Virus record (IMG/VR): IMGVR_UViG_2519103024_000004
From: a virus
Lineage: Duplodnaviria > Heunggongvirae > Uroviricota > Caudoviricetes
Strand: one strand, 5' to 3'
Length of the DNA stretch: 36,031 nucleotides
The notes beneath the pieces are model-generated. The model was not told where the DNA came from, made no database searches, and saw nothing but the letters and a program-made list of their open reading frames with translations. A program made the position numbers and the translations under genes. Positions 1 to 36,031 of the stretch are shown here, one piece after another. How positions within the stretch are numbered: position 1 is the first letter of the stretch; every line of letters begins with the position of its first letter.

Positions 1-891
1 ATGAGAGAACACAAATTTATTAGTGAGCTTTTTTTAGAAAATAGTCAATTTATTCTTATTGGTTTAACTGGGAGAACTGGCTCAGGATGTACTACTGCAG
101 CAAATATTTTAGAACAAAAAGAAATATCTTTTCCAGATAGTAACGTCTTGGCTGAGTATTATAAAGGATTGGATTTGCGGCGTTATGAAATAGTAAAAAA
201 TTTTGCAGAGACTCATTGGAAGAACTTCTATTCGATAAAGGTCAGTGATCTCATTTCAATATATTTGCTCCTTTTATCTCCATCGGCCTTAGCTAAATTC
301 ATTCAGTTTTCTGCAAGTAAAATCCCCGATAAAAAAGAAAATTCGATTTCCTTTAAGGCAGCCAAGAAACTGGTTGTTAATGGTGTGTTCGCTAAAAGTT
401 TGTTGAAGATAAAATATCTTAAGGTGATAAAAAATCTTCTTAATCATGATGATGAGATTGACTTTAAAGGCAGGGGGAAAGATACCTTTATTAGGATATT
501 AACTCTTACTCGAAAATTTACACGGGATTTTAAAAGGGAATTAAATGAACTAGAGCCAGGTTTATATATTGAGCTATATCAGTCAGCAGGAAAGTCAATT
601 AGAAGAATAGGGAAGGTTGATGTAGATTATGAAAATCAAGACTTTATTCCAAAGGCTGTTTTTCATTTGCCTGAAACAATTAATCGTGTTATTAAAATAA
701 TTAGAAAAGTAAAGAATAATAAAGCGTATATAGTCATTGATGCGATACGTAACCCGTATGAAGCTAAATTCTTCAAAGATAGATATGCTGCATTCCATCT
801 GGTTTCTATAAATGCACCAGATGAACATCGAACCAGATATTTAAAGAAATTACATAAGTTCTCAGAGGAACAGATAAAAAAAATTAAATGA
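1..891 (+). CDS. P-loop NTPase / nucleotide-kinase-like protein; possible N-terminal half of a kinase-deaminase fusion
   Basis: 296-aa ORF starting at window base 1; Walker-A-like GLTGRTGSGCTT near the N-terminus; AT-rich; ends at TGA 889-891 just after an A8 run (876-883); frame 2 is open from 878 into the downstream deaminase ORF. Confidence 0.5.
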   Translation: MREHKFISELFLENSQFILIGLTGRTGSGCTTAANILEQKEISFPDSNVLAEYYKGLDLRRYEIVKNFAETHWKNFYSIKVSDLISIYLLLLSPSALAKFIQFSASKIPDKKENSISFKAAKKLVVNGVFAKSLLKIKYLKVIKNLLNHDDEIDFKGRGKDTFIRILTLTRKFTRDFKRELNELEPGLYIELYQSAGKSIRRIGKVDVDYENQDFIPKAVFHLPETINRVIKIIRKVKNNKAYIVIDAIRNPYEAKFFKDRYAAFHLVSINAPDEHRTRYLKKLHKFSEEQIKKIK

Positions 892-1048
892 TGAAGAATC
901 TGGTAAAGGAGATGGCGAGTATAATCATCTTACTAATCCTAATGTAAAAAAATGCATTGAAATTTCAGATATACATTTTTTTAACCCTAAAAAAGAATTT
1001 GATAATAATAATTTTCTCAAAGCACAAATTGCGTGGTATGTATCATTA

Positions 1049-1759
1049 ATGCAACACCCTGGATTAATATCTCCTACCGCCATGGAAAGGGTTATGCAAG
1101 TTGCATATACTGTAAAACTAAATTCTGGATGTATATCTAGGCAAGTAGGGGCGGTTGTGACAGATAATGATAACTCTATCAAGTCAGTTGGTTGGAACGA
1201 TGTAGCAAAAGGTCAAGTTCCTTGTTCTATGAGGTCATTTGATGGGTTATTGCATGATTTTGATGAGGGAACATATAGCCTGTACGAACGAAGTAATACA
1301 AAATTTAGGAGTAAAGTTAAAGAAAATTTAATAAAAATAAGGGCGAGTGATTCAAGTTCTACTGTTTTTAAAGGACTTAATTTGCCATATTGTTTTAAAG
1401 ATATTCACAACAGCCTTGATGATGAAAAGAAAGGGAATCAAGTGCATACCCGTGCATTGCACGCAGAGGAGAATGCTTTTTTGCAATTGGCCAAATATGG
1501 TGGGGTCGGTATTAATGGAGGGAAACTATATACTACAGCTAGCCCTTGTGAACTTTGTGCTAAAAAAGCTTATCAGTTAGGTATGACAGAGATTATTTTT
1601 ATCGATCCATATCCTGGTATAGCGCAAGAACATATTATTAATATCGGTAGCTTTTCCCCTAAACTTATTCAATTTAGGGGTGCAATTGGAAAATCCTACC
1701 ATAGACTTTATGAGCAAGTTATACCTATGAAGGATGAATTGGATTACTTGATGAAATAG
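1049..1759 (+). CDS. cytidine/deoxycytidylate deaminase-family zinc-binding protein
   Basis: 236-aa ORF with HAEENA (H-A-E) and SPCELCAKK (PCxxC) motifs typical of CMP/dCMP deaminases; same frame is open upstream to 878, so the annotated Met may not be the true N-terminus. Confidence 0.6.
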   Translation: MQHPGLISPTAMERVMQVAYTVKLNSGCISRQVGAVVTDNDNSIKSVGWNDVAKGQVPCSMRSFDGLLHDFDEGTYSLYERSNTKFRSKVKENLIKIRASDSSSTVFKGLNLPYCFKDIHNSLDDEKKGNQVHTRALHAEENAFLQLAKYGGVGINGGKLYTTASPCELCAKKAYQLGMTEIIFIDPYPGIAQEHIINIGSFSPKLIQFRGAIGKSYHRLYEQVIPMKDELDYLMK

Positions 1760-1772
1760 AATTTTGGCTGTT

Positions 1773-2786
1773 TTATATCAAGTTTAATGGGTTCTTAGTA
1801 ACGGCATCTTCAAGATGATCTGGTGAGAAATGTGAGTAAACCATGGTCATCTTGATATCCGAATGTCCCAAAATATCCCTTAGCACAAGTATGTTCCCGC
1901 CATTCATCATAAAGTGGCTAGCAAACGTATGTCGCAGCACGTGGGTGCATTGGCCATCCGGTAGATCTATACCTGCCCGTTTTACTGCTCGTTCAAAGGC
2001 TTTTCTACATGGTGAGAATAACTTCCCTCTGTTCTTTGGGAGTTCGTCATACAGCTCCTGTGATATGGGTACTGTTCTGTTTTTCTTGCCTTTTGTTTTT
2101 GTATAAGTAATTCGGTATTTCGATATTTGGTGGCCCTGCAGATTTTCGGCTTCACTCCACCGTGCGCCAGTAGCTAGGCATATTTTTGCAATCATTAGTA
2201 AGCTAGGGTTTTGAGATTCAGCACATGCCGCCAACAGGCGCTTGATTTCGTCCGTGGAAAGAAAAGCCAGCTCACCTTCGGCAATTTTGAAGGTCGGAAG
2301 TCCTGCCAGCGGGTTTGGTGCTGACCAGTGTCCTAGTTTTTTTAATGTACCGAACACAGATGATAGATTGCGCTGTTCAAGGTTTACCGTACGGGGCTTT
2401 ACGGGCGACATAAGTGTGCCATCTTCATTTCGTATTTCACCTTTTAACCGTGCTTCGCGGTATTTTGTAAAGTCACCAGCTGTCAGTTCTGAGGCGATGG
2501 GATCGCCTAGACCATTACAGATAATTCTAAGTTTCGCCATGAGGCGCTTGGGGTCTGCGAGTGTTTGACCATACAGGGAATACCAAAGCTCAATTAATTC
2601 TGATAGGCGTCGCCGATCATCCTTTTCACCCAACCACGGTTTTTTATTCACTTCTTCCATTGTGAAGCTTTCAAACGCAATGGCTTCGCCTTTCGTAGCA
2701 AATTGCTTACGCACGCGCTTGCCATTGCGTCCATTGGGATAGCACTCACACAACCATTTTCCGTTCGGCTGTTTTCTGATGGTCAT
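1773..2786 (-). CDS. int: tyrosine integrase (P2-family site-specific recombinase)
   Basis: 337-aa ORF with C-terminal HVLRHTFASH (HxxR) and MTMVYSH (Tyr) motifs; sits downstream of the repressor on the same strand as in P2 C-int. Confidence 0.9.
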   Translation of the reverse strand: MTIRKQPNGKWLCECYPNGRNGKRVRKQFATKGEAIAFESFTMEEVNKKPWLGEKDDRRRLSELIELWYSLYGQTLADPKRLMAKLRIICNGLGDPIASELTAGDFTKYREARLKGEIRNEDGTLMSPVKPRTVNLEQRNLSSVFGTLKKLGHWSAPNPLAGLPTFKIAEGELAFLSTDEIKRLLAACAESQNPSLLMIAKICLATGARWSEAENLQGHQISKYRITYTKTKGKKNRTVPISQELYDELPKNRGKLFSPCRKAFERAVKRAGIDLPDGQCTHVLRHTFASHFMMNGGNILVLRDILGHSDIKMTMVYSHFSPDHLEDAVTKNPLNLI

Positions 2787-2787
2787 A

Positions 2788-3153
2788 TCAAAGGCTCTTA
2801 ATGATTTTCAGTGCGCGGCCTACTACCTCAATGTCATCCAGACCGCACTCAAACGATGAATCATCCTGATGCACTACTAATTTGTTTCCCGGGAGCCGAG
2901 TCAATTTAACAATGCTTTTTATCCCGTCGATATCGACTAACCACATACCATTTACTGGTGGTGTTTGGTTGCGATCTATTAAATAAGAATCACCAGAAGT
3001 AGTCACCAGCAGTAGGTTGCTTGAGTCTGAGGGGAGTATGCTGCTATCAATGATTGCTTTTCCAGCATCGACCAATAAACCACCGTTGAGAGTCGCCTTG
3101 TCAATTTCAGGAGATACTAGTTCAGAAAGAGGTACAACCTTGCTGGAGTTCAC
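2788..3153 (-). CDS. S24/LexA-like autoproteolytic C-terminal domain of a CI-type repressor, separated from the HTH ORF by an apparent frameshift
   Basis: 121-aa ORF with GTG start; TSGDSY (Ser nucleophile context) and VKLTRLPGNK...SSFE resemble the LexA/lambda-CI S24 domain; its frame opens within an A7 run (minus strand, plus 3164-3170) where the HTH ORF ends. Confidence 0.55.
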   Translation of the reverse strand: MNSSKVVPLSELVSPEIDKATLNGGLLVDAGKAIIDSSILPSDSSNLLLVTTSGDSYLIDRNQTPPVNGMWLVDIDGIKSIVKLTRLPGNKLVVHQDDSSFECGLDDIEVVGRALKIIKSL

Positions 3154-3419
3154 GGAATTGATATTTTTTTAGGTTTAATGTTTGGACCTGGCTCTCCCTG
3201 TCCGGTGGTTAGCCACAGTAAAGAAACTCCTGTTTCCAAGGCGCACTGAATCACCCACTCTGCAGGAAAACTATCTCTTAAGTATCTGTTTGCCATGGTG
3301 CTTTTTGATGCGCCTAAGTGATCGCAAAGTTGCTGTCTGGACTTGAAATCATAGGCTGCCATTAGTCTATGGATAGCCTCTCTTCCCCCTGTATTCTCTC
3401 CAGCCTTTACCTGTATCAT
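3150..3419 (-). CDS. HTH DNA-binding N-terminal part of CI-type prophage repressor
   Basis: 89-aa ORF at the P2 C / 186 cI position, divergent from the early operon; Q-rich helix-turn-helix-like segment (SRQQLCDHLGASKSTMANR); AGGA ribosome-binding site upstream. Confidence 0.6.
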   Translation of the reverse strand: MIQVKAGENTGGREAIHRLMAAYDFKSRQQLCDHLGASKSTMANRYLRDSFPAEWVIQCALETGVSLLWLTTGQGEPGPNIKPKKISIP

Positions 3420-3431
3420 TTTTTAATCCTG

Positions 3432-3483
3432 TTGACGTATCAAATATTGGATCGTAGTATCTCGATGTATCAAATATTGAATC
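3432..3483. promoter_or_regulatory. lysis-lysogeny switch region: promoter-like TTGACG-N17-TAGTAT with two operator-like repeats
   Basis: TTGACG at 3432-3437 and TAGTAT at 3455-3460 (17-nt spacer) face the apl-like gene; near-palindromic GTATCAAATATTG(G/A)ATC occurs at 3437-3453 and 3467-3483. Confidence 0.4.
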
Positions 3484-3538
3484 AAGTAAAACGAGATAAA
3501 ACGACGTAAACCAAACCTTAATCGGGAGATACTGCACT

Positions 3539-3781
3539 ATGAGCACTGATATTTCAATTCGTGTACCAAAAGAGATGGCTACGCCTGCAGAGTTCGCGGA
3601 ATGGGAAGGTATCTCCCGCGGCTCCGTGTATCAAAAAATTCACCATGGTCAGCTTGCTAAATACATGGTCAAGAAAGAAAAAAACAAAGGCCGCGTAAGT
3701 CTGCGTTATTTAATGTACAAAACCGATCAGGTCCGTGAATCCCTCGGTCATTCCAACTTCCGCGTCATTGTTGGTAAGTGA
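3539..3781 (+). CDS. Apl/Cox-like excisionase/transcriptional regulator
   Basis: 80-aa basic ORF, first gene of the rightward early operon opposite the repressor; GGGAG ribosome-binding site. Confidence 0.55.
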   Translation: MSTDISIRVPKEMATPAEFAEWEGISRGSVYQKIHHGQLAKYMVKKEKNKGRVSLRYLMYKTDQVRESLGHSNFRVIVGK

Positions 3782-3813
3782 GTTCAATTATGAGAACTTT
3801 CTAAGGGGATAGC

Positions 3814-4323
3814 ATGTTTGATTATAAGATTTCCAAACACCCGCATTTTGATGAAGCCTGTAGAGCTTTTGCACTTCGTCACAATATGGCGAAGCTGGCA
3901 GAACGTGCAGGAATGAATGTCCAGACTCTGCGAAACAAACTCAACCCAGATCAACCGCATCAGCTCAATGCGCCAGAAATCTGGCTGCTTACCGATCTGA
4001 CTGAAGATTCAACGCTGATAGATGGTTTTCTGGCACAGATTCACTGCCTGCCATGTGTACCGATTAATGAGGTAGCAAAAGAGAAACTGCCGCATTACGT
4101 CATGAGTGCAACCGCAGAGATCGGGCGTGTTGCTGCAGGTGCGGTATCTGGCGATGTAAAAACCAGTGCAGGTCGTCGTGATGCTATCAGCAGCATTAAC
4201 TCTGTAACACGACTGATGGCGCTGGCTGCTGTTTCACTGCAGGCCCGTTTACAGGCTAACCCTGCGATGGCGAGTGCAGTTGATACCGTGACTGGCCTCG
4301 GTGCTTCATTCGGTTTGCTGTGA
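3814..4323 (+). CDS. CII-like lysogeny-establishment regulator (phage 186 CII-like)
   Basis: 169-aa ORF directly after the apl-like gene; size and position match 186 cII; AAGGGGA ribosome-binding site. Confidence 0.55.
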   Translation: MFDYKISKHPHFDEACRAFALRHNMAKLAERAGMNVQTLRNKLNPDQPHQLNAPEIWLLTDLTEDSTLIDGFLAQIHCLPCVPINEVAKEKLPHYVMSATAEIGRVAAGAVSGDVKTSAGRRDAISSINSVTRLMALAAVSLQARLQANPAMASAVDTVTGLGASFGLL

Positions 4324-4330
4324 GGTGCTT

Positions 4331-4531
4331 ATGCTTACGAAAGAACCATCATTTGCATCGCTGCTGGTTAAACAAAGCCCGGCAATGCACTACGGTCACG
4401 GCTGGATCATGGGTGAGGATGGTAAACGCTGGCATCCGTGCCGTTCACAAGATGAATTGCTGGCAGAACTATCTACGAAAAAACGGGGGAACAAATGGCT
4501 ATTGAAGGCGCTGCGGCGACTGTTCCATTAA
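4331..4531 (+). CDS. hypothetical early protein
   Basis: ATG at 4331 preceded by GAGGTG; 66 aa; in the early operon. Confidence 0.4.
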   Translation: MLTKEPSFASLLVKQSPAMHYGHGWIMGEDGKRWHPCRSQDELLAELSTKKRGNKWLLKALRRLFH

Positions 4532-4836
4532 GCCCCGGTGAACGCCTGAATGGACTTAATCATATTGCGGAGTTAAGGGCGAAAGTTTTTGGTCTTAATA
4601 TTGAGTCAGAGCTTGAACGGTTTATTAAAGATATGCGTGATCCACGGGATATTAATAGCGAACAAAATAAACGGGCACTGGCTGCCATATTCTTTATGGC
4701 AAAAATTCCAGCTGAACGTCATAGCATCAGCATTAATGAGCTGACCACTGACGAAAAGCGGGAGTTGATTAAAGCAATGAATCATTTTCGTGCAGTGGTG
4801 AGCTTATTTCCCAGACGGCTAACCATGCCGAATTAA
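4495..4836 (+). CDS. hypothetical early protein
   Basis: 113-aa ORF with GGGGGA ribosome-binding site; in the early operon. Confidence 0.45.
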   Translation: MAIEGAAATVPLSPGERLNGLNHIAELRAKVFGLNIESELERFIKDMRDPRDINSEQNKRALAAIFFMAKIPAERHSISINELTTDEKRELIKAMNHFRAVVSLFPRRLTMPN

Positions 4837-4903
4837 CCAACTAATGAAATTAATGGCGTAAACCCGCCGGGCATCCCTTTATCTAAATTCAGGAGTATTG
4901 ATT

Positions 4904-5137
4904 ATGCGTAATATTGAAACCCTCACGACTAAAACCGGACCGGATGACGCAGGGCTAAATATTTTACTGACAGAGGCTCGTCTGGAAGAACGCCGGGCAA
5001 GGGCTGAAGCAATGGCTGCCCGCCTTGATAGTCTTGCGTGTCATATCACATCCCGCCAGCTAAACCACGTCGAAGCGGCAGAACTGCTGCGTGTGACCGC
5101 TGAAGCAATCCAGAACGAAGCGCAGGAGATCCACTAA
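4904..5137 (+). CDS. hypothetical early protein
   Basis: ATG at 4904 preceded by AGGAG (4891-4895); 77 aa, Ala/Arg/Glu-rich helical. Confidence 0.45.
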   Translation: MRNIETLTTKTGPDDAGLNILLTEARLEERRARAEAMAARLDSLACHITSRQLNHVEAAELLRVTAEAIQNEAQEIH

Positions 5138-5364
5138 TGGCTGATGCAATGGATCTCGTACAGCAGCGCGTTGAAGAAGAACGCCAGCGCCATATTCGTG
5201 CTGCCCGTGCCAAAACACCGGGCGTGTCTCGCGTGCTTTGCATTGAATGTGAAGTGCCAATTCCGCCAGCACGCCGCCGCGCCATTCCTGGAGTGCAGCT
5301 TTGCATTACCTGTCAGGAAATCGCAGAGCTGAAAGGCAAACATTACAACGGAGGTGCTGTATGA
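5137..5364 (+). CDS. TraR/DksA-family C4 zinc-finger protein
   Basis: 75-aa ORF with CIECEVPI...CITCQ (CxxC-N17-CxxC) motif. Confidence 0.6.
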   Translation: MADAMDLVQQRVEEERQRHIRAARAKTPGVSRVLCIECEVPIPPARRRAIPGVQLCITCQEIAELKGKHYNGGAV

Positions 5365-6218
5365 GCACCATCCTGAAATGGGCGGGAAATAAAACCGCAA
5401 TTATGTCCGAACTGAAAAAACACCTTCCTGCTGGCCCGCGACTGGTTGAACCTTTCGCGGGTTCCTGTGCAGTGATGATGGAGACGGAGTACCCCAGCTA
5501 TCTTGTTGCGGATATTAATCCTGATTTAATCAACCTCTATAAAAAGGTTGCTGCTGATTGTGAATCGTTTATATCTCGCGCCAGAGTTTTATTTGAGATC
5601 GCAAACAGGGAGGTGGCTTATTACAACATAAGGCAGGAGTTTAATTACTCAACTGAAATTACTGATTTCATGAAAGCGGTATATTTCCTGTATCTCAATC
5701 GTCACGGTTACCGTGGTTTATGTCGCTATAACAAGAGCGGGCATTTCAACATTCCCTACGGTAATTATAAAAATCCGTATTTCCCTGAAAAAGAAATTCG
5801 CGCATTTGCAGAAAAAGCCCAGCGGGCAACGTTTATCTGCGCCAGCTTTGATGAAACGCTGGCGATGTTGAAGGCGGGGGATGTGGTGTATTGCGATCCG
5901 CCGTATGACGGTACGTTTTCCGGTTATCACACTGACGGTTTCACTGAAGATGACCAGTATCACCTTGCATCCGTTCTTGAACATCGGTCATCAGAAGGAC
6001 ATCCGGTCATTGTTTCTAACAGTGACACATCCCTGATCCGTTCGCTGTATCGCAATTTTACTCACCACTATATCAAGGTAAAACGCCGCATCGGTGTGGC
6101 AGCTGGCGAGGGTAAATCAGCAACAGAAATCATTGCTGTTTCCGGGCCGCGCTGCTGGGTGGGATTTGATTATTCGCGTGGCGTGGATAGTTCTGCCGTG
6201 TACGGAGTACGTGCATGA
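5361..6218 (+). CDS. DNA N6-adenine methyltransferase (Dam-like, orphan)
   Basis: EPFAGSCAV (SAM-binding FxGxG-like) and CDPPYDGTF (DPPY) motifs; ATG at 5361 with GGAGGTG ribosome-binding site; no cognate restriction endonuclease adjacent. Confidence 0.85.
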
Positions 6219-8629
6219 GTCATGCCGATATGAACAACTGCAGCGGCGTTAACGAGGTCGCCGCAGCATTCTCATGGAACAGCCCGAAAAAGGCTATTAA
6301 CCCTTATCTGGACCCGGCGGAAGTTGCGCCGGTTTCTGCGCTTTCAAACCTGATCACTCTGTACGCTACCGATAACGAGCAGGAACAGCTGCGCCGCGAG
6401 GCACTGAGTGATCAGGTCTGGGAGCGTTATTTCTTTAATGAATCCCGTGATCCTGTCCAACGCGAAATGGAGCAGGATAAGCTTATTAGCCGGGCAAAGC
6501 TGGCGCATGAGCAGCAGCGTTTTAATCCAGACATGGTCATTCTGGCGGACGTTAACGCCCAGCCTTCCCATATCAGCAAGCCGCTGATGCAACGTATTGA
6601 ATACTTCAGCAGACTGGGCAGGCCAAAGGCTTATTCCCGCTATTTGCGTAAGACGATTAAGCCATGTCTGGAACGGCTGGAGCATGTACGCGACAGTCAG
6701 CTATCCACTTCTTTTCGCTTTATGGCAAGCCATGAAGGGCTGGACGGCCTGCTGATTCTGCCTGAAATGAGTCAGGATCAGGTAAAACGCCTGTCCACCC
6801 TGGTAGCTGCGCATATGAGCATGTGCCTTGATGCCGCTTGTGGCGATTTGTATGCCACCGATGATGTTAAGCCAGAAGAAATCCGCAAGACATGGGAAAA
6901 GGTAGCAGCGGAAACCCTGCGACTGGATGTCATACCGCCTGCGTTTGAGCAACTTCGTCGGAAAAGAAACCGCCGCAAACCCGTGCCCTATGAACTCATT
7001 CCGGGTTCGCTGGCGCGTATGTTGTGCGCCGACTGGTGGTATCGGAAATTATGGAAGATGCGTTGCGAATGGCGGGAAGAGCAGTTGCGTGCTGTCTGCC
7101 TGGTCAGCAAAAAAGCATCTCCCTATGTTAGCTATGAAGCCGTGATGCATAAACGTGAGCAGCGCCGCAAGTCACTGGAGTTTTTCCGTTCTCATGAACT
7201 GGTGAACGAAGACGGCGACACGCTGGACATGGAGGATGTGGTAAACGCCAGCAGCAGCAACCCTGCGCATCGCCGCAATGAGATGATGGCCTGTGTTAAA
7301 GGTCTGGAGCTTATCGCGGAAATGCGCGGTGACTGCGCCGTTTTCTACACCATCACCTGTCCGTCACGTTTCCATTCCACGCTAAATAACGGCAGGCCCA
7401 ACCCGACCTGGACAAATGCGACGGTAAGACAAAGCAGCGATTATCTGGTCGGCATGTTTGCTGCATTTCGTAAGGCTATGCATAAAGCCGGGTTGCGCTG
7501 GTATGGCGTGCGGGTGGCTGAGCCTCATCATGACGGCACCGTTCACTGGCACCTATTGTGTTTCATGCGCAAAAAAGACCGCCGCGCCATCACTGCATTA
7601 CTGCGTAAGTTTGCCATCCGTGAAGACCGCGAGGAGCTGGGCAATAACACGGAGCCACGCTTTAAGTCTGAGCCGATAAACCCGCGCAAAGGAACGCCGA
7701 CAAGCTACATCGCGAAATACATCAGTAAGAACATTGACGGGCGTGGTCTGGCTGGCGAGATCAGTAAGGAAACGGGTAAATCCTTGCGTGATAACGCTGA
7801 ATACGTTAATGCCTGGGCGTCTCTGCATCGTGTACAGCAATTCCGCTTCTTTGGTATTCCGGGACGTCAGGCTTACCGTGAACTTCGCTTGCTGGCTGGT
7901 CAGGTGGCAAGGCAACAGGGTGACAAAAAAGCAGGTGCGCCGGTACTGGATAACCCGCGTCTTGATGCCATTCTGGCTGCTGCTGATGCTGGTTGTTTTG
8001 CTACCTACATCATGAAGCAGGGCGGCGTACTGGTTCCCCGTAAATATCACCTCATCAGAACCGCTTATGAAATCAACGAAGAGCCGACCGCCTATGGCGA
8101 TCACGGTATTCGTATTTATGGCATCTGGTCACCCATTGCAGAGGGCAAGATCTGCACTCATGCAGTGAAGTGGAAAATGGTTCGTAAAGCCGTTGACGTT
8201 CAGGAGGCGGCAGCCGACCAGGGCGCTTGCGCCCCTTGGACTCGTGGCAATAACTGTCCCCTTGCTGAAAATTTGAACCAACAGGAGAAAGATAAATCAG
8301 CTGATGGGGACCCCAGAACGGACATTACCAGCATGGATGACAAGGAGTTGCACGATTACCTGCACAGTATGAGCAAAAAAGAGCGCCGGGAACTGGCAGC
8401 AAGGTTACGCCTGGTGAAACCGAAACGGCGTAAAGACTACAAACAGCGAATTACAGACCATCAGCGACTGCAGCTCGTGTATGAGCTGAAGTCCAGAGGA
8501 TTTGATGGCAGCGAGAAAGAGGTCGATTTACTCCTTCGCGGAGGCAGTATTCCGTCAGGAGCAGGCCTGCGTATCTTCTATCGGAACCAGCGTTTGCAGG
8601 AAGATGATCAGTGGCGGAACCTGTATTAA
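6215..8629 (+). CDS. A: rolling-circle replication initiation endonuclease (P2 gpA-like)
   Basis: 804-aa ORF at the conserved position; HWHLL (HUH-type) and YIAKYISK (catalytic Tyr) motifs; start overlaps the Dam stop. Confidence 0.85.
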
Positions 8630-8720
8630 TTACGCGGATTAACAATTCGTGCTCTTAATAATACCAGGCATATCAGGCTGATGAACGTAAAAAACGTTTT
8701 ACATCAGTAAGATTATTATA

Positions 8721-8740
8721 TACTGTAAATATAAACAGTG
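8721..8740. promoter_or_regulatory. LexA (SOS) box
   Basis: TACTGTAAATATAAACAGTG matches the CTGT-N8-ACAG SOS-box consensus; lies about 40-60 bp upstream of the small ORF and DinI-like gene. Confidence 0.55.
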
Positions 8741-8781
8741 GTTATGCATACAGTATTGCGTGTGGTGTCATAGGAGGAAAG

Positions 8782-8970
8782 ATGCAGGACTATTTTTTGG
8801 AGTCTTTGAAGCTCCAGCGCATTGATTTTTTTCTTAAGCTTGTAGCGGCTAGTGAGTGTAGTGATGAAGAGAAGGGGCTGGCTCTGCAGTGGGTTTCTGA
8901 ATTGACTGATGAACTCATGGCAAAAATCAGAACCCACGAATACAACCGCTCAATGGATGTCATCAGCTGA
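8782..8970 (+). CDS. small acidic protein, first gene of the SOS-controlled module
   Basis: 62-aa ORF with AGGAGG ribosome-binding site immediately upstream and a LexA box in the promoter region. Confidence 0.4.
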   Translation: MQDYFLESLKLQRIDFFLKLVAASECSDEEKGLALQWVSELTDELMAKIRTHEYNRSMDVIS

Positions 8971-8980
8971 GGTGACTTTT

Positions 8981-9214
8981 ATGCGCATTGAAATAATGAT
9001 CGATAAAGAGCAGAAGATTAGCCAGTCTACCCTGGACGCCCTTGAATCCGAGCTTTACCGCAATCTGCGCCCCCTGTATCCCAAAACGGTAATTCGCATT
9101 CGCAAAGGTAGCTCTAACGGTGTGGAACTAACCGGACTGCAACTGGACGAAGAAAGAAAACAAGTGATGAAAATTATGCAGAAGGTGTGGGAAGACGACA
9201 GCTGGCTGCATTAA
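8981..9214 (+). CDS. DinI-family protein (phage 186 Tum-like antirepressor candidate)
   Basis: ATG at 8981 with GAGGTGA ribosome-binding site; 77 aa ending ...VWEDDSWLH, characteristic of the DinI family; downstream of the LexA box. Confidence 0.6.
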   Translation: MRIEIMIDKEQKISQSTLDALESELYRNLRPLYPKTVIRIRKGSSNGVELTGLQLDEERKQVMKIMQKVWEDDSWLH

Positions 9215-9348
9215 GAAACGTTGCTGGCGTCTGAACTTGCTTCTGGCGTCAGCAAGGTTGAACAACGAGCCCTTGCGAGGCGTTAGCTCTGTAGTGCATG
9301 TCTATGCCGCATGAGATCGCATGATCGTTTGAGGATCGTTTTTGCTAA

Positions 9349-9374
9349 GGCCCGCCAGAACTGGCGGGCTTTTG
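9349..9374 (+). terminator. rho-independent terminator candidate after the DinI-like gene
   Basis: GCCCGCCAG / CTGGCGGGC 9-bp stem followed by TTTTG. Confidence 0.45.
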
Positions 9375-9410
9375 CGTAGATCATGCAGGTGCATGAAAAC
9401 CACTACATAA

Positions 9411-9446
9411 AGCGGGCAGGCGTGGCGGGGATACGAGCGCGCACTC
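9411..9446. other. candidate cos (cohesive end) region
   Basis: GGCGTGGCGGGGA... resembles the start of the P2/186 cohesive-end sequence as I recall it; lies in the A-to-Q intergenic region where P2 cos sits; partial match only. Confidence 0.25.
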
Positions 9447-9642
9447 TGGGGTAAAATGGTCAAAATCCACCGCAATTTACTGGCTCGGGAACGTAGTTAG
9501 TTTTGTAGGTATAAACGGCTCTCACGTTAGATAGGCATGCAGGATGTGTTAAATCGTTGTGATGAAGTTAACGGTGACTGAGACAGTTTAGGTCTAAGAT
9601 ATAACTTCTGGGTTAGTTAAAAATTGGAATAGTAAGACATTT

Positions 9643-9939
9643 ATGAAAACTACTTATAGCTATGATTTTCAATATATGCGCAAAGGTCAGGATCGCCCTG
9701 ATGATGATGGAGAGGTTGTAGGGTGTAATTCAGAAGACAACTCGCTTTTGATGCTTCCAAATGTGGGAGACTACGTAACAATTACGAATAAGGGTGGGCG
9801 TGCTCAATTTGATGGGCGGGTGAAAACAAGGCTTTTCAATTACCTACGCATTGCTGATGGTCATGTTCATTGCTCCATTTGCATTGTAGTTGAGGAAGTT
9901 GATATGGACTCCGTATGGGGGGCACTAATTAAAGAATAA
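9643..9939 (+). CDS. hypothetical small protein (cargo between cos and portal gene)
   Basis: 98-aa ORF preceded by AT-rich promoter-like DNA; no P2 counterpart recognised; followed by a hairpin. Confidence 0.45.
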   Translation: MKTTYSYDFQYMRKGQDRPDDDGEVVGCNSEDNSLLMLPNVGDYVTITNKGGRAQFDGRVKTRLFNYLRIADGHVHCSICIVVEEVDMDSVWGALIKE

Positions 9940-9945
9940 TAGAAT

Positions 9946-9961
9946 GCCTGCAAATGCAGGC
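9946..9961. terminator. hairpin between convergent genes (possible bidirectional terminator)
   Basis: GCCTGCA-AAT-TGCAGGC inverted repeat between the 98-aa ORF stop and the Q stop. Confidence 0.35.
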
Positions 9962-9969
9962 GCTTTAAT

Positions 9970-11010
9970 TTACTCAGAAATATCTAAGTTGTAAGATTCA
10001 AAGCAAATCACTTTTTCACCTAGCCAGTTGTTCAGCTCTTGCAGCCGCTTTTGCAGTGGCATCAGTTCATTGCGGACAAACACTCGACTAGCCTTCTCCA
10101 CATCCCCAAACCCCCCGACATTATTAGGCATTATCCCCATCATTTGTGGCGGCACACGATGCGCCGCCATCATGTCGTCCCGGCTCACGTTCTTGATATT
10201 CAGGAACTCATCCTTCGCCGCCACTTCTGACAACGGGATAATCTGAAGCCCGTCCTTTTTACCGTTAGGCGAGTACATAAACAGGTTACGGAAGTTACCA
10301 GGACCTTTGGCGCTTTTCATCGCATTGCGGAGGTTGTTCACATCCTCCTGGTTCTGCGCAGCATCGGTCATGTACATGATGAAGCCTGCATGACTGCCGT
10401 TAATGTAATACTTGCGACGGAACAGCGTGGCGGACTCGTTGAGCAGGGCTGACGGAATGGCAGAAAGATAACCGGGCAGGCCGTAGATCTCCTGGTTAAT
10501 GTCCGGTTCCATCAGATGAAAAATGCTGCCTTTCGTGAACTGATACGGCTGGGTTGTCATACCGTATTGCACAAACCAGTAGGTATCCAGGTCTAACCCG
10601 CGTCGGGTGTATTTTGCCAGTGCAGGCTCAAGGGCGATAACTTCACCGAAGCGGTTCGTGCGTTTCTCCAGGTAGGCGTTACCAAAAACCAGATAGTCCT
10701 GCACAAAACGCGAAAAAGCCTGCTGGCTGAGCAGCGGGTGAGGGATGTAGGTGCTGGTCAGAATGTTGCACTTCACTGCAATCGGTGAGCTGTGATGCAC
10801 GGCGGCGCGGAAGGTTCGCGCCAGTCCGTCGAAACTCACAGGCGGCTCATACCAACGATCCATCTGTACGCATTCCACATAGTCCAGCAGTTCGCGGCGG
10901 TCCAGAACAGGAACGGGATCACCGAAGCTGAATGCTTCGGCTGAAGTCTGGCTTTTATGCTGGATCTGTTTCGTCGACGCAGCGCGGTTCTTCTTACTCT
11001 TTCCCATCAA
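9970..11010 (-). CDS. Q: portal protein (P2 gpQ-like)
   Basis: 346-aa ORF, convergent partner of P in conserved Q-P order; size matches P2 Q. Confidence 0.9.
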   Translation of the reverse strand: MMGKSKKNRAASTKQIQHKSQTSAEAFSFGDPVPVLDRRELLDYVECVQMDRWYEPPVSFDGLARTFRAAVHHSSPIAVKCNILTSTYIPHPLLSQQAFSRFVQDYLVFGNAYLEKRTNRFGEVIALEPALAKYTRRGLDLDTYWFVQYGMTTQPYQFTKGSIFHLMEPDINQEIYGLPGYLSAIPSALLNESATLFRRKYYINGSHAGFIMYMTDAAQNQEDVNNLRNAMKSAKGPGNFRNLFMYSPNGKKDGLQIIPLSEVAAKDEFLNIKNVSRDDMMAAHRVPPQMMGIMPNNVGGFGDVEKASRVFVRNELMPLQKRLQELNNWLGEKVICFESYNLDISE

Positions 11011-12773
11011 AAAATCTCCACAATATTGCTGGTATTGGCGGACTCGCCCTGCAGCGGTTCGTTAAACAGTGCGTGCATTGTTGCCCAGGCCAGATCGGCA
11101 TGGCTGGCTTCTTCGCTGCGGCTGGCTTCATAGGTCGGGCGGTTGCCACTGGCAGTGGTAGCGCGACGGATTGCCATAAATGACTGCGCAATGTCGGTGT
11201 GCCCGGCGTCAAACTCCAGACGGCGGTGGCTGATAATGTCGTAGGCCTTGAGTACCAGGGCGTTTTTAACGTTGGGGTTGTAGACAAACTCCCTGACGGC
11301 AGGAAAAAACGCTTTCACGTTCTCGTAAACCCCGTGACCGACGCCGGTCGAGTCGATGCCGATATAGGTCACGTTGTACTGTTCGGTCAGTTTTTTGATG
11401 GCGTCAGCCTGGGCGCGGAAGTCCATCCCGCGCCACTGGTGACGCTCAAGAATGCGGAACTTACCACCCGGCACGGCTGGCGGTGCCACCACCACGCATC
11501 CGGCGCTGTCGCCGTTTTGCGTACCTTTTGCCGGGTCATAACCGATCCACACTTCGCGCCAGCCAAACGGGCGCAGCGCCAGTGCATGAAAGTCGGTCCA
11601 GATTTCCCAGCTGTCTACCATGCACGCCTGCAGCTCGCTGAGAGGGAACACGGACGCGAGATCGTCCACAAACTCGCACATCAGCAGGTTCTGGTATTCG
11701 TCCGGGCTGTACTCCATGCGCAACTGGTCAAGGTCGAACAGGTTACAGCCGCCGCGCACCGCATCTTCCACGGTGACTATCTGGCGGTATTGCCCGTCTG
11801 CGCACAGCAGGCCGGGGGCCAGATTGCTGTGGGACAGGTCGATGTCCACCTTATCGGCTTTGTTGCGCCCACGGTTGAACAGCGCACCGGACCAGAACGG
11901 ATAAGCACTGTGTGTCAGACTGGATGGCGTGGAAAAATAGGTTTGTCGCCATTTTTTGTGAATAGCCATACCGGAAGCCACTTTGCGCAGCTCCTGGAAT
12001 TTCGGTATCCAGAAATATTCATCCAGATACAGGTTGCCGTGGTAACTCTGGGCCGTGCGGGCATTGGTGCCGAGGAAGTAAAGCGTGGCCCCGTTAGGAA
12101 GCACCATCGGATCGCCTTTCAGCTCCACCTCCACTTCTTTGGCAAAGTCGATGATGTACTGTTTAAAGACGTGAGCCTGAGCCTTGCTGGCAGAAAGGAA
12201 AATCTGGTTACGCCCGGTCAGCAGGGCGTCAATCAGGGCTTCACGGGCAAAGTAAAAGGTCGCGCCGATCTGGCGAGACTTCAGCAGGTTGCGGATGCGA
12301 TTGGTTTTTCCGGCTTCCCACCAGTGGCGCTGGTAGTTGAACATGGAGGAATGGAAGATTTCTTCCAGCTTCTCAATCTGTTCATCGGTGAAAACATTCT
12401 TTTCCGGCTGACGGCGCGGGCCTTTGTTGCGGTTGGCGACGTTAGGGTTTAAGTCGGCTTCGTTGCCGCCATTGTTAAACTTGCCGATGCGCGCGTGGCG
12501 CTCCGACTGGCGCGCCAGCAGGTCAATCTCTTTGAAATCTTTCCCTTCTTTGTGCTCCTTCATAATGAGCTGGCAGTAGCGTGCGGCGGTGGTGAGCTGC
12601 ATCTGATCCAGCGGCCCATAGTCACCCCACTTGTCGCGTTTTTTCCAGCTATGAACGGTTGCAACTTTCTCGCCCAGCATTTCAGCAATGCGGGCGACGC
12701 GGTATCCCTGAAAGTACAGCAGCATGGCCTGCCGACGGGGATCGAGATCTGCGGGTGTCAGTGTGGTGTTCAT
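11007..12773 (-). CDS. P: terminase large (ATPase) subunit (P2 gpP-like)
   Basis: 588-aa ORF overlapping the Q start; size and position as P2 P. Confidence 0.9.
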   Translation of the reverse strand: MNTTLTPADLDPRRQAMLLYFQGYRVARIAEMLGEKVATVHSWKKRDKWGDYGPLDQMQLTTAARYCQLIMKEHKEGKDFKEIDLLARQSERHARIGKFNNGGNEADLNPNVANRNKGPRRQPEKNVFTDEQIEKLEEIFHSSMFNYQRHWWEAGKTNRIRNLLKSRQIGATFYFAREALIDALLTGRNQIFLSASKAQAHVFKQYIIDFAKEVEVELKGDPMVLPNGATLYFLGTNARTAQSYHGNLYLDEYFWIPKFQELRKVASGMAIHKKWRQTYFSTPSSLTHSAYPFWSGALFNRGRNKADKVDIDLSHSNLAPGLLCADGQYRQIVTVEDAVRGGCNLFDLDQLRMEYSPDEYQNLLMCEFVDDLASVFPLSELQACMVDSWEIWTDFHALALRPFGWREVWIGYDPAKGTQNGDSAGCVVVAPPAVPGGKFRILERHQWRGMDFRAQADAIKKLTEQYNVTYIGIDSTGVGHGVYENVKAFFPAVREFVYNPNVKNALVLKAYDIISHRRLEFDAGHTDIAQSFMAIRRATTASGNRPTYEASRSEEASHADLAWATMHALFNEPLQGESANTSNIVEIF

Positions 12774-12819
12774 GGCACAAACCTACAGCCTTGAATGAAG
12801 GCTTTCCCCGCCTGCGGTT

Positions 12820-12837
12820 TGTGTGGTTGTCGGTACA
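12820..12837. promoter_or_regulatory. late-promoter activator site candidate (TGT-N12-ACA) in the P/O divergent region
   Basis: TGTGTGGTTGTCGGTACA fits the Ogr/Delta-dependent late promoter dyad; centred about 88 bp upstream of the O start. Confidence 0.4.
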
Positions 12838-12915
12838 AATACCGCGCATTGTTTCACTGCCCCCATCACCGCAACCATAAGGCTCCAGTAAGTTTTTTCT
12901 AACGGAGCACGGCTC

Positions 12916-13749
12916 ATGACAGTGAAAGCAAAGCGTTTTCGCATCGGGGTGGAAGGTGCCACCACCGATGGACGCGAAATCCAGCGTGAATGGCTGGAAC
13001 AGATGGCAGCCAGCTACAACCCGGCGGTGTATACCGCGCTGATTAACCTTGAGCACATCAAGTCTTATCTGCCGGACAGCACCTTTAACCGCTACGGCAA
13101 GGTGACGGCGCTGTTTGCTGAAGAAATTACGGAAGGTCCGCTGGCAGGCAAGATGGCATTGTATGCCGACGTTGAGCCAACGGAGTCCCTGGTGGAACTG
13201 GTGAAAAAAGGCCAGAAATTATTCACCTCTATGGAAGTCAGCCCGAAGTTTGCTGATACGGGCAAAGCCTACCTGGTCGGCCTGGCTGCCACTGATGATC
13301 CAGCCAGTCTGGGTACGGAAATGCTGACATTCAGCGCCAGTGCAGCCCATAACCCGCTGGCAAACCGCAAGCAGAATCCTGCCAATCTCTTTACCGCTGC
13401 AGAGGAAACGGTGATCGAACTGGAAGAAATCCAGGATGACAAACCGTCCCTGTTTGCCCGTGTCACGGCGCTGTTCACCAAAAAAGAGCAGTCCGATGAT
13501 GCCCGGTTCTCTGATGTGCATAAGGCCGTGGAACTGGTCGCTACCGAGCAGCAGAACCTGAGTACGCGCACCGAAAAATCCCTGTCTGAGCAGGAAGAAC
13601 GCCTGTCTGAGCTGGAGACTGCCCTGCAGGCACAGCAGACCGCCTTTAACGAACTGGTGGACAAGCTGAGCCATGAAGACCGGCGCCAGGACTACCGCCA
13701 GCGTGCAACAGGCGGCAACGCCCCCGCTGACACTCTGACCAATTGCTGA
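12916..13749 (+). CDS. O: capsid scaffolding protein (P2 gpO-like)
   Basis: 277-aa ORF, first gene of the rightward capsid operon. Confidence 0.85.
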   Translation: MTVKAKRFRIGVEGATTDGREIQREWLEQMAASYNPAVYTALINLEHIKSYLPDSTFNRYGKVTALFAEEITEGPLAGKMALYADVEPTESLVELVKKGQKLFTSMEVSPKFADTGKAYLVGLAATDDPASLGTEMLTFSASAAHNPLANRKQNPANLFTAAEETVIELEEIQDDKPSLFARVTALFTKKEQSDDARFSDVHKAVELVATEQQNLSTRTEKSLSEQEERLSELETALQAQQTAFNELVDKLSHEDRRQDYRQRATGGNAPADTLTNC

Positions 13750-13765
13750 TGGAGCACAAAACCTG

Positions 13766-14824
13766 ATGAAGAAGAATACCCGCTTTGCTTTTAACGCTTA
13801 CCTGCAGCAGCTGGCGCGTCTGAACGGTGTGGCAGTTGAAGAACTGTCCAGCAAGTTCACCGTGGAGCCGTCTGTACAGCAGACGCTGGAAGACCAGATC
13901 CAGCAGTCCGCCGCTTTCCTGACGCTGATTAACGTCACGCCAGTGACTGAGCAGTCCGGTCAGCTGCTGGGGTTGGGAGTTGGCAGCACCATTGCCGGAA
14001 CCACTGATACCACCGCGAAAGAGCGTGAACCTGTCGATCCGACGCTGATGGTCGATGTGGAATACAAATGCGAGCAGACCAACTTTGACACGGTACTGAC
14101 CTACGCGAAGCTGGACCTGTGGGCGAAGTTTCAGGATTTCCAGGTGCGTATCCGTGACGCCATCGTGAAACGTCAGGCACTGGACCGCATCATGATCGGC
14201 TTTAACGGCGTGAAGCGTGCGAAAACCTCCAACCGTAGCGAAAACCCGCTGTTGCAGGATGTGAACAAAGGCTGGCTGCAGAAAATCCGTGAAGATGCAC
14301 CGGATCACGTCATGGGTAGCACCACCACGGGCGGTGAAACCACACCGGGTGCGGTGAAAGTCGGGAAAGGTGGCGAATATGCCAACCTGGACGCCGTGGT
14401 GATGGATGCCGTCAATGAGCTTATCGACGTGGTCTACCAGGACGATGACGATCTGGTGGTGATTTGCGGTCGTGAACTGCTGTCTGACAAGTATTTCCCG
14501 CTGGTCAACAAAGAGCAGGAAAACAGTGAAAAACTGGCTGCCGATATGATCATCAGTCAGAAACGCATGGGTGGCCTGCAGGCCGTGCGTGCGCCGTTCT
14601 TCCCGCCGAATGCACTGCTGATCACCCGTCTGGATAACCTGTCCATCTACTGGCAGGAAGACACCCGCCGCCGCTCAGTTATCGACAACCCGAAACGTGA
14701 CCGGATTGAAAACTTTGAATCCGTTAATGAAGCCTATGTGGTTGAGGACTACCGCTGCGCCGCACTGGTGGAAAACATCCAGATTGGCGATTTCAGCGCC
14801 GCTGCAGCAGAAGCCGGAGCGTAA
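13766..14824 (+). CDS. N: major capsid protein (P2 gpN-like)
   Basis: 352-aa ORF following O; size matches P2 N. Confidence 0.9.
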   Translation: MKKNTRFAFNAYLQQLARLNGVAVEELSSKFTVEPSVQQTLEDQIQQSAAFLTLINVTPVTEQSGQLLGLGVGSTIAGTTDTTAKEREPVDPTLMVDVEYKCEQTNFDTVLTYAKLDLWAKFQDFQVRIRDAIVKRQALDRIMIGFNGVKRAKTSNRSENPLLQDVNKGWLQKIREDAPDHVMGSTTTGGETTPGAVKVGKGGEYANLDAVVMDAVNELIDVVYQDDDDLVVICGRELLSDKYFPLVNKEQENSEKLAADMIISQKRMGGLQAVRAPFFPPNALLITRLDNLSIYWQEDTRRRSVIDNPKRDRIENFESVNEAYVVEDYRCAALVENIQIGDFSAAAAEAGA

Positions 14825-14827
14825 CCC

Positions 14828-15478
14828 ATGAGCCTGAGTCCCGCACGGCAGCATCGCCTGCGCGTTCAGGCTGAACAGGCCGCCCGCGAGGGCGGCAGTG
14901 TTCGCCACGCGTCGGGCTATGACCTGATGCTGCTGCAACTGGCGGAAGACCGCCGCCGTCTCAAGGGCGTTCAGTCCACGGTCAAAAAAGCGGAAATCAA
15001 GGTGGAGCTGCTGCCGAAGTACGCCACCTGGGCAGAGGGTGTCCTGGCTGCCGGAGGCGCTCAACAGGATGACGTGCTGATGTACGTGATGCTGTGGCGC
15101 ATTGATGCCGGAGATTATGCCGGGGCGCTGGAGATCGGGCGTCATGCCCTGCGTCATGGCTGGGTGATGCCGCTGGGTAACCGCAACGTGCAGACCGTGC
15201 TGGCAGAGGAAATGGCAGACGCGGCGCAGAGCGCAATGCTTGCTGCCACCGGCTTTGATGCCGATCCGCTGCTGCAGACGCTGGAGCTGACAGACGGTCT
15301 GGATATGCCGGACCAGTCACGGGCGCGTCTGCATAAAGCGATTGGCGCTGTCCTGAGTGAAAGCAATCCGGCGTCCGCCCTTAATCATCTCAACCATGCG
15401 TTACAGCTCGATCCCCGCTGTGGCGTGAAAAAAGACAAACAGCAGCTGGAGCGCAGACTGCGCAATGACAGCCGCTGA
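14828..15478 (+). CDS. M: terminase small/endonuclease subunit (P2 gpM-like)
   Basis: 216-aa ORF at the conserved position after N. Confidence 0.8.
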   Translation: MSLSPARQHRLRVQAEQAAREGGSVRHASGYDLMLLQLAEDRRRLKGVQSTVKKAEIKVELLPKYATWAEGVLAAGGAQQDDVLMYVMLWRIDAGDYAGALEIGRHALRHGWVMPLGNRNVQTVLAEEMADAAQSAMLAATGFDADPLLQTLELTDGLDMPDQSRARLHKAIGAVLSESNPASALNHLNHALQLDPRCGVKKDKQQLERRLRNDSR

Positions 15479-15573
15479 CAGAACGTGCCCCCGCGCACGG
15501 GCGGCACGGGGTGGCGAAAGGCACTGCTACATCAAAACCCCGTCCACCGCCCTCTATTTCAGGAGAAAGCAGC

Positions 15574-16038
15574 ATGAAGTTTGTTGCGCCAGAACAGGCA
15601 CCGGAACAGGCGGAAATCATCAGAAATACGCCGTTCTGGCCTGATGTGGACCTGTCGGAGTTTCGCAGTGTCATGCGCACTGACGGCACGGTGACGCAGC
15701 CGCGTTTAAAGCAGGTTGCGCTGTCGGCAATTTCGGAGGTCAACGCAGAGCTGTATGAGTTTCGCAGACGCCAGCAGATGCTGGGGTATGCCTCGCTGGC
15801 AGAAGTCCCGGCGGAACAACTGGACGGCAAAAGCGAGCGCATTCAGCACTATTTCAACGCGGTTTACTGCTGGGCACGCGCCATGCTCAACGAACGTTAT
15901 CAGGACTATGACGCCACGGCATCCGGTGTGAAGCGGGGCGAGGAACTGGCGGAAGCAAGCGGTGATTTGTGGCGTGACGCCCGCTGGGCCATCAGCCGGG
16001 TGCAGGATGCGCCGCACTGCACAGTGGAGCTTATCTGA
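15574..16038 (+). CDS. L: head completion/stabilisation protein (P2 gpL-like)
   Basis: ATG at 15574 with AGGAGAAAGC ribosome-binding site; about 154 aa; conserved position. Confidence 0.8.
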   Translation: MKFVAPEQAPEQAEIIRNTPFWPDVDLSEFRSVMRTDGTVTQPRLKQVALSAISEVNAELYEFRRRQQMLGYASLAEVPAEQLDGKSERIQHYFNAVYCWARAMLNERYQDYDATASGVKRGEELAEASGDLWRDARWAISRVQDAPHCTVELI

Positions 16039-16241
16039 TGAAAGTGCGTGCGTATCAGTATGACACGGTGGACGCGCTTTGCTGGCGTCATTACGGGCGC
16101 ACGCAGGGTGTCACGGAGCAGGTACTGAAGGCAAATCCGGGGCTTGCCGAATACGGCCCCTTTTTACCTCACGGGCTGCAGGTGGAGCTGCCGGACATAC
16201 CGACAACCACCACCGTGCAGACCGTCCAGCTATGGGACTGA
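16038..16241 (+). CDS. X: tail protein X (P2 gpX-like)
   Basis: 67-aa ORF, same length as P2 X, overlapping the L stop. Confidence 0.7.
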   Translation: MKVRAYQYDTVDALCWRHYGRTQGVTEQVLKANPGLAEYGPFLPHGLQVELPDIPTTTTVQTVQLWD

Positions 16242-16244
16242 ATT

Positions 16245-16460
16245 ATGACGCTTGAGCGAATCAGCGCCTTTATCACGTACTGCATCGCCGTTGTGCTGGC
16301 CTGGCTGGGCGATTTGTCCATCAAGGATGCCTCAACGCTGGGCGGCCTGATGATTGGTGTGCTGATGCTGGCTATCAACTGGTACTACAAACACAAAGCC
16401 TACCAGCTTCTGCGCGACGGGCAGATCTCGCGGGAGGACTATGAATCCATCAATCGTTAA
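16245..16460 (+). CDS. holin
   Basis: 71-aa ORF with two hydrophobic segments and a charged C-terminus, immediately upstream of the endolysin. Confidence 0.6.
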   Translation: MTLERISAFITYCIAVVLAWLGDLSIKDASTLGGLMIGVLMLAINWYYKHKAYQLLRDGQISREDYESINR

Positions 16461-16953
16461 ACGCTGCCTTGTCGGGGTCGTGCTGGCTATTGCTGCCACG
16501 CTGCCGGGTTTTCAGCAGCTTCACACCTCCGTGGAGGGGCTGAAACTGATTGCCGATTACGAAGGCTGTCGTCTGCAGCCGTATCAGTGCAGCGCGGGTG
16601 TCTGGACCGACGGCATTGGTAATACATCGGGCGTCATTCCCGGCAAAACCATTACGGAACGACAGGCAGCAGAAGGGCTTATCTCCAACGTGCTGCGTGT
16701 GGAGCGGTCACTGGAAAGGTGTGTGAAGCAACAGCCACCGCAGAAAGTGTATGACGCGGTGGTGTCATTTGCCTTCAACGTGGGGACAGGTAATGCCTGC
16801 AGCTCCACGCTGGTGAAATTACTCAATCAGCGGCGCTGGGCGGATGCGTGCCGACAGTTGCCGCGCTGGGTTTACGTGAAAGGTGTGTTTAATCAGGGGC
16901 TGGATAACCGCCGTGCGCGGGAGATGGCCTGGTGCTTACAGGGAGCAAACTGA
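16441..16953 (+). CDS. endolysin, T4-lysozyme-like (GH24), probably signal-anchor-release type
   Basis: E-x8-D-x5-T catalytic spacing (YEG...WTDGIGNT) after an N-terminal hydrophobic segment (LVGVVLAIAATLPGF). Confidence 0.8.
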   Translation: MNPSIVKRCLVGVVLAIAATLPGFQQLHTSVEGLKLIADYEGCRLQPYQCSAGVWTDGIGNTSGVIPGKTITERQAAEGLISNVLRVERSLERCVKQQPPQKVYDAVVSFAFNVGTGNACSSTLVKLLNQRRWADACRQLPRWVYVKGVFNQGLDNRRAREMAWCLQGAN

Positions 16954-16954
16954 A

Positions 16955-17332
16955 ATGAAAAAGAAATTAATCAGCGGGCTGTTTCTGATGTTATGGATGG
17001 CGCTGTTAATCGAAGCAATGGTGTATCCGCAGGGGATTTTTCCGGTACTGGCAGCGTCCGGCGTTTGGGTAGCCTGTTTGCTGACATGGGCGGTAATTCC
17101 GGTAGCACTGGCTGCGTTAATTAAGAATGGCCCGCTCTGGCAGGAGTTGAGGGCATCTTTGCTGAAGACAATTACCCGAAAAGAAAACGTATTTATCAGC
17201 TGGGTGATGCGATTGCTGATTGTCGTCAGTCTCGCCTGGACGGGGTGGGCTATTACCCTGGTCTTTTATCTGCTGACCGTTATTGCCTTCTGGATGACCC
17301 GTAATCAGATTGCGCAACAGGTATCAGCATGA
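16955..17332 (+). CDS. lysis-associated membrane protein (LysA-like)
   Basis: ATG at 16955 with GGGAG ribosome-binding site; multi-pass hydrophobic 125-aa ORF between endolysin and spanin genes. Confidence 0.45.
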   Translation: MKKKLISGLFLMLWMALLIEAMVYPQGIFPVLAASGVWVACLLTWAVIPVALAALIKNGPLWQELRASLLKTITRKENVFISWVMRLLIVVSLAWTGWAITLVFYLLTVIAFWMTRNQIAQQVSA

Positions 17333-17757
17333 ACCGGTTGCTGCTGGTTGTGCTGGCGTTATTACTGGCGGCGCTGGGCTGGCAGACGTGGCGGCTGGCT
17401 GATGCCAGCCAGACCATCAGCACGCAGGCAGACGAGCTGCAGAGCAAAAGCCAGGCACTGGCAAAGAGCAACAGCCAGCTTATCAGCCTGTCCATTCTGA
17501 CTGAAACCAATAACCGGGAGCAGGCGCGGCTCTATGCCGACGCAGAACAGACCAGCGCGCAGCTGAGACAACGACAACACCGAATTGAGGAACTGAAGCG
17601 TGAGAACGAGGGTTTACGCCGCTGGGCTGATACTCCTTTGCCTGCTGACATTATCCGGCTGCGGGAACGTCCGGCACTCACCGGAGGTGCAGCTTACCGT
17701 CAGTGGTTGTCCGCGAGTGACGCCGTGTCGGCTGGATCAGGCAGCGCCGCGCACTAA
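17329..17757 (+). CDS. inner-membrane spanin (Rz/LysB-like)
   Basis: N-terminal transmembrane segment then coiled-coil-like region; contains an embedded out-of-frame lipoprotein ORF. Confidence 0.6.
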   Translation: MNRLLLVVLALLLAALGWQTWRLADASQTISTQADELQSKSQALAKSNSQLISLSILTETNNREQARLYADAEQTSAQLRQRQHRIEELKRENEGLRRWADTPLPADIIRLRERPALTGGAAYRQWLSASDAVSAGSGSAAH

Positions 17758-17890
17758 CGGTGATCTGAACGCGTTGCTGGATGAAACGGAGGCCGCCTGG
17801 GCGGTCTGTGCAGACAAAGTGGACATGATTATTGCGTGTCAGGAGCGAAACAGTGAACAAACCACAATCCCTGCGCCACGCCCTCAATAA
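17600..17890 (+). CDS. outer-membrane lipoprotein spanin (Rz1/LysC-like), embedded and overlapping
   Basis: signal peptide with LTLSGC lipobox; alternate frame within the LysB-like gene. Confidence 0.55.
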   Translation: MRTRVYAAGLILLCLLTLSGCGNVRHSPEVQLTVSGCPRVTPCRLDQAAPRTNGDLNALLDETEAAWAVCADKVDMIIACQERNSEQTTIPAPRPQ

Positions 17891-18284
17891 AGCGGTGCCT
17901 TATGTCCGCAATAACCCGGACAAACTGCATCTGTTTGTGGATAACGGTTCGCTGGTTGCCACGGGGGCCAACTCCATGTCGTGGGAGTACCGTTACACCC
18001 TGAACGCGGTGATTGAGGATTTCAGCGGCGACCAGAATCTGCTGATGGCCCCGGTTTTGCTGTGGCTGAGGGATAACCAGCCCGATGCCATCAATAACCC
18101 GGCGTTACGGGAAAAACTATTCACCTTTGAGGTGGATATTCTGCGCAACGATGTCTGTGATATCAGCCTGAACCTGCAACTGACGGAGCGTGTGCTGGTC
18201 AGCACTGACGGTAGTGTGTCGAGCGTTGAAGCTATAGCGGAACCTGATGAACCTGAAGAAATGTGGACGGTGAAACGTGGCTGA
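17853..18284 (+). CDS. R: tail completion protein (P2 gpR-like)
   Basis: GTG at 17853 with AGGAG ribosome-binding site; segments such as ...LHLFVDNGSLVA... and ...WLRDNQPD... resemble P2 R as I recall it. Confidence 0.8.
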   Translation: MNKPQSLRHALNKAVPYVRNNPDKLHLFVDNGSLVATGANSMSWEYRYTLNAVIEDFSGDQNLLMAPVLLWLRDNQPDAINNPALREKLFTFEVDILRNDVCDISLNLQLTERVLVSTDGSVSSVEAIAEPDEPEEMWTVKRG

Positions 18285-18723
18285 ACTGCAGAAAGTGGAC
18301 GACTGGCTGAGTGCCTTGCTGGCGAATCTGGAGCCAGCCGCAAGAAGCCGCATGATGCGCCAGCTGGCGCAGGAACTGCGCCGGATACAGCAGCAGAACA
18401 TCAGGATGCAACGCAATCCAGATGGCAGTAGTTATGAACCGCGACGGGTAACAGCACGCAGTAAAAAGGGGCGCATCAAACGTCAGATGTTTGCAAAGCT
18501 GCGAACCACAAAATACCTGAAAACTGCCGCCAGCGCCGATTCTGCCAGCGTGCAGTTTGAAGGCAAGGTACAGCGCATTGCCCGTGTTCACCATTACGGC
18601 TTGCGTGATCGCGTCAGCCGTAAGGGGCCACAGATACGTTATGCTAAACGTAGGTTACTTGGAATTTATGATACTGATTTTGATATTATAGAAGAGATAA
18701 TCATAAATTTTTTGATTCGTTAG
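18277..18723 (+). CDS. S: tail completion protein (P2 gpS-like) with an altered, AT-rich-encoded C-terminus
   Basis: N-terminal MAELQKVDDWLSALLANL... resembles P2 S as I recall it; the last ~17 codons lie in AT-rich DNA and overlap the 3' end of the convergent cargo gene. Confidence 0.8.
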   Translation: MAELQKVDDWLSALLANLEPAARSRMMRQLAQELRRIQQQNIRMQRNPDGSSYEPRRVTARSKKGRIKRQMFAKLRTTKYLKTAASADSASVQFEGKVQRIARVHHYGLRDRVSRKGPQIRYAKRRLLGIYDTDFDIIEEIIINFLIR

Positions 18724-19861
18724 ATTCATTAATTTTCTTAAAGTATGAGTCTATTTTTTCAATTAATAAATTGATGCTTTTTATAAATTCTTTTGTTTCT
18801 TTCTCTGTTGGTTCATGTGATGTATGAGCTATTTTGTCACGTAATTCTTTCCTGTTTTTATTTGCATGTTGCCACTCAAGTGGCGCAATTTCGGGTACAG
18901 AGATGTTAAAGAGTTGTTTGAATAGTTTTTTACATCTATCATCGAACTTCCAGTTTTTATTTAATGTTTCTTTTGTCTGGCATTCATTGATACCATTGCG
19001 ATGAAAGGCATTAATAATTTTTCTGAGAATATAGCTTTCAAGGCCTGCTGATGCTTCAATTACGGCTGATCTAAATGCACCTTTATGAACAAGATTGTCT
19101 GCTCTAATCAATAATAGTTCAGGATGTTCATTGAATTCATTTGACATTAAACGTTTTTTGAAATTATCAATGAGACTTTCATCGTGTTTATACCAGCTTT
19201 CTCTCATTAATGGGGGGATTACTCCAACTAAAGGAATTGCACTTATCTTAATACCATCGCAATAATGCTCTTGTAACACTCCGTTGGTAAATCCTGAGCC
19301 AACTTGATAAAGAGATATCTCGTCTGCAAATTGATCTTTAAAGGCAACTCTATACTGTTTTATAAAGTGGTTTATTATTCCGATACATTCCTCTGATCTT
19401 TTAGGTGGAAATATCTCTCTAGCAGTTTTTATTTTTCTCTCTAACTCTATTTTTTTATCTATATCTTGCTGGCTCATTTTGGATAGGAGCATCTCAGCAT
19501 CTTCCACAGATGGGAAGTTATCTTCTTTCCTTATTTGGTTTCTTATAGAGTTGATTAGTTCTTCATGTGATATTTCTAAAAGGTCAAAACATTCCCAATA
19601 GTTGGCGAGAGAAATAATAGTCCGGCATTTCATTATCCCTCTTTCATTTGTGTGATGTGGTAGTAGTTGTTCTCTGGTACCGATTAATAGGGTTTGAGGG
19701 AATAAGCTTGCATCTTTAAATAGTGCATAGTAATCGTTGTGAACTGTTAAGCGTAAATGGTTATTTTCATATAGAAAATCATAATCACCATCTGGAATAT
19801 TGAGGACATAAGGCAACTCGACCAAGTAACGTGCAGCAAAGATCATTTCAGTCATCTTCAT
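18701..19861 (-). CDS. hypothetical 386-393-aa protein (AT-rich cargo at the S/V junction); possible HEPN-like Rx4H motif near the C-terminus
   Basis: long minus-strand ORF in a ~1.2-kb AT-rich island inside a GC-richer tail operon; likely ATG at 19859-19861 (the track's upstream start is TTG); RDKIAH fits Rx4-6H. Confidence 0.6.
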   Translation of the reverse strand: MKMTEMIFAARYLVELPYVLNIPDGDYDFLYENNHLRLTVHNDYYALFKDASLFPQTLLIGTREQLLPHHTNERGIMKCRTIISLANYWECFDLLEISHEELINSIRNQIRKEDNFPSVEDAEMLLSKMSQQDIDKKIELERKIKTAREIFPPKRSEECIGIINHFIKQYRVAFKDQFADEISLYQVGSGFTNGVLQEHYCDGIKISAIPLVGVIPPLMRESWYKHDESLIDNFKKRLMSNEFNEHPELLLIRADNLVHKGAFRSAVIEASAGLESYILRKIINAFHRNGINECQTKETLNKNWKFDDRCKKLFKQLFNISVPEIAPLEWQHANKNRKELRDKIAHTSHEPTEKETKEFIKSINLLIEKIDSYFKKINESNESKNL

Positions 19862-19874
19862 ATGAGAATTCAAT

Positions 19875-19892
19875 TGTGCCAAAAATCATACA
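19875..19892. promoter_or_regulatory. late-promoter activator site candidate (TGT-N12-ACA) upstream of V
   Basis: TGTGCCAAAAATCATACA immediately upstream of V; lies in the divergent region shared with the cargo gene. Confidence 0.4.
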
Positions 19893-19937
19893 CTGCCACA
19901 ACGATGAAAAAAAATCTTGCTTTGCAACTATAGAAGG

Positions 19938-20516
19938 ATGAATGCACAACTAACCGAAATCATGCGCCTTATCACCAACCTGATCCGCACTGGTGTAGTC
20001 ACCGAAGTGGACAGGGAAAACTGGCTTTGCAGGGTGAAAACGGGCGAGCTTGAAACCAACTGGATCAGCTGGCTGACGCTACGTGCCGGAAATGCCCGGA
20101 CATGGTGGCGACCATCGGAAGGTGAGCAGGTGGTGCTGCTGAGTCTGGGCGGCAATCTGGAGACCGCCTTTGCGCTGCCCGCTGTCTATTCGAATCAGTT
20201 CGCACCACCGTCGACGTCGGCGGACGCCTGCGTGACAGAACATCCTGACGGTGGCTGGTTTGAATACGAACCCGCCACCGGGCGCTGGTATGTCAGGGGC
20301 ATCAAATCAATGGTCATTGAGGCCGCTGACAACATCACCCTGAAAACCAGTGAGTTTGTACTGGAGGCTGACCGCACGCGCATTAACAGTGAAGTGGTGA
20401 TCAATGGTGGAGTTACCCAGGGCGGCGGAGCGATGAGTTCTAACGGGATCGTGGTTGATGCGCATCAGCATACTGGCGTCCTGAAAGGCGGCGATACAAC
20501 CGGAGGCCCGGTATGA
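19938..20516 (+). CDS. V: baseplate spike protein (P2 gpV-like)
   Basis: MNAQLTEIMRLITNLIRTGVV... start and overall pattern resemble P2 V as I recall it; ATG at 19938 (the track start 19917 is TTG). Confidence 0.85.
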   Translation: MNAQLTEIMRLITNLIRTGVVTEVDRENWLCRVKTGELETNWISWLTLRAGNARTWWRPSEGEQVVLLSLGGNLETAFALPAVYSNQFAPPSTSADACVTEHPDGGWFEYEPATGRWYVRGIKSMVIEAADNITLKTSEFVLEADRTRINSEVVINGGVTQGGGAMSSNGIVVDAHQHTGVLKGGDTTGGPV

Positions 20517-20872
20517 CGCTTTATAGTGGGATGAACAATACCAGCGGCAAAGCCATTACTGATATTGACCATCTGCGCCAGTCGGTGCGGGACATTCTGC
20601 TGACGCCGCAGGGTAGCCGCATTGCTCGCCGTGAATATGGTTCCCTGCTGTCGGCACTGATAGACCAGCCACAAAATCCGGCGTTACGCCTGCAGGTCAT
20701 GTCGGCAGTGTATGTGGCGCTGAGTCGCTGGGAGCCACGGCTGACGCTGGACTCCATTACCATTAACAGCAATTTTGACGGTTCAATGGTGGTGGGACTG
20801 ACTGGGCGGCGTAATAACGGTGTGCCTGTTTCCCTTTCCGTATCAACAGGAGCAGAGAATGGCAGTGATTGA
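20513..20872 (+). CDS. W: baseplate wedge protein (P2 gpW-like)
   Basis: 119-aa ORF overlapping the V stop; conserved order. Confidence 0.85.
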   Translation: MTLYSGMNNTSGKAITDIDHLRQSVRDILLTPQGSRIARREYGSLLSALIDQPQNPALRLQVMSAVYVALSRWEPRLTLDSITINSNFDGSMVVGLTGRRNNGVPVSLSVSTGAENGSD

Positions 20873-21767
20873 CCTTTCGCAGTTGCCTGCGCCGCAGATT
20901 GTCGATGTGCCGGACTTTGAGACGTTGCTTGCCGAACGCAAGGCCGAATTTGTTGCGCTTCATCCGAAAGATGAGCAGGAAGCAGTGATGCGTACGCTGG
21001 AACTGGAATCTGAACCCGTCACCAAATTGCTGCAGGAGAACGCTTACCGTGAGTTGCTTCTGCGCCAGCGCATTAACGAAGCCGCGCAGGCTGTGATGGT
21101 GGCTTACGCGATGGGCGGCGATCTTGACCATCTCGCTGCTAACTACAACGTGAAACGCCTGACGGTGACACCTGCTGATGATGACGCTGTACCGCCCGTT
21201 GCGGCTGTGATGGAAAGTGATGAAGCGTTACGCCTGCGTGTGCCTGCAGCCTTTGAAGGGCTTTCTGTTGCTGGGCCAACTGCCGCTTATGAGTTTCATG
21301 CACGAAGCGCCGACGGTCGGGTGGCGGATGCCAGTGCAACCAGTCCGGCACCTGCAGAGGTGGTGCTGACTGTCCTGAGCCGCGAAGGCGATGGAACAGC
21401 AGAAAAAGACCTGCTGGACGTGGTGGAAAAGGCTCTGAACAGTGAGAACGTCCGCCCGGTGGCTGACCGTCTGACGGTTCGCAGCGCAGAAATCATCCCG
21501 TACCGCGTGGAAGCTACCATTTTTCTCTATCCGGGACCGGAAGCAGAGCCGGTAATGGCAGCGGCAAAAGCCAGCCTGCAGAAGTACATCGCCAGTCAGA
21601 CGCGGCTTGGTCGGGATATTCGCCGTAGCGCCATCTTTGCCGCCCTGCATGTTGAGGGGGTGCAGCGTGTGGAACTGGCTTCGCCGCTGGCGGATGTGGT
21701 CCTGAACAAAACGCAGGCGGCATCATGTACGCAGTGGAGCGTAACCAACGGAGGAACGGATGAATAG
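20859..21767 (+). CDS. J: baseplate protein (P2 gpJ-like)
   Basis: ATG at 20859 with CAGGAGCAGAG ribosome-binding site; about 302 aa as P2 J. Confidence 0.85.
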   Translation: MAVIDLSQLPAPQIVDVPDFETLLAERKAEFVALHPKDEQEAVMRTLELESEPVTKLLQENAYRELLLRQRINEAAQAVMVAYAMGGDLDHLAANYNVKRLTVTPADDDAVPPVAAVMESDEALRLRVPAAFEGLSVAGPTAAYEFHARSADGRVADASATSPAPAEVVLTVLSREGDGTAEKDLLDVVEKALNSENVRPVADRLTVRSAEIIPYRVEATIFLYPGPEAEPVMAAAKASLQKYIASQTRLGRDIRRSAIFAALHVEGVQRVELASPLADVVLNKTQAASCTQWSVTNGGTDE

Positions 21768-22365
21768 TCTGCTGCCACCGGGTTCAACACCACTGGAGCG
21801 CCGATTGGCGCATACGTGCAGCGGGATTTCTGATCTGAAGGTGCCGCTGCGTGACTTGTGGAATCCGGCTACCTGTCCGGTCAGCTTCCTGCCTTATCTC
21901 GCCTGGGCGTTCTCTGTGGATCGCTGGGACGAGGGCTGGACAGAAAGCGTCAAACGCCAGGTGGTGAAGGATGCTTTTTATATTCATCAGCATAAAGGGA
22001 CCACCAGTGCCGTGCGGCGGGTGGTGGAGCCGTTCGGCTTTCTGATCCGCATTATTGAGTGGTGGCAGACCGGAGAAACACCGGGCACGTTTCGCCTGGA
22101 TATCGGCGTGCAGGACCAGGGCATCACTGAAGATACCTATCTGGAACTTGAGCGACTGATAAGCGATGCCAAACCATGTAGCCGCCACATGATCGGCATG
22201 TCCATCAATCTGCAGACCAGCGGCCCGCATTGGGTGGGAGCCGCCAGCTATCTTGGCGAAGAAATCACGATCTATCCGTATATCAACGGAACGATTATTT
22301 CCGGTGGCACCGCGCATGAAGGCGGGGCGGTCCATGTTATTGACACAATGAGAGTGAATCCATGA
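21760..22365 (+). CDS. I: baseplate/tail protein (P2 gpI-like)
   Basis: 201-aa ORF overlapping the J stop and H start. Confidence 0.8.
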   Translation: MNSLLPPGSTPLERRLAHTCSGISDLKVPLRDLWNPATCPVSFLPYLAWAFSVDRWDEGWTESVKRQVVKDAFYIHQHKGTTSAVRRVVEPFGFLIRIIEWWQTGETPGTFRLDIGVQDQGITEDTYLELERLISDAKPCSRHMIGMSINLQTSGPHWVGAASYLGEEITIYPYINGTIISGGTAHEGGAVHVIDTMRVNP

Positions 22366-24146
22366 GCACAAAATTTTATACCCTGCTGACGGATATTGGC
22401 GCGGCGAAACTTGCCAGCGCCGCCGCGCTCGGTGTGCCGCTAAAAATTACCCATATGGCGGTGGGCGATGGCGGCGGAGTATTGCCAACGCCGGACGCAA
22501 AGCAGACGGCACTGGTAAATGAGAAACGCCGGGCTGCGCTGAATATGCTTTATATCGACCCGCAGAACAGCAGCCAGATTATTGCTGAACAGGTGATCCC
22601 TGAAAACGAGGGCGGTTGGTGGATACGTGAAGTGGGCCTGTTTGATGAGTCCGGGGCATTGATTGCCGTGGGCAACTGCCCGGAAAGCTATAAGCCGCAA
22701 CTGGCTGAAGGCAGCGGGCGCACCCAGACCGTGCGCATGGTGCTGATTACCAGCAGTACGGACAATATCACCCTGAAAATCGACCCTGCTGTAGTGCTGG
22801 CAACCCGTAAATACGTGGATGATGAAGTCCTGGAATTAAAGCTGTATGTGGATGACCAGATGAGAAACCACATTGCCGCACAAGATCCTCATACCCAGTA
22901 TGCGCAGAAACATAATCCGACATTTACCGGAGAACCAAAAGCGCCGACGCCTGCAGCAGGAAATAACACCACGCGGATTGCGACCACTGAGTTTGTTCAG
23001 GCCGCTATTACTGCTCTGATTAACGGTGCGCCAGCCACGCTGGACACACTGAAAGAAATTGCCGCAGCCATTAACAATGACCCGAAATTCAGTACCACCA
23101 TTAACAATGCGCTGGCACTAAAAGCACCGCTGTCGAGTCCGGCACTCACCGGAACGCCAACAGCACCTACTGCGGCACAGTCGGTCAACAATACACAGAT
23201 TGCCACTACAGCTTTTGTGAAATCAGCGATTGCAGCAATGGTGGGTTCTGCACCCGCGGCACTGGATACACTGAACGAACTGGCGGCGGCACTGGGGAAT
23301 GATCCGAACTTTGCCACGACAATGCTTAATGCGCTGGCAGGTAAACAACCGCTGGACAATACGCTTACCAATTTGAGTGGAAAGGATGTAGCTGGTCTTC
23401 TCGCATACCTTGGTTTGGGAGAAGGCTCTGCATTACCTGTTGGTGTGCCTGTTCCGTGGCCCTCCGCAACCCCGCCAACGGGCTGGCTGAAATGCAACGG
23501 CGCTGCCTTTGATAAGGTGAAATATCCCCATCTTGCTACAGCATATCCATCAGGGAAACTACCTGATCTCCGTGGTGAGTTTATTCGTGGATGGGATGAC
23601 GGGCGTGGTATTGATGCAGGACGTGCTTTATTGAGCATTCAGACTGGGATGCTGGAAAAACACCGCCATATTGTTGTTGCCAACGATGGGTATGATTCAA
23701 AAGAGGAATGGGAACTGGCGACAATCTTCAGAAGAGCATATACGCAAGGCCGGGGCTTGATGCTGCCGATGCCNNNNNNNNNNNNNNNNNNNNTTGGTTT
23801 GGGAGAAGCGGCAAAAAAGAATGTGGGGACAGGGACGAATCAGATACCTGATATGGGTAGCTTCACGCTTTCTGTTTCAGGTACTGGATATCAAAAATTA
23901 CCATCTGGTTTTATTCTTCAGTGGGGCTCAATCGGCGCACCAGGCATTGCACAGGATGTGGTAACCCATTTTCCGATTGCATTTCCAAACCGATGTCTGC
24001 GTGTTTTGGTCTCACAAGACTACACACCAGATAGCGGGGCTGTTGGTTATATTGCCTGTGCAGGTTTTAGTCCCGACCCGGTTAAATTTATATCCAGAGC
24101 CAGTACTCCTGGCCTCGGCGCTTCATTTTTAGCGTTAGGCTGTTAA
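22362..24146 (+). CDS. H: tail fibre protein (P2 gpH-like); assembled ORF spans a 20-N gap, so the C-terminal part is uncertain
   Basis: Ala/Thr-rich repeats, then a tail-collar-type receptor-binding segment ([18 protein letters not shown]...[17 protein letters not shown]); Ns at 23774-23793. Confidence 0.7.
23410..23773 (+). repeat. copy A of the tail-fibre variable segment (plus orientation), truncated by the N gap
   Basis: reverse complement of 25289-25652, including the first codons of the alternative tip; differs by a one-base G-run length (G4 at 23752-23755 versus C5 at 25317-25321). Confidence 0.6.
23774..23793. other. assembly gap (20 N)
   Basis: run of n characters in the sequence. 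Confidence 0.99.
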
Positions 24147-24167
24147 TTTAGCTATATGGAGTGAAAA

Positions 24168-24608
24168 ATGAATTACATATATTCCGCGACTACAAACTCT
24201 TTCTATCCGCTGGAGATGAAAGAGGATTACACTCAAGCTGACTCATGGCCAGATGATGCTGTTGAAGTTGATGAGCAAGTGTATATTGAGTTTTCCGGAT
24301 TACCGCCGGAAGGAAAAATCCGTATCGCTGGAGAAAATGGTTTTCCTGCATGGTCTGAAATTCCACCACCAACACATGAGGAACAGATTGCTGCAGCCGA
24401 ACTGGAAAAGCAGCAACTGATTAATCAGGCCAACGATTATATGAACAGTAAACAATGGCCTGGTAAAGCGGCTATTGGTCGTCTGAAAGGTGAGGAACTG
24501 GCGCAATATAATCTGTGGCTGGATTATCTGGACGCACTGGAGCTGGTCGATACTTCCAGTGCGCCAGATATTGAATGGCCTACGCCTCCGGCAGTTCAGG
24601 CCAGATGA
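24168..24608 (+). CDS. tail fibre assembly chaperone
   Basis: 146-aa ORF directly after the fibre gene; C-terminal ...LDYLDALELVDTSSAPDIEWPTPP typical of Tfa proteins. Confidence 0.75.
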   Translation: MNYIYSATTNSFYPLEMKEDYTQADSWPDDAVEVDEQVYIEFSGLPPEGKIRIAGENGFPAWSEIPPPTHEEQIAAAELEKQQLINQANDYMNSKQWPGKAAIGRLKGEELAQYNLWLDYLDALELVDTSSAPDIEWPTPPAVQAR

Positions 24609-25182
24609 CATCCGGCGCGGTGCTGGTATCTGTTGCCGTCACCGCGTCAATGTAATCCAGCACAGCGTTAAGCCGGGTTGTTTCTGCCTGCGTCAGTTTC
24701 CGCCCGGCCTGTAATTTCAGCTGAATCAGACTAATGGAAGCCATTGCTGCATCAATCAGTGACTGGCGCTGTGCTTCTGCCGCTTCTACTGCGGCACCGT
24801 GTTGTGCCTCAGAATCTGTCACCCATTTCTCACCATCCCATTTATCATATGGCGTTAACGGGACGATAGTGGTTGTATTTTCAGGGTAATCACCCGGAGC
24901 TGTGATTTCTTTTGCTTCTCCTGTTTCGGTGCTATAGATAATTTCACCGCGATGGTCTGGCATATATTCCCATGAGTTTAAATCTACTGAACGGCAGATT
25001 GCATAACCAGCCTTATATGTGCCAGGAGCATCTAAACAGGAATATGCCGGGATACCGACACCAACGGCAAGATATTCATTTGAAGTGGAAATATATTCCC
25101 GTGTTTCACCATCATAGTTATAGACGGTAATATTCCCCGCCTTCGTGGCAATAAGTTCGCTATTTAATACGGCTTTATCCAT
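24580..25182 (-). CDS. alternative tail fibre assembly chaperone (inverted orientation)
   Basis: 200-aa ORF convergent with the other Tfa gene; C-terminal ...LDYIDAVTATDTSTAPDVIWPELP. Confidence 0.75.
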   Translation of the reverse strand: MDKAVLNSELIATKAGNITVYNYDGETREYISTSNEYLAVGVGIPAYSCLDAPGTYKAGYAICRSVDLNSWEYMPDHRGEIIYSTETGEAKEITAPGDYPENTTTIVPLTPYDKWDGEKWVTDSEAQHGAAVEAAEAQRQSLIDAAMASISLIQLKLQAGRKLTQAETTRLNAVLDYIDAVTATDTSTAPDVIWPELPEA

Positions 25183-25628
25183 TATGCAGCTCTCACGATA
25201 TAGTTAAATGCAATATTTCGTGGACGGGTTTCGCTCCCACCTGTGTTACCAATACTCCCTCGTGTATGTAGCGTTGGTGATGGAATCAGAGTTCCTCCGG
25301 CATCGGCAGCATCAAGCCCCCGGCCTTGCGTATATGCTCTTCTGAAGATTGTCGCCAGTTCCCATTCCTCTTTTGAATCATACCCATCGTTGGCAACAAC
25401 AATATGGCGGTGTTTTTCCAGCATCCCAGTCTGAATGCTCAATAAAGCACGTCCTGCATCAATACCACGCCCGTCATCCCATCCACGAATAAACTCACCA
25501 CGGAGATCAGGTAGTTTCCCTGATGGATATGCTGTAGCAAGATGGGGATATTTCACCTTATCAAAGGCAGCGCCGTTGCATTTCAGCCAGCCCGTTGGCG
25601 GGGTTGCGGAGGGCCACGGAACAGGCAC
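25182..25628 (-). CDS. alternative tail-fibre C-terminal (receptor-binding) segment, promoterless in this orientation
   Basis: 148-aa ORF with the same tail-collar motif as in H but a different tip (...DAADAGGTLIPS...NYIVRAA); arrangement as in Mu G / P1 C segments. Confidence 0.6.
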   Translation of the reverse strand: MPVPWPSATPPTGWLKCNGAAFDKVKYPHLATAYPSGKLPDLRGEFIRGWDDGRGIDAGRALLSIQTGMLEKHRHIVVANDGYDSKEEWELATIFRRAYTQGRGLDAADAGGTLIPSPTLHTRGSIGNTGGSETRPRNIAFNYIVRAA

Positions 25629-25652
25629 ACCAACAGGTAATGCAGAGCCTTC

Positions 25653-25672
25653 NNNNNNNNNNNNNNNNNNNN
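25653..25672. other. assembly gap (20 N)
   Basis: run of n characters in the sequence. Confidence 0.99.
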
Positions 25673-26084
25673 TCCCTCGTGTTATGTAGCGTTGTGATGG
25701 AATCAGAGTTCCTCCGGCACTCGGCTAGCATCCAAGCCCCCGGCCTTGCGTATATGCTCTTCTGAAGATTGTCGCCAGTTCCCATTCCTCTTTTTGAATC
25801 ATACCCATCGTTGGCAACAACAATATGGCGGTGTTTTTCCAGCATCCCAGTCTGAATGCTCAATAAAGCACGTCCTGCATCAATACCACGCCCGTCATCC
25901 CATCCACGAATAAACTCACCACGGAGATCAGGTAGTTTCCCTGATGGATATGCTGTAGCAAGATGGGGATATTTCACCTTATCAAAGGCAGCGCCGTTGC
26001 ATTTCAGCCAGCCCGTTGGCGGGGTTGCGGAGGGCCACGGAACAGGCACACCAACAGGTAATGCAGAGCCTTCTCCCAAACCAA
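25673..26084 (-). repeat. copy C of the tail-collar segment with small indels; likely assembly artefact or degenerate duplicate
   Basis: near-identical to 25243-25652 but with scattered single-base insertions and deletions; the track ORF 25561-26124 spanning the gap is chimeric. Confidence 0.45.
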
Positions 26085-26096
26085 CGTTTAAGAAAA
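26071..26096. promoter_or_regulatory. candidate invertase crossover site (gix/hix-like)
   Basis: TTCTCCCAAACCAACGTTTAAGAAAA matches about 19 of 26 positions of the hix/gix core as I recall it; its half-site TTGGTTTGGGAGAA recurs inverted at 23410 and after the N gap at 23794. Confidence 0.3.
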
Positions 26097-26145
26097 TGCA
26101 GAGGTAACAGCTAACTGGCATCATCTCCGGTTTTTATTCAGGGGG

Positions 26146-26718
26146 ATGATAATGCTTATTGGCTATGTACGCGTGTCAACAAATGACCAGAACACCGATT
26201 TGCAACGTAATGCACTGAACTGCGCGGGATGTGAGCGGATTTTTGAGGACAAAATCAGTGGTACTAAGTCCGACAGACCGGGGCTGAAAAAACTACTCAG
26301 GACACTATCGGCAGGAGACACGCTGGTTGTCTGGAAGCTGGACAGGTTGGGACGCAGTATGCGGCATCTTGTTACGCTGATAGAAGAGTTGCGCCAGCGT
26401 GGCGTGAATTTCCGAAGCCTGACTGACAGTATTGATACCAGTACCCCAATGGGCCGTTTCTTTTTTCATGTCATGGGTGCCCTGGCTGAAATGGAACGCG
26501 AACTGATAGTTGAACGTACCAGGGCGGGGATTGCTGCAGCTCGCGACAAAGGCAGAGTAGGTGGACGCCGTCCTAAGTTGACCACCGAACAGTGGGCACA
26601 GATTGGACGTTTACTAGAGGCCGGAGAATCAAGACAGCGTATTGCACTGATTTTTGATGTGGGCGTTTCTACCATTTATAGAAAATTTCCGGCAAATAAG
26701 AGCAGTGAATCCCCCTGA
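26146..26718 (+). CDS. serine recombinase, DNA invertase (Gin/Hin/Pin/Cin family)
   Basis: 190-aa ORF starting MLIGYVRVSTNDQ... with catalytic-Ser context and C-terminal HTH; adjacent to the inverted fibre segments. Confidence 0.9.
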   Translation: MIMLIGYVRVSTNDQNTDLQRNALNCAGCERIFEDKISGTKSDRPGLKKLLRTLSAGDTLVVWKLDRLGRSMRHLVTLIEELRQRGVNFRSLTDSIDTSTPMGRFFFHVMGALAEMERELIVERTRAGIAAARDKGRVGGRRPKLTTEQWAQIGRLLEAGESRQRIALIFDVGVSTIYRKFPANKSSESP

Positions 26719-26766
26719 ATCAGCATAATTTTGATTATCCCTGCAAGCAGACAAATACCGTCATTT

Positions 26767-26784
26767 TGTGTGAATAACTGTACA
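26767..26784. promoter_or_regulatory. late-promoter activator site candidate (TGT-N12-ACA) upstream of FI
   Basis: TGTGTGAATAACTGTACA centred about 85 bp upstream of the sheath gene start. Confidence 0.4.
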
Positions 26785-26860
26785 ACTACACTTAGCTGTT
26801 TGTCGGGCACAATCACTTCAACATAGGGCGAAGCCTAATCCAATCAGGAGGTTCGCCGCT

Positions 26861-28033
26861 ATGGCTCAGGATTACCACCACGGGGTGCGCGTTGTTGAAA
26901 TCAACGAAGGCACCCGATCCATTACCACGGTGAGCACCGCCATCGTGGGTATGGTCTGCACGGGCGATGATGCCGATGCAAAAATGTTTCCTCTTAATAA
27001 ACCCGTGCTGATCACTGATGTGCTGACTGCCAGCGGTAAAGCGGGTGGGTCCGGCACGCTGGCCCGTTCGCTGGATGCCATCGCTGACCAGGCAAAACCC
27101 GTGACCGTTGTTGTGCGTGTGCCGCAGGGTGAAACGGAAGAAGAAACCACGACCAATATCATCGGCGCAGTGACTGCTGAAGGTAAAAAAACAGGCATGA
27201 AAGCCCTGTTATCTGCCCAGACACAGCTCGGCGTTAAACCGCGCATTCTCGGCGTGCCAGGTCACGATAACAAAGCCGTTGCTACTGAGTTGCTGAGTGT
27301 GGCGCAAAGCCTGCGTGGGTTTGCTTACCTGTCAGCGTATGGCTGCAAGACGGTGCAGGAGGCGATCACTTACCGTGAAAACTTCAGCCAGCGCGAAGGA
27401 ATGCTGATCTGGCCCGACTTTACTGGCTGGGATACGGTGCTGAATGCCGAAGCAACGGCATATGCCACCGCCCGTGCGCTTGGTCTGCGTGCCAAAATTG
27501 ATGAGCAGACTGGGTGGCACAAAAGCCTGTCCAACGTGGGCGTGAACGGTGTCACCGGAATTTCTGCAGATGTGTTCTGGGATCTGCAGGACCCGGCAAC
27601 CGATGCAGGTCTGCTGAACCAGAACGACGTCACCACGCTTGTGCGTAAAGACGGTTTCCGCTTCTGGGGTTCCCGCTGCCTGAGTGATGACCCGCTCTTT
27701 GCCTTCGAAAACTACACCCGCACGGCGCAGGTGCTGACGGACACAATGGCAGAAGCGCACATGTGGGCAGTGGACAAACCGCTGAACCCGTCGCTGGCGC
27801 GCGACATTATCGAGGGCATCCGCGCCAAAATGCGCAGCCTGGTCAGTCAGGGGTATCTCATTGGTGGTGATTGCTGGCTGGACGAGTCGGTGAACGACAA
27901 AGACACTCTGAAAGCCGGAAAACTCACCATCGACTACGATTACACGCCAGTGCCGCCACTTGAAAATCTGATGCTGCGCCAGCGCATCACCGATCAGTAC
28001 CTGGTGAATTTCGCCAGCCAGGTCAGCGCGTAA
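26861..28033 (+). CDS. FI: contractile tail sheath protein (P2 gpFI-like)
   Basis: 390-aa ORF with GGAGG ribosome-binding site; size and position as P2 FI. Confidence 0.9.
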
Positions 28034-28042
28034 GGGGACAAC

Positions 28043-28558
28043 ATGGCTTTACCACGCAAATTAAAACACCTGAACCTGTTTAACGACGGGAACAACTGGC
28101 AGGGGATCGTTGAGTCGCTGACGCTGCCGAAATTCACCCGCAAATATGAGAAGTATCGCGGCGGCGGAATGCCGGGGGCAGTGGATGTGGATCTGGGGCT
28201 TGATGACAGTGCGCTGGACACAGAATTTTCCATTGGTGGTACTGAACTGCTGCTGTTTAAGCAGATGGGCAAAGCCACGGTGGATGGCATCCAGTTGCGC
28301 TTTACCGGCTCTATCCAGCGTGACGATACCGGGGAAGTGCAGGCCGTGGAGCTTGTGGTGCGTGGACGTCACAAAGAAGTGGATTCCGGTGAGTGGAAGA
28401 CGGGCGAAAGCAACACCACCAAAGTGACCAGTACCAACAGTTACGCGAAGCTGACCATCAATGGTGAGGTGCTCTATGAAGTGGACCTTATCAACATGGT
28501 GGAAATTGTGGACGGTGTGGACCTGATGGAAGCGCACCGCAACGCCCTCGGCCTCTGA
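28043..28558 (+). CDS. FII: tail tube protein (P2 gpFII-like)
   Basis: 171-aa ORF directly after the sheath gene. Confidence 0.9.
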   Translation: MALPRKLKHLNLFNDGNNWQGIVESLTLPKFTRKYEKYRGGGMPGAVDVDLGLDDSALDTEFSIGGTELLLFKQMGKATVDGIQLRFTGSIQRDDTGEVQAVELVVRGRHKEVDSGEWKTGESNTTKVTSTNSYAKLTINGEVLYEVDLINMVEIVDGVDLMEAHRNALGL

Positions 28559-28612
28559 TGTATCTGAACGGCGCGGGATTCCGCGCCAGAACCCAATTTA
28601 CAGGACAACAAA

Positions 28613-28915
28613 ATGAGCGATAAGCAGACTGAAAAGACCATTCAACTGGATACCCCTATCAAGCGCGGTAAAACAGAAATTGCCGAAATTGTGCTGCGTA
28701 AACCGCAGTCCGGTGCGCTGCGCGGTACACGCCTGCAGGCCATTATGGATATGGATGTAAACGCGATGATGACCGTGATCCCCCGCATCTCCAGTCCGGC
28801 ACTGACTGCGCAGGAAATTGCAGAGATGGACCCGGCAGATCTCACTGCCATGTCGGTTGAGGTTGTCACTTTTTTGTTGAAGAAGTCGGTGCTTGCCGGT
28901 TTACCGACAGCCTGA
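28613..28915 (+). CDS. E: tail assembly chaperone (P2 gpE-like)
   Basis: 100-aa ORF between the tube and tape-measure genes; contains TTTTTTG at 28870-28876. Confidence 0.75.
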   Translation: MSDKQTEKTIQLDTPIKRGKTEIAEIVLRKPQSGALRGTRLQAIMDMDVNAMMTVIPRISSPALTAQEIAEMDPADLTAMSVEVVTFLLKKSVLAGLPTA

Positions 28916-29049
28916 CGGTTGACGATCTGGTGGCTGATATCGCCACCATCTTTCACTGGCCGCCATCCGTTACTGACGTTATGCCGCTGACCGAAGTGCT
29001 GGAATGGCGGTATAAAGCGATTCAGAGAAGCGGGGCCAACGATGAGTGA
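28613..29049 (+). CDS. tail assembly chaperone frameshift product (E+E'-like) by predicted -1 ribosomal frameshift
   Basis: slippery heptamer TTTTTTG at 28870-28876; the -1 frame stays open to TGA at 29047-29049, overlapping the tape-measure start. Confidence 0.5.
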
Positions 29050-32000
29050 TAATAACCTGCGCCTGCAGGTCATTCTTAATGCGGTTGACAAACTCACCCG
29101 CCCATTCCGTGCTGCACAGGCCAGTTCGAAAGAGCTGGCTGGCGCAATTCAGAATACCCGAAACAGCCTCAAAGAACTGAATAAGCAGGCTGGCAGAATT
29201 GATGAATTTCGCAAGACGCGCTCGCAACTAGCCATAACAGCCAACAACCTGAACGCAGCCCGCGAAGAGGCGGCAAAACTCGCCACACAATTTGCTGCCA
29301 CTAACAGGCCAACCGCCGCGCAGGCAAAGTTATTCAGTCAGGCCAAAACACGAGTACAGGAACTTCAGCAGACCTATAACGGCTTGTTGGGGGCGGTCCA
29401 GAGACAACGTCAGGCACTTAAAGAATCAGGGATTGATACCAGACAACTCAGTAGTGCCCAGCGAGAACTTAAGAAAAATGCTGAAGAAACAAGGCAGGCA
29501 CTGGAGGGCCAGCAAAGAGCACTTAAACGTCTGGGTGAACAACAGGCACGGATGAACGCTGCCAGAGAACAATACTCAAGACGGCTTGAAGTGCGCGATC
29601 GCATCGCAGGAGCCGGAGCCACTACCACGGCTGCAGGGCTGGCAATGGGCGCACCAGTGATGGCGGCAGTAAAAAGCTATACCAGCATGGAAGATGCCAT
29701 GAAAGGTGTGGCAAAGCAGGCCAATGGTCTGCGTGACGATAATGGCAACCGCACTGCGCGTTTTTATGAAATGCAGGATGCCATCAAGGCTGCCAGCGAA
29801 CAGCTGCCGATGGAAAACGGTGCGGTGGACTTCGCTGCACTGGTTGAAGGTGGGGCGCGCATGAACGTCGCAAACCCTGACGACAGCTGGGAAGACCAGA
29901 AACGTGATCTGCTGGCCTTCGCCAGCACGGCAGCAAAGGCGGCAACAGCCTTTGAGCTGCCAGCGGATGAACTGTCAGAAAGTCTGGGGAAAATCGCCCA
30001 GCTCTACAAAATCCCTACCCGCAATATTGAACAGCTCGGTGATGCGCTGAACTATCTGGATGATAACGCCATGTCGAAAGGGGCAGACATCATTGATGTC
30101 ATGCAACGCCTGGGCGGTGTGGCTGATCGTCTGGATTATCGTAAAGCGGCGGCACTGGGTTCCACCTTTCTGACACTGGGCGCTGCGCCGGAGGTTGCAG
30201 CCAGTGCAGCAAACGCGATGGTGCGTGAATTGTCCATTGCCACCATGCAAAGCAAGAGTTTCTTTGAAGGGATGAATCTGCTGAAACTCAATCCTGAAGT
30301 GATTGAAAAGCAGATGACGAAGGATGCGATGGGAACTATCCAGCGTGTGCTGGAGAAGGTGAACGCACTGCCGCAGGACAAGCGTCTGTCTGCCATGACC
30401 ATGTTGTTTGGTAAAGAGTTTGGTGATGACGCGGCGAAACTGGCAAACAACCTTCCGGAACTGCAGCGCCAGCTAAAACTGACAGCGGGCAATGATGCGC
30501 TCGGTTCCATGCAGAAAGAATCCGACATCAACAAAGACTCACTTTCTGCTCAGTGGTTGCTGGTCAAAACCGGAGCGCAGAACACCTTCAGCAGCCTGGG
30601 CGAAACGCTGCGCCAGCCGCTGATGGATATTCTGTACACGGTGAAAAGCATCACGGGGGCGTTGCGCCGCTGGGTGGAAGCTAACCCGGAACTGACAGGC
30701 ACACTGATGAAAGTAGCGGCTGTTGTGGCTGCGGTTACAGTAGGCCTCGGCACCTTAGCGGTGGCGCTGGCTGCAGTGCTGGGGCCGCTGGCAGTGATCC
30801 GTCTGGGATTCTCTGTGCTGGGTATCAAAACGTTACCTTCTGTTACGGCAGCAGTAACTCGAACCAGCAGCGCGTTGTCCTGGTTGGCTGGCGCACCACT
30901 GGCACTGCTGCGACGCGGGCTTGCTTCATCGGGCAACGTCGCAGGTTTACTTACTGCGCCGTTGTCGTCTTTGCGCCGCACGGCATCACTGACGGGAAAT
31001 GTCCTGAAAACTGTAGCAGGTGCGCCAGTTGCACTTTTGCGGTCTGGATTATCCGGTTTACGTGCTGTTGCTGTGATGTTTATGAATCCTCTGGCGGTAC
31101 TGCGCGGTGGACTGGTCGCCGCAGGCACGGTGCTGCGAGTACTGGCATCTGGTCCACTGGCGATGCTGCGCGTTGCCCTGTATGCCGTATCTGGTCTGTT
31201 AGGTGCTCTGCTCAGTCCGATAGGTCTTGTGGTTACTGCACTGGCGGGCGTGGCGCTGGTTGTCTGGAAATACTGGCAACCCATCACCGCATTTCTTGGT
31301 GGCGTGGTGGAAGGATTCAAAGCGGCGGCAGGTCCCATCAGTGCAGCATTCGAACCGCTTAAGCCCGTGTTCCAGTGGATTGGCGACAAAGTACAGGCGC
31401 TGTGGGGCTGGTTTACTGATCTGCTGACGCCCGTTAAGTCGACCTCTGCCGAACTGCAGAGTGCAGCGGCAATGGGGCGGCGATTCGGAGAGGCACTGGC
31501 GGAAGGGCTGAATATGGTCATGCATCCGCTGGACTCCCTGAAATCCGGCGTTTCCTGGTTGCTGGAGAAACTTGGCATTGTCAGTAAAGAGGCCGCAAAG
31601 GCAAAACTGCCGGAAAGCGTGACGCGTCAGCAACCTGCGACGGTGAATGCAGACGGTAAAGTGATGATGCCATCGGGTGGTTTTCCGTCATGGGGATATG
31701 GCTTTGCGGGGATGTATGACAGCGGCGGGTATATCCCGCGCGGGCAGTTTGGCATCGTCGGTGAAAACGGGCCGGAAATTGTTAACGGCCCGGCAAATGT
31801 GACCAGCCGGAGAAATACAGCTGCACTGGCTGCCGTTGTTGCCGGAATGATGGGCGTTGCTGCCGCGCCAGCAGAGCTTCCACCGTTGCACCCTTTGGCA
31901 CTTCCCGCGAAAGGTGGAGAAGCAATTGTGAGTCGCGCAGCCACTGTGCCGCTCGTTCAACGGATTGAGGCACCGACGCAGATCATCATTCAGACGCAGC

Positions 32001-32119
32001 CAGGACAAAGTGCGCAGGATATTGCGCGGGAGGTGGCACGCCAGCTTGATGAACGTGAACGCAGGCTGAAGGCAAAAGCCAGGAGTAACTACAGCGATCA
32101 GGGGGGATACGACGCATGA
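29042..32119 (+). CDS. T: tail tape measure protein (P2 gpT-like)
   Basis: 1025-aa ORF; N-terminal coiled-coil-like region and central hydrophobic block with repeated (A/N/G)P(L/V)A(L/V/M)LR motifs. Confidence 0.85.
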   Translation: MSDNNLRLQVILNAVDKLTRPFRAAQASSKELAGAIQNTRNSLKELNKQAGRIDEFRKTRSQLAITANNLNAAREEAAKLATQFAATNRPTAAQAKLFSQAKTRVQELQQTYNGLLGAVQRQRQALKESGIDTRQLSSAQRELKKNAEETRQALEGQQRALKRLGEQQARMNAAREQYSRRLEVRDRIAGAGATTTAAGLAMGAPVMAAVKSYTSMEDAMKGVAKQANGLRDDNGNRTARFYEMQDAIKAASEQLPMENGAVDFAALVEGGARMNVANPDDSWEDQKRDLLAFASTAAKAATAFELPADELSESLGKIAQLYKIPTRNIEQLGDALNYLDDNAMSKGADIIDVMQRLGGVADRLDYRKAAALGSTFLTLGAAPEVAASAANAMVRELSIATMQSKSFFEGMNLLKLNPEVIEKQMTKDAMGTIQRVLEKVNALPQDKRLSAMTMLFGKEFGDDAAKLANNLPELQRQLKLTAGNDALGSMQKESDINKDSLSAQWLLVKTGAQNTFSSLGETLRQPLMDILYTVKSITGALRRWVEANPELTGTLMKVAAVVAAVTVGLGTLAVALAAVLGPLAVIRLGFSVLGIKTLPSVTAAVTRTSSALSWLAGAPLALLRRGLASSGNVAGLLTAPLSSLRRTASLTGNVLKTVAGAPVALLRSGLSGLRAVAVMFMNPLAVLRGGLVAAGTVLRVLASGPLAMLRVALYAVSGLLGALLSPIGLVVTALAGVALVVWKYWQPITAFLGGVVEGFKAAAGPISAAFEPLKPVFQWIGDKVQALWGWFTDLLTPVKSTSAELQSAAAMGRRFGEALAEGLNMVMHPLDSLKSGVSWLLEKLGIVSKEAAKAKLPESVTRQQPATVNADGKVMMPSGGFPSWGYGFAGMYDSGGYIPRGQFGIVGENGPEIVNGPANVTSRRNTAALAAVVAGMMGVAAAPAELPPLHPLALPAKGGEAIVSRAATVPLVQRIEAPTQIIIQTQPGQSAQDIAREVARQLDERERRLKAKARSNYSDQGGYDA

Positions 32120-32601
32120 TGATGGTGCTGGGATTGTACGTGTTTATGCTGCACACCGTTCCGTATCAGGAACTGCAGTATCAACGCAGCTGGCGACATG
32201 CGGCAAACAGCCGGGTAAACCGTCGTCCGTCCACGCAGTTTCTGGGACCGGAAAACGACATGCTGACGCTTTCCGGTGTTCTTATGCCGGAGATAACAGG
32301 CGGCAGGCTGTCGTTGCTGGCACTGGAGCAGATGGCAGAACAGGGGAAAGCATGGCCCCTGATTGAAGGCAGCGGCACGATTTACGGCATGTATGTGATT
32401 GAGGGACTGAATCAGACTAAAACGGAGTTTTTCCGCGACGGTATGCCGCGCAGGATTGAGTTCACCCTTTCGCTAAAACGGGTGGATGAATCCCTGTCCG
32501 ATATGTTCGGTGATCTCAGTACTCAACTGAATAATCTGCAGGACACGGCAACGTCTGCCTTAAGCGATATCAGTAAAACGGTGGGAGGGCTGCTGTCGTG
32601 A
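32116..32601 (+). CDS. U: tail protein (P2 gpU-like)
   Basis: 161-aa ORF overlapping the T stop. Confidence 0.8.
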   Translation: MMMVLGLYVFMLHTVPYQELQYQRSWRHAANSRVNRRPSTQFLGPENDMLTLSGVLMPEITGGRLSLLALEQMAEQGKAWPLIEGSGTIYGMYVIEGLNQTKTEFFRDGMPRRIEFTLSLKRVDESLSDMFGDLSTQLNNLQDTATSALSDISKTVGGLLS

Positions 32602-33698
32602 ATTTCAGCTCTGAACTGCTTAACAAAGGCAACAAAACTCCCGCATTCAGCATCAGTATTGAGGGGAAGGATATCACCACTGTGCTGGATAACCGCCTGA
32701 TGAGTCTGACGTTGACGGACAATCGGGGCTTTGAAGCAGACCAGCTTGATCTGGAGCTGGACGACGCCGACGGAAAAATCGTGCTGCCGCGCCGTGGTGC
32801 GGTCATCACGCTGGCGCTGGGCTGGAAGGGGCAGCCGCTTTTCCCGAAAGGGGCATTCACGGTGGACGAGATTGAACACACTGGCGCACCGGATCGCCTG
32901 ACTATCCGGGCGCGAAGTGCTGATTTTCGGGAAACGCTGAATACCCGCCGTGAAAAATCGTGGCATAAGACCACCGTCGGGGAAGTGGTGAAGGAAATAG
33001 CCTCGCGGCATAAGCTGAAGATGGCACTGGGTAAAGACCTGTCGGATAAGCTCGTAGAGCATATAGACCAGACTAATGAGAGTGACGGTAGTTTTCTGAT
33101 GCGGCTGGCGCGACAGTACGGTGCCATCGCGTCGGTGAAAAATGGCAATCTGTTATTCATCCGGCAGGGACAGGGCAAAAGCGCCAGCGGTAAACCACTG
33201 CCGGTGATCTCTATCACACGTAAAGACGGCGACAGTCACCGCTTTACCCTGGCAGATCGCGGAGCCTATACGGGTGTAATTGCCAGCTGGTTGCATACCC
33301 GCGAACCCGCGAAGAAAGAAAGCACTACGGTGAAGCGTAAGCGCAAGACTAAGAAGCAGAAGAAAGAGCCGGAAGCGAAGCAGGGCGATTATCTGGTGGG
33401 TACGGATGAAAACGTGCTGGTACTTAATCGCACTTATGCCAACCGGAGCAACGCCGAACGGGCAGCGAAAATGCAGTGGGAACGCCTGCAACGCGGCGTT
33501 GCATCATTCTCGCTACAACTGGCGGAAGGGCGGGCAGACCTCTACACAGAAATGCCTGTGAAGGTCAGTGGCTTTAAACAGCCGATAGATGATGCGGAAT
33601 GGACCATTACGACTCTGACACATACCGTCAGCCCGGATAACGGTTTTACGACCAGTCTTGAGCTTGAAGTGAGGATCGGTGATCTTGAGATGGAATAA
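32598..33698 (+). CDS. D: tail protein (P2 gpD-like)
   Basis: 366-aa ORF overlapping the U stop; last gene of the tail operon. Confidence 0.85.
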   Translation: MNFSSELLNKGNKTPAFSISIEGKDITTVLDNRLMSLTLTDNRGFEADQLDLELDDADGKIVLPRRGAVITLALGWKGQPLFPKGAFTVDEIEHTGAPDRLTIRARSADFRETLNTRREKSWHKTTVGEVVKEIASRHKLKMALGKDLSDKLVEHIDQTNESDGSFLMRLARQYGAIASVKNGNLLFIRQGQGKSASGKPLPVISITRKDGDSHRFTLADRGAYTGVIASWLHTREPAKKESTTVKRKRKTKKQKKEPEAKQGDYLVGTDENVLVLNRTYANRSNAERAAKMQWERLQRGVASFSLQLAEGRADLYTEMPVKVSGFKQPIDDAEWTITTLTHTVSPDNGFTTSLELEVRIGDLEME

Positions 33699-33766
33699 AT
33701 GGTTCTCAATATTGAATAATGGTGTATCATTATTGTAAATATAGCAAAGATGAGGAGAGTTGATAA

Positions 33767-33982
33767 ATGATGAATTGTCCGTTGTGTGGTCAGGCCGCAC
33801 ATACTCGCAGTAGTTTTCAAGTCTCCTCTCAAACCAAAGAGCGTTACAATCAGTGCACTAATATTGAGTGTGGGCATACGTTTGTAACGCATGAAACCTT
33901 TGTTCGTTCTGTTTGTCGTCCCGAGAAAATCAGTGCCGCCCCACCGCATCCCAAAGGGATGCAGGAGCAATTAGTTTACTGA
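33767..33982 (+). CDS. ogr: late gene transcriptional activator, zinc-finger (P2 Ogr-like)
   Basis: CPLCG...C-x4-C zinc-finger pattern in a ~71-aa ORF at the Ogr position; GAGGAG ribosome-binding site. Confidence 0.8.
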   Translation: MMNCPLCGQAAHTRSSFQVSSQTKERYNQCTNIECGHTFVTHETFVRSVCRPEKISAAPPHPKGMQEQLVY

Positions 33983-33987
33983 TACTA

Positions 33988-34008
33988 ACCCGCCGCTGGC
34001 GGGTTTTG
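33988..34008 (+). terminator. rho-independent terminator after ogr
   Basis: CCCGCC-GCTG-GCGGG hairpin followed by TTTTG. Confidence 0.5.
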
Positions 34009-34084
34009 AATAATATCGAGACAGTTATTTGATTTTTGACACAAGAAGAATGCAAATGATTTTTTAAAATTATTCTATAATAAC

Positions 34085-34798
34085 TTATTTGATTTTAAAT
34101 ATTTCATGAATAGAGAACTCTTTTAATTCATTGCTTTCGTCTTCAACTCTGGTCTTTTCTTCATTAAATTCGTTAAATAACTCATCAAATGGTCTATGAG
34201 TTAAAGAGTTGTATGGGGAGTTAGGGTTTATTTCATTTATTAGTGCGATATACATATTTGTTGCCTGCATGCCTAACTCAAAAACATCAGCGGTAAGTTG
34301 GTTTAGTCTTATTCCTTTTTCTGTGTTTAAGCTTATATTCCAACGAGTTAATGAGCCAATTATAGATCTTGCCTTGTAGGCTGAACTTGTTGCTTTTTCA
34401 ATGTTTTTTGCTGCTTCATCGAGCTGTTTAACTAACTGAGGGTCCTTGGGGTTATTAGTGTTTTTATAAATCTTAATAAGTGTCATATTTAAAAATAAGC
34501 TTGAAAAACTATCTATGCAATCATCGAGAGACATCAATGCTGTATCTATTTTACTAATGGCATTATCGGATAGTTTATCTTTAAATAAGTTTTTGAATGC
34601 ACGAACGGCGTAGGTAGCTAAAATAATATTTGTTGTAGCTATTATAATGTCACTTACAGTCCCCGTATAGTTTGGGGCAATGCTTAATGAACGAAGGCAA
34701 AGATAAATAAACTGCATACAGGCTAAGATTAAAAGGACAAAAACTATTATCACAAGATATCTATTAACTGGCATTTTTTTGTTCAGGTTGAAGTCCAT
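34085..34798 (-). CDS. hypothetical membrane-anchored protein (AT-rich cargo between ogr and ssrA)
   Basis: 237-aa ORF with one or two N-terminal hydrophobic helices and a charged helical C-terminal region; AT-rich. Confidence 0.55.
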   Translation of the reverse strand: MDFNLNKKMPVNRYLVIIVFVLLILACMQFIYLCLRSLSIAPNYTGTVSDIIIATTNIILATYAVRAFKNLFKDKLSDNAISKIDTALMSLDDCIDSFSSLFLNMTLIKIYKNTNNPKDPQLVKQLDEAAKNIEKATSSAYKARSIIGSLTRWNISLNTEKGIRLNQLTADVFELGMQATNMYIALINEINPNSPYNSLTHRPFDELFNEFNEEKTRVEDESNELKEFSIHEIFKIK

Positions 34799-34921
34799 AG
34801 TAGCCTCATATTGAGATTAGAATATAGCTTGAAAGTAGAGGCGTGTGTGCGATCACTCATAAGGATAGAGGGCAATGTGGGTGTACCCAACCCTAGTCCA
34901 TGGCTATCGCCATTTTGCCGC

Positions 34922-34955
34922 CACTACCAAAGAAAAAGGGGCTACGTTTTCACGT
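34922..34955 (-). terminator. ssrA terminator hairpin
   Basis: minus-strand AAGGGGTTACG...CGTAGCCCCTT hairpin followed by TTTTTCT, immediately 3' of the tmRNA CCA end. Confidence 0.45.
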
Positions 34956-34961
34956 AACCCC

Positions 34962-35334
34962 TTGTTTTATTTGGTGGAGCTGGCGGGAGTTGAACCCGCG
35001 TCCGAAATTCCTACATCCTCGGTACTACATGCTTAGTCAGTCTTTACATTCGCTTGCCAGCTGCGGACGGACACGCCACTAACAAACTAGCCTGATTAAG
35101 TTTTAACGCTTCAACCCCAGGCAGGGCTTCCACGCGATCTCTTTTGGGTTTGACCTCTCTTGATCCCCGTCCTAAGAGCGGAGGCTAGGGAGAGAGGGCT
35201 CTAAGCAGGTTATTAAGCTGCTAAAGCGTAGTTTTCGTCGTTTGCGACTATTTTTTGCGGCTTTTTACGAGGCCAACCGCCCCTCGGCATGCACCTTGGG
35301 TTTCGCAAATCCCGTCGAATCCAGAATCAGCCCC
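34962..35334 (-). ncRNA. ssrA: tmRNA (transfer-messenger RNA)
   Basis: reverse complement begins GGGGCTGATTCTGGATTCGACGGG and ends ...GGTTCAACTCCCGCCAGCTCCACCA; encodes the ANDENYALAA tag; matches E. coli ssrA as far as I can recall. Confidence 0.9.
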
Positions 35335-35548
35335 AATGTGTAACGGTAAGTATACCAGATTTATGAGCAGCATGACTAGCCCAAAAGGCGTTATCATCCT
35401 GGAATTAGCGCCTGCATAGTATGATTTTTTTTCGATTAAGCAATGGGATGGCTACATCTGTGTCAGATTTGACAGTCGATAAGATGTTCATTCGCGCCAC
35501 CGGATAGGGAGGCGCGGTGAGGATTTGATTAGTATCGCTTATATAGGT

Positions 35549-36031
35549 TTAACGGTGGGCATTTTTCATGATACGCGCTTTATCCACCTGCCATTCGCGT
35601 TCTTTGATATCTGAACGTTTATCGTGCTGTTTCTTACCTTTGGCGACGCCGATTTTCACTTTGCACCAGGCATTTTTCCAGTACAGGGAGAGCGCCACTA
35701 CGGTATAGCCTTCTCGATTGACGCGACCGTACAATGAGTCCAGTTCGCGCTGGTTGAGAAGTAACTTGCGGGTACGGGTAGGATCGCACACCACATGCGT
35801 GGAGGCCACAGCCATTGGCGTGATGTTAGCGCCAAACAGAAATGCCTCTCCGTCGCGCAGAAGGACATAGCTGTCGCTGATATTGGCTTTTCCTGCGCGC
35901 AGGGATTTAACCTCCCAGCCTTGCAGGGCAAGTCCCGCTTCGAACTCTTCTTCGATAAAGTATTCGTGACGGGCGCGCTTGTTAAGCGCGATGGTCGCTG
36001 AACCAGGTTTATGTGCTTTTTTCTTCGTCAT
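35549..36031 (-). CDS. smpB: SsrA-binding protein
   Basis: 160-aa [58 protein letters not shown]... recognised as SmpB; upstream of ssrA on the same strand, as in enterobacteria. Confidence 0.95.

Follow-up and report, generated by a model that had tools for sequence, protein, structure and literature searches.

A frameshifted or mis-sequenced anti-phage dCTP deaminase gene beside the integrase of a 186/P2-like prophage

Two open reading frames are the halves of one dCTP deaminase gene

The first 1759 nucleotides of the window—the entire 36,031-nt stretch of DNA analysed here, IMG/VR virus record IMGVR_UViG_2519103024_000004—almost certainly make up one gene, which encodes an anti-phage dCTP deaminase of 585 aa. 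The ORF at 1–891 and the ORF at 1049–1759, the latter in a frame that is open from 878, are its two halves. The locus is a broken, or mis-sequenced, member of the anti-phage dCTP deaminase family: the gene is already known and lies in a known kind of place, and the one-base break is private to one assembly. The features on which the following sections draw are these:

1–891, + strand: 5′ part of the dCTP deaminase gene, with most of the kinase-like P-loop domain (296-aa ORF)
61–96, + strand: nucleotide-binding motif GLTGRTGSGCTT, residues 21–32 (from the sequence)
876–883, + strand: A8 homopolymer, the normal in-frame length in intact alleles
886–888, + strand: AAA versus AA in intact alleles, the frame-breaking insertion (from base-level comparison)
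878–1759, + strand: 3′ part of the gene, with the end of the kinase-like domain and the zinc deaminase domain (frame 2)
1460–1477, + strand: HAEENA, catalytic zinc/glutamate motif of the deaminase, residues 487–492 of the intact protein
1544–1558, + strand: PCELC, second zinc-binding motif, residues 515–519 of the intact protein
1773–2786, − strand: tyrosine integrase of the 186/P2-like prophage (Pfam Int_N and Phage_integrase)
34979–35016, no strand assigned: 38-bp att core GCTGGCGGGAGTTGAACCCGCGTCCGAAATTCCTACAT at the 3′ end of ssrA, the right prophage boundary (exact repeat)

Frame 1 starts with the ATG at window position 1 and terminates at a TGA (889–891). Frame 2 contains a TAA at 875–877, is then open from 878 to the stop at 1757–1759, and has its earliest possible start at ATG 1049, giving 236 aa. 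When the one inserted base is left out, the DNA of the gene is 100% identical to an intact allele from strain EC5502, and RefSeq labels this intact 585-aa allele "anti-phage dCTP deaminase". The same 1.8 kb is carried, at an identity of at least 99.6%, by seven of 5426 complete E. coli genomes, in which the RefSeq neighbour of the gene is a site-specific integrase. In six of these carriers, the matching stretch falls one base short of the query, as expected for an intact gene, and a 585-aa CDS is annotated in both of those six genomes whose annotation was examined. In the seventh, strain G5, RefSeq annotates the gene as frameshifted.

The original prediction, drawn from the letters of the window alone, had named the two ORFs and the GLTGRTGSGCTT, HAEENA, and PCELC motifs, all of which lie exactly where it had placed them, and had read them as one split two-domain gene of the dCTP deaminase/AvcD type. 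Profile searches bear out this reading. The intact protein scores 420.5 bits against the NCBIfam equivalog NF041025, above the cutoff of 400, and the window fragments on their own both fail it (109.8 bits, positions 1–161, and 255.4 bits). Against the PADLOC dCTPase model, the first ORF matches profile positions 145–292 (E = 1.3e-34) and the second frame positions 292–527 (E = 1.7e-106), so that the two pieces cover adjoining parts of the profile; the fused protein reaches E = 1.2e-146, a match far above chance. PHROG 8118 matches the intact protein from end to end (1168 bits). The deaminase and kinase profiles that had been suggested for a check gave 58.2 bits for Pfam dCMP_cyt_deam_1 (PF00383; cutoff 25) in the second part of the gene and, for the Pfam kinase families in the first part, sub-threshold matches only. 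One of the latter, Cytidylate_kin2, covers residues 268–315 of the fused protein and runs across the break.

Among 4383 homologues, nearly all of the best 120 are fused and 575–615 aa long, in line with the proposed architecture; the shorter entries among those listed are truncated by contig ends or labelled partial. Their hosts comprise Enterobacterales, Vibrio, Pseudomonas, and others. No near match to window positions 1–1800 was found in the INPHARED phage collection. GLTGRTGSGCTT, which includes G29 and C30, is invariant in 32 homologues and kept down to Bacteroidales proteins of 40% identity; HAEENA is invariant in the homologue alignment, as is PCELC in homologue alignment A1. The family is marked by a kinase-like N-terminal domain bearing GSGC, followed at the C-terminus by a zinc cytidine/dCMP deaminase domain. 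Both can be recognised here, the second by PF00383, HAEENA, PCELC, and fold. In members, the two domains also belong to a single polypeptide longer than 350 aa. As read, the window offers 296 aa and at most 236 aa instead; removal of one base unites the domains, as in all intact alleles.

For the fold, we relied on a structure model (mean pLDDT 76.5) of a homologue with 83% identity. The C-terminal part of the model resembles dCMP deaminases (probability 1.0; TM-score per target 0.6–0.77) and its N-terminal part dephospho-CoA kinases (probability 0.99). No solved structure of the whole family was found.

The AT-rich character of the block and its closeness to the integrase had likewise been pointed out, and both are confirmed: GC is 0.31 in positions 1–1000 and 0.38 in 1001–2000, versus 0.45–0.61 in most of the window, and the integrase, which is convergent with the deaminase gene, ends at 1773, leaving a gap of 13 bp after the deaminase stop.

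An extra A outside the A8 run breaks the frame

Compared at base level (loci L001, L002, and L004–L014), intact alleles read GAT-A8-TTAATGATG where the window reads GAT-A8-TTAAATGATG. The lesion is a change from TTAAT to TTAAAT at 884–889, with the extra A in 886–888, three bases downstream of the A8 run; it extends the AA dinucleotide at 886–887. This base puts the reading frame out of step and makes one gene read as two ORFs.

Here the original prediction needs correction. It had blamed the A8 run for the split. The run at 876–883, the frame opening at 878, and the 585-aa product of a one-A deletion are all as it described, but eight As are the wild-type, in-frame length. Deleting an A from the run also restores the 585-aa frame and gives the predicted junction QIKKLNDEES, whereas the native junction is QIKKINDEES, with an Ile that is conserved in enterobacterial homologues; it is a repair to a non-ancestral state. 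Because the natural in-frame state has A8, blaming the long run would repair the gene wrongly, and because the lesion lies outside it, a check of A-run length alone would mislead.

Between 878 and 1049 there is no start codon of any kind, and residues 297–348 (52 aa) are therefore translated in neither fragment. This stretch is predicted to be structured and, in a 32-sequence alignment, contains 16 invariant positions, among them E299, S300, G301, C318, I319, E320, D323, and H325. With 52 conserved residues absent from both fragments, the gene as read should be a null, inactive allele.

Could the two ORFs instead be two separate working genes, a stand-alone kinase-like protein and a ComEB-type or housekeeping dCMP deaminase? 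Both frames are open, and the second contains a complete deaminase domain. Yet we regard this as extremely improbable, given that nearly all listed homologues are fused, that the Cytidylate_kin2 match at residues 268–315 spans the break, and that two genes without a start at 878–1049 would forgo 52 residues, invariant positions included. Neither defence nor dCTP depletion by the tested E. coli AW1.7 enzyme occurs without both domains (bioRxiv 10.1101/2021.04.26.441389), and its defence needs them in one protein. The ComEB profile (TIGR02571) scores 41.5–44.8 bits, far under its cutoff of 219.45. Homologues in which the domains are separate genes, for example a ComEB-type deaminase, had been named beforehand as grounds for giving up the single-gene reading; the homologues turned out fused and the ComEB scores far too low.

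A housekeeping ComEB dCMP deaminase was also considered as an identity in its own right and excluded, the equivalog cutoff of TIGR02571 being missed.

Sequencing error or recent loss of function

Regarding the origin of the extra A, we lean towards an error in the deposited sequence, with the real gene intact. A competing account, to which we give appreciable though lesser weight, accepts the same gene and takes the extra A as real: the gene would then have lost its function very recently and be on its way to a pseudogene, and such a null allele might be kept or tolerated where the defence gene is costly or no longer useful.

The 296-aa fragment specific to the insertion occurs in one contig only, HE572566.1 (GCA_000285375.1), and the two commonest intact forms in 403 and 178 contigs; none of the seven other complete genomes with the gene has the insertion. 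That the lesion is private to one assembly, and that the gene shows no secondary decay changes, speaks against a real mutation. So does the reported rarity of defence pseudogenes in P2-like prophages, where they make up ~2% of pseudogenes (PMC13586616).

The same assembly contains two further private one-base homopolymer changes (CI T8 to T7; A7 to A6 at 8688). The first concerns the CI repressor (2788–3419, − strand), which is split into ORFs of 89 and 121 aa: its T run at 3164–3170 is T7 here and T8 in all 43 complete E. coli genomes with this stretch, and the intact 210-aa CI is found in 388 contigs. The second, at 8688–8693 in non-coding DNA after the replication gene, is A6 here versus A7, and none of about 1100 complete E. 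coli genomes shares it. The other prophage genes examined, including those for replication and lysis, are full-length ORFs.

A phage 186-type lysogen without CI should not be stable. A broken CI beside intact replication and lysis genes therefore suggests an error in the sequence at CI, which raises the odds of an error at 886 as well; conversely, a real mutation at 886 would co-occur with a private CI frameshift that is hard to square with a stable lysogen. T7 in CI recurs in just one other contig, from Logan ERR4565137 (L029). This contig is without the 886 insertion and contains three more one-base deletions in homopolymers that are its own; all it demonstrates is how readily T8 to T7 can arise as an error.

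Other observations favour a genuine mutation. The 9.7-kb left core-genome flank of the assembly is 100% identical to other strains; this flank has no run of seven or more bases, however, and is therefore uninformative on homopolymer errors. Independent inactivating lesions of the same gene are found in separate datasets, and the change from AA to AAA concerns a short run, unlike the classic miscall in a long homopolymer, which weakens the case for an error. Real slippage mutations, too, concentrate at homopolymers.

Frameshifts recur at the A8 run in other datasets

The gene is broken in other ways elsewhere. The A8 run is shortened to A7, with no other indel, in five assemblies from different samples (L006, L007, L008, L010, and L011), giving ORFs of 314 and 236 aa. 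The A7-specific 314-aa fragment occurs in 15 contigs, including E. fergusonii. With A7 present in two or more haplotypes (669G and 669A), frameshifts at this run seem to recur in nature. A nonsense change (L349*) in L005 and a −1 at position 532 in L012 add further broken alleles, and such independent lesions imply that genuine inactivation does happen. These recurrent A7 alleles point to a weak point of the AT-rich gene at the run, which may bear on the loss of defence genes.

Strain G5 (L003/L015) has three one-base deletions, at gene positions 876, 945, and 975, all in runs of 7–8 bases. Long-read consensus errors typically look like this, and the "frameshifted" label of this strain may be an artefact.

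The behaviour of the run raises the thought that a real frameshift in the window copy might be partly rescued or switched through A8, by RNA polymerase or ribosome slippage or by mutation from A8 to A7. The tract would then act as a switch, on/off or for low-level expression, of a costly defence gene. One A fewer does restore the full 585-aa frame, the length of the run varies in natural data (the A7 alleles), and A/T runs allow slippage. We nevertheless judge such a rescue very unlikely. The slippery site is not conserved across homologues: those of 75% identity read ATC or ATT followed by AAA AAA (A7 after C or T), with no A-AAA-AAA heptamer, and Vibrio homologues have no A run. Eight As are, moreover, short for efficient slippage or useful rates of phase variation, and intact alleles far outnumber shifted ones.

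A contingency-locus-like version, in which the A8 region would serve as a mutational on/off switch controlling nucleotide depletion, strikes us as equally doubtful, with little probability attached. Here, A7 and +1 alleles would be OFF, and the window allele could return to ON by mutation from A8 to A7 (with QIKKLNDEES at the junction). In contingency loci the slippery tract is conserved beyond what the protein needs; this tract is not.

Programmed −1/+1 frameshifting at A-AAA-AAA was examined as a separate candidate and rejected, as the run is not conserved in homologue DNA. The run of the window, ATA AAA AAA ATT, does form an A-AAA-AAA heptamer and is specific to its own allele; its −1 frame stops at once.

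The gene is cargo of a prophage integrated at ssrA

The deaminase gene is followed in the window by a complete 186/P2-like prophage and then by ssrA (tmRNA, 34972–35334) and smpB. In the source genome, a left copy of the att core (attL), identical over all 38 bp, lies 222–260 bp upstream of window position 1, the deaminase ATG. Six loci, from the source genome and five relatives, have different left neighbours (ypjA, csiD, other integrases), and their upstream sequences become identical exactly at the att core. The core thus lies upstream of the gene whatever the left flank, which makes the gene prophage cargo between attL and int; in relatives, the gene at 1773–2786 is annotated as a site-specific integrase. 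As accessory cargo, the deaminase gene thus occupies the space between att and integrase in a 186/P2-like prophage whose integration site is ssrA. This region is a published minor defence hotspot of P2, with ~3% of P2 defence systems (NAR 2026, PMC13586616). The survey that described it finds defence pseudogenes rare, whereas the copy here reads as a pseudogene.

In the E. coli type strain DSM 30083 (L031, 12700–15700), whose left flank is identical, the slot contains different cargo: two hypothetical proteins (303 and 199 aa) and a STAS-like domain protein are encoded there, adjoining another integrase.

Three further regions of the prophage deserve description. An AT-rich 393-aa ORF (GC ~0.35; 18701–19882, − strand) lies between the tail-completion and baseplate genes and has no Pfam or PADLOC family, matching only PHROG 28299 (unknown function). 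The spot looks like another cargo slot, because relatives carry other genes or none there. Between ogr and the right att, an AT-rich 237-aa ORF (34085–34798, − strand) has no match in Pfam, PADLOC, or PHROGs; the same position is taken by a hypothetical protein of the same size in strain 127 and by a different one in strain G5. Finally, 23398–26718 is an invertible tail-fibre region, the usual host-range switch of phages of the P2, Mu, and P1 type, with perfect 335-nt inverted repeats (23421–23755 and 25318–25652) and a second pair of 305 nt, adjoining a Hin/Cin-type serine recombinase (26146–26718).

The locus should be annotated as an anti-phage dCTP deaminase, frameshifted or mis-sequenced, that occupies the att-integrase slot of a 186-like prophage integrating at ssrA. 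The case has little import beyond annotation; a defence-system census that counts intact genes alone would miss the window copy.

Comparison with known dCTP deaminases

By analogy with its family, the intact protein would combine an N-terminal kinase-like P-loop domain with a C-terminal zinc dCMP/dCTP deaminase domain, both of them needed, and would be silent in uninfected cells. Upon shut-off of host transcription by a phage, it would convert dCTP and dCMP to dUTP and dUMP, and the loss of dC nucleotides would starve phage DNA replication. Depletion of dCTP together with phage resistance is known for the AW1.7, U09, and AvcD homologues only.

AvcD of V. cholerae, V. parahaemolyticus, and ETEC belongs to the same protein family, and its outcome is likewise dC nucleotide depletion upon phage-induced transcription shut-off (Hsueh et al.; PMC10511110). 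Vibrio homologues among the best 120 of 4383 are 66–69% identical to the protein here. AvcD is inhibited by an adjacent small RNA, AvcI, of ~171–300 nt (PMC10511110). The leader of the gene in the source genome measures 222 nt from att core to ATG and lies outside the window. An Rfam scan of the upstream region of the source genome, with libraries from which AvcI is absent, returned only the tmRNA fragment that forms att. Aligning the upstream regions of 12 homologues revealed no shared element and none conserved with the source leader, and a promoter and terminator scan of the upstream leader performed no better than on shuffled sequence. Neither the source genome nor its relatives showed any sign of an AvcI-like RNA in this upstream DNA. 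For the AW1.7 construct, 83 nt upstream of the gene were enough.

Housekeeping and phage dCMP deaminases (T4 Cd, S-TIM5, human DCTD, ComEB) are alike in their C-terminal fold and zinc motifs; they are single-domain proteins of 135–190 aa, unlike the two-domain gene described here.

The E. coli AW1.7 enzyme has the same layout, with an N-terminal kinase-like domain containing GSGC and a C-terminal zinc deaminase. Its G29A/C30A mutant lost defence (Tal et al. preprint, bioRxiv 10.1101/2021.04.26.441389). G29 and C30 have identical numbering in the protein here, and C370 and C401 of AW1.7 align with its C377 and C408; all four correspond to residues whose mutation abolished defence. The preprint reportedly appeared later in Nat Microbiol 2022. 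The first 105 residues of AW1.7 are identical to those of homologue L020. Overall identity between L020 and the intact allele is 75%, placing the latter at ~75% identity to the group that includes the tested enzyme. AW1.7 is 576 aa long and has another genomic context; the allele here encodes 585 aa, and its copy in the window carries the frameshift.

The study that tested AW1.7 also validated the dCTP deaminase of E. coli U09, a 577-aa allele that occupies the same slot as the gene described here. Over the first ~400 nt, the portion compared, its synthesized construct shares the chromosomal flank and all 38 bp of the ssrA att core, and a homologous phage arm precedes the gene; the leader diverges ~115 bp after the att core.

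What the first reader, a model, noticed from the sequence alone, without database searches (positions are those of the whole stretch)
2788..3419. CI-type repressor split into HTH and S24 domains at an A7 homopolymer
The 89-aa HTH ORF ends and the 121-aa S24/LexA-like ORF opens at an A7 run (minus strand; plus 3164-3170). One extra A would give a single ~210-aa lambda-CI/LexA-style repressor. If the break is real, the HTH fragment may still repress but would be uncoupled from RecA-stimulated autocleavage; if not, it is another homopolymer error in this assembly.
Basis: partly seen in the sequence, partly recalled or inferred. Interest (0 to 1): 0.45.

Follow-up and report, generated by a model that had tools for sequence, protein, structure and literature searches.

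The report
Phage repressor gene split by miscounted A-run
The two short reading frames are the halves of an ordinary, well-known prophage repressor gene, and the single missing A that separates them is most likely a base-counting error in this genome assembly rather than a biological feature.

Summary
On the minus strand an 89-aa ORF (3419..3150) and a 121-aa ORF (3153..2788) meet at an A7 run (plus 3164-3170), and one extra A gives a 210-aa protein.

That protein is a phage 186-type CI repressor (Pfam PF07022 + PF16452; PDB 2FJR, E=1e-27). It is identical to WP_000616877.1, which is recorded intact on hundreds of contigs. Every good reference checked has A8 here: 60 of 60 listed RefSeq complete E. 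coli genomes, 26 of 26 IMG/VR contigs and 9 of 9 metagenome contigs.

The window comes from HE572566.1. Against five close genomes it carries three private 1-nt indels in A/T runs and only 10 private substitutions. Four of those genomes show 0 indels to 210 substitutions (p=1.6e-4). The window also has a garbled, indel-ridden duplication in the invertible tail-fibre segment. The rest of the prophage is intact, so its host needs a working repressor. The downstream ORF has no ribosome-binding site.

Best reading (about 0.7): an A8->A7 homopolymer miscall. Rival (about 0.25): a very recent real slippage frameshift.

The parts
2788..3419 (-). cI gene of a 186/Fels-2-type P2-like prophage. It would be 633 nt and 210 aa with A8; here it is 632 nt and out of frame.
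   Evidence: With A8 the product is 100% identical to WP_000616877.1.
3150..3419 (-). Upstream ORF, 89 aa. It holds the CI helix-turn-helix domain (PF07022, residues 14-77), part of the linker, and four out-of-frame residues (ISIP).
3164..3170 (-). A7 run (T7 on the plus strand), spanning codons 84-86 (Lys-Lys-Asn in the A8 form). It sits in the poorly conserved inter-domain linker, where model confidence is low. Relatives with the same flanks have A8.
2788..3153 (-). Downstream ORF, 121 aa from a GTG that overlaps the upstream TGA. It holds the CI C-terminal oligomerisation domain (PF16452). No Shine-Dalgarno sequence precedes it.
3434..3483 (.). Two 20-nt direct repeats (GAYGTATCAAATATTGRATC, 30 nt start to start) between cI and apl. 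They are candidate CI operators in the switch region.
   Evidence: Their role is inferred from position only, by analogy with the 186 pR operators.
3539..3781 (+). apl/cox-like excisionase-repressor gene, transcribed divergently from cI. Intact.
3814..4323 (+). cII (PF06892). Intact.
1773..2786 (-). Integrase gene, immediately downstream of cI in the lysogenic operon. Intact.
8723..8738 (+). Perfect LexA-box core, CTGTAAATATAAACAG, upstream of the tum-like operon. It is the only match in the window.
   Evidence: The position corresponds to p95/LexA of phage 186.
8782..9214 (+). Split tum-like SOS operon: a 62-aa ORF (8782-8970) and a DinI-like ORF (8981-9214, 41% identical to the C-terminal half of 186 Tum).
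   Evidence: The split arrangement is described for Fels-2 and PSP3 in PMC3121763. The 62-aa ORF has no detectable similarity to the Tum N-terminus, so its antirepressor role is inferred.

Best explanation
The window carries an ordinary, intact cI immunity-repressor gene of a 186/Fels-2-type P2-like prophage. The prophage is integrated at ssrA in an ST95-like E. coli, in assembly HE572566.1. The true sequence most likely has eight A's in the linker codons Lys-Lys-Asn, and the assembly reports seven. That is a homopolymer under-call, and it artificially cuts the gene into an HTH ORF and a C-terminal-domain ORF.

The real protein would work like 186 CI (inferred by homology). The N-terminal HTH binds operators between cI and apl. 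The C-terminal domain has a LexA-like fold with no catalytic apparatus and drives oligomerisation. SOS induction comes from a LexA-repressed Tum-type antirepressor, not from RecA-stimulated self-cleavage.

Shown here: the domain identities, the A8 state of relatives, the excess of private indels in this assembly, and the integrity of the rest of the prophage.
Inferred: that the A7 is an error rather than a mutation, because the reads were not available.
For: 1. A8 is the rule among references.
- The closest phage, Kp4845-2, has A8 and a 210-aa ORF.
- All 40 top RefSeq complete E. coli hits span 802 nt for the 801-nt query.
- All 60 listed of 74 hits span 162 nt for a 161-nt query, and all are annotated as intact CI.
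- 26 of 26 IMG/VR contigs and 9 of 9 metagenome contigs with identical flanks have A8.
- The exact fused protein is on 388 contigs, in 879 index blocks. The 89-aa fragment is on 2.

2. There is no decay. Both halves are 100% identical in amino acids to the intact protein.

3. The assembly shows an error signature.
- Over window 1-9290, compared with five RefSeq genomes, the window has 3 private 1-nt indels (886, 3163, 8688), all in or beside A/T runs, and 10 private substitutions.
- Four of the genomes have 0 private indels and 210 private substitutions. Fisher p=1.6e-4.
- One of the other two indels also breaks a gene, the dCTP deaminase, which is intact in N96, EC5502, 600468 and JX21CE8.
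- The invertible tail-fibre region holds a 420-nt tandem duplicate. The two copies differ by six 1-nt indels and one mismatch.

4. Biology argues the same way.
- Every other regulatory, replication, lysis, head and core tail gene compared is full length; only the invertible tail-fibre region is garbled.
- In this phage group loss of repression is lethal. A lexA null is lethal because of Fels-2 (Bunny et al. 2002, as cited in PMC3121763).

5. The downstream ORF has no independent expression signals. There is no SD before the GTG and no stimulatory RNA structure (z=+1.4).

6. Most other public contigs with A7 also carry further homopolymer deletions. Three of them (L013, L014, L018) share the same T7->T6 in apl. 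This is what a systematic platform error looks like.
Against: - No reads or platform information for HE572566.1 could be obtained, so the error is inferred, not seen.
- 9.76 kb of host flank is 100% identical to APEC O1 with no indel, so the assembly is not globally poor. That stretch contains no run of 7 or more A/T, so it does not test homopolymer accuracy.
- Another A8 run at 876-883 agrees with N96.
- A8 tracts are genuine replication-slippage hot spots.
- Three contigs from other runs carry A7 (L011, L016) or A9 (L017) with no other homopolymer indel. One SPAdes contig (L015) has a clean nonsense codon at position 82. Genuinely truncated alleles of this gene probably exist in nature.
Confidence: 0.7

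Rival explanations
1. The A7 is a real, very recent slipped-strand deletion (A8->A7) in the prophage of this strain. It leaves an 89-aa HTH-only fragment, and perhaps a weakly re-initiated C-terminal fragment. The lysogen would survive for one of three reasons: the mutation arose in the sequenced culture, another homo-immune prophage supplies CI, or the prophage is crippled elsewhere.
For: - A8 runs are known slippage hot spots.
- Length variants at exactly this tract occur in other datasets, including contigs with no other indel: L011 and L016 with A7, L017 with A9.
- An independent nonsense allele lies four codons upstream in L015.
- The host flank of this assembly is error-free over 9.76 kb.
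- The tail-fibre region is abnormal. If that is real, the phage could be defective for infection.
Against: - There is zero sequence decay in either half.
- The lytic genes are intact, so derepression should kill the host.
- The isolated 186-type HTH domain lacks the C-terminal domain that makes the dimer and 14-mer needed for cooperative operator binding (PMC3675496).
- The window's private-indel excess points to error.
- None of 60 listed RefSeq complete genomes and none of 35 IMG/VR or metagenome contigs has the allele.
Confidence: 0.25
2. The split is functional. Full-length CI would be made from the A7 allele by transcriptional slippage or -1 ribosomal frameshifting. Alternatively, the tract acts as a contingency switch that sets the ratio of HTH-only to full-length repressor.
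For: - The required shift (-1, or +1 A in the mRNA) is the kind produced on A runs.
- The zero-frame codon after the run is ATA, a codon that is rare in E. coli (from general knowledge, not measured here).
- The tract varies in length among public contigs.
Against: - The run is not conserved. SEN8 has A6 followed by G; MLG42 and SopEPhi have A7 followed by G, in frame.
- The linker is the most variable part of the family.
- Relatives never show the two-ORF layout.
- Slippage-prone length in most bacteria is about 9 nt (PMC1088944).
- The frame T_AAA_AAA_A is not a canonical X_XXY_YYZ heptamer.
- There is no downstream RNA structure.
Confidence: 0.03

Closest known systems
Coliphage 186 CI immunity repressor (PDB 2FJR full length, 2FKD C-terminal 14-mer)
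   Same: - Same two-domain architecture: PF07022 HTH plus PF16452 C-terminal domain.
- Same locus layout, int-cI divergent from apl-cII-fil.
- A LexA-box-controlled tum-like operon lies after the replication gene.
   Different: - Only about 32% identical to 186 CI.
- 210 aa rather than 192 aa, with a longer linker.
- tum is split into two ORFs, as in Fels-2 and PSP3.
- In this assembly the gene is interrupted by a 1-nt shorter A run.
CI of Fels-2 / SopEPhi / SEN8 / Klebsiella Kp4845-2 type P2-like phages (for example WP_000616877.1 'phage repressor protein CI' of E. coli prophages)
   Same: - With A8 the window's protein is identical to WP_000616877.1.
- It is 85-89% identical to the Klebsiella and Salmonella versions.
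- Length is the same, 210 aa.
   Different: Only the missing A.
LexA / lambda CI / UmuD (peptidase S24) self-cleaving proteins
   Same: - The architecture is likewise an N-terminal HTH joined by a flexible linker.
   Different: - No PF00717 match.
- hhalign to LexA is only 8% probability, with a 9-residue gap over LexA's Ser119 loop.
- The candidate Ser145, Lys172 and Ala119-Gly120 are not conserved: 24/33, 29/33 and 4/33.
- 186 itself has Ile, Glu and Asp-Lys at the corresponding positions.
- Induction in this group is by antirepressor.
Homopolymer indel errors in genome assemblies, producing split-gene pseudo-pseudogenes
   Same: - A single-base length change in the longest mononucleotide run of the gene.
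- Perfectly conserved flanking protein sequence.
- Other private indels in A/T runs in the same assembly.
- The same tract is shortened in other error-prone contigs, together with further homopolymer deletions.
   Different: The platform and reads for HE572566.1 were not available, so this remains an inference.

Membership tests
Phage 186-type CI repressor | N-terminal CI-type HTH domain (PF07022) | tested here: met
   E=5e-31 for residues 14-77 against profile positions 1-64 of 65.
Phage 186-type CI repressor | C-terminal CI oligomerisation domain (PF16452), homologous to 2FKD | tested here: met
   [not shown]
Phage 186-type CI repressor | Both domains on one polypeptide of about 190-210 aa | tested here: inconclusive
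   As assembled, the gene is split into 89 and 121 aa. With A8 it is 210 aa. Nearly all of the 120 listed homologues are single proteins of about 210 aa carrying both domains; the few shorter ones (155-191 aa) are truncated forms, not split genes.
Phage 186-type CI repressor | Position in the lysogenic operon upstream of int, facing apl-cII across a switch region | tested here: met
Phage 186-type CI repressor | Assembly into dimers and a 14-mer wheel; cooperative operator binding | not testable with these tools
   Known for 186 CI (PMC3675496). Here it is inferred from homology only.
Phage 186-type CI repressor | SOS induction through a LexA-repressed Tum antirepressor | tested here: inconclusive
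   A LexA box lies at 8723-8738, followed by a 62-aa ORF and a DinI-like ORF that is 41% identical to the Tum C-terminal half. The 62-aa ORF shows no similarity to the Tum N-terminus. Function is inferred from Fels-2 and PSP3.
Peptidase S24 (LexA / lambda CI / UmuD) self-cleaving repressors | Sequence match to Peptidase_S24 (PF00717) | tested here: not met
   No hit at E<=1. None in the precomputed domains of 120 relatives.
Peptidase S24 (LexA / lambda CI / UmuD) self-cleaving repressors | LexA-like beta fold of the C-terminal domain | tested here: met
   [not shown]
Peptidase S24 (LexA / lambda CI / UmuD) self-cleaving repressors | Invariant Ser nucleophile and Lys general base | tested here: not met
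   The candidate Ser145 is Ser in 24 of 33 sequences (otherwise F, C, D or L). Lys172 is Lys in 29 of 33 (otherwise R or N). 186 CI has Ile and Glu at these positions. hhalign places a gap over LexA's Ser119 loop.
Peptidase S24 (LexA / lambda CI / UmuD) self-cleaving repressors | Ala-Gly (or Cys-Gly) cleavage site in the linker | tested here: not met
   The window has Ala119-Gly120, but Ala is present in only 4 of 33 relatives.
Peptidase S24 (LexA / lambda CI / UmuD) self-cleaving repressors | RecA*-stimulated autocleavage | not testable with these tools
   Needs biochemistry.
Programmed frameshift / transcriptional slippage gene | Slippery tract and two-ORF layout conserved among homologues | tested here: not met
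   The tract varies (A6, A7 or A8, in frame) and the linker is hypervariable. No relative among the RefSeq, IMG/VR and metagenome hits has two ORFs.
Programmed frameshift / transcriptional slippage gene | Run long enough for efficient slippage (about 9 nt or more), or a canonical heptamer with a downstream stimulator | tested here: not met
   The run is A7. The threshold is about 9 nt (PMC1088944). The 96 nt that begin at the A run fold less stably than shuffled controls.

The most novel reading that the evidence does not exclude
The A8 tract in the disordered linker of this widespread CI allele could be a genuine natural hot spot. It would repeatedly generate HTH-only (A7 or A9) repressor alleles, and the copy in this strain would be one of them. 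Such alleles would give prophages with weakened or leaky immunity: clear-plaque-type or spontaneously inducing variants, or dominant-negative HTH fragments.

A further untested twist concerns the subclade nearest the window. It retains Ser145, Lys172 and, in some members, Ala-Gly look-alikes on a LexA fold. A residual self-cleavage activity in this branch of the 186 CI family is therefore not strictly excluded.
Probability: 0.1. Interest if true: 0.4.

Novelty: not a real feature. Interest (0 to 1): 0.08.

Why it matters
It matters mainly as a caution. Taken at face value, the split would suggest a repressor that no longer responds to the SOS signal, or a dead immunity gene in an intact prophage. 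The evidence instead points to a one-base homopolymer miscall in an otherwise known gene.

The check also corrects the functional label. This repressor belongs to the 186 CI family: a LexA-like fold without the protease, induced through an antirepressor. Predictions about RecA cleavage therefore do not apply.

If the A7 were real, it would be an example of a recent repressor knockout in a complete prophage. That would be worth an induction test, but it would still be a conventional frameshift mutation.

Tried and rejected
- An exact-pattern scan of GTDB species-representative genomes for the tract (A6-A9) found nothing. The representative genomes simply lack this allele.
- Literature searches for HE572566, ERR4565137 and GCA_000285375 found nothing. 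The sequencing platform and strain name remain unknown.
- I tried to measure the assembly's error rate in host DNA. 9.76 kb of flank is identical to APEC O1, but it has no long homopolymer, so it says nothing about homopolymer accuracy. The look-up from the right-hand side returned only an unrelated short contig.
- I looked for a second, intact cI copy in the same genome by looking up the fused protein. HE572566.1 was not among the three places displayed, but 22 similar places were not shown, so this is inconclusive.
- I considered that the window's 'SGDSY', 'IVKL' and 'DAGK' motifs are a live S24 Ser-Lys dyad and cleavage site. I rejected this because the positions are not conserved and because of the weak, gapped hhalign match to LexA.
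- I considered programmed frameshifting or slippage and rejected it.
- I considered a mutator-strain origin for the indels. I rejected it because the host flank shows no substitutions, and because the window's private substitutions cluster in one patch (8312-8760), which looks like recombination.
- BLASTP of the 62-aa ORF against 186 Tum gave no alignment.

Full report
**Observation**

On the minus strand an ATG ORF runs 3419..3150 (89 aa) and a GTG ORF runs 3153..2788 (121 aa). Between them, on the plus strand, lies T7 at 3164-3170, which is A7 on the coding strand. Inserting one A gives a continuous 210-aa ORF reading ...GEPGPNIKPKKNINSVNSSKVVPL....

**What the gene is**

Pfam assigns the upstream ORF to PF07022 (Phage_CI_repr, the HTH domain, E=1e-31). 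It assigns the downstream ORF to PF16452 (Phage_CI_C, E=1e-28). There is no Peptidase_S24 hit.

The fused sequence matches the crystal structure of the coliphage 186 CI repressor: 2FJR at E=1.2e-27, and 2FKD for the C-terminal domain. A family profile matches these at 7e-68 and 2e-36.

The neighbours are those of the 186/Fels-2 switch. Integrase lies downstream. Facing the gene are apl, cII (PF06892), fil, the B-like gene, dam and the replication gene A. Between cI and apl sit two 20-nt direct repeats spaced 30 nt apart. These are candidate operators.

**How relatives look**

- Four related phages (Kp4845-2, SEN8, MLG42, SopEPhi) encode one 633-nt, 210-aa CI.
- Kp4845-2 has CCT-AAAAAAAA-T (A8) where the window has A7. 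The other three have A6 or A7 followed by G, in frame.
- Among RefSeq complete E. coli genomes, 91 carry the region at full coverage. The 40 best all span 802 nt against the 801-nt query, and the best differ only by that gap.
- With a 161-nt query, all 60 listed of 74 hits span 162 nt and are annotated as intact 'phage repressor protein CI'.
- 26 of 26 IMG/VR contigs and 9 of 9 metagenome contigs with identical flanks have A8.
- The exact fused protein (= WP_000616877.1) is in the public protein collection on 388 contigs and in 879 index blocks.
- Nearly all of the 120 best family members are about 210 aa and carry both domains; a few shorter entries are truncated forms.

**Source and quality of the window**

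The window is 100% identical to HE572566.1 (GCA_000285375.1), a 4.99-Mb chromosome. Its host flank is identical to ST95-type genomes such as APEC O1. The prophage sits at ssrA.

I aligned window 1-9290 with five close RefSeq prophages.
- The window has three private 1-nt indels, all in or next to A/T runs: 886-888, 3163 and 8688. It has ten private substitutions.
- N96, EC5502, 600468 and JX21CE8 together have 0 private indels and 210 private substitutions. Fisher p=1.6e-4.
- The indel at 886-888 also splits the anti-phage dCTP deaminase, which is intact in those four genomes.

The invertible tail-fibre segment contains a ~420-nt tandem duplicate. Its second copy differs from the first by six 1-nt indels and one mismatch. 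There is also a third, inverted copy. This is what a consensus built from reads of both orientations looks like. It is not what evolution produces.

Against this, 9.76 kb of host flank has no error. It also has no A/T run of 7 or more, so it does not test homopolymer accuracy.

**Biological plausibility of a real split**

All other prophage genes compared are full length, apart from the garbled invertible tail-fibre region described above. Both CI halves are 100% identical in amino acids to the intact protein, so there is no sign of decay.

In this phage group derepression is lethal to the host. A lexA null is lethal in Salmonella because of Fels-2 (cited in PMC3121763).

186 CI needs its C-terminal domain to form the dimers and the 14-mer wheel that bind the operators cooperatively (PMC3675496). 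An HTH-only fragment is therefore unlikely to maintain lysogeny. This step is an inference.

The downstream GTG has no Shine-Dalgarno sequence; the preceding bases are AAAUAUCAAUUCC. No RNA structure follows the run. A7 is below the ~9-nt length at which bacterial transcriptional slippage becomes appreciable (PMC1088944). The A run lies in a linker that is hypervariable in the family and disordered in the AlphaFold model (residues 84-98, pLDDT below 50). It is therefore not a conserved recoding signal.

**Other split copies in public data**

The exact 121-aa ORF occurs on 12 contigs.
- Six contigs from other runs have A7, one has A9, and one has a nonsense codon at position 82 with A8 intact.
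- Most of the A7 contigs carry additional homopolymer deletions. L013, L014 and L018 all share a T7->T6 in apl. That points to systematic under-calling.
- L011 and L016 (A7), L017 (A9) and L015 (nonsense) are otherwise clean. Some genuinely truncated alleles therefore probably exist.

This keeps the 'real mutation' rival alive at roughly one in four.

**The S24 question**

The catalytic features are not there as a family trait.
- Ser145 is Ser in 24 of 33 sequences.
- Lys172 is Lys in 29 of 33.
- Ala119 of the 'AG' is Ala in 4 of 33.
- 186 CI has Ile, Glu and Asp-Lys at the corresponding positions.
- A profile-to-LexA alignment has only 8% probability and puts a 9-residue gap over LexA's Ser119 loop. 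The LexA sequence for that comparison was entered from memory.

The window also carries the alternative induction device. A perfect LexA-box core (CTGTAAATATAAACAG, 8723-8738) is the only one in the window. It is followed by a 62-aa ORF and a DinI-like ORF that is 41% identical to the C-terminal half of 186 Tum. This is the split tum arrangement described for Fels-2 and PSP3, where the upstream ORF is the antirepressor (PMC3121763). The 62-aa ORF itself has no detectable similarity to Tum, so that role is inferred.

**Verdict**

The feature is a known gene, a 186-type cI identical to WP_000616877.1. It is interrupted by a one-base shortening of its longest homopolymer, in an assembly that shows other private homopolymer indels and a garbled repeat region.
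- The most likely explanation is an A8->A7 miscall (confidence about 0.7).
- A genuine, very recent slippage mutation is the main rival (about 0.25).
- A functional or programmed split is very unlikely (about 0.03).

Interest is low.

Noticed in passing
window 1-1759 (indel at 886-888): The anti-phage dCTP deaminase cargo gene is 585 aa and intact in N96, EC5502, 600468 and JX21CE8. Here it is split into 296-aa and 236-aa ORFs by an extra A (TTAAATG against TTAATG) just after an A8 run. This is a second private frameshift in the window. RefSeq genome G5 has three different homopolymer deletions in the same gene.
   Followed up: partly
window 8689-8694: A6 where all five close relatives have A7. 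The site is intergenic, about 30 nt upstream of the LexA box. This is the third private homopolymer indel.
   Followed up: partly
window 23398-23755, 25260-25652 and 25673-26096: The invertible tail-fibre segment beside the invertase gene (26152-26715) contains a ~420-nt tandem duplicate. The copies differ by six 1-nt indels. There is also an inverted third copy and a G4-versus-G5 difference at about 23755. The relative N96 has a simple arrangement. It looks like a mis-assembly of reads from both orientations.
   Followed up: partly
window 8723-9214: A perfect LexA box is followed by a 62-aa ORF of no known family and a DinI-like ORF. This is a split tum-type SOS antirepressor operon, as in Fels-2 and PSP3.
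   Followed up: partly
window 34972-35334, and the left flank in L025 1-9760: The prophage lies next to ssrA (tmRNA). The host flank from ygaP to csiD/glaH is 100% identical to APEC O1 and other ST95-type genomes. In this strain the prophage abuts csiD. In N96 and G5 the same side abuts ypjA.
   Followed up: partly
L011-L019 (public contigs carrying the same 121-aa ORF): The A tract of this cI allele varies in other datasets: A7 in six, A9 in one (L017), and a TAA nonsense codon at position 82 in a SPAdes metagenome contig (L015). L013, L014 and L018 also share a T7->T6 deletion in apl.
   Followed up: partly
L011 (SRR23529772 contig), 2659 and 3923-4297: This contig has A7 in cI and a 10-bp deletion in the cI-apl switch region. 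Its integrase is truncated and joined through 373 nt of unrelated sequence to the ogr/gpD end of the phage. It is either a rearranged or excised form, or a mis-join.
   Followed up: no
window 2788-3153 (fused-protein residues 119-120, 142-146, 170-173): The window's CI and its nearest relatives carry 'DAGK', 'SGDSY' and 'IVKL'. These resemble the LexA cleavage site, the Ser loop and the Lys strand. The resemblance is not conserved across the family.
   Followed up: yes
window 18626-19938 and 9290-10000: These segments do not align with the closest prophages. They are variable cargo positions, where relatives carry different genes (an S8 peptidase/AAA ATPase pair, DUF4145, hypothetical proteins). 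I did not examine them.
   Followed up: no

Follow-up and report, generated by a model that had tools for sequence, protein, structure and literature searches.

What does a single AT-rich gene, antisense to its neighbors, do between two late tail genes of a prophage? The window, which is the whole stretch of 36,031 nucleotides analyzed here, is a P2/186-type prophage integrated next to ssrA, with the tmRNA gene at 34972-35334 and smpB at the right end. It is approximately 96% identical to a prophage in E. coli MS 57-2. The initial annotation had pointed to an AT-rich block of about 1.2 kb in a GC-richer tail region, and base composition bears this out: the block at 18666-19937 (1.27 kb) has a GC content of 0.329, against 0.535 across the remaining prophage. 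GC drops from approximately 0.55 to 0.28-0.37 over ~18600-19900, with the lowest 300-bp windows at 0.28. Two further stretches of the window are just as AT-rich (~1-1800 and ~34050-34800), and both are cargo positions.

The limits of the block were established by alignment with phage 500465-1, which has no insert. Homology is lost near 18665, inside the tail completion gene S (18277-18723, plus strand), and returns exactly at the start codon of V at 19938. The cassette (18666-19937) is composed of the 3′ tail of S, the cargo gene, and the spacer between cargo and V. S has a GC content of 0.55 in the first 390 nt, falling to 0.21 in the final 57 nt; these last ~19 codons (18666-18723) lie in the cassette and run into the 3′ end of the cargo gene, with an overlap of 23 bp. 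Because homology stops near 18665 and the AT-rich tail is still S-like (LLGIYDTDFDIIEEIIINFLIR in the window vs LLGVNDDVEAMTRDMILQWLAG in 500465-1), the exchangeable unit is the S tail together with the cargo. The baseplate gene V (19938-20516, plus strand) is the first gene of the V late operon, as assigned from alignment with 500465-1, Cartapus, and P2 and from the RefSeq annotation of related prophages. The cargo-V spacer of ~63-90 bp includes a TGT-N12-ACA dyad (19875-19892, plus strand), read directly from the sequence and predicted to be the Ogr-activator-type site of the late promoter pV. Its center lies ~55 bp before the start of V, an arrangement matching that of the activator site (10239-10266) and V transcription start (10308) annotated in P2, and the dyad is conserved in three distant loci with a cargo relative (L003, L004, and L007). 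The block showed no direct or inverted repeats at its flanks, no tandem repeats, and no match to Rfam, so insertion by a transposon-type element and an RNA antitoxin like that of ToxIN were both rejected. A promoter and terminator scan of the block returned sites no more often than expected by chance, with no terminator after S and no promoter-like site for the cargo gene. The only two additional ORFs of at least 50 aa in the block are on the opposite strand, within the cargo gene.

The cargo gene occupies 18701-19846 on the minus strand and encodes 381 aa beginning with MIF, an assignment based on the ORF list, phrog_28299, and the starts of homologues. ORF coordinates agree with the earlier description of a gene convergent with S and divergent from V. 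The long minus-strand ORF of the initial annotation is also present, but its pairing of 393 aa with 18701-19861 is slightly off: the longest ORF (18701-19882) gives 393 aa from a TTG at 19882, whereas ATG 19861 gives 386 aa and ATG 19855 gives 384 aa. The phrog_28299 profile matches end to end from residue 10 of the 393-aa ORF (E 2.7e-277) and homologues mostly begin at MIF, so the true start is probably ATG 19846 (381 aa) or ATG 19855 (384 aa). Residues are numbered here in the 384-aa form. The gene was found in 21 of 5,426 complete E. coli genomes at 99.5-99.9% DNA identity, including enteropathogenic E. coli (EPEC) E2348/69, and an intact ORF is also represented by a cluster of 278 sequences. 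In the 21 genomes and throughout the databases, the product is named "hypothetical protein." Neither tblastn against 50,697 deposited phage genomes (INPHARED) nor a scan of one genome per species gave a match to the cargo.

A two-domain protein with a predicted HEPN effector

The protein had earlier been described as belonging to no recognized structural-gene family, and searches of Pfam, NCBIfam, and PADLOC, which returned nothing significant, agree. No Pfam HEPN model matched at E≤10. The suggested PADLOC check of the protein matched no known or candidate defense model: in v2.0.0, which includes ApeA, PD-T7-3, PD-T4-x, and the PDC candidates, nothing scored below E 0.37, the value for CARF_HEPN_CSX20. 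Applied to 43 relatives, PADLOC gave two weak Csx1/Csm6 matches and no other. A match to CysRS/tRNA-synt_1e (residues 68-147; 21 bits vs a cut-off of 27) was read as chance because the SKMSQ stretch behind it is not conserved in the family, and matches to MobP2 and a group II RT were rejected (E>0.008, far under the cut-offs). A profile search of PDB sequences and a Foldseek search of BFVD gave no match. A search with the N-terminal domain returned neither RnlA nor LsoA, and an RnlA-like architecture was therefore dropped.

Relatives were found in larger collections. A word-indexed search of 5.8 billion proteins yielded 20 clusters, of which those named by organism were from Enterobacterales. 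An exhaustive HMM search of 1.84 billion representatives recovered 198 proteins at E≤1e-3; ~45-70 of these, counted as representatives at 50% clustering, are full-length (350-415 aa), and the remainder share only the C-terminal ~150 residues. An AlphaFold2 model built from a 20-sequence alignment was confident (pLDDT 83.6, pTM 0.76), with a β-rich region containing a helical insert at residues 1-225 and an all-helical C-terminal part. The former corresponds to an N-terminal α/β domain (19181-19855, minus strand), a proposed sensor or regulatory domain with invariant E13, P15, N162, and G192; the latter contains a predicted HEPN-fold domain at residues ~245-384 (18704-19123, minus strand). The RDKIAH sequence that had been noticed in the C-terminal region is there, at 18824-18841 on the minus strand, and provides an Rx4H motif (R339...H344). 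When 43 full-length relatives (20-68% identity) are aligned, just seven columns show no variation: the four in the N-terminal domain together with R262, R339, and H344. In 57 remote proteins aligned over the C-terminal domain, the motif R and H are the sole invariant columns, and the consensus is RNxVIH; the residue after the motif R is D or H in closer relatives and N in this remote consensus. Some of the 57 have weak Pfam matches of their own, 12 to HEPN_Apea (best E 1.5e-4), 9 to HEPN (4.6e-4), and 5 to HEPN_RiboL-PSP (4.3e-5). The C-terminal domain therefore has both the all-α helical-bundle fold and the Rx4-6H motif of the HEPN superfamily. We conclude, on modeled fold and motif rather than on membership in a curated sequence family, that this domain is of the HEPN type and bears the signature of a catalytic one. 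In one remote relative (P0120, 632 aa), the family C-terminal domain at 258-404 is followed by a Pfam HEPN_AbiU2 domain at 439-625, and that protein appears to carry two HEPN-type domains.

The Abi2/AbiD/AbiF proteins (Pfam Abi_2) are HEPN-type abortive-infection proteins with an Rx4H motif. The initial annotation had named the Abi2/AbiD family in its HEPN reading of the C-terminal region; fold and motif uphold the HEPN part, but membership in that family fails, as Pfam gave no Abi_2 match at E≤10 and only a subthreshold tRNA-synt_1e. According to a report cited in a passage of bioRxiv 10.64898/2026.02.22.705581, AbiF is controlled by an RNA antitoxin, whereas no RNA element was found in the cargo block by Rfam and repeat scans. 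ApeA, an abortive-infection tRNA anticodon nuclease (bioRxiv 10.64898/2026.01.26.701840), resembles the cargo protein in combining a HEPN RNase domain with an extra, in its case ligand-binding, part in one protein, and is linked to it by the 12 of 57 remote C-domain relatives that weakly match HEPN_Apea. However, neither the cargo protein nor its 43 relatives match ApeA in Pfam or PADLOC, and the N-terminal domain of the cargo protein has no match. DARNA/PD-T7-3, an infection-activated single-protein HEPN defense that cleaves tRNA (bioRxiv 10.64898/2026.02.22.705581), likewise joins HEPN to a second domain, of unknown fold, but in reversed order, with an N-terminal HEPN carrying R117x4H122 in 456 aa, and the cargo protein lacks a PADLOC match. 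HepS of the Gifsy-1 prophage is a single HEPN domain protein that defends by cutting tRNA on activation (PMC13043305). Its solved chain of 218 residues lacks an N-terminal domain such as that of the cargo, it belongs to a different phage type and genomic position, and the profile search of PDB sequences detected no relationship. As for RnlA/LsoA, Pfam gives no match, and small ORFs adjoin the gene neither in the window nor in 17 related loci. MNT-HEPN systems (HepT/MntA) differ in that the cargo has only S and V as neighbors, with no minimal nucleotidyltransferase gene. By every membership test applied to its sequence, the protein is outside ApeA, DARNA, HepS, RnlA/LsoA, MNT-HEPN, and Abi2. 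HEPN defenses and P2 hotspots are already well known; what is new is best described as the fusion of a predicted HEPN effector with an N-terminal domain not seen before, and Pfam, NCBIfam, and PADLOC v2 contain no model of the family.

The S/V slot and its occupants

The initial annotation had placed P2 orf30 at the S/V junction and had proposed the gap as a cargo slot. The P2 annotation confirms the first point: orf30 encodes 261 aa on the minus strand between S and V and is annotated "nonessential." The literature counts its position among three regions where P2-like phages carry morons (PMC6823313), and the present cargo has the features of such a P2-type moron: a single gene at S/V, antisense to the late operons, and of deviant base composition. 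P2-like prophages are known reservoirs of defense genes (PMC13586616; PMC9122126; PMC9519451). Studies of their defense hotspots center on the GpA-portal (old/tin) and Z/fun positions (PMC9122126; PMC9519451; bioRxiv 2024.10.15.618418), and downstream of GpL a 2026 survey places defense genes "within the tail genes," with S/V not resolved (PMC13586616).

The proposed comparison of S-V junctions across P2-like prophages was carried out in E. coli, where a related S/V backbone is present in 1,040 of 5,426 genomes, using an evenly spaced sample of 50 junctions with both S and V matched. The slot was empty (1,094 bp) in 34 of the 50. The occupied junctions held DUF6216 genes (8), the present gene (2), hypothetical genes (3), and one each of DUF2971, FRG-domain, and DUF5677 genes, making DUF6216 the commonest cargo in the sample. 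About one-third of S/V slots are therefore occupied, by at least eight unrelated cargo types, each a single antisense gene with a GC content of 0.31-0.37. An AT-rich S tail of its own accompanies seven of the eight other cargos, P2 orf30 being the exception; the empty slot has a GC content of 0.52 there. These results support the slot proposal and indicate that it is interchangeable among unrelated antisense single genes. The other cargos share slot, orientation, single-gene organization, and GC range with the present one but are set apart from it by sequence; no similarity was detected between any two S/V cargos, the present gene and P2 orf30 included, and in this set a HEPN fold with a conserved Rx4H is documented for the present cargo, the one whose structure was modeled. 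The DUF2971 cargo matches the PADLOC candidate PDC-S31 and the FRG cargo matches PDC-S15. In E. coli BL21/T7 Express (NZ_CP060121.1, 853791-855867), the slot holds an antisense, AT-rich DUF6216 gene of 268 aa. DUF6216 and P2-like phages are reportedly mentioned in a preprint on the silencing of immunity genes by H-NS.

All 17 retrieved loci with a relative at least 33% identical (13 from IMG/VR and 4 from assemblies) have it at the S/V position, antisense and alone between V and S, with a cargo GC content of 0.32-0.37 against 0.54-0.61 in the flanks in each locus. The earlier statement that no partner immunity gene is visible is thereby sustained, with S and V as the sole neighbors and no partner conserved in the loci of relatives. 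Identities of cargo, S, and V fall into three tiers (99/99/99%, 41-46/62-66/64-68%, and 33/43/52%). That cargo identity drops together with S and V identity is more suggestive of long residence in the slot, the cargo evolving faster, than of recent insertion; cassette exchange among related phages may be an alternative explanation for a pattern with three tiers. More distant relatives (20-30% identity) are solitary genes outside P2-type phages, with no neighbor shared across nine loci. Two of these nine have a defense-type neighborhood. In the first, the relative shares an island with a YobI ATPase and the PADLOC candidates PDC-S64 and PDC-M15A (L011); in the second, the relative P0025 (30% identity, 666-1805) begins one base after an AriAB (PARIS)-like gene (3-665; PADLOC E 7e-26), an arrangement that could reflect either neighboring defense genes or a common operon (L019). 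The remaining seven are uninformative; other distant relatives have an MqsA-type pair or resolvase and AAA genes in the vicinity, or capsule genes alongside. In EPEC E2348/69 (NC_011601.1, 859234-896504), the prophage has a different gene order: a recombinase gene and the tail sheath operon directly adjoin the cargo, and S is a truncated pseudogene several kilobases off, beside the tail-fiber gene. This rearrangement is consistent with an invertase-mediated inversion.

Proposed function and rival explanations

The gene is intact and conserved, its product combines a HEPN fold with an invariant motif, its antisense position is fixed, and no partner is conserved with it. The best explanation for the block is a lysogenic-conversion cassette that a P2-like prophage carries in the gap separating two of its late operons, and that for its product is a two-domain cytoplasmic protein with an N-terminal α/β domain that has no known relative. 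On balance, we lean toward a self-contained, infection-activated HEPN RNase that would cause abortive infection in the mode of ApeA, DARNA, and HepS, while belonging to none of them. The protein would be expressed from the prophage in the lysogen, antisense to silent late operons, and kept inactive by its own N-terminal domain or oligomeric state until a cue from an infecting, unrelated phage was sensed, presumably through the N-terminal domain. Paired HEPN domains would then form a metal-independent RNase site cutting cellular RNA, most likely at tRNA anticodon loops, and a halt in translation would abort the infection. The pairing, the cue, and the tRNA target are proposed by analogy with ApeA, DARNA/PD-T7-3, and HepS. 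The genomic context, with defense or candidate defense genes by some distant relatives and PADLOC-matching slot mates, fits a defense role. Counting against such a role are the absence of a PADLOC match for the protein and of any defense assignment in PADLOC for its 43 relatives beyond the weak ones above, the lack of a promoter-like site or a curated HEPN match, the restriction of defense-type neighborhoods to two of nine distant loci, and the need of a solitary toxic RNase without an antitoxin for a mechanism of autoinhibition. The resident phage would also have to escape its own cargo, and a late-phase shut-off through promoter occlusion and antisense transcription is a reasonable idea, because the short spacer contains the pV site and transcription of S enters the 3′ end of the cargo.

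Several other functions were weighed against this one. If the protein were the toxin of a toxin-antitoxin pair with an overlooked partner, such as a small protein, antisense RNA, or host factor, it would stabilize the prophage with no phage sensing. This is unlikely, given that no MNT, RnlB-like, or other small ORF adjoins the gene in 17 P2-type loci, no neighbor is conserved elsewhere, and neither a repeat array, an Rfam RNA, nor a Pfam RnlA match was found; in addition, the slot is empty in about two-thirds of related prophages, and the cargo is therefore dispensable for prophage maintenance. The protein might instead serve the phage itself, by degrading RNA of the host or a competitor in the lytic cycle, by excluding superinfecting P2-like phages or P4, or by countering a host defense. 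Cargo identity in step with S and V over three divergence tiers suggests a long vertical association with the phage, and a cargo start 20-45 bp from the pV activator site may place expression under late gene control. Nevertheless, in all loci the cargo runs antisense to the two late operons, it is present in only 21 of ~1040 E. coli genomes with this backbone and in no INPHARED phage genome, the slot is interchangeable with unrelated cargos, and distant relatives exist outside phages, all of which leave a phage-serving role with a small chance of being correct.

HEPN domains are sometimes non-catalytic, as in sacsin, and the domain here could have a binding or regulatory role, or the protein could be some other lysogenic-conversion factor, with no nuclease involved. 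We consider this distinctly unlikely, because R and H, at Rx4H spacing, are strictly invariant even in very distant relatives, a pattern that marks catalytically active HEPN domains. The strong AT bias, missing annotation, and lack of a promoter consensus would also suit horizontally acquired DNA that is decaying and has no present function; an ORF intact in 21 E. coli genomes (99.5-99.9%) and in a 278-sequence cluster, and ~45-70 full-length representatives with conserved motifs and a confident fold, make this hardly credible.

The abortive-infection reading can be extended in a speculative direction, which we regard as a long shot when all its parts are taken jointly. The family would be a long-term S/V resident whose sensor is tuned against the tail or baseplate proteins of its own phage; it would recognize foreign virion-assembly proteins, as HepS does tail tips, and coevolution with S and V would spare self. 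Late-phase switch-off would come from Ogr-activated occlusion at pV and antisense read-through from the O operon, and AT-richness would be held by selection (for example, H-NS-type silencing) and be no trace of recent transfer. If these parts were true together, the S/V slot would be a defense hotspot with built-in self/non-self logic. Confirmation of the abortive-infection RNase would itself add a defense family that current defense-annotation libraries miss, one in which a sensor-like domain with no structural relative is attached to a HEPN effector, and would put S/V (the orf30 position), third among the classical P2 moron slots, beside the well-studied old/tin and Z/fun hotspots as a reservoir of candidate single-gene immunity. 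The slot is occupied in common laboratory and pathogenic E. coli, by a DUF6216 cargo in BL21 and by the present gene in EPEC E2348/69, and its cargos could therefore influence phage susceptibility and the outcome of phage therapy. The trigger and the means by which the resident phage avoids self-killing are tractable questions, and strict slot residence with lasting AT-richness, together with the unexplored set of S/V cargos, is worth following up.

Other features of the prophage

The repressor gene cI is present as two ORFs in different frames on the minus strand (2788-3153 and 3150-3419), one with a helix-turn-helix-like N-terminal part of 89 aa and the other with a Phage_CI_C part of 121 aa; this reflects either a frameshift, and possibly a defective prophage, or a sequencing error. 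Runs of 20 N at 23774-23793 and 25653-25672 fall in the tail-fiber/invertible region, and the first breaks the tail-fiber ORF 22362-24146. The GpA-portal (old/tin) hotspot (9286-10046) is almost empty, with a single 98-aa ORF (9643-9939) that has no Pfam or PADLOC match; the MS 57-2 prophage has ~3 kb at this position, including a TIR-domain gene. Between ogr (33767-33982) and the tmRNA gene lies an AT-rich ORF of 237 aa (34085-34798, minus strand) with a hydrophobic N-terminal stretch and no Pfam or PADLOC match, another gene at a cargo position. At the left end of the window, two adjacent plus-strand ORFs (1-891 and 1049-1759; GC ~0.32) both match the PADLOC dCTP-deaminase defense model PDLC02373, over profile positions 145-292 and 333-527 (E 1e-34 and 9e-93), and the second also has a Pfam dCMP/cytidine deaminase domain. 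This looks like a dCTP-deaminase gene that is split or cut by the window end. The ORFs lie just outside the integrase gene (1773-2786, minus strand), the int-att cargo position described for P2-like prophages (PMC13586616).

Follow-up and report, generated by a model that had tools for sequence, protein, structure and literature searches.

A probable two-state Pin/Gin-type inversion switch in the tail fibre of a P2-like Escherichia coli prophage, and an apparent scaffold artefact that triplicates its tail-collar tip

Introduction

Enhancer-dependent serine invertases (Gin, Hin, Cin, and Pin; the "Din" family) are proteins of ~190 aa with an N-terminal catalytic domain, a nucleophilic serine near residue 9-10, and a C-terminal HTH. 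In this family the enhancer lies towards the 5′ end of the invertase gene, ~100 bp away from the closer recombination site, and has two Fis sites; in Hin the two Fis cores are 48 bp apart, core to core. Invertible loci of P2-like prophages have been shown experimentally to phase-vary in EPEC cultures (PMC4272514).

Here, the tail-fibre locus was analysed in a 36,031-nt stretch of viral DNA (IMGVR_UViG_2519103024_000004; hereafter, the window). The window is an E. coli P2-like prophage, and its fibre locus is read, with a probability of roughly 0.88, as a two-state Pin/Gin-type inversion switch in which the triple copy of one fibre tip is a scaffold artefact and both orientations were most likely present in the culture. 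The switch is placed between the constant part of the tail-fibre gene H and a Gin/Pin-family serine invertase gene. Its invertible segment, of ~1.87 kb, is flanked by two inverted 26-bp sites (23398-23423 and 26071-26096) and contains two alternative fibre C-termini, a gp53-like tip (Sv1) and a tail-collar tip (Sv2), each with its own Tfa chaperone gene, the two tip-chaperone pairs being convergent.

Comparison with described systems

The original prediction likened the locus to the host-range switches Mu G and P1 C. That likeness stands for the architecture; however, by sequence comparison the closest characterised relative is the Pin invertase and P segment of e14, a cryptic prophage of E. 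coli K-12, and no similarity of the variable tips to Mu S or S′ was detectable. The e14 P segment measures 1797 bp (PMC12529663), compared with ~1870 bp in the window. Identities are 85.6% to PinE, 90% to TfaE, 57% to the StfE tip, 55% to TfaP, and 29% to StfP; the gene order is shared (fibre, Tfa forward, Tfa reverse, fibre tip reverse, then invertase), as are the inner half-sites and the central dinucleotide, while the right outer half-site differs by 1 nt. In contrast to e14, a defective lambdoid element, the window holds an intact-looking P2-like prophage; the constant part of its fibre is of the P2 H type and carries Phage_tail_fib as its N-terminal domain, and its Sv1 tip is a gp53-like domain weakly related to StfP.

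With Mu G (Gin) and P1 C (Cin), the locus shares the succession of Sc with Sv-U forward, U′-Sv′ in reverse, and then the invertase. The 26-bp site design is also that of Mu, and the site-to-gene and site-to-candidate-enhancer distances agree with those of Mu within 1 bp, whereas the central dinucleotide is TC/GA in Mu and TT/AA in the window. The Mu and P1 segments are about 3 kb long, against 1.87 kb here, and the host phage of the present locus is a P2-type myovirus. The Hin/H segment of Salmonella likewise has two 26-bp sites and an invertase of the same enhancer-dependent subclass, but Hin flips a promoter, whereas the system described here flips fibre-gene coding ends together with their chaperone genes. 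In the native Hin system, hixL and the proximal Fis site are ~100 bp apart (PMC3798978); in the window, the centre of siteR and the first candidate core are 96.5 bp apart.

The same placement, between the constant part of H and the sheath gene FI, is found in P2-like (Peduoviridae) loci of N96, PE144, G5, WS0115A, Klebsiella phage KP12, Escherichia phages pro483, Cartapus, and 500465-1, and the P2-like prophages of EPEC E2348/69. No difference in kind separates these loci from the present one: the strains are mosaic in the constant part and in the tips, and the assembly duplication occurs in the window only.

Fibre gene, alternative tips, and chaperones

Colinearity with annotated prophages of closed E. 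coli genomes (whose genes include a "phage major capsid protein, P2 family", the baseplate genes V/W/J/I, and those for sheath and tube) places the structural genes of the window in the P2-type order: portal-terminase / scaffold-capsid ... S, V, W, J, I, H ... FI, FII, E, T. As in N96, the constant part of H comes after baseplate genes J and I; its sequence is 99.6% identical to that of E. coli G5 and 99% identical to that of PE144. Outside this locus, indels of the homopolymer type also seen in the duplicated tail-collar copies interrupt two genes of the window, dCTP deaminase and CI, by comparison with N96. The coding features of the fibre locus are as follows.

22362..23409, + strand: Sc, the constant N-terminal portion of tail-fibre gene H (P2 type), which spans residues ~1-349 and reaches the crossover point; N-terminal domain matched by Pfam Phage_tail_fib, E = 6e-65
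23794..24146, + strand: gp53-like fibre tip Sv1, 116 aa, to the stop codon; Pfam Gp53-like_C, E = 1e-13; the first positions, 23794-23807, are the central TT plus the inner half-site
24168..24608, + strand: tfa1, tail-fibre assembly chaperone of Sv1, 146 aa; Pfam Caudo_TAP, E = 2e-38; 55% identical to e14 TfaP
24580..25182, − strand: tfa2, tail-fibre assembly chaperone of Sv2, 200 aa; Pfam Caudo_TAP, E = 5e-32; 90% identical to e14 TfaE
25182..25652, − strand: tail-collar tip Sv2, the complete, genuine copy (copy B); Pfam Collar in the fusion product, E = 4e-14; 57% identical to e14 StfE

The convergence of the two Tfa genes, noted in the original prediction, is borne out, with a 29-bp overlap between them. 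Joining 22362-23409 to 23794-24146 yields an in-frame fibre of 466 aa with a gp53-like C-terminus, the length of the coding sequence in N96 (orientation I). Joining the same constant part to the reverse complement of 25182-25652 yields an in-frame fibre of 509 aa with a Collar domain, the length of the G5 fibre (1530 nt; orientation II). Each fusion is in frame and is followed by a co-oriented Caudo_TAP gene. The locus thereby shows the organisation of the Mu G, P1 C, and e14 P type: a constant Sc outside the segment, in-frame alternatives, and convergent chaperone genes belonging to each.

Recombination sites

Two full 26-bp sites were found in the window, with the next best candidate carrying 6 mismatches, which is chance level.

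23398..23423: left recombination site (siteL), TTCTCGCATACC TT GGTTTGGGAGAA, within the H reading frame, where it encodes ..LAYLGLGE..
26071..26096: right recombination site (siteR), TTCTCCCAAACC AA CGTTTAAGAAAA

Relative to the palindromic consensus TTCTCNNAAACCNNGGTTTNNGAGAA, siteL has 1 mismatch and siteR has 2. Read on the + strand, siteL has TT and siteR has AA as its central dinucleotide, so that the two are the same after one site is inverted. This arrangement, two inverted and imperfectly palindromic 26-bp sites with a common central 2-bp crossover sequence, is that of an enhancer-dependent serine invertase. The crossover half-sites first proposed for this locus are exact matches to the 14-mer TTGGTTTGGGAGAA, at 23410 (+), 23794 (+), and 26071-26084 (−), and the 14-mer proved to be the central dinucleotide plus the inner half-site of the full sites; its copy at 23794 is a site cut short where a contig begins. 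With up to 2 mismatches allowed, ~0.34 matches to the 14-mer are expected by chance, and the observed count was reached in 0 of 100 shuffles. Both full sites are present unchanged in N96, PE144, G5, and WS0115A.

Invertase and predicted enhancer

The serine invertase gene first placed at 26146-26718 was recovered with its start shifted slightly: the protein likely begins at the third codon of this ORF, because Gin and PinE align from there and a 188-aa RefSeq homologue starts there.

26152..26718, + strand: serine DNA invertase of the Pin/Gin family, 188 aa (likely start; ORF as listed from 26146)
26173..26236: predicted recombinational enhancer with two candidate Fis cores, within the 5′ end of the invertase gene, proposed from position and homology

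The protein contains Pfam Resolvase (E = 7e-53) and HTH_7 (E = 1e-15) domains and aligns over its full length with the Mu Gin structure (PDB 3UJ3; E = 8e-93), with the catalytic serine and the GYVRVST motif aligned; it also aligns to 4M6F. It shares 98.9% identity with the invertase annotated in Klebsiella phage KP12, 85.6% with e14 PinE, 74.5% with Mu Gin, and about 66% with a P1-type Cin. In size, catalytic domain, and HTH it is a member of the Din family.

Candidate Fis cores (G-N13-C) are located at 26173-26187 and 26222-26236, with their positions 96.5 and 145.5 bp from the centre of siteR; measured from gixR, the corresponding distances in Mu gin are 95.5 and 144.5 bp. The first candidate matches its Mu counterpart at 14 of 15 nt, the second is G+C-rich, and their core-to-core spacing is 49 bp. 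Inversion would be predicted to depend on Fis and this candidate enhancer. A simple scan upstream of the invertase gene found no sigma-70-like promoter.

Three tail-collar copies and two assembly gaps

As originally described, a segment of ~360 bp occurs three times around two 20-N gaps, which are the only N runs in the window and separate contigs 1, 2, and 3.

23410-23773, + strand: copy A, 364 nt with its half-site (23424..23773 without it); 5′ portion of tail-collar tip Sv2, continuous with the constant part; orientation-II junction, an overhang at the end of contig 1
23774-23793: gap 1, 20 N
25299-25652, − strand: the segment of copy B homologous to copy A, part of the complete coding end at 25182-25652
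25653-25672: gap 2, 20 N
25673..26070, − strand: copy C, a duplicate of the 5′ part of Sv2 (to 26073 with the half-site overlap); orientation-I junction, at the start of contig 3

Copy A is 100% reverse-complementary to copy B except for one homopolymer indel (GGGG versus CCCCC). The scattered indels reported earlier in copy C number 6 relative to copy B, with 0 substitutions; all fall within 25673-25793, the first ~120 nt of the copy, and 4 of the 6 are homopolymer length changes. The first letters of contig 2 are the crossover dinucleotide itself; at its other end the contig reaches 3 nt into the inner half-site, and it is 99.95% identical to N96. When copies A and C are removed with their gaps, a locus of 3796 bp is left; the span in N96, the best match among closed genomes, is also exactly 3796 bp, and the collapsed locus gives a single colinear end-to-end alignment to it at 97.7% identity. 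The earlier suspicion that the extra copies are assembly products is upheld by this collapse and by the read-error-like character of the indels: on the sequence comparison, two of the three copies (A and C) are scaffold artefacts, and the real DNA carries one tail-collar tip.

The two outer contigs hold opposite junctions. In contig 1 the constant part runs into the tail-collar tip, and in contig 3 an inverted copy of that tip abuts the flank of the invertase; the two junctions cannot both lie on one molecule that has a single tail-collar tip. The original proposal that reads of both orientations had been scaffolded together accords with these opposite junctions and with the start of contig 2 at the crossover dinucleotide, and both orientations were most likely present in the sequenced culture.

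Orientation in closed genomes

The homologous segment, with identical sites, is in orientation I in N96 and PE144 and in orientation II in G5 and WS0115A, where the inversion breakpoints fall at the same sites and the outer half-sites are unchanged. These oppositely oriented genomes, together with the two junctions in the window, indicate indirectly that inversion takes place and that the central dinucleotide is the point of exchange. Closed E. coli genomes with the Sc-Sv1 junction number 27, those with the Sc-Sv2 junction 37, and those in which inverted Sv1 joins the invertase 139. The identity of the invertase, the inverted sites, and the in-frame alternative fusions together bear out the invertible tail-fibre switch of the Gin/Hin family that had been proposed at the outset.

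Discussion

The duplicated ends might instead come from a second, paralogous prophage locus that carries an identical tail-collar module in opposite orientation, or from reference-guided or otherwise faulty scaffolding, with no inversion in the culture. Several related fibre/invertase loci are indeed common per E. coli genome (a median of 2 places, and up to 11, for this query), and the scaffold itself is poor, showing homopolymer indels in other places as well. Yet paralogues and homologues from other strains differ by at least several percent (57% protein identity for e14 StfE and 87% nucleotide identity for the G5 Sv2 region), whereas copies A and C show zero substitutions against copy B over 350-400 nt. 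Moreover, both overhangs run on into the unique flanks of this prophage, and contig 2 breaks precisely where an inversion fork would be expected. Such an origin for the duplicated ends is accordingly considered unlikely.

Very improbable is a fossil switch, complete in architecture but with an invertase or sites that no longer work in this strain; the two junctions would then reflect a culture in which two clones, each locked in a different orientation, were mixed. Decayed versions of the locus are known: GN02461 has lost the invertase and Sv1, and G5 carries IS1 in tfa2. In the window, by contrast, both fibre fusions and both chaperone genes are intact, the full-length invertase ORF aligns with Gin from end to end, including the catalytic serine, and both sites are identical to those of genomes in either orientation; the invertase is presumably still active. 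Least probable of all is that the three copies and their spacing are real contiguous DNA, forming a multi-site, shufflon-like region with three crossover sites: although the 14-nt half-site is present three times and a three-repeat, four-variant locus has been published for a P2-like prophage of EPEC (PMC4272514), the third site is a half-site cut off at a contig start and only two full sites exist, the six indels of copy C are frameshifting and accompanied by no substitutions, each duplicate terminates at an N gap, the collapsed length equals the closed-genome span of N96, and a single tail-collar copy was found in all five closed loci examined.

For the preferred two-state switch, the following mechanism is proposed. 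By analogy with Hin and Gin, invertase dimers would bind the two inverted 26-bp sites and synapse them at an enhancer that lies inside the 5′ end of their gene and is occupied by Fis; both sites would be cut at the central TT/AA, half of the complex would rotate by 180 degrees, and religation would leave ~1.87 kb flipped. Since the culture most likely held both orientations, reads across the sites would have been heterogeneous, and the assembler would have broken the contigs there, leaving the flanking contigs with error-containing overhangs of about read length (~350-400 nt).

The switch is of an ordinary type that is already well known, here in a P2-like prophage of E. coli. In orientation I, the constant part of H would be completed by the 116-aa gp53-like tip to give the 466-aa fibre, followed by tfa1; in orientation II, it would be completed by the 159-aa tail-collar tip to give the 509-aa fibre, followed by the TfaE-like tfa2. 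Expression would be confined to the pair co-oriented with the late tail operon, and progeny phage would therefore carry one of two receptor specificities, with a corresponding effect on host range.

Prophage Background and Variable Cargo

The window represents an E. coli P2-like prophage. Positions 1-22300 align colinearly with chromosomes of closed E. coli genomes at ~97-98% identity, and the matching chromosomal regions are annotated with an integrase, CI, a replication endonuclease, portal, terminase, "major capsid protein, P2 family," lysis, and baseplate V/W/J/I. Region 22300-26900 is matched, at least partly, in 3030 of 5426 closed E. coli genomes, with E. coli N96 as the best match; the annotated order there is tail protein I, a tail-collar fiber protein, two convergent tail-fiber assembly proteins, a reverse-strand "phage tail protein," a recombinase family protein, and tail sheath.

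Elsewhere in the prophage, an island of 32-34% GC, flanked by the P2-type tail-completion gene S and baseplate gene V, contains a 393-aa ORF (18701-19882, minus strand); the same spot is occupied by only a 68-bp spacer in N96 and by a TIR-domain gene in E. coli GN02461. The sole match of the ORF is PHROG 28299 (function unknown); Pfam, PADLOC, and NCBIfam searches gave no match above cut-off, and tblastn gave none in the phage collection. This ORF looks like horizontally acquired cargo and is possibly a defense gene. A variable cargo spot of the prophage is found at 9287-10006, between DinI-like and portal genes, which lacks alignment to N96 (whose cargo there comprises hypothetical and DUF4145 genes) and includes an ORF (9643-9939) with PHROG 12676, function unknown, as its sole match.

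Recombination Sites and Alternative Fiber Fusions

The tail-fiber gene H has a constant N-terminal part (Sc) and two alternative tips, one gp53-like (Sv1) and one tail-collar (Sv2). The original prediction named crossover half-sites at 23410, 23794, and, inverted, 26071, and the 14-mer TTGGTTTGGGAGAA is indeed present at all three (plus, plus, and minus strand, respectively); 0.34 chance matches were expected at ≤2 mismatches, and the observed count was reached in 0 of 100 shuffles. The 14-mer comprises the central dinucleotide and inner half of full 26-bp recombination sites, siteL and siteR, which are mutually inverted with a common crossover dinucleotide:

siteL, 23398-23423: TTCTCGCATACC TT GGTTTGGGAGAA
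siteR, 26071-26096: TTCTCCCAAACC AA CGTTTAAGAAAA

A palindromic-consensus scan of the window recovered only these two, which deviate from the consensus at 1 and 2 positions. Additional crossover sites, as in a shufflon, were rejected: the closest remaining candidate (18639) deviates at 6 positions, no better than chance (mean of 0.97 matches per shuffle). The crossover falls at approximately codon 350 of H, inside the peptide AYLGLGE, and the reading frame remains intact when Sc is joined to either segment end, each fusion being followed by the chaperone gene (tfa1 or tfa2) of its tip:

Sc + Sv1 fiber (orientation I): 466 aa, Gp53-like C-terminal domain, then tfa1 (146 aa, Caudo_TAP)
Sc + Sv2 fiber (orientation II): 509 aa, Collar domain, then tfa2 (200 aa, Caudo_TAP)

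Invertase and Predicted Enhancer

The invertase is a small serine recombinase with Resolvase and HTH_7 domains. Its proposed membership in the Gin/Hin family is borne out by a full-length alignment with crystallized Mu Gin (3UJ3; E 8e-93), and the accompanying Tfa genes, both Caudo_TAP, are convergent as predicted. Since the Gin alignment begins at the third codon of the invertase, its start is placed at 26152, giving 188 aa as in RefSeq homologs. The protein shares 98.9% identity with the invertase annotated in KP12, a P2-like Klebsiella phage, 85.6% with e14 PinE, 74.5% with Gin, and ~66% with a P1-type Cin.

A recombinational enhancer is predicted near siteR. The Fis sites of the Hin enhancer have a 48-bp spacing. 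Two candidate 15-bp cores (G-N13-C) are located at 96.5 and 145.5 bp from the center of siteR, ≤1 bp off the equivalent cores in Mu gin, and the first has 14 of 15 nt as in Mu; in the native Hin system, hixL and the proximal Fis site are ~100 bp apart (PMC3798978). A simple promoter scan around the invertase gave no sigma-70-like promoter, and a terminator scan gave two terminator-like hairpins, at chance frequency.

A TGT-N12-ACA dyad, a short motif with ~9 chance occurrences expected per 36 kb, lies at 26767-26784, with the sheath gene starting ~85 bp downstream (26861). It resembles the Ogr-dependent P2 late-promoter element; if it is one, the invertase cassette occupies the position just ahead of the FI late promoter at which P2 itself carries Z/fun.

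Assembly of the Tail-Fiber Locus

The window consists of three contigs separated by two 20-N gaps, at 23774-23793 and 25653-25672, which were correctly noted beforehand and are its only N runs. The tail-collar (Sv2) segment does occur three times, as had been described:

Contig 1, ending at 23773: runs 350 nt past siteL into Sv2
Copy A, 23410-23773, plus strand: tail-collar segment
Contig 2, 23794-25652: invertible segment; it begins exactly with the central TT and stops 3 nt inside the opposite inner half-site
Copy B, 25299-25652, minus strand: tail-collar segment, extending to 25182 as the complete coding end
Contig 3, starting at 25673, ~400 nt inside Sv2: continues through siteR into the invertase
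Copy C, 25673-26073, minus strand: tail-collar segment

Copies A and B are 100% complementary, apart from a single homopolymer indel close to the contig end. The scattered indels reported for copy C number six relative to copy B, with 0 substitutions; all are confined to the ~120 nt at the start of contig 3, and homopolymer length changes account for four of the six. Copies A and C thus look like read-error overhangs. When copy A with its gap (384 bp) and copy C with its gap (421 bp) are deleted, 3796 bp are left, which is exactly the matched span in N96 (1204441-1208236), and the collapsed sequence aligns with N96 as a single colinear block at 97.7%. This comparison indicates that the triple tail-collar copy is an assembly artifact and that the true locus is 3796 bp with one tail-collar tip. 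Therefore, the 594-aa ORF at 22362-24146, which reads through the first N gap and joins the constant part, a partial tail-collar tip, 8 X residues, and the gp53-like tip, is a chimera.

Two single-base homopolymer differences from N96 were also observed. One, AA to AAA at ~886, splits an anti-phage dCTP deaminase gene (ORFs 1-891 and 1049-1759); the other, T8 to T7 at ~3163, splits the CI repressor gene (ORF 2788-3153, compared to 633 nt in N96), and a genuinely frameshifted CI would be hard to square with a stable lysogen. Both probably reflect sequencing errors in the draft, of the type also present in copies A and C; errors of this type occur throughout the draft.

Evidence for Inversion

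The contig 1 junction (Sc-siteL-Sv2) corresponds to orientation II, and the contig 3 junction (inverted Sv2-siteR-invertase) corresponds to orientation I; these cannot both exist in one molecule with a single Sv2. Contig 2 has no outer half-site at either end and begins exactly where the orientations diverge, which is what a read-graph fork at the crossover point would produce. The two junctions support the proposal that reads of both orientations were scaffolded together.

Among closed genomes, E. coli N96 and PE144 have orientation I, and G5 and WS0115A have orientation II; these opposite orientations, together with the in-frame fusions, uphold the central claim of an invertible tail-fiber segment. 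All four carry the same 26-bp sites, with the outer half-sites fixed and the inner halves moving with the segment. The constant part of G5 shows 99.6% identity, and the G5 prophage ranks among the closest matches to positions 1-22300. Contiguous junction matches in closed genomes number 27 for Sc-Sv1, 37 for Sc-Sv2, and 139 for inverted Sv1-invertase. A paralogous locus or a scaffolding error could also have placed two junction types in one draft; inversion in the sequenced culture is favored over both. In P2-like prophages of EPEC E2348/69, both orientations have been found by sequencing to coexist in clonal cultures, at invertible loci that include two-state and three-repeat versions (PMC4272514).

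Decayed versions of the same switch are present in closed genomes. The GN02461 locus (at 5796-7370 within it) is locked in the tail-collar orientation and retains no more than remnants of the second Tfa and the invertase HTH, and the G5 locus (at 3107-4486) has IS1A inserted in a TfaE-like chaperone gene.

Proposed Mechanism and Relation to Known Systems

Judging from its homologs Hin and Gin, the invertase would bind siteL and siteR as dimers, which, together with a Fis-bound enhancer, would form an invertasome. Cleavage at the central dinucleotide would then be followed by exchange through subunit rotation and by religation, a mechanism described in PMC3798978. Following the Mu G, P1 C, and e14 P paradigm, the co-oriented fiber-tip and chaperone pair would be expressed from the late tail operon and would determine a changed receptor specificity.

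The nearest characterized system is the e14 P segment with PinE, which has the same gene order, identical inner half-sites and central dinucleotide, and a right outer half-site differing by one base; identity is 90% for TfaE and 57% for the StfE tip. Mu and P1 have the architecture and invertase family in common with this locus, but not the cargo. Mu-like fiber cargo was rejected, as both variable tips lack similarity to Mu S and S' (E > 0.1), though the invertase is Mu-like.

The e14 StfE2 fusion, made by PinQ, was recently reported to be a receptor-masking anti-adsorption factor acting from within the lysogen (PMC12529663). It is highly improbable that inversion of the present segment, beyond switching phage host range, also matters to the host cell, with one fiber fusion being receptor-masking and anti-adsorption within the lysogen and the segment perhaps also flipped in trans by other Pin-family invertases of the same genome; flipping in trans is conceivable because the segment's sites are almost identical to those of e14. 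No feature of the sequence points specifically to any of this.

Many records of P2-like phages, among them pro483, Cartapus, 500465-1, and KP12, have this locus annotated in the same place, flanked by H and the sheath gene, and related pieces occur in ~3000 of 5426 closed E. coli genomes. Invertible tail-fiber segments of P2-like prophages are known to phase-vary (PMC4272514). Pin/Gin-type segments of this kind are thus common and publicly annotated in P2-like prophages, and the system is already known. The analysis adds nothing new to its biology, and its practical value lies in annotation: copies A and C should be removed; automatic annotation of the scaffold would give a false two-tip fiber protein (22362-24146); and junctions of both orientations in one draft are an inexpensive indication of an active switch in the culture that was sequenced.

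Follow-up and report, generated by a model that had tools for sequence, protein, structure and literature searches.

A mobile AT-rich cargo gene between ogr and attP of ssrA-integrated P2-family prophages encodes a predicted inner-membrane protein with a possible anti-phage role

In a P2-family prophage integrated in the ssrA gene of Escherichia coli, the short interval between ogr and the attachment site is expanded by an AT-rich insert that carries a single gene, ORF237, and we conclude that ORF237 is a horizontally mobile accessory (“moron”) gene of this Fels-2/186-like prophage. Prophage hotspot cargo is known in kind; what is new is the unannotated ORF237 family. This may be a new single-gene family of inner-membrane anti-phage proteins, carried as a promoter-plus-gene cassette at no fewer than three P2-like and lambdoid prophage sites, with the ogr-attP spacer as a small, previously unlisted hotspot that has at least three occupants; we place this combined reading a little short of an even chance. 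If ORF237 excludes or aborts phages, an unannotated single-gene membrane system, missed by PADLOC, PHROGs, and Pfam, would be added to the E. coli prophage defense repertoire, and the ogr-to-att spacer would become a further cargo site for mining P2-family prophages. If it does not, ORF237 is one more conserved membrane moron of limited general interest.

The insert lies inside an ssrA-integrated prophage

The DNA analyzed here, a stretch of 36,031 nucleotides that we call the window, is almost wholly a P2-family (Fels-2/186-like) prophage integrated in E. coli ssrA, with its genes in the order integrase, repressor, replication, head, lysis, tail genes, D, and ogr. The integrase gene (positions 1773 to 2786, minus strand; PHROG 1, E value of 3e-84) has beside it an anti-phage dCTP deaminase gene (1 to 1759, plus strand), which is frameshifted in the window and was recognized as dCTPase by PADLOC and by its PGAP name in the lysogen N96. 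In the circular phage, this int-side cargo and ORF237 lie on opposite sides of attP. At the other end of the prophage, the last core gene before the cargo is that for the late-gene activator Ogr (33767 to 33982, plus strand; PHROG 603, E value of 2e-25), to which matching E. coli genomes give the annotation “ogr/Delta-like zinc finger.” It is followed by a terminator hairpin read from the sequence, AACCCGCC-GCTG-GGCGGGTT plus a T run (33987 to 34007), which is kept in EC96 and TUM12355 and is the counterpart of the P2 “terminator for ogr transcript and F operon.”

The far side of the insert is bounded by a phage-borne att arm block (34903 to 34969) that includes the ssrA terminator hairpin (34936 to 34963) and was delimited by matches to phage records and by a terminator scan. 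This block matches positions 24 to 90 of Fels-2, as well as terminal sequence in the records of SopEPhi, RE2010, and other phages, and it has no duplicate at the other prophage end. It is followed by a 46-bp att core formed by the 3′ end of ssrA (34970 to 35015; blastn against N96 [L105] and PEC1011 [L015]). A search for an att repeat within the window found none, and a second exact copy of the 46 bp lies 222 to 268 bp beyond the window's left end in the near-identical lysogens N96 and PEC1011 (blastn). Because these two copies flank the whole prophage, the prophage ends at ~34970 and ORF237 lies within it. The integration target itself, the tmRNA gene ssrA, occupies 34972 to 35334 on the minus strand, co-directional with ORF237 (ARAGORN; Rfam RF00023, 295.8 bits), and is followed by smpB.

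Alignment with TUM12355 and EC96, together with the GC profile, placed the AT-rich cargo insert (~890 bp) at 34012 to 34902, in close agreement with the edges of 34011 and 34900 given in a preliminary description of this DNA. Empty-site relatives have ~30 bp at the same position. The distance from the ogr stop codon to the att block is 47 to 48 bp in Fels-2, SopEPhi, E. coli EC96, and 15 IMG/VR loci, all of which lack the insert, and 920 to 965 bp in the loci that carry the gene; since the spacer of relatives is so short, the ~890 bp must have been inserted. It is also missing from otherwise near-identical prophages. That the position is empty in P2, as had been proposed, was confirmed: from the ogr terminator to int, P2 contains nothing but the core site and the sites for IHF and for the Int P-arm. 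ORF237 thus resembles P2-type cargo in being present or absent between conserved core genes, with empty alleles in relatives, in its AT-rich composition, and in running antisense to the late operons, as it does in each of the 10 contexts that were examined.

We considered whether the segment might instead lie outside the prophage, as a remnant of another ssrA-targeted element or as chromosomal DNA downstream of ssrA. Such an origin is suggested by the use of ssrA as an integration site by multiple elements, and by tandem elements at ssrA, namely an extra integrase beyond the prophage in PEC1011 and CP4-57-like genes that adjoin the homologue in L005 to L007. However, ORF237 lies between ogr and the phage-type att arm block, which comes straight after ogr in free-phage records, and homologues are found inside P2 late-gene clusters as well. 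Of 5426 complete E. coli genomes, 13 have the insert, in each case following ogr, whereas ~3200 have the adjoining ssrA block, a distribution at odds with chromosomal DNA common to prophage-free strains. The only att core copies are those that flank the whole prophage, and no extra att copy or integrase fragment occurs from ogr to the att block. An origin outside the prophage is therefore very improbable. The preliminary description had left the choice between lysogenic-conversion or superinfection-exclusion cargo and a remnant of another ssrA-targeted element; phage-borne accessory cargo is supported, in that the gene is inside the att repeats, absent in relatives, AT-rich, antisense, and under purifying selection, and a remnant is not.

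ORF237 is a conserved gene

The minus-strand reading frame of 237 amino acids that had been noted between the ogr and ssrA terminators appears in the list of open reading frames at 34085 to 34798 (stop codon included), with an ATG start. A Shine-Dalgarno sequence, GAGG (34804 to 34807, minus strand), precedes the start codon with a 5-nt spacer, and alignment of the upstream regions showed it as GAGG or GAGA in five of six ogr-side homologues. The GC content of the coding sequence is 0.32 (~32%). The GC profile falls to 0.26 to 0.37 over 34000 to 34900, against ~0.55 in the neighboring phage and tail genes, so the description of this DNA as AT-rich was correct, and the property is family-wide: every member has a coding GC content of 0.31 to 0.34, compared with ~0.55 for the phage.

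The probability of 237 consecutive sense codons arising by chance at this base composition is ~7e-9, and pairwise Nei-Gojobori comparisons of ORF237 with its homologues gave dN/dS values of 0.12 to 0.25 (~0.2) for every pair, in the membrane and soluble parts alike. These two results identify ORF237 as a real gene under purifying selection. The homologues range from 28 to 99% identity, and conservation is kept over the full length down to 28%, with 31 invariant positions. ORF237 is, very probably, a genuine phage cargo gene. The opposite view, that it is a spurious or decaying frame devoid of function, could point to the AT-rich foreign DNA, to the outcome of the promoter scan described below, and to truncated or frameshifted copies in the family (P0016 in L021; P0024, 127 amino acids), but it is scarcely credible against the chance estimate, the dN/dS values, the full-length conservation, and the confident AlphaFold2 fold presented in the next section.

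A scan for consensus sigma-70 promoters from the start codon to the ssrA terminator (34799 to 34935) yielded no convincing site, and when six upstream regions were aligned, the DNA 5′ of the start was found to be poorly conserved among ORF237 alleles, with only the ribosome-binding-site area kept. Because ORF237 is co-directional with ssrA and sits just downstream of it, behind a terminator supplied by the phage, read-through from ssrA into ORF237 is conceivable in the lysogen. The only hairpin downstream of ORF237 is the ogr terminator, which it shares with the convergent ogr gene. An Rfam scan of 33000 to 36031 found the tmRNA and no other RNA. A 23-nt similarity between 18905 to 18927 and 34200 to 34222 was dismissed as chance.

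Predicted membrane hairpin and cytoplasmic bundle

The preliminary description proposed one or more N-terminal transmembrane helices and a charged helical body. Hydropathy analysis bore out the former. TM1 (residues 14 to 35; 34694 to 34759, minus strand) has Kyte-Doolittle averages of 2.0 to 3.1 over 20 to 22 residues in 14 of 14 members (up to 2.98 in the window protein) and coincides with an AlphaFold2 helix at residues 13 to 40. A second hydrophobic helix, TM2 (residues 51 to 68; 34595 to 34648, minus strand; AlphaFold2 helix at 48 to 73), reaches 2.0 to 2.6 in 13 of 14 members and is marginally hydrophobic in the window protein, where it scores 1.62 and carries R66. The two are separated by a 15-residue loop (residues 36 to 50; 34649 to 34693, minus strand), which, from a charge distribution that follows the positive-inside rule, is predicted to be periplasmic.

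The rest of the protein is helical in the AlphaFold2 model, which has a mean pLDDT of 78 and values of 85 to 94 in the soluble domain. Residues 78 to 225 (~150 residues; 34124 to 34567, minus strand) are modeled as an up-down four-helix bundle with helices at 78 to 112, 120 to 148, 160 to 190, and 204 to 225. Lysine and arginine residues number 3 to 4 in the N-terminal tail, 0 to 2 in the loop, and 4 to 6 just after TM2 across the family; on the basis of this distribution, the protein is predicted to be N-in/C-in, with a short basic cytoplasmic N terminus, a two-helix membrane hairpin, and a cytoplasmic bundle. The structural matches of the model are generic four-helix bundles that carry no functional information, and de novo designed bundles score equally. 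In the bundles of the 4HB_MCP (Tar/Tsr-type), TorS, and PcaY proteins, the domain is periplasmic and lies between two transmembrane helices, whereas in ORF237 it follows the membrane hairpin and is predicted to be cytoplasmic, and there is no match to Pfam 4HB_MCP.

Conservation is concentrated elsewhere. According to the family alignments, TM1 ends with the invariant residues F30 and Y32, the loop contributes P42, T45, G46, T47, S49, and D50, and the outer half of TM2 contributes I51, I53, A54, and N57. Together they make up a polar family motif, F-x-Y ... P-x-x-T-G-T-x-S-D-I-x-I-A-x-x-N, that spans the loop and the outer half of each adjoining helix. Invariant positions on the bundle side are few (K83-I84-D85, R152-W153, E174, F204, L207, F211, and F234). 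In the predicted topology, the invariant residues would thus cluster at the periplasmic face of the membrane. The family is small, compact, and easily cloned, and its invariant predicted periplasmic loop is an obvious mutational target.

A tiny family found at three cargo sites

Among 5.8 billion proteins, full-length homologues formed 12 clusters at 90% identity, or 16 by profile search. When the representatives of 1.84 billion 50%-identity clusters were searched exhaustively with a profile HMM, four matched, all of them ORF237-family proteins. The family was present at one locus among 185,579 species-representative genomes, at five IMG/VR loci, and at four metagenome loci, the last of which offered no new context; tblastn of the ORF237 protein gave no match in 50,697 phage records or in 72,556 plasmids. 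Every member is named “hypothetical protein,” and the sources are E. coli, Enterobacter, Salmonella, and Citrobacter. This tiny family is restricted to the temperate phages of Enterobacteriaceae.

Searches of Pfam and NCBIfam returned nothing significant for ORF237 (best E values of 0.043 and 0.068, far below the curated cutoffs), so that a housekeeping family, which would have contradicted the preliminary description, found no support. There were no consistent PHROGs matches across 13 family members, and no exclusion family among them. PADLOC-DB v2.0.0 gave no matches for the window protein or for P0013 to P0015, and a literature search found no specific description of ogr-att cargo or of the ORF237 protein.

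Members that share 52 to 99% identity always adjoin ogr, in antisense orientation, beside ssrA or its att block. In TUM12355, a 60%-identical ORF237 allele sits within flanks that are ~96% identical to those of the window, a contrast in sequence identity that indicates cassette swapping or replacement. More distant members occupy other positions. P0014, P0015, and P0016 (33 to 34% identity) are found in P2-like phages at the P2 orf30 site, between gpV and gpS, and P0017 (28% identity) follows the tail-fiber genes of a lambdoid prophage, where its neighbors are a gene for a 191-amino-acid protein of unknown function, a SRAP gene, an EcoRII restriction-modification system, and ssrA. The family therefore spans three cargo sites, namely ogr-att, P2 S-V (orf30), and the lambdoid tail-fiber/att region.

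A P2-type copy (L020) and a lambdoid copy (L016) share 74.6% nucleotide identity over 803 nt, and because the shared stretch begins ~95 to 130 nt upstream of the start codon, the gene moves together with its 5′ region. A TTGT-N7-ACAA palindrome upstream of the L020/L016 cassette was rejected as a LexA box because neither its spacing nor its half-sites fit. No partner accompanies the gene in the ogr-att, L020/L021, and lambdoid contexts. A distant member in L014 is preceded by a co-directional reading frame of 246 amino acids that ends 34 nt before the start codon of the member.

Genes unrelated to ORF237 also occupy the ogr-att spacer. Five IMG/VR loci have, as a single antisense gene, one for a Cys-rich protein of 287 amino acids, and one IMG/VR locus has an antisense gene for a 182-amino-acid protein that weakly matches the PADLOC candidate PDC-S48. 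The ogr-att spacer is thus a multi-occupant cargo site, with at least two other unrelated single genes besides the ORF237 family.

Possible roles of the ORF237 protein

We consider the chances for and against an anti-phage role of any kind to be evenly balanced. We count on its side the dCTP deaminase gene across attP, the multiple occupants of the site, and the mobility of the gene between accessory loci, and the prior is provided by the finding that, when P2/P4 hotspot systems were cloned, more than one-third showed activity against a small panel of phages (PMC9122126). On the other side are the lack of any homology link to exclusion or defense proteins, the outcome of the promoter scan, the marginal TM2, and the fact that no sequenced free phage carries the gene.

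The antisense orientation of ORF237 to the late operons in all contexts suggests that it is expressed from the prophage independently of those operons. In the most likely mechanism, the protein would act at the inner membrane against superinfecting phages, with its conserved periplasm-facing surface probably interfering as incoming DNA or ejection proteins cross that membrane, and the outcome would be superinfection exclusion of the type proposed by analogy with P22 SieA or HK97 gp15. A block to phage DNA entry is favored because conservation peaks at the periplasm-facing membrane surface, the site of action of incoming ejection or tape-measure proteins and of inner-membrane receptors; we advance this specific mechanism tentatively, at appreciably less than an even chance. 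Known Sie proteins have no large cytoplasmic domain, and a domain of this kind fits the sensor/effector design of abortive infection at least as well as it fits exclusion.

An abortive-infection or suicide effector has accordingly to be considered, in which the cytoplasmic bundle would detect a product of the phage or a cue of infection, the hairpin, whose polar residues D50, T55, T56, and N57 are conserved, would oligomerize into a pore or perturb the membrane, and the infected cell would be killed or arrested before phage release. The modeled combination of a membrane hairpin with a sizable, well-folded cytoplasmic domain would suit such a sensor-effector, as would the invariance of polar residues within TM2; transmembrane proteins encoded by P2/P4 hotspot systems are usually taken to be suicide effectors (PMC9122126), the hotspot contexts are equal to those behind exclusion, and the 246-amino-acid frame in L014 may make a two-gene system there. 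However, the gene has no partner in the other three contexts, PADLOC and Pfam gave no match, there is no sign of toxicity or regulation, and the predicted periplasmic face is more strongly conserved than the cytoplasmic “sensor” domain. We regard abortive infection as unlikely, and exclusion as the more likely of the two.

A role outside defense is also rather unlikely, if less so. ORF237 might convert the host envelope (stress, bacteriocin or tailocin tolerance, or transport), or it might be a dispensable modulator of the phage cycle that affects lysis timing, induction, or DNA entry into particular hosts. Purifying selection shows that there is a function without specifying which, and neither PADLOC nor PHROGs revealed defense homology. 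P2-like hotspots are reported to be “mixed purpose” (bioRxiv 10.1101/2024.10.15.618418), fewer than half of the cloned hotspot systems displayed defense (PMC9122126), and P2 Orf30 likewise is membrane cargo. But the absence of ORF237 from most relatives means that the phage cycle can proceed without it, its orientation is antisense to the late operons in every context, and its neighbors include a dCTP deaminase gene and an EcoRII restriction-modification system; furthermore, the exchange of alleles of 28 to 99% identity within conserved flanks is typical of conflict genes.

Returning to exclusion, we propose SieA of P22, a superinfection-exclusion protein of the inner membrane that blocks the injection of DNA (PMC10883804), as a functional analogue of the ORF237 protein, by analogy and not by membership. 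Both are prophage encoded, integral to the inner membrane (by prediction for ORF237), specified by a stand-alone antisense gene, and divided into highly divergent sequence types. SieA has 162 to 164 amino acids, three predicted transmembrane helices, and the motif FxRYPxEAxxFNK on its cytoplasmic side, and it lacks a four-helix bundle (PMC10883804), whereas ORF237 has 237 amino acids, two predicted transmembrane helices, and a soluble domain of ~160 amino acids. Comparison of the family profile A3 with P22 SieA by hhalign gave a probability of 0.24% and an E value of 0.25, and the SieA motif is absent from the family alignment; the hhalign probability for P22 SieB was <1%.

Relation to P2 cargo sites and published hotspots

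Like the P2 cargo genes old, tin, fun(Z), and orf30, ORF237 is AT-rich, non-essential, and placed, singly or in pairs in the case of such cargo, between conserved operons; all are antisense to late genes, at sites that are empty or otherwise filled in relatives. The P2 orf30 site itself holds the distant family members described above, although P2 Tin and P2 Orf30, the latter a membrane protein whose role is likewise not known, have no similarity to the ORF237 family (hhalign probability of <1%). The ogr-attP spacer does not belong to the classical P2 cargo sites, and it is empty in P2.

Two hotspots near attP have been reported: an accessory hotspot between int and att in P2-like phages (PMC13586616) and a third P2 hotspot in the region from the tail protein to CI (bioRxiv 10.1101/2024.10.15.618418). 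In the descriptions consulted, the accounts deal with the int side or with the region as a whole and count known defense systems, and neither names the ogr-to-att spacer or its occupants (the ORF237 family and the 287- and 182-amino-acid proteins). The published hotspots around attP lie in the same neighborhood as the window, in the order D/ogr, attP, int, and CI.

Sequences adjoining ORF237 homologues

ORF237 encodes a predicted inner-membrane protein of 237 aa. In Enterobacteriaceae bacterium G50, the octamer CAGGCAGT is repeated ~14 times in a row (locus L009, about 7790-7900) in the DNA that separates the ssrA att block from the start codon of an ORF237 homologue; this run could be a slipped-strand switch or a mere microsatellite. 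Upstream of distant members of the family, we found a conserved element of ~50 nt (L020, 3496-3623; L021; L016, 6909-7000) that contains a TTGT-N7-ACAA palindrome (GTGTGATCTATTGTATGAAAGACAATACA) and moves with these members between P2-like and lambdoid phages. The element is a candidate operator or promoter.

On metagenome contig PPYF01424723.1 (L109, 860-1105), a 60%-identical homologue starts ~100 nt past a truncated ssrA, of which there is only the 5′ part, ~150 nt long and with the reading frame for the tag. An ARAGORN scan of this locus returned no tmRNA, and the gene upstream is not smpB. Either a deletion joined the homologue to the promoter of ssrA, or the arrangement is an artefact of the assembly.

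On the P2-like contig L014, a 246-aa ORF (1247-1987) lies ahead of the distant homologue P0015 in the same orientation and ends 34 nt before the P0015 start codon; this ORF gave no match in Pfam and PADLOC searches. Together, the two genes may represent a two-gene form of the ORF237-family cassette.

Other cargo genes

The spacer between ogr and the att block is occupied in other phages by different single genes, antisense like ORF237. One encodes a 287-aa Cys-rich protein (CxxC...CxxC) and is found at about 4320-5185 in L046, L056, L057, L060, and L083; another, in L031 (4236-4784), encodes a 182-aa protein whose C terminus weakly matches the PADLOC candidate PDC-S48. In the phage P22 record (L106, 28414-28725), gene 17 is annotated as permitting growth on Fels-2 lysogens, implying that Fels-2-type prophages exclude P22 through some function. 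Fels-2 lacks ORF237, and the P22-excluding function therefore belongs to another gene.

The prophage that carries ORF237 has its S-V cargo site (between gpV and gpS, the position of P2 orf30) filled by a 393-aa antisense ORF (18701-19882, minus strand), which had no match in a PADLOC search and only a weak, subthreshold Pfam match to tRNA-synt_1e; it is a further uncharacterized cargo gene. Adjoining the integrase is an anti-phage dCTP deaminase gene (1-1759), which is unbroken in strain N96 (585 aa); in the window, a single-nucleotide indel around position 888 splits it into two ORFs (1-891 and 1049-1759), so that the window copy is either a pseudogene or the product of a sequencing error.

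Finally, the genes for alternative tail-fiber C termini and for assembly (25277-26124 and 26146-26718) contain a tandem direct repeat of ~420 bp (25313-25652 and 25733-26073) whose copies are 100% identical. Because a Hin/Cin-type serine invertase adjoins the repeat, the region looks like an invertible host-range segment in which a duplication took place recently.
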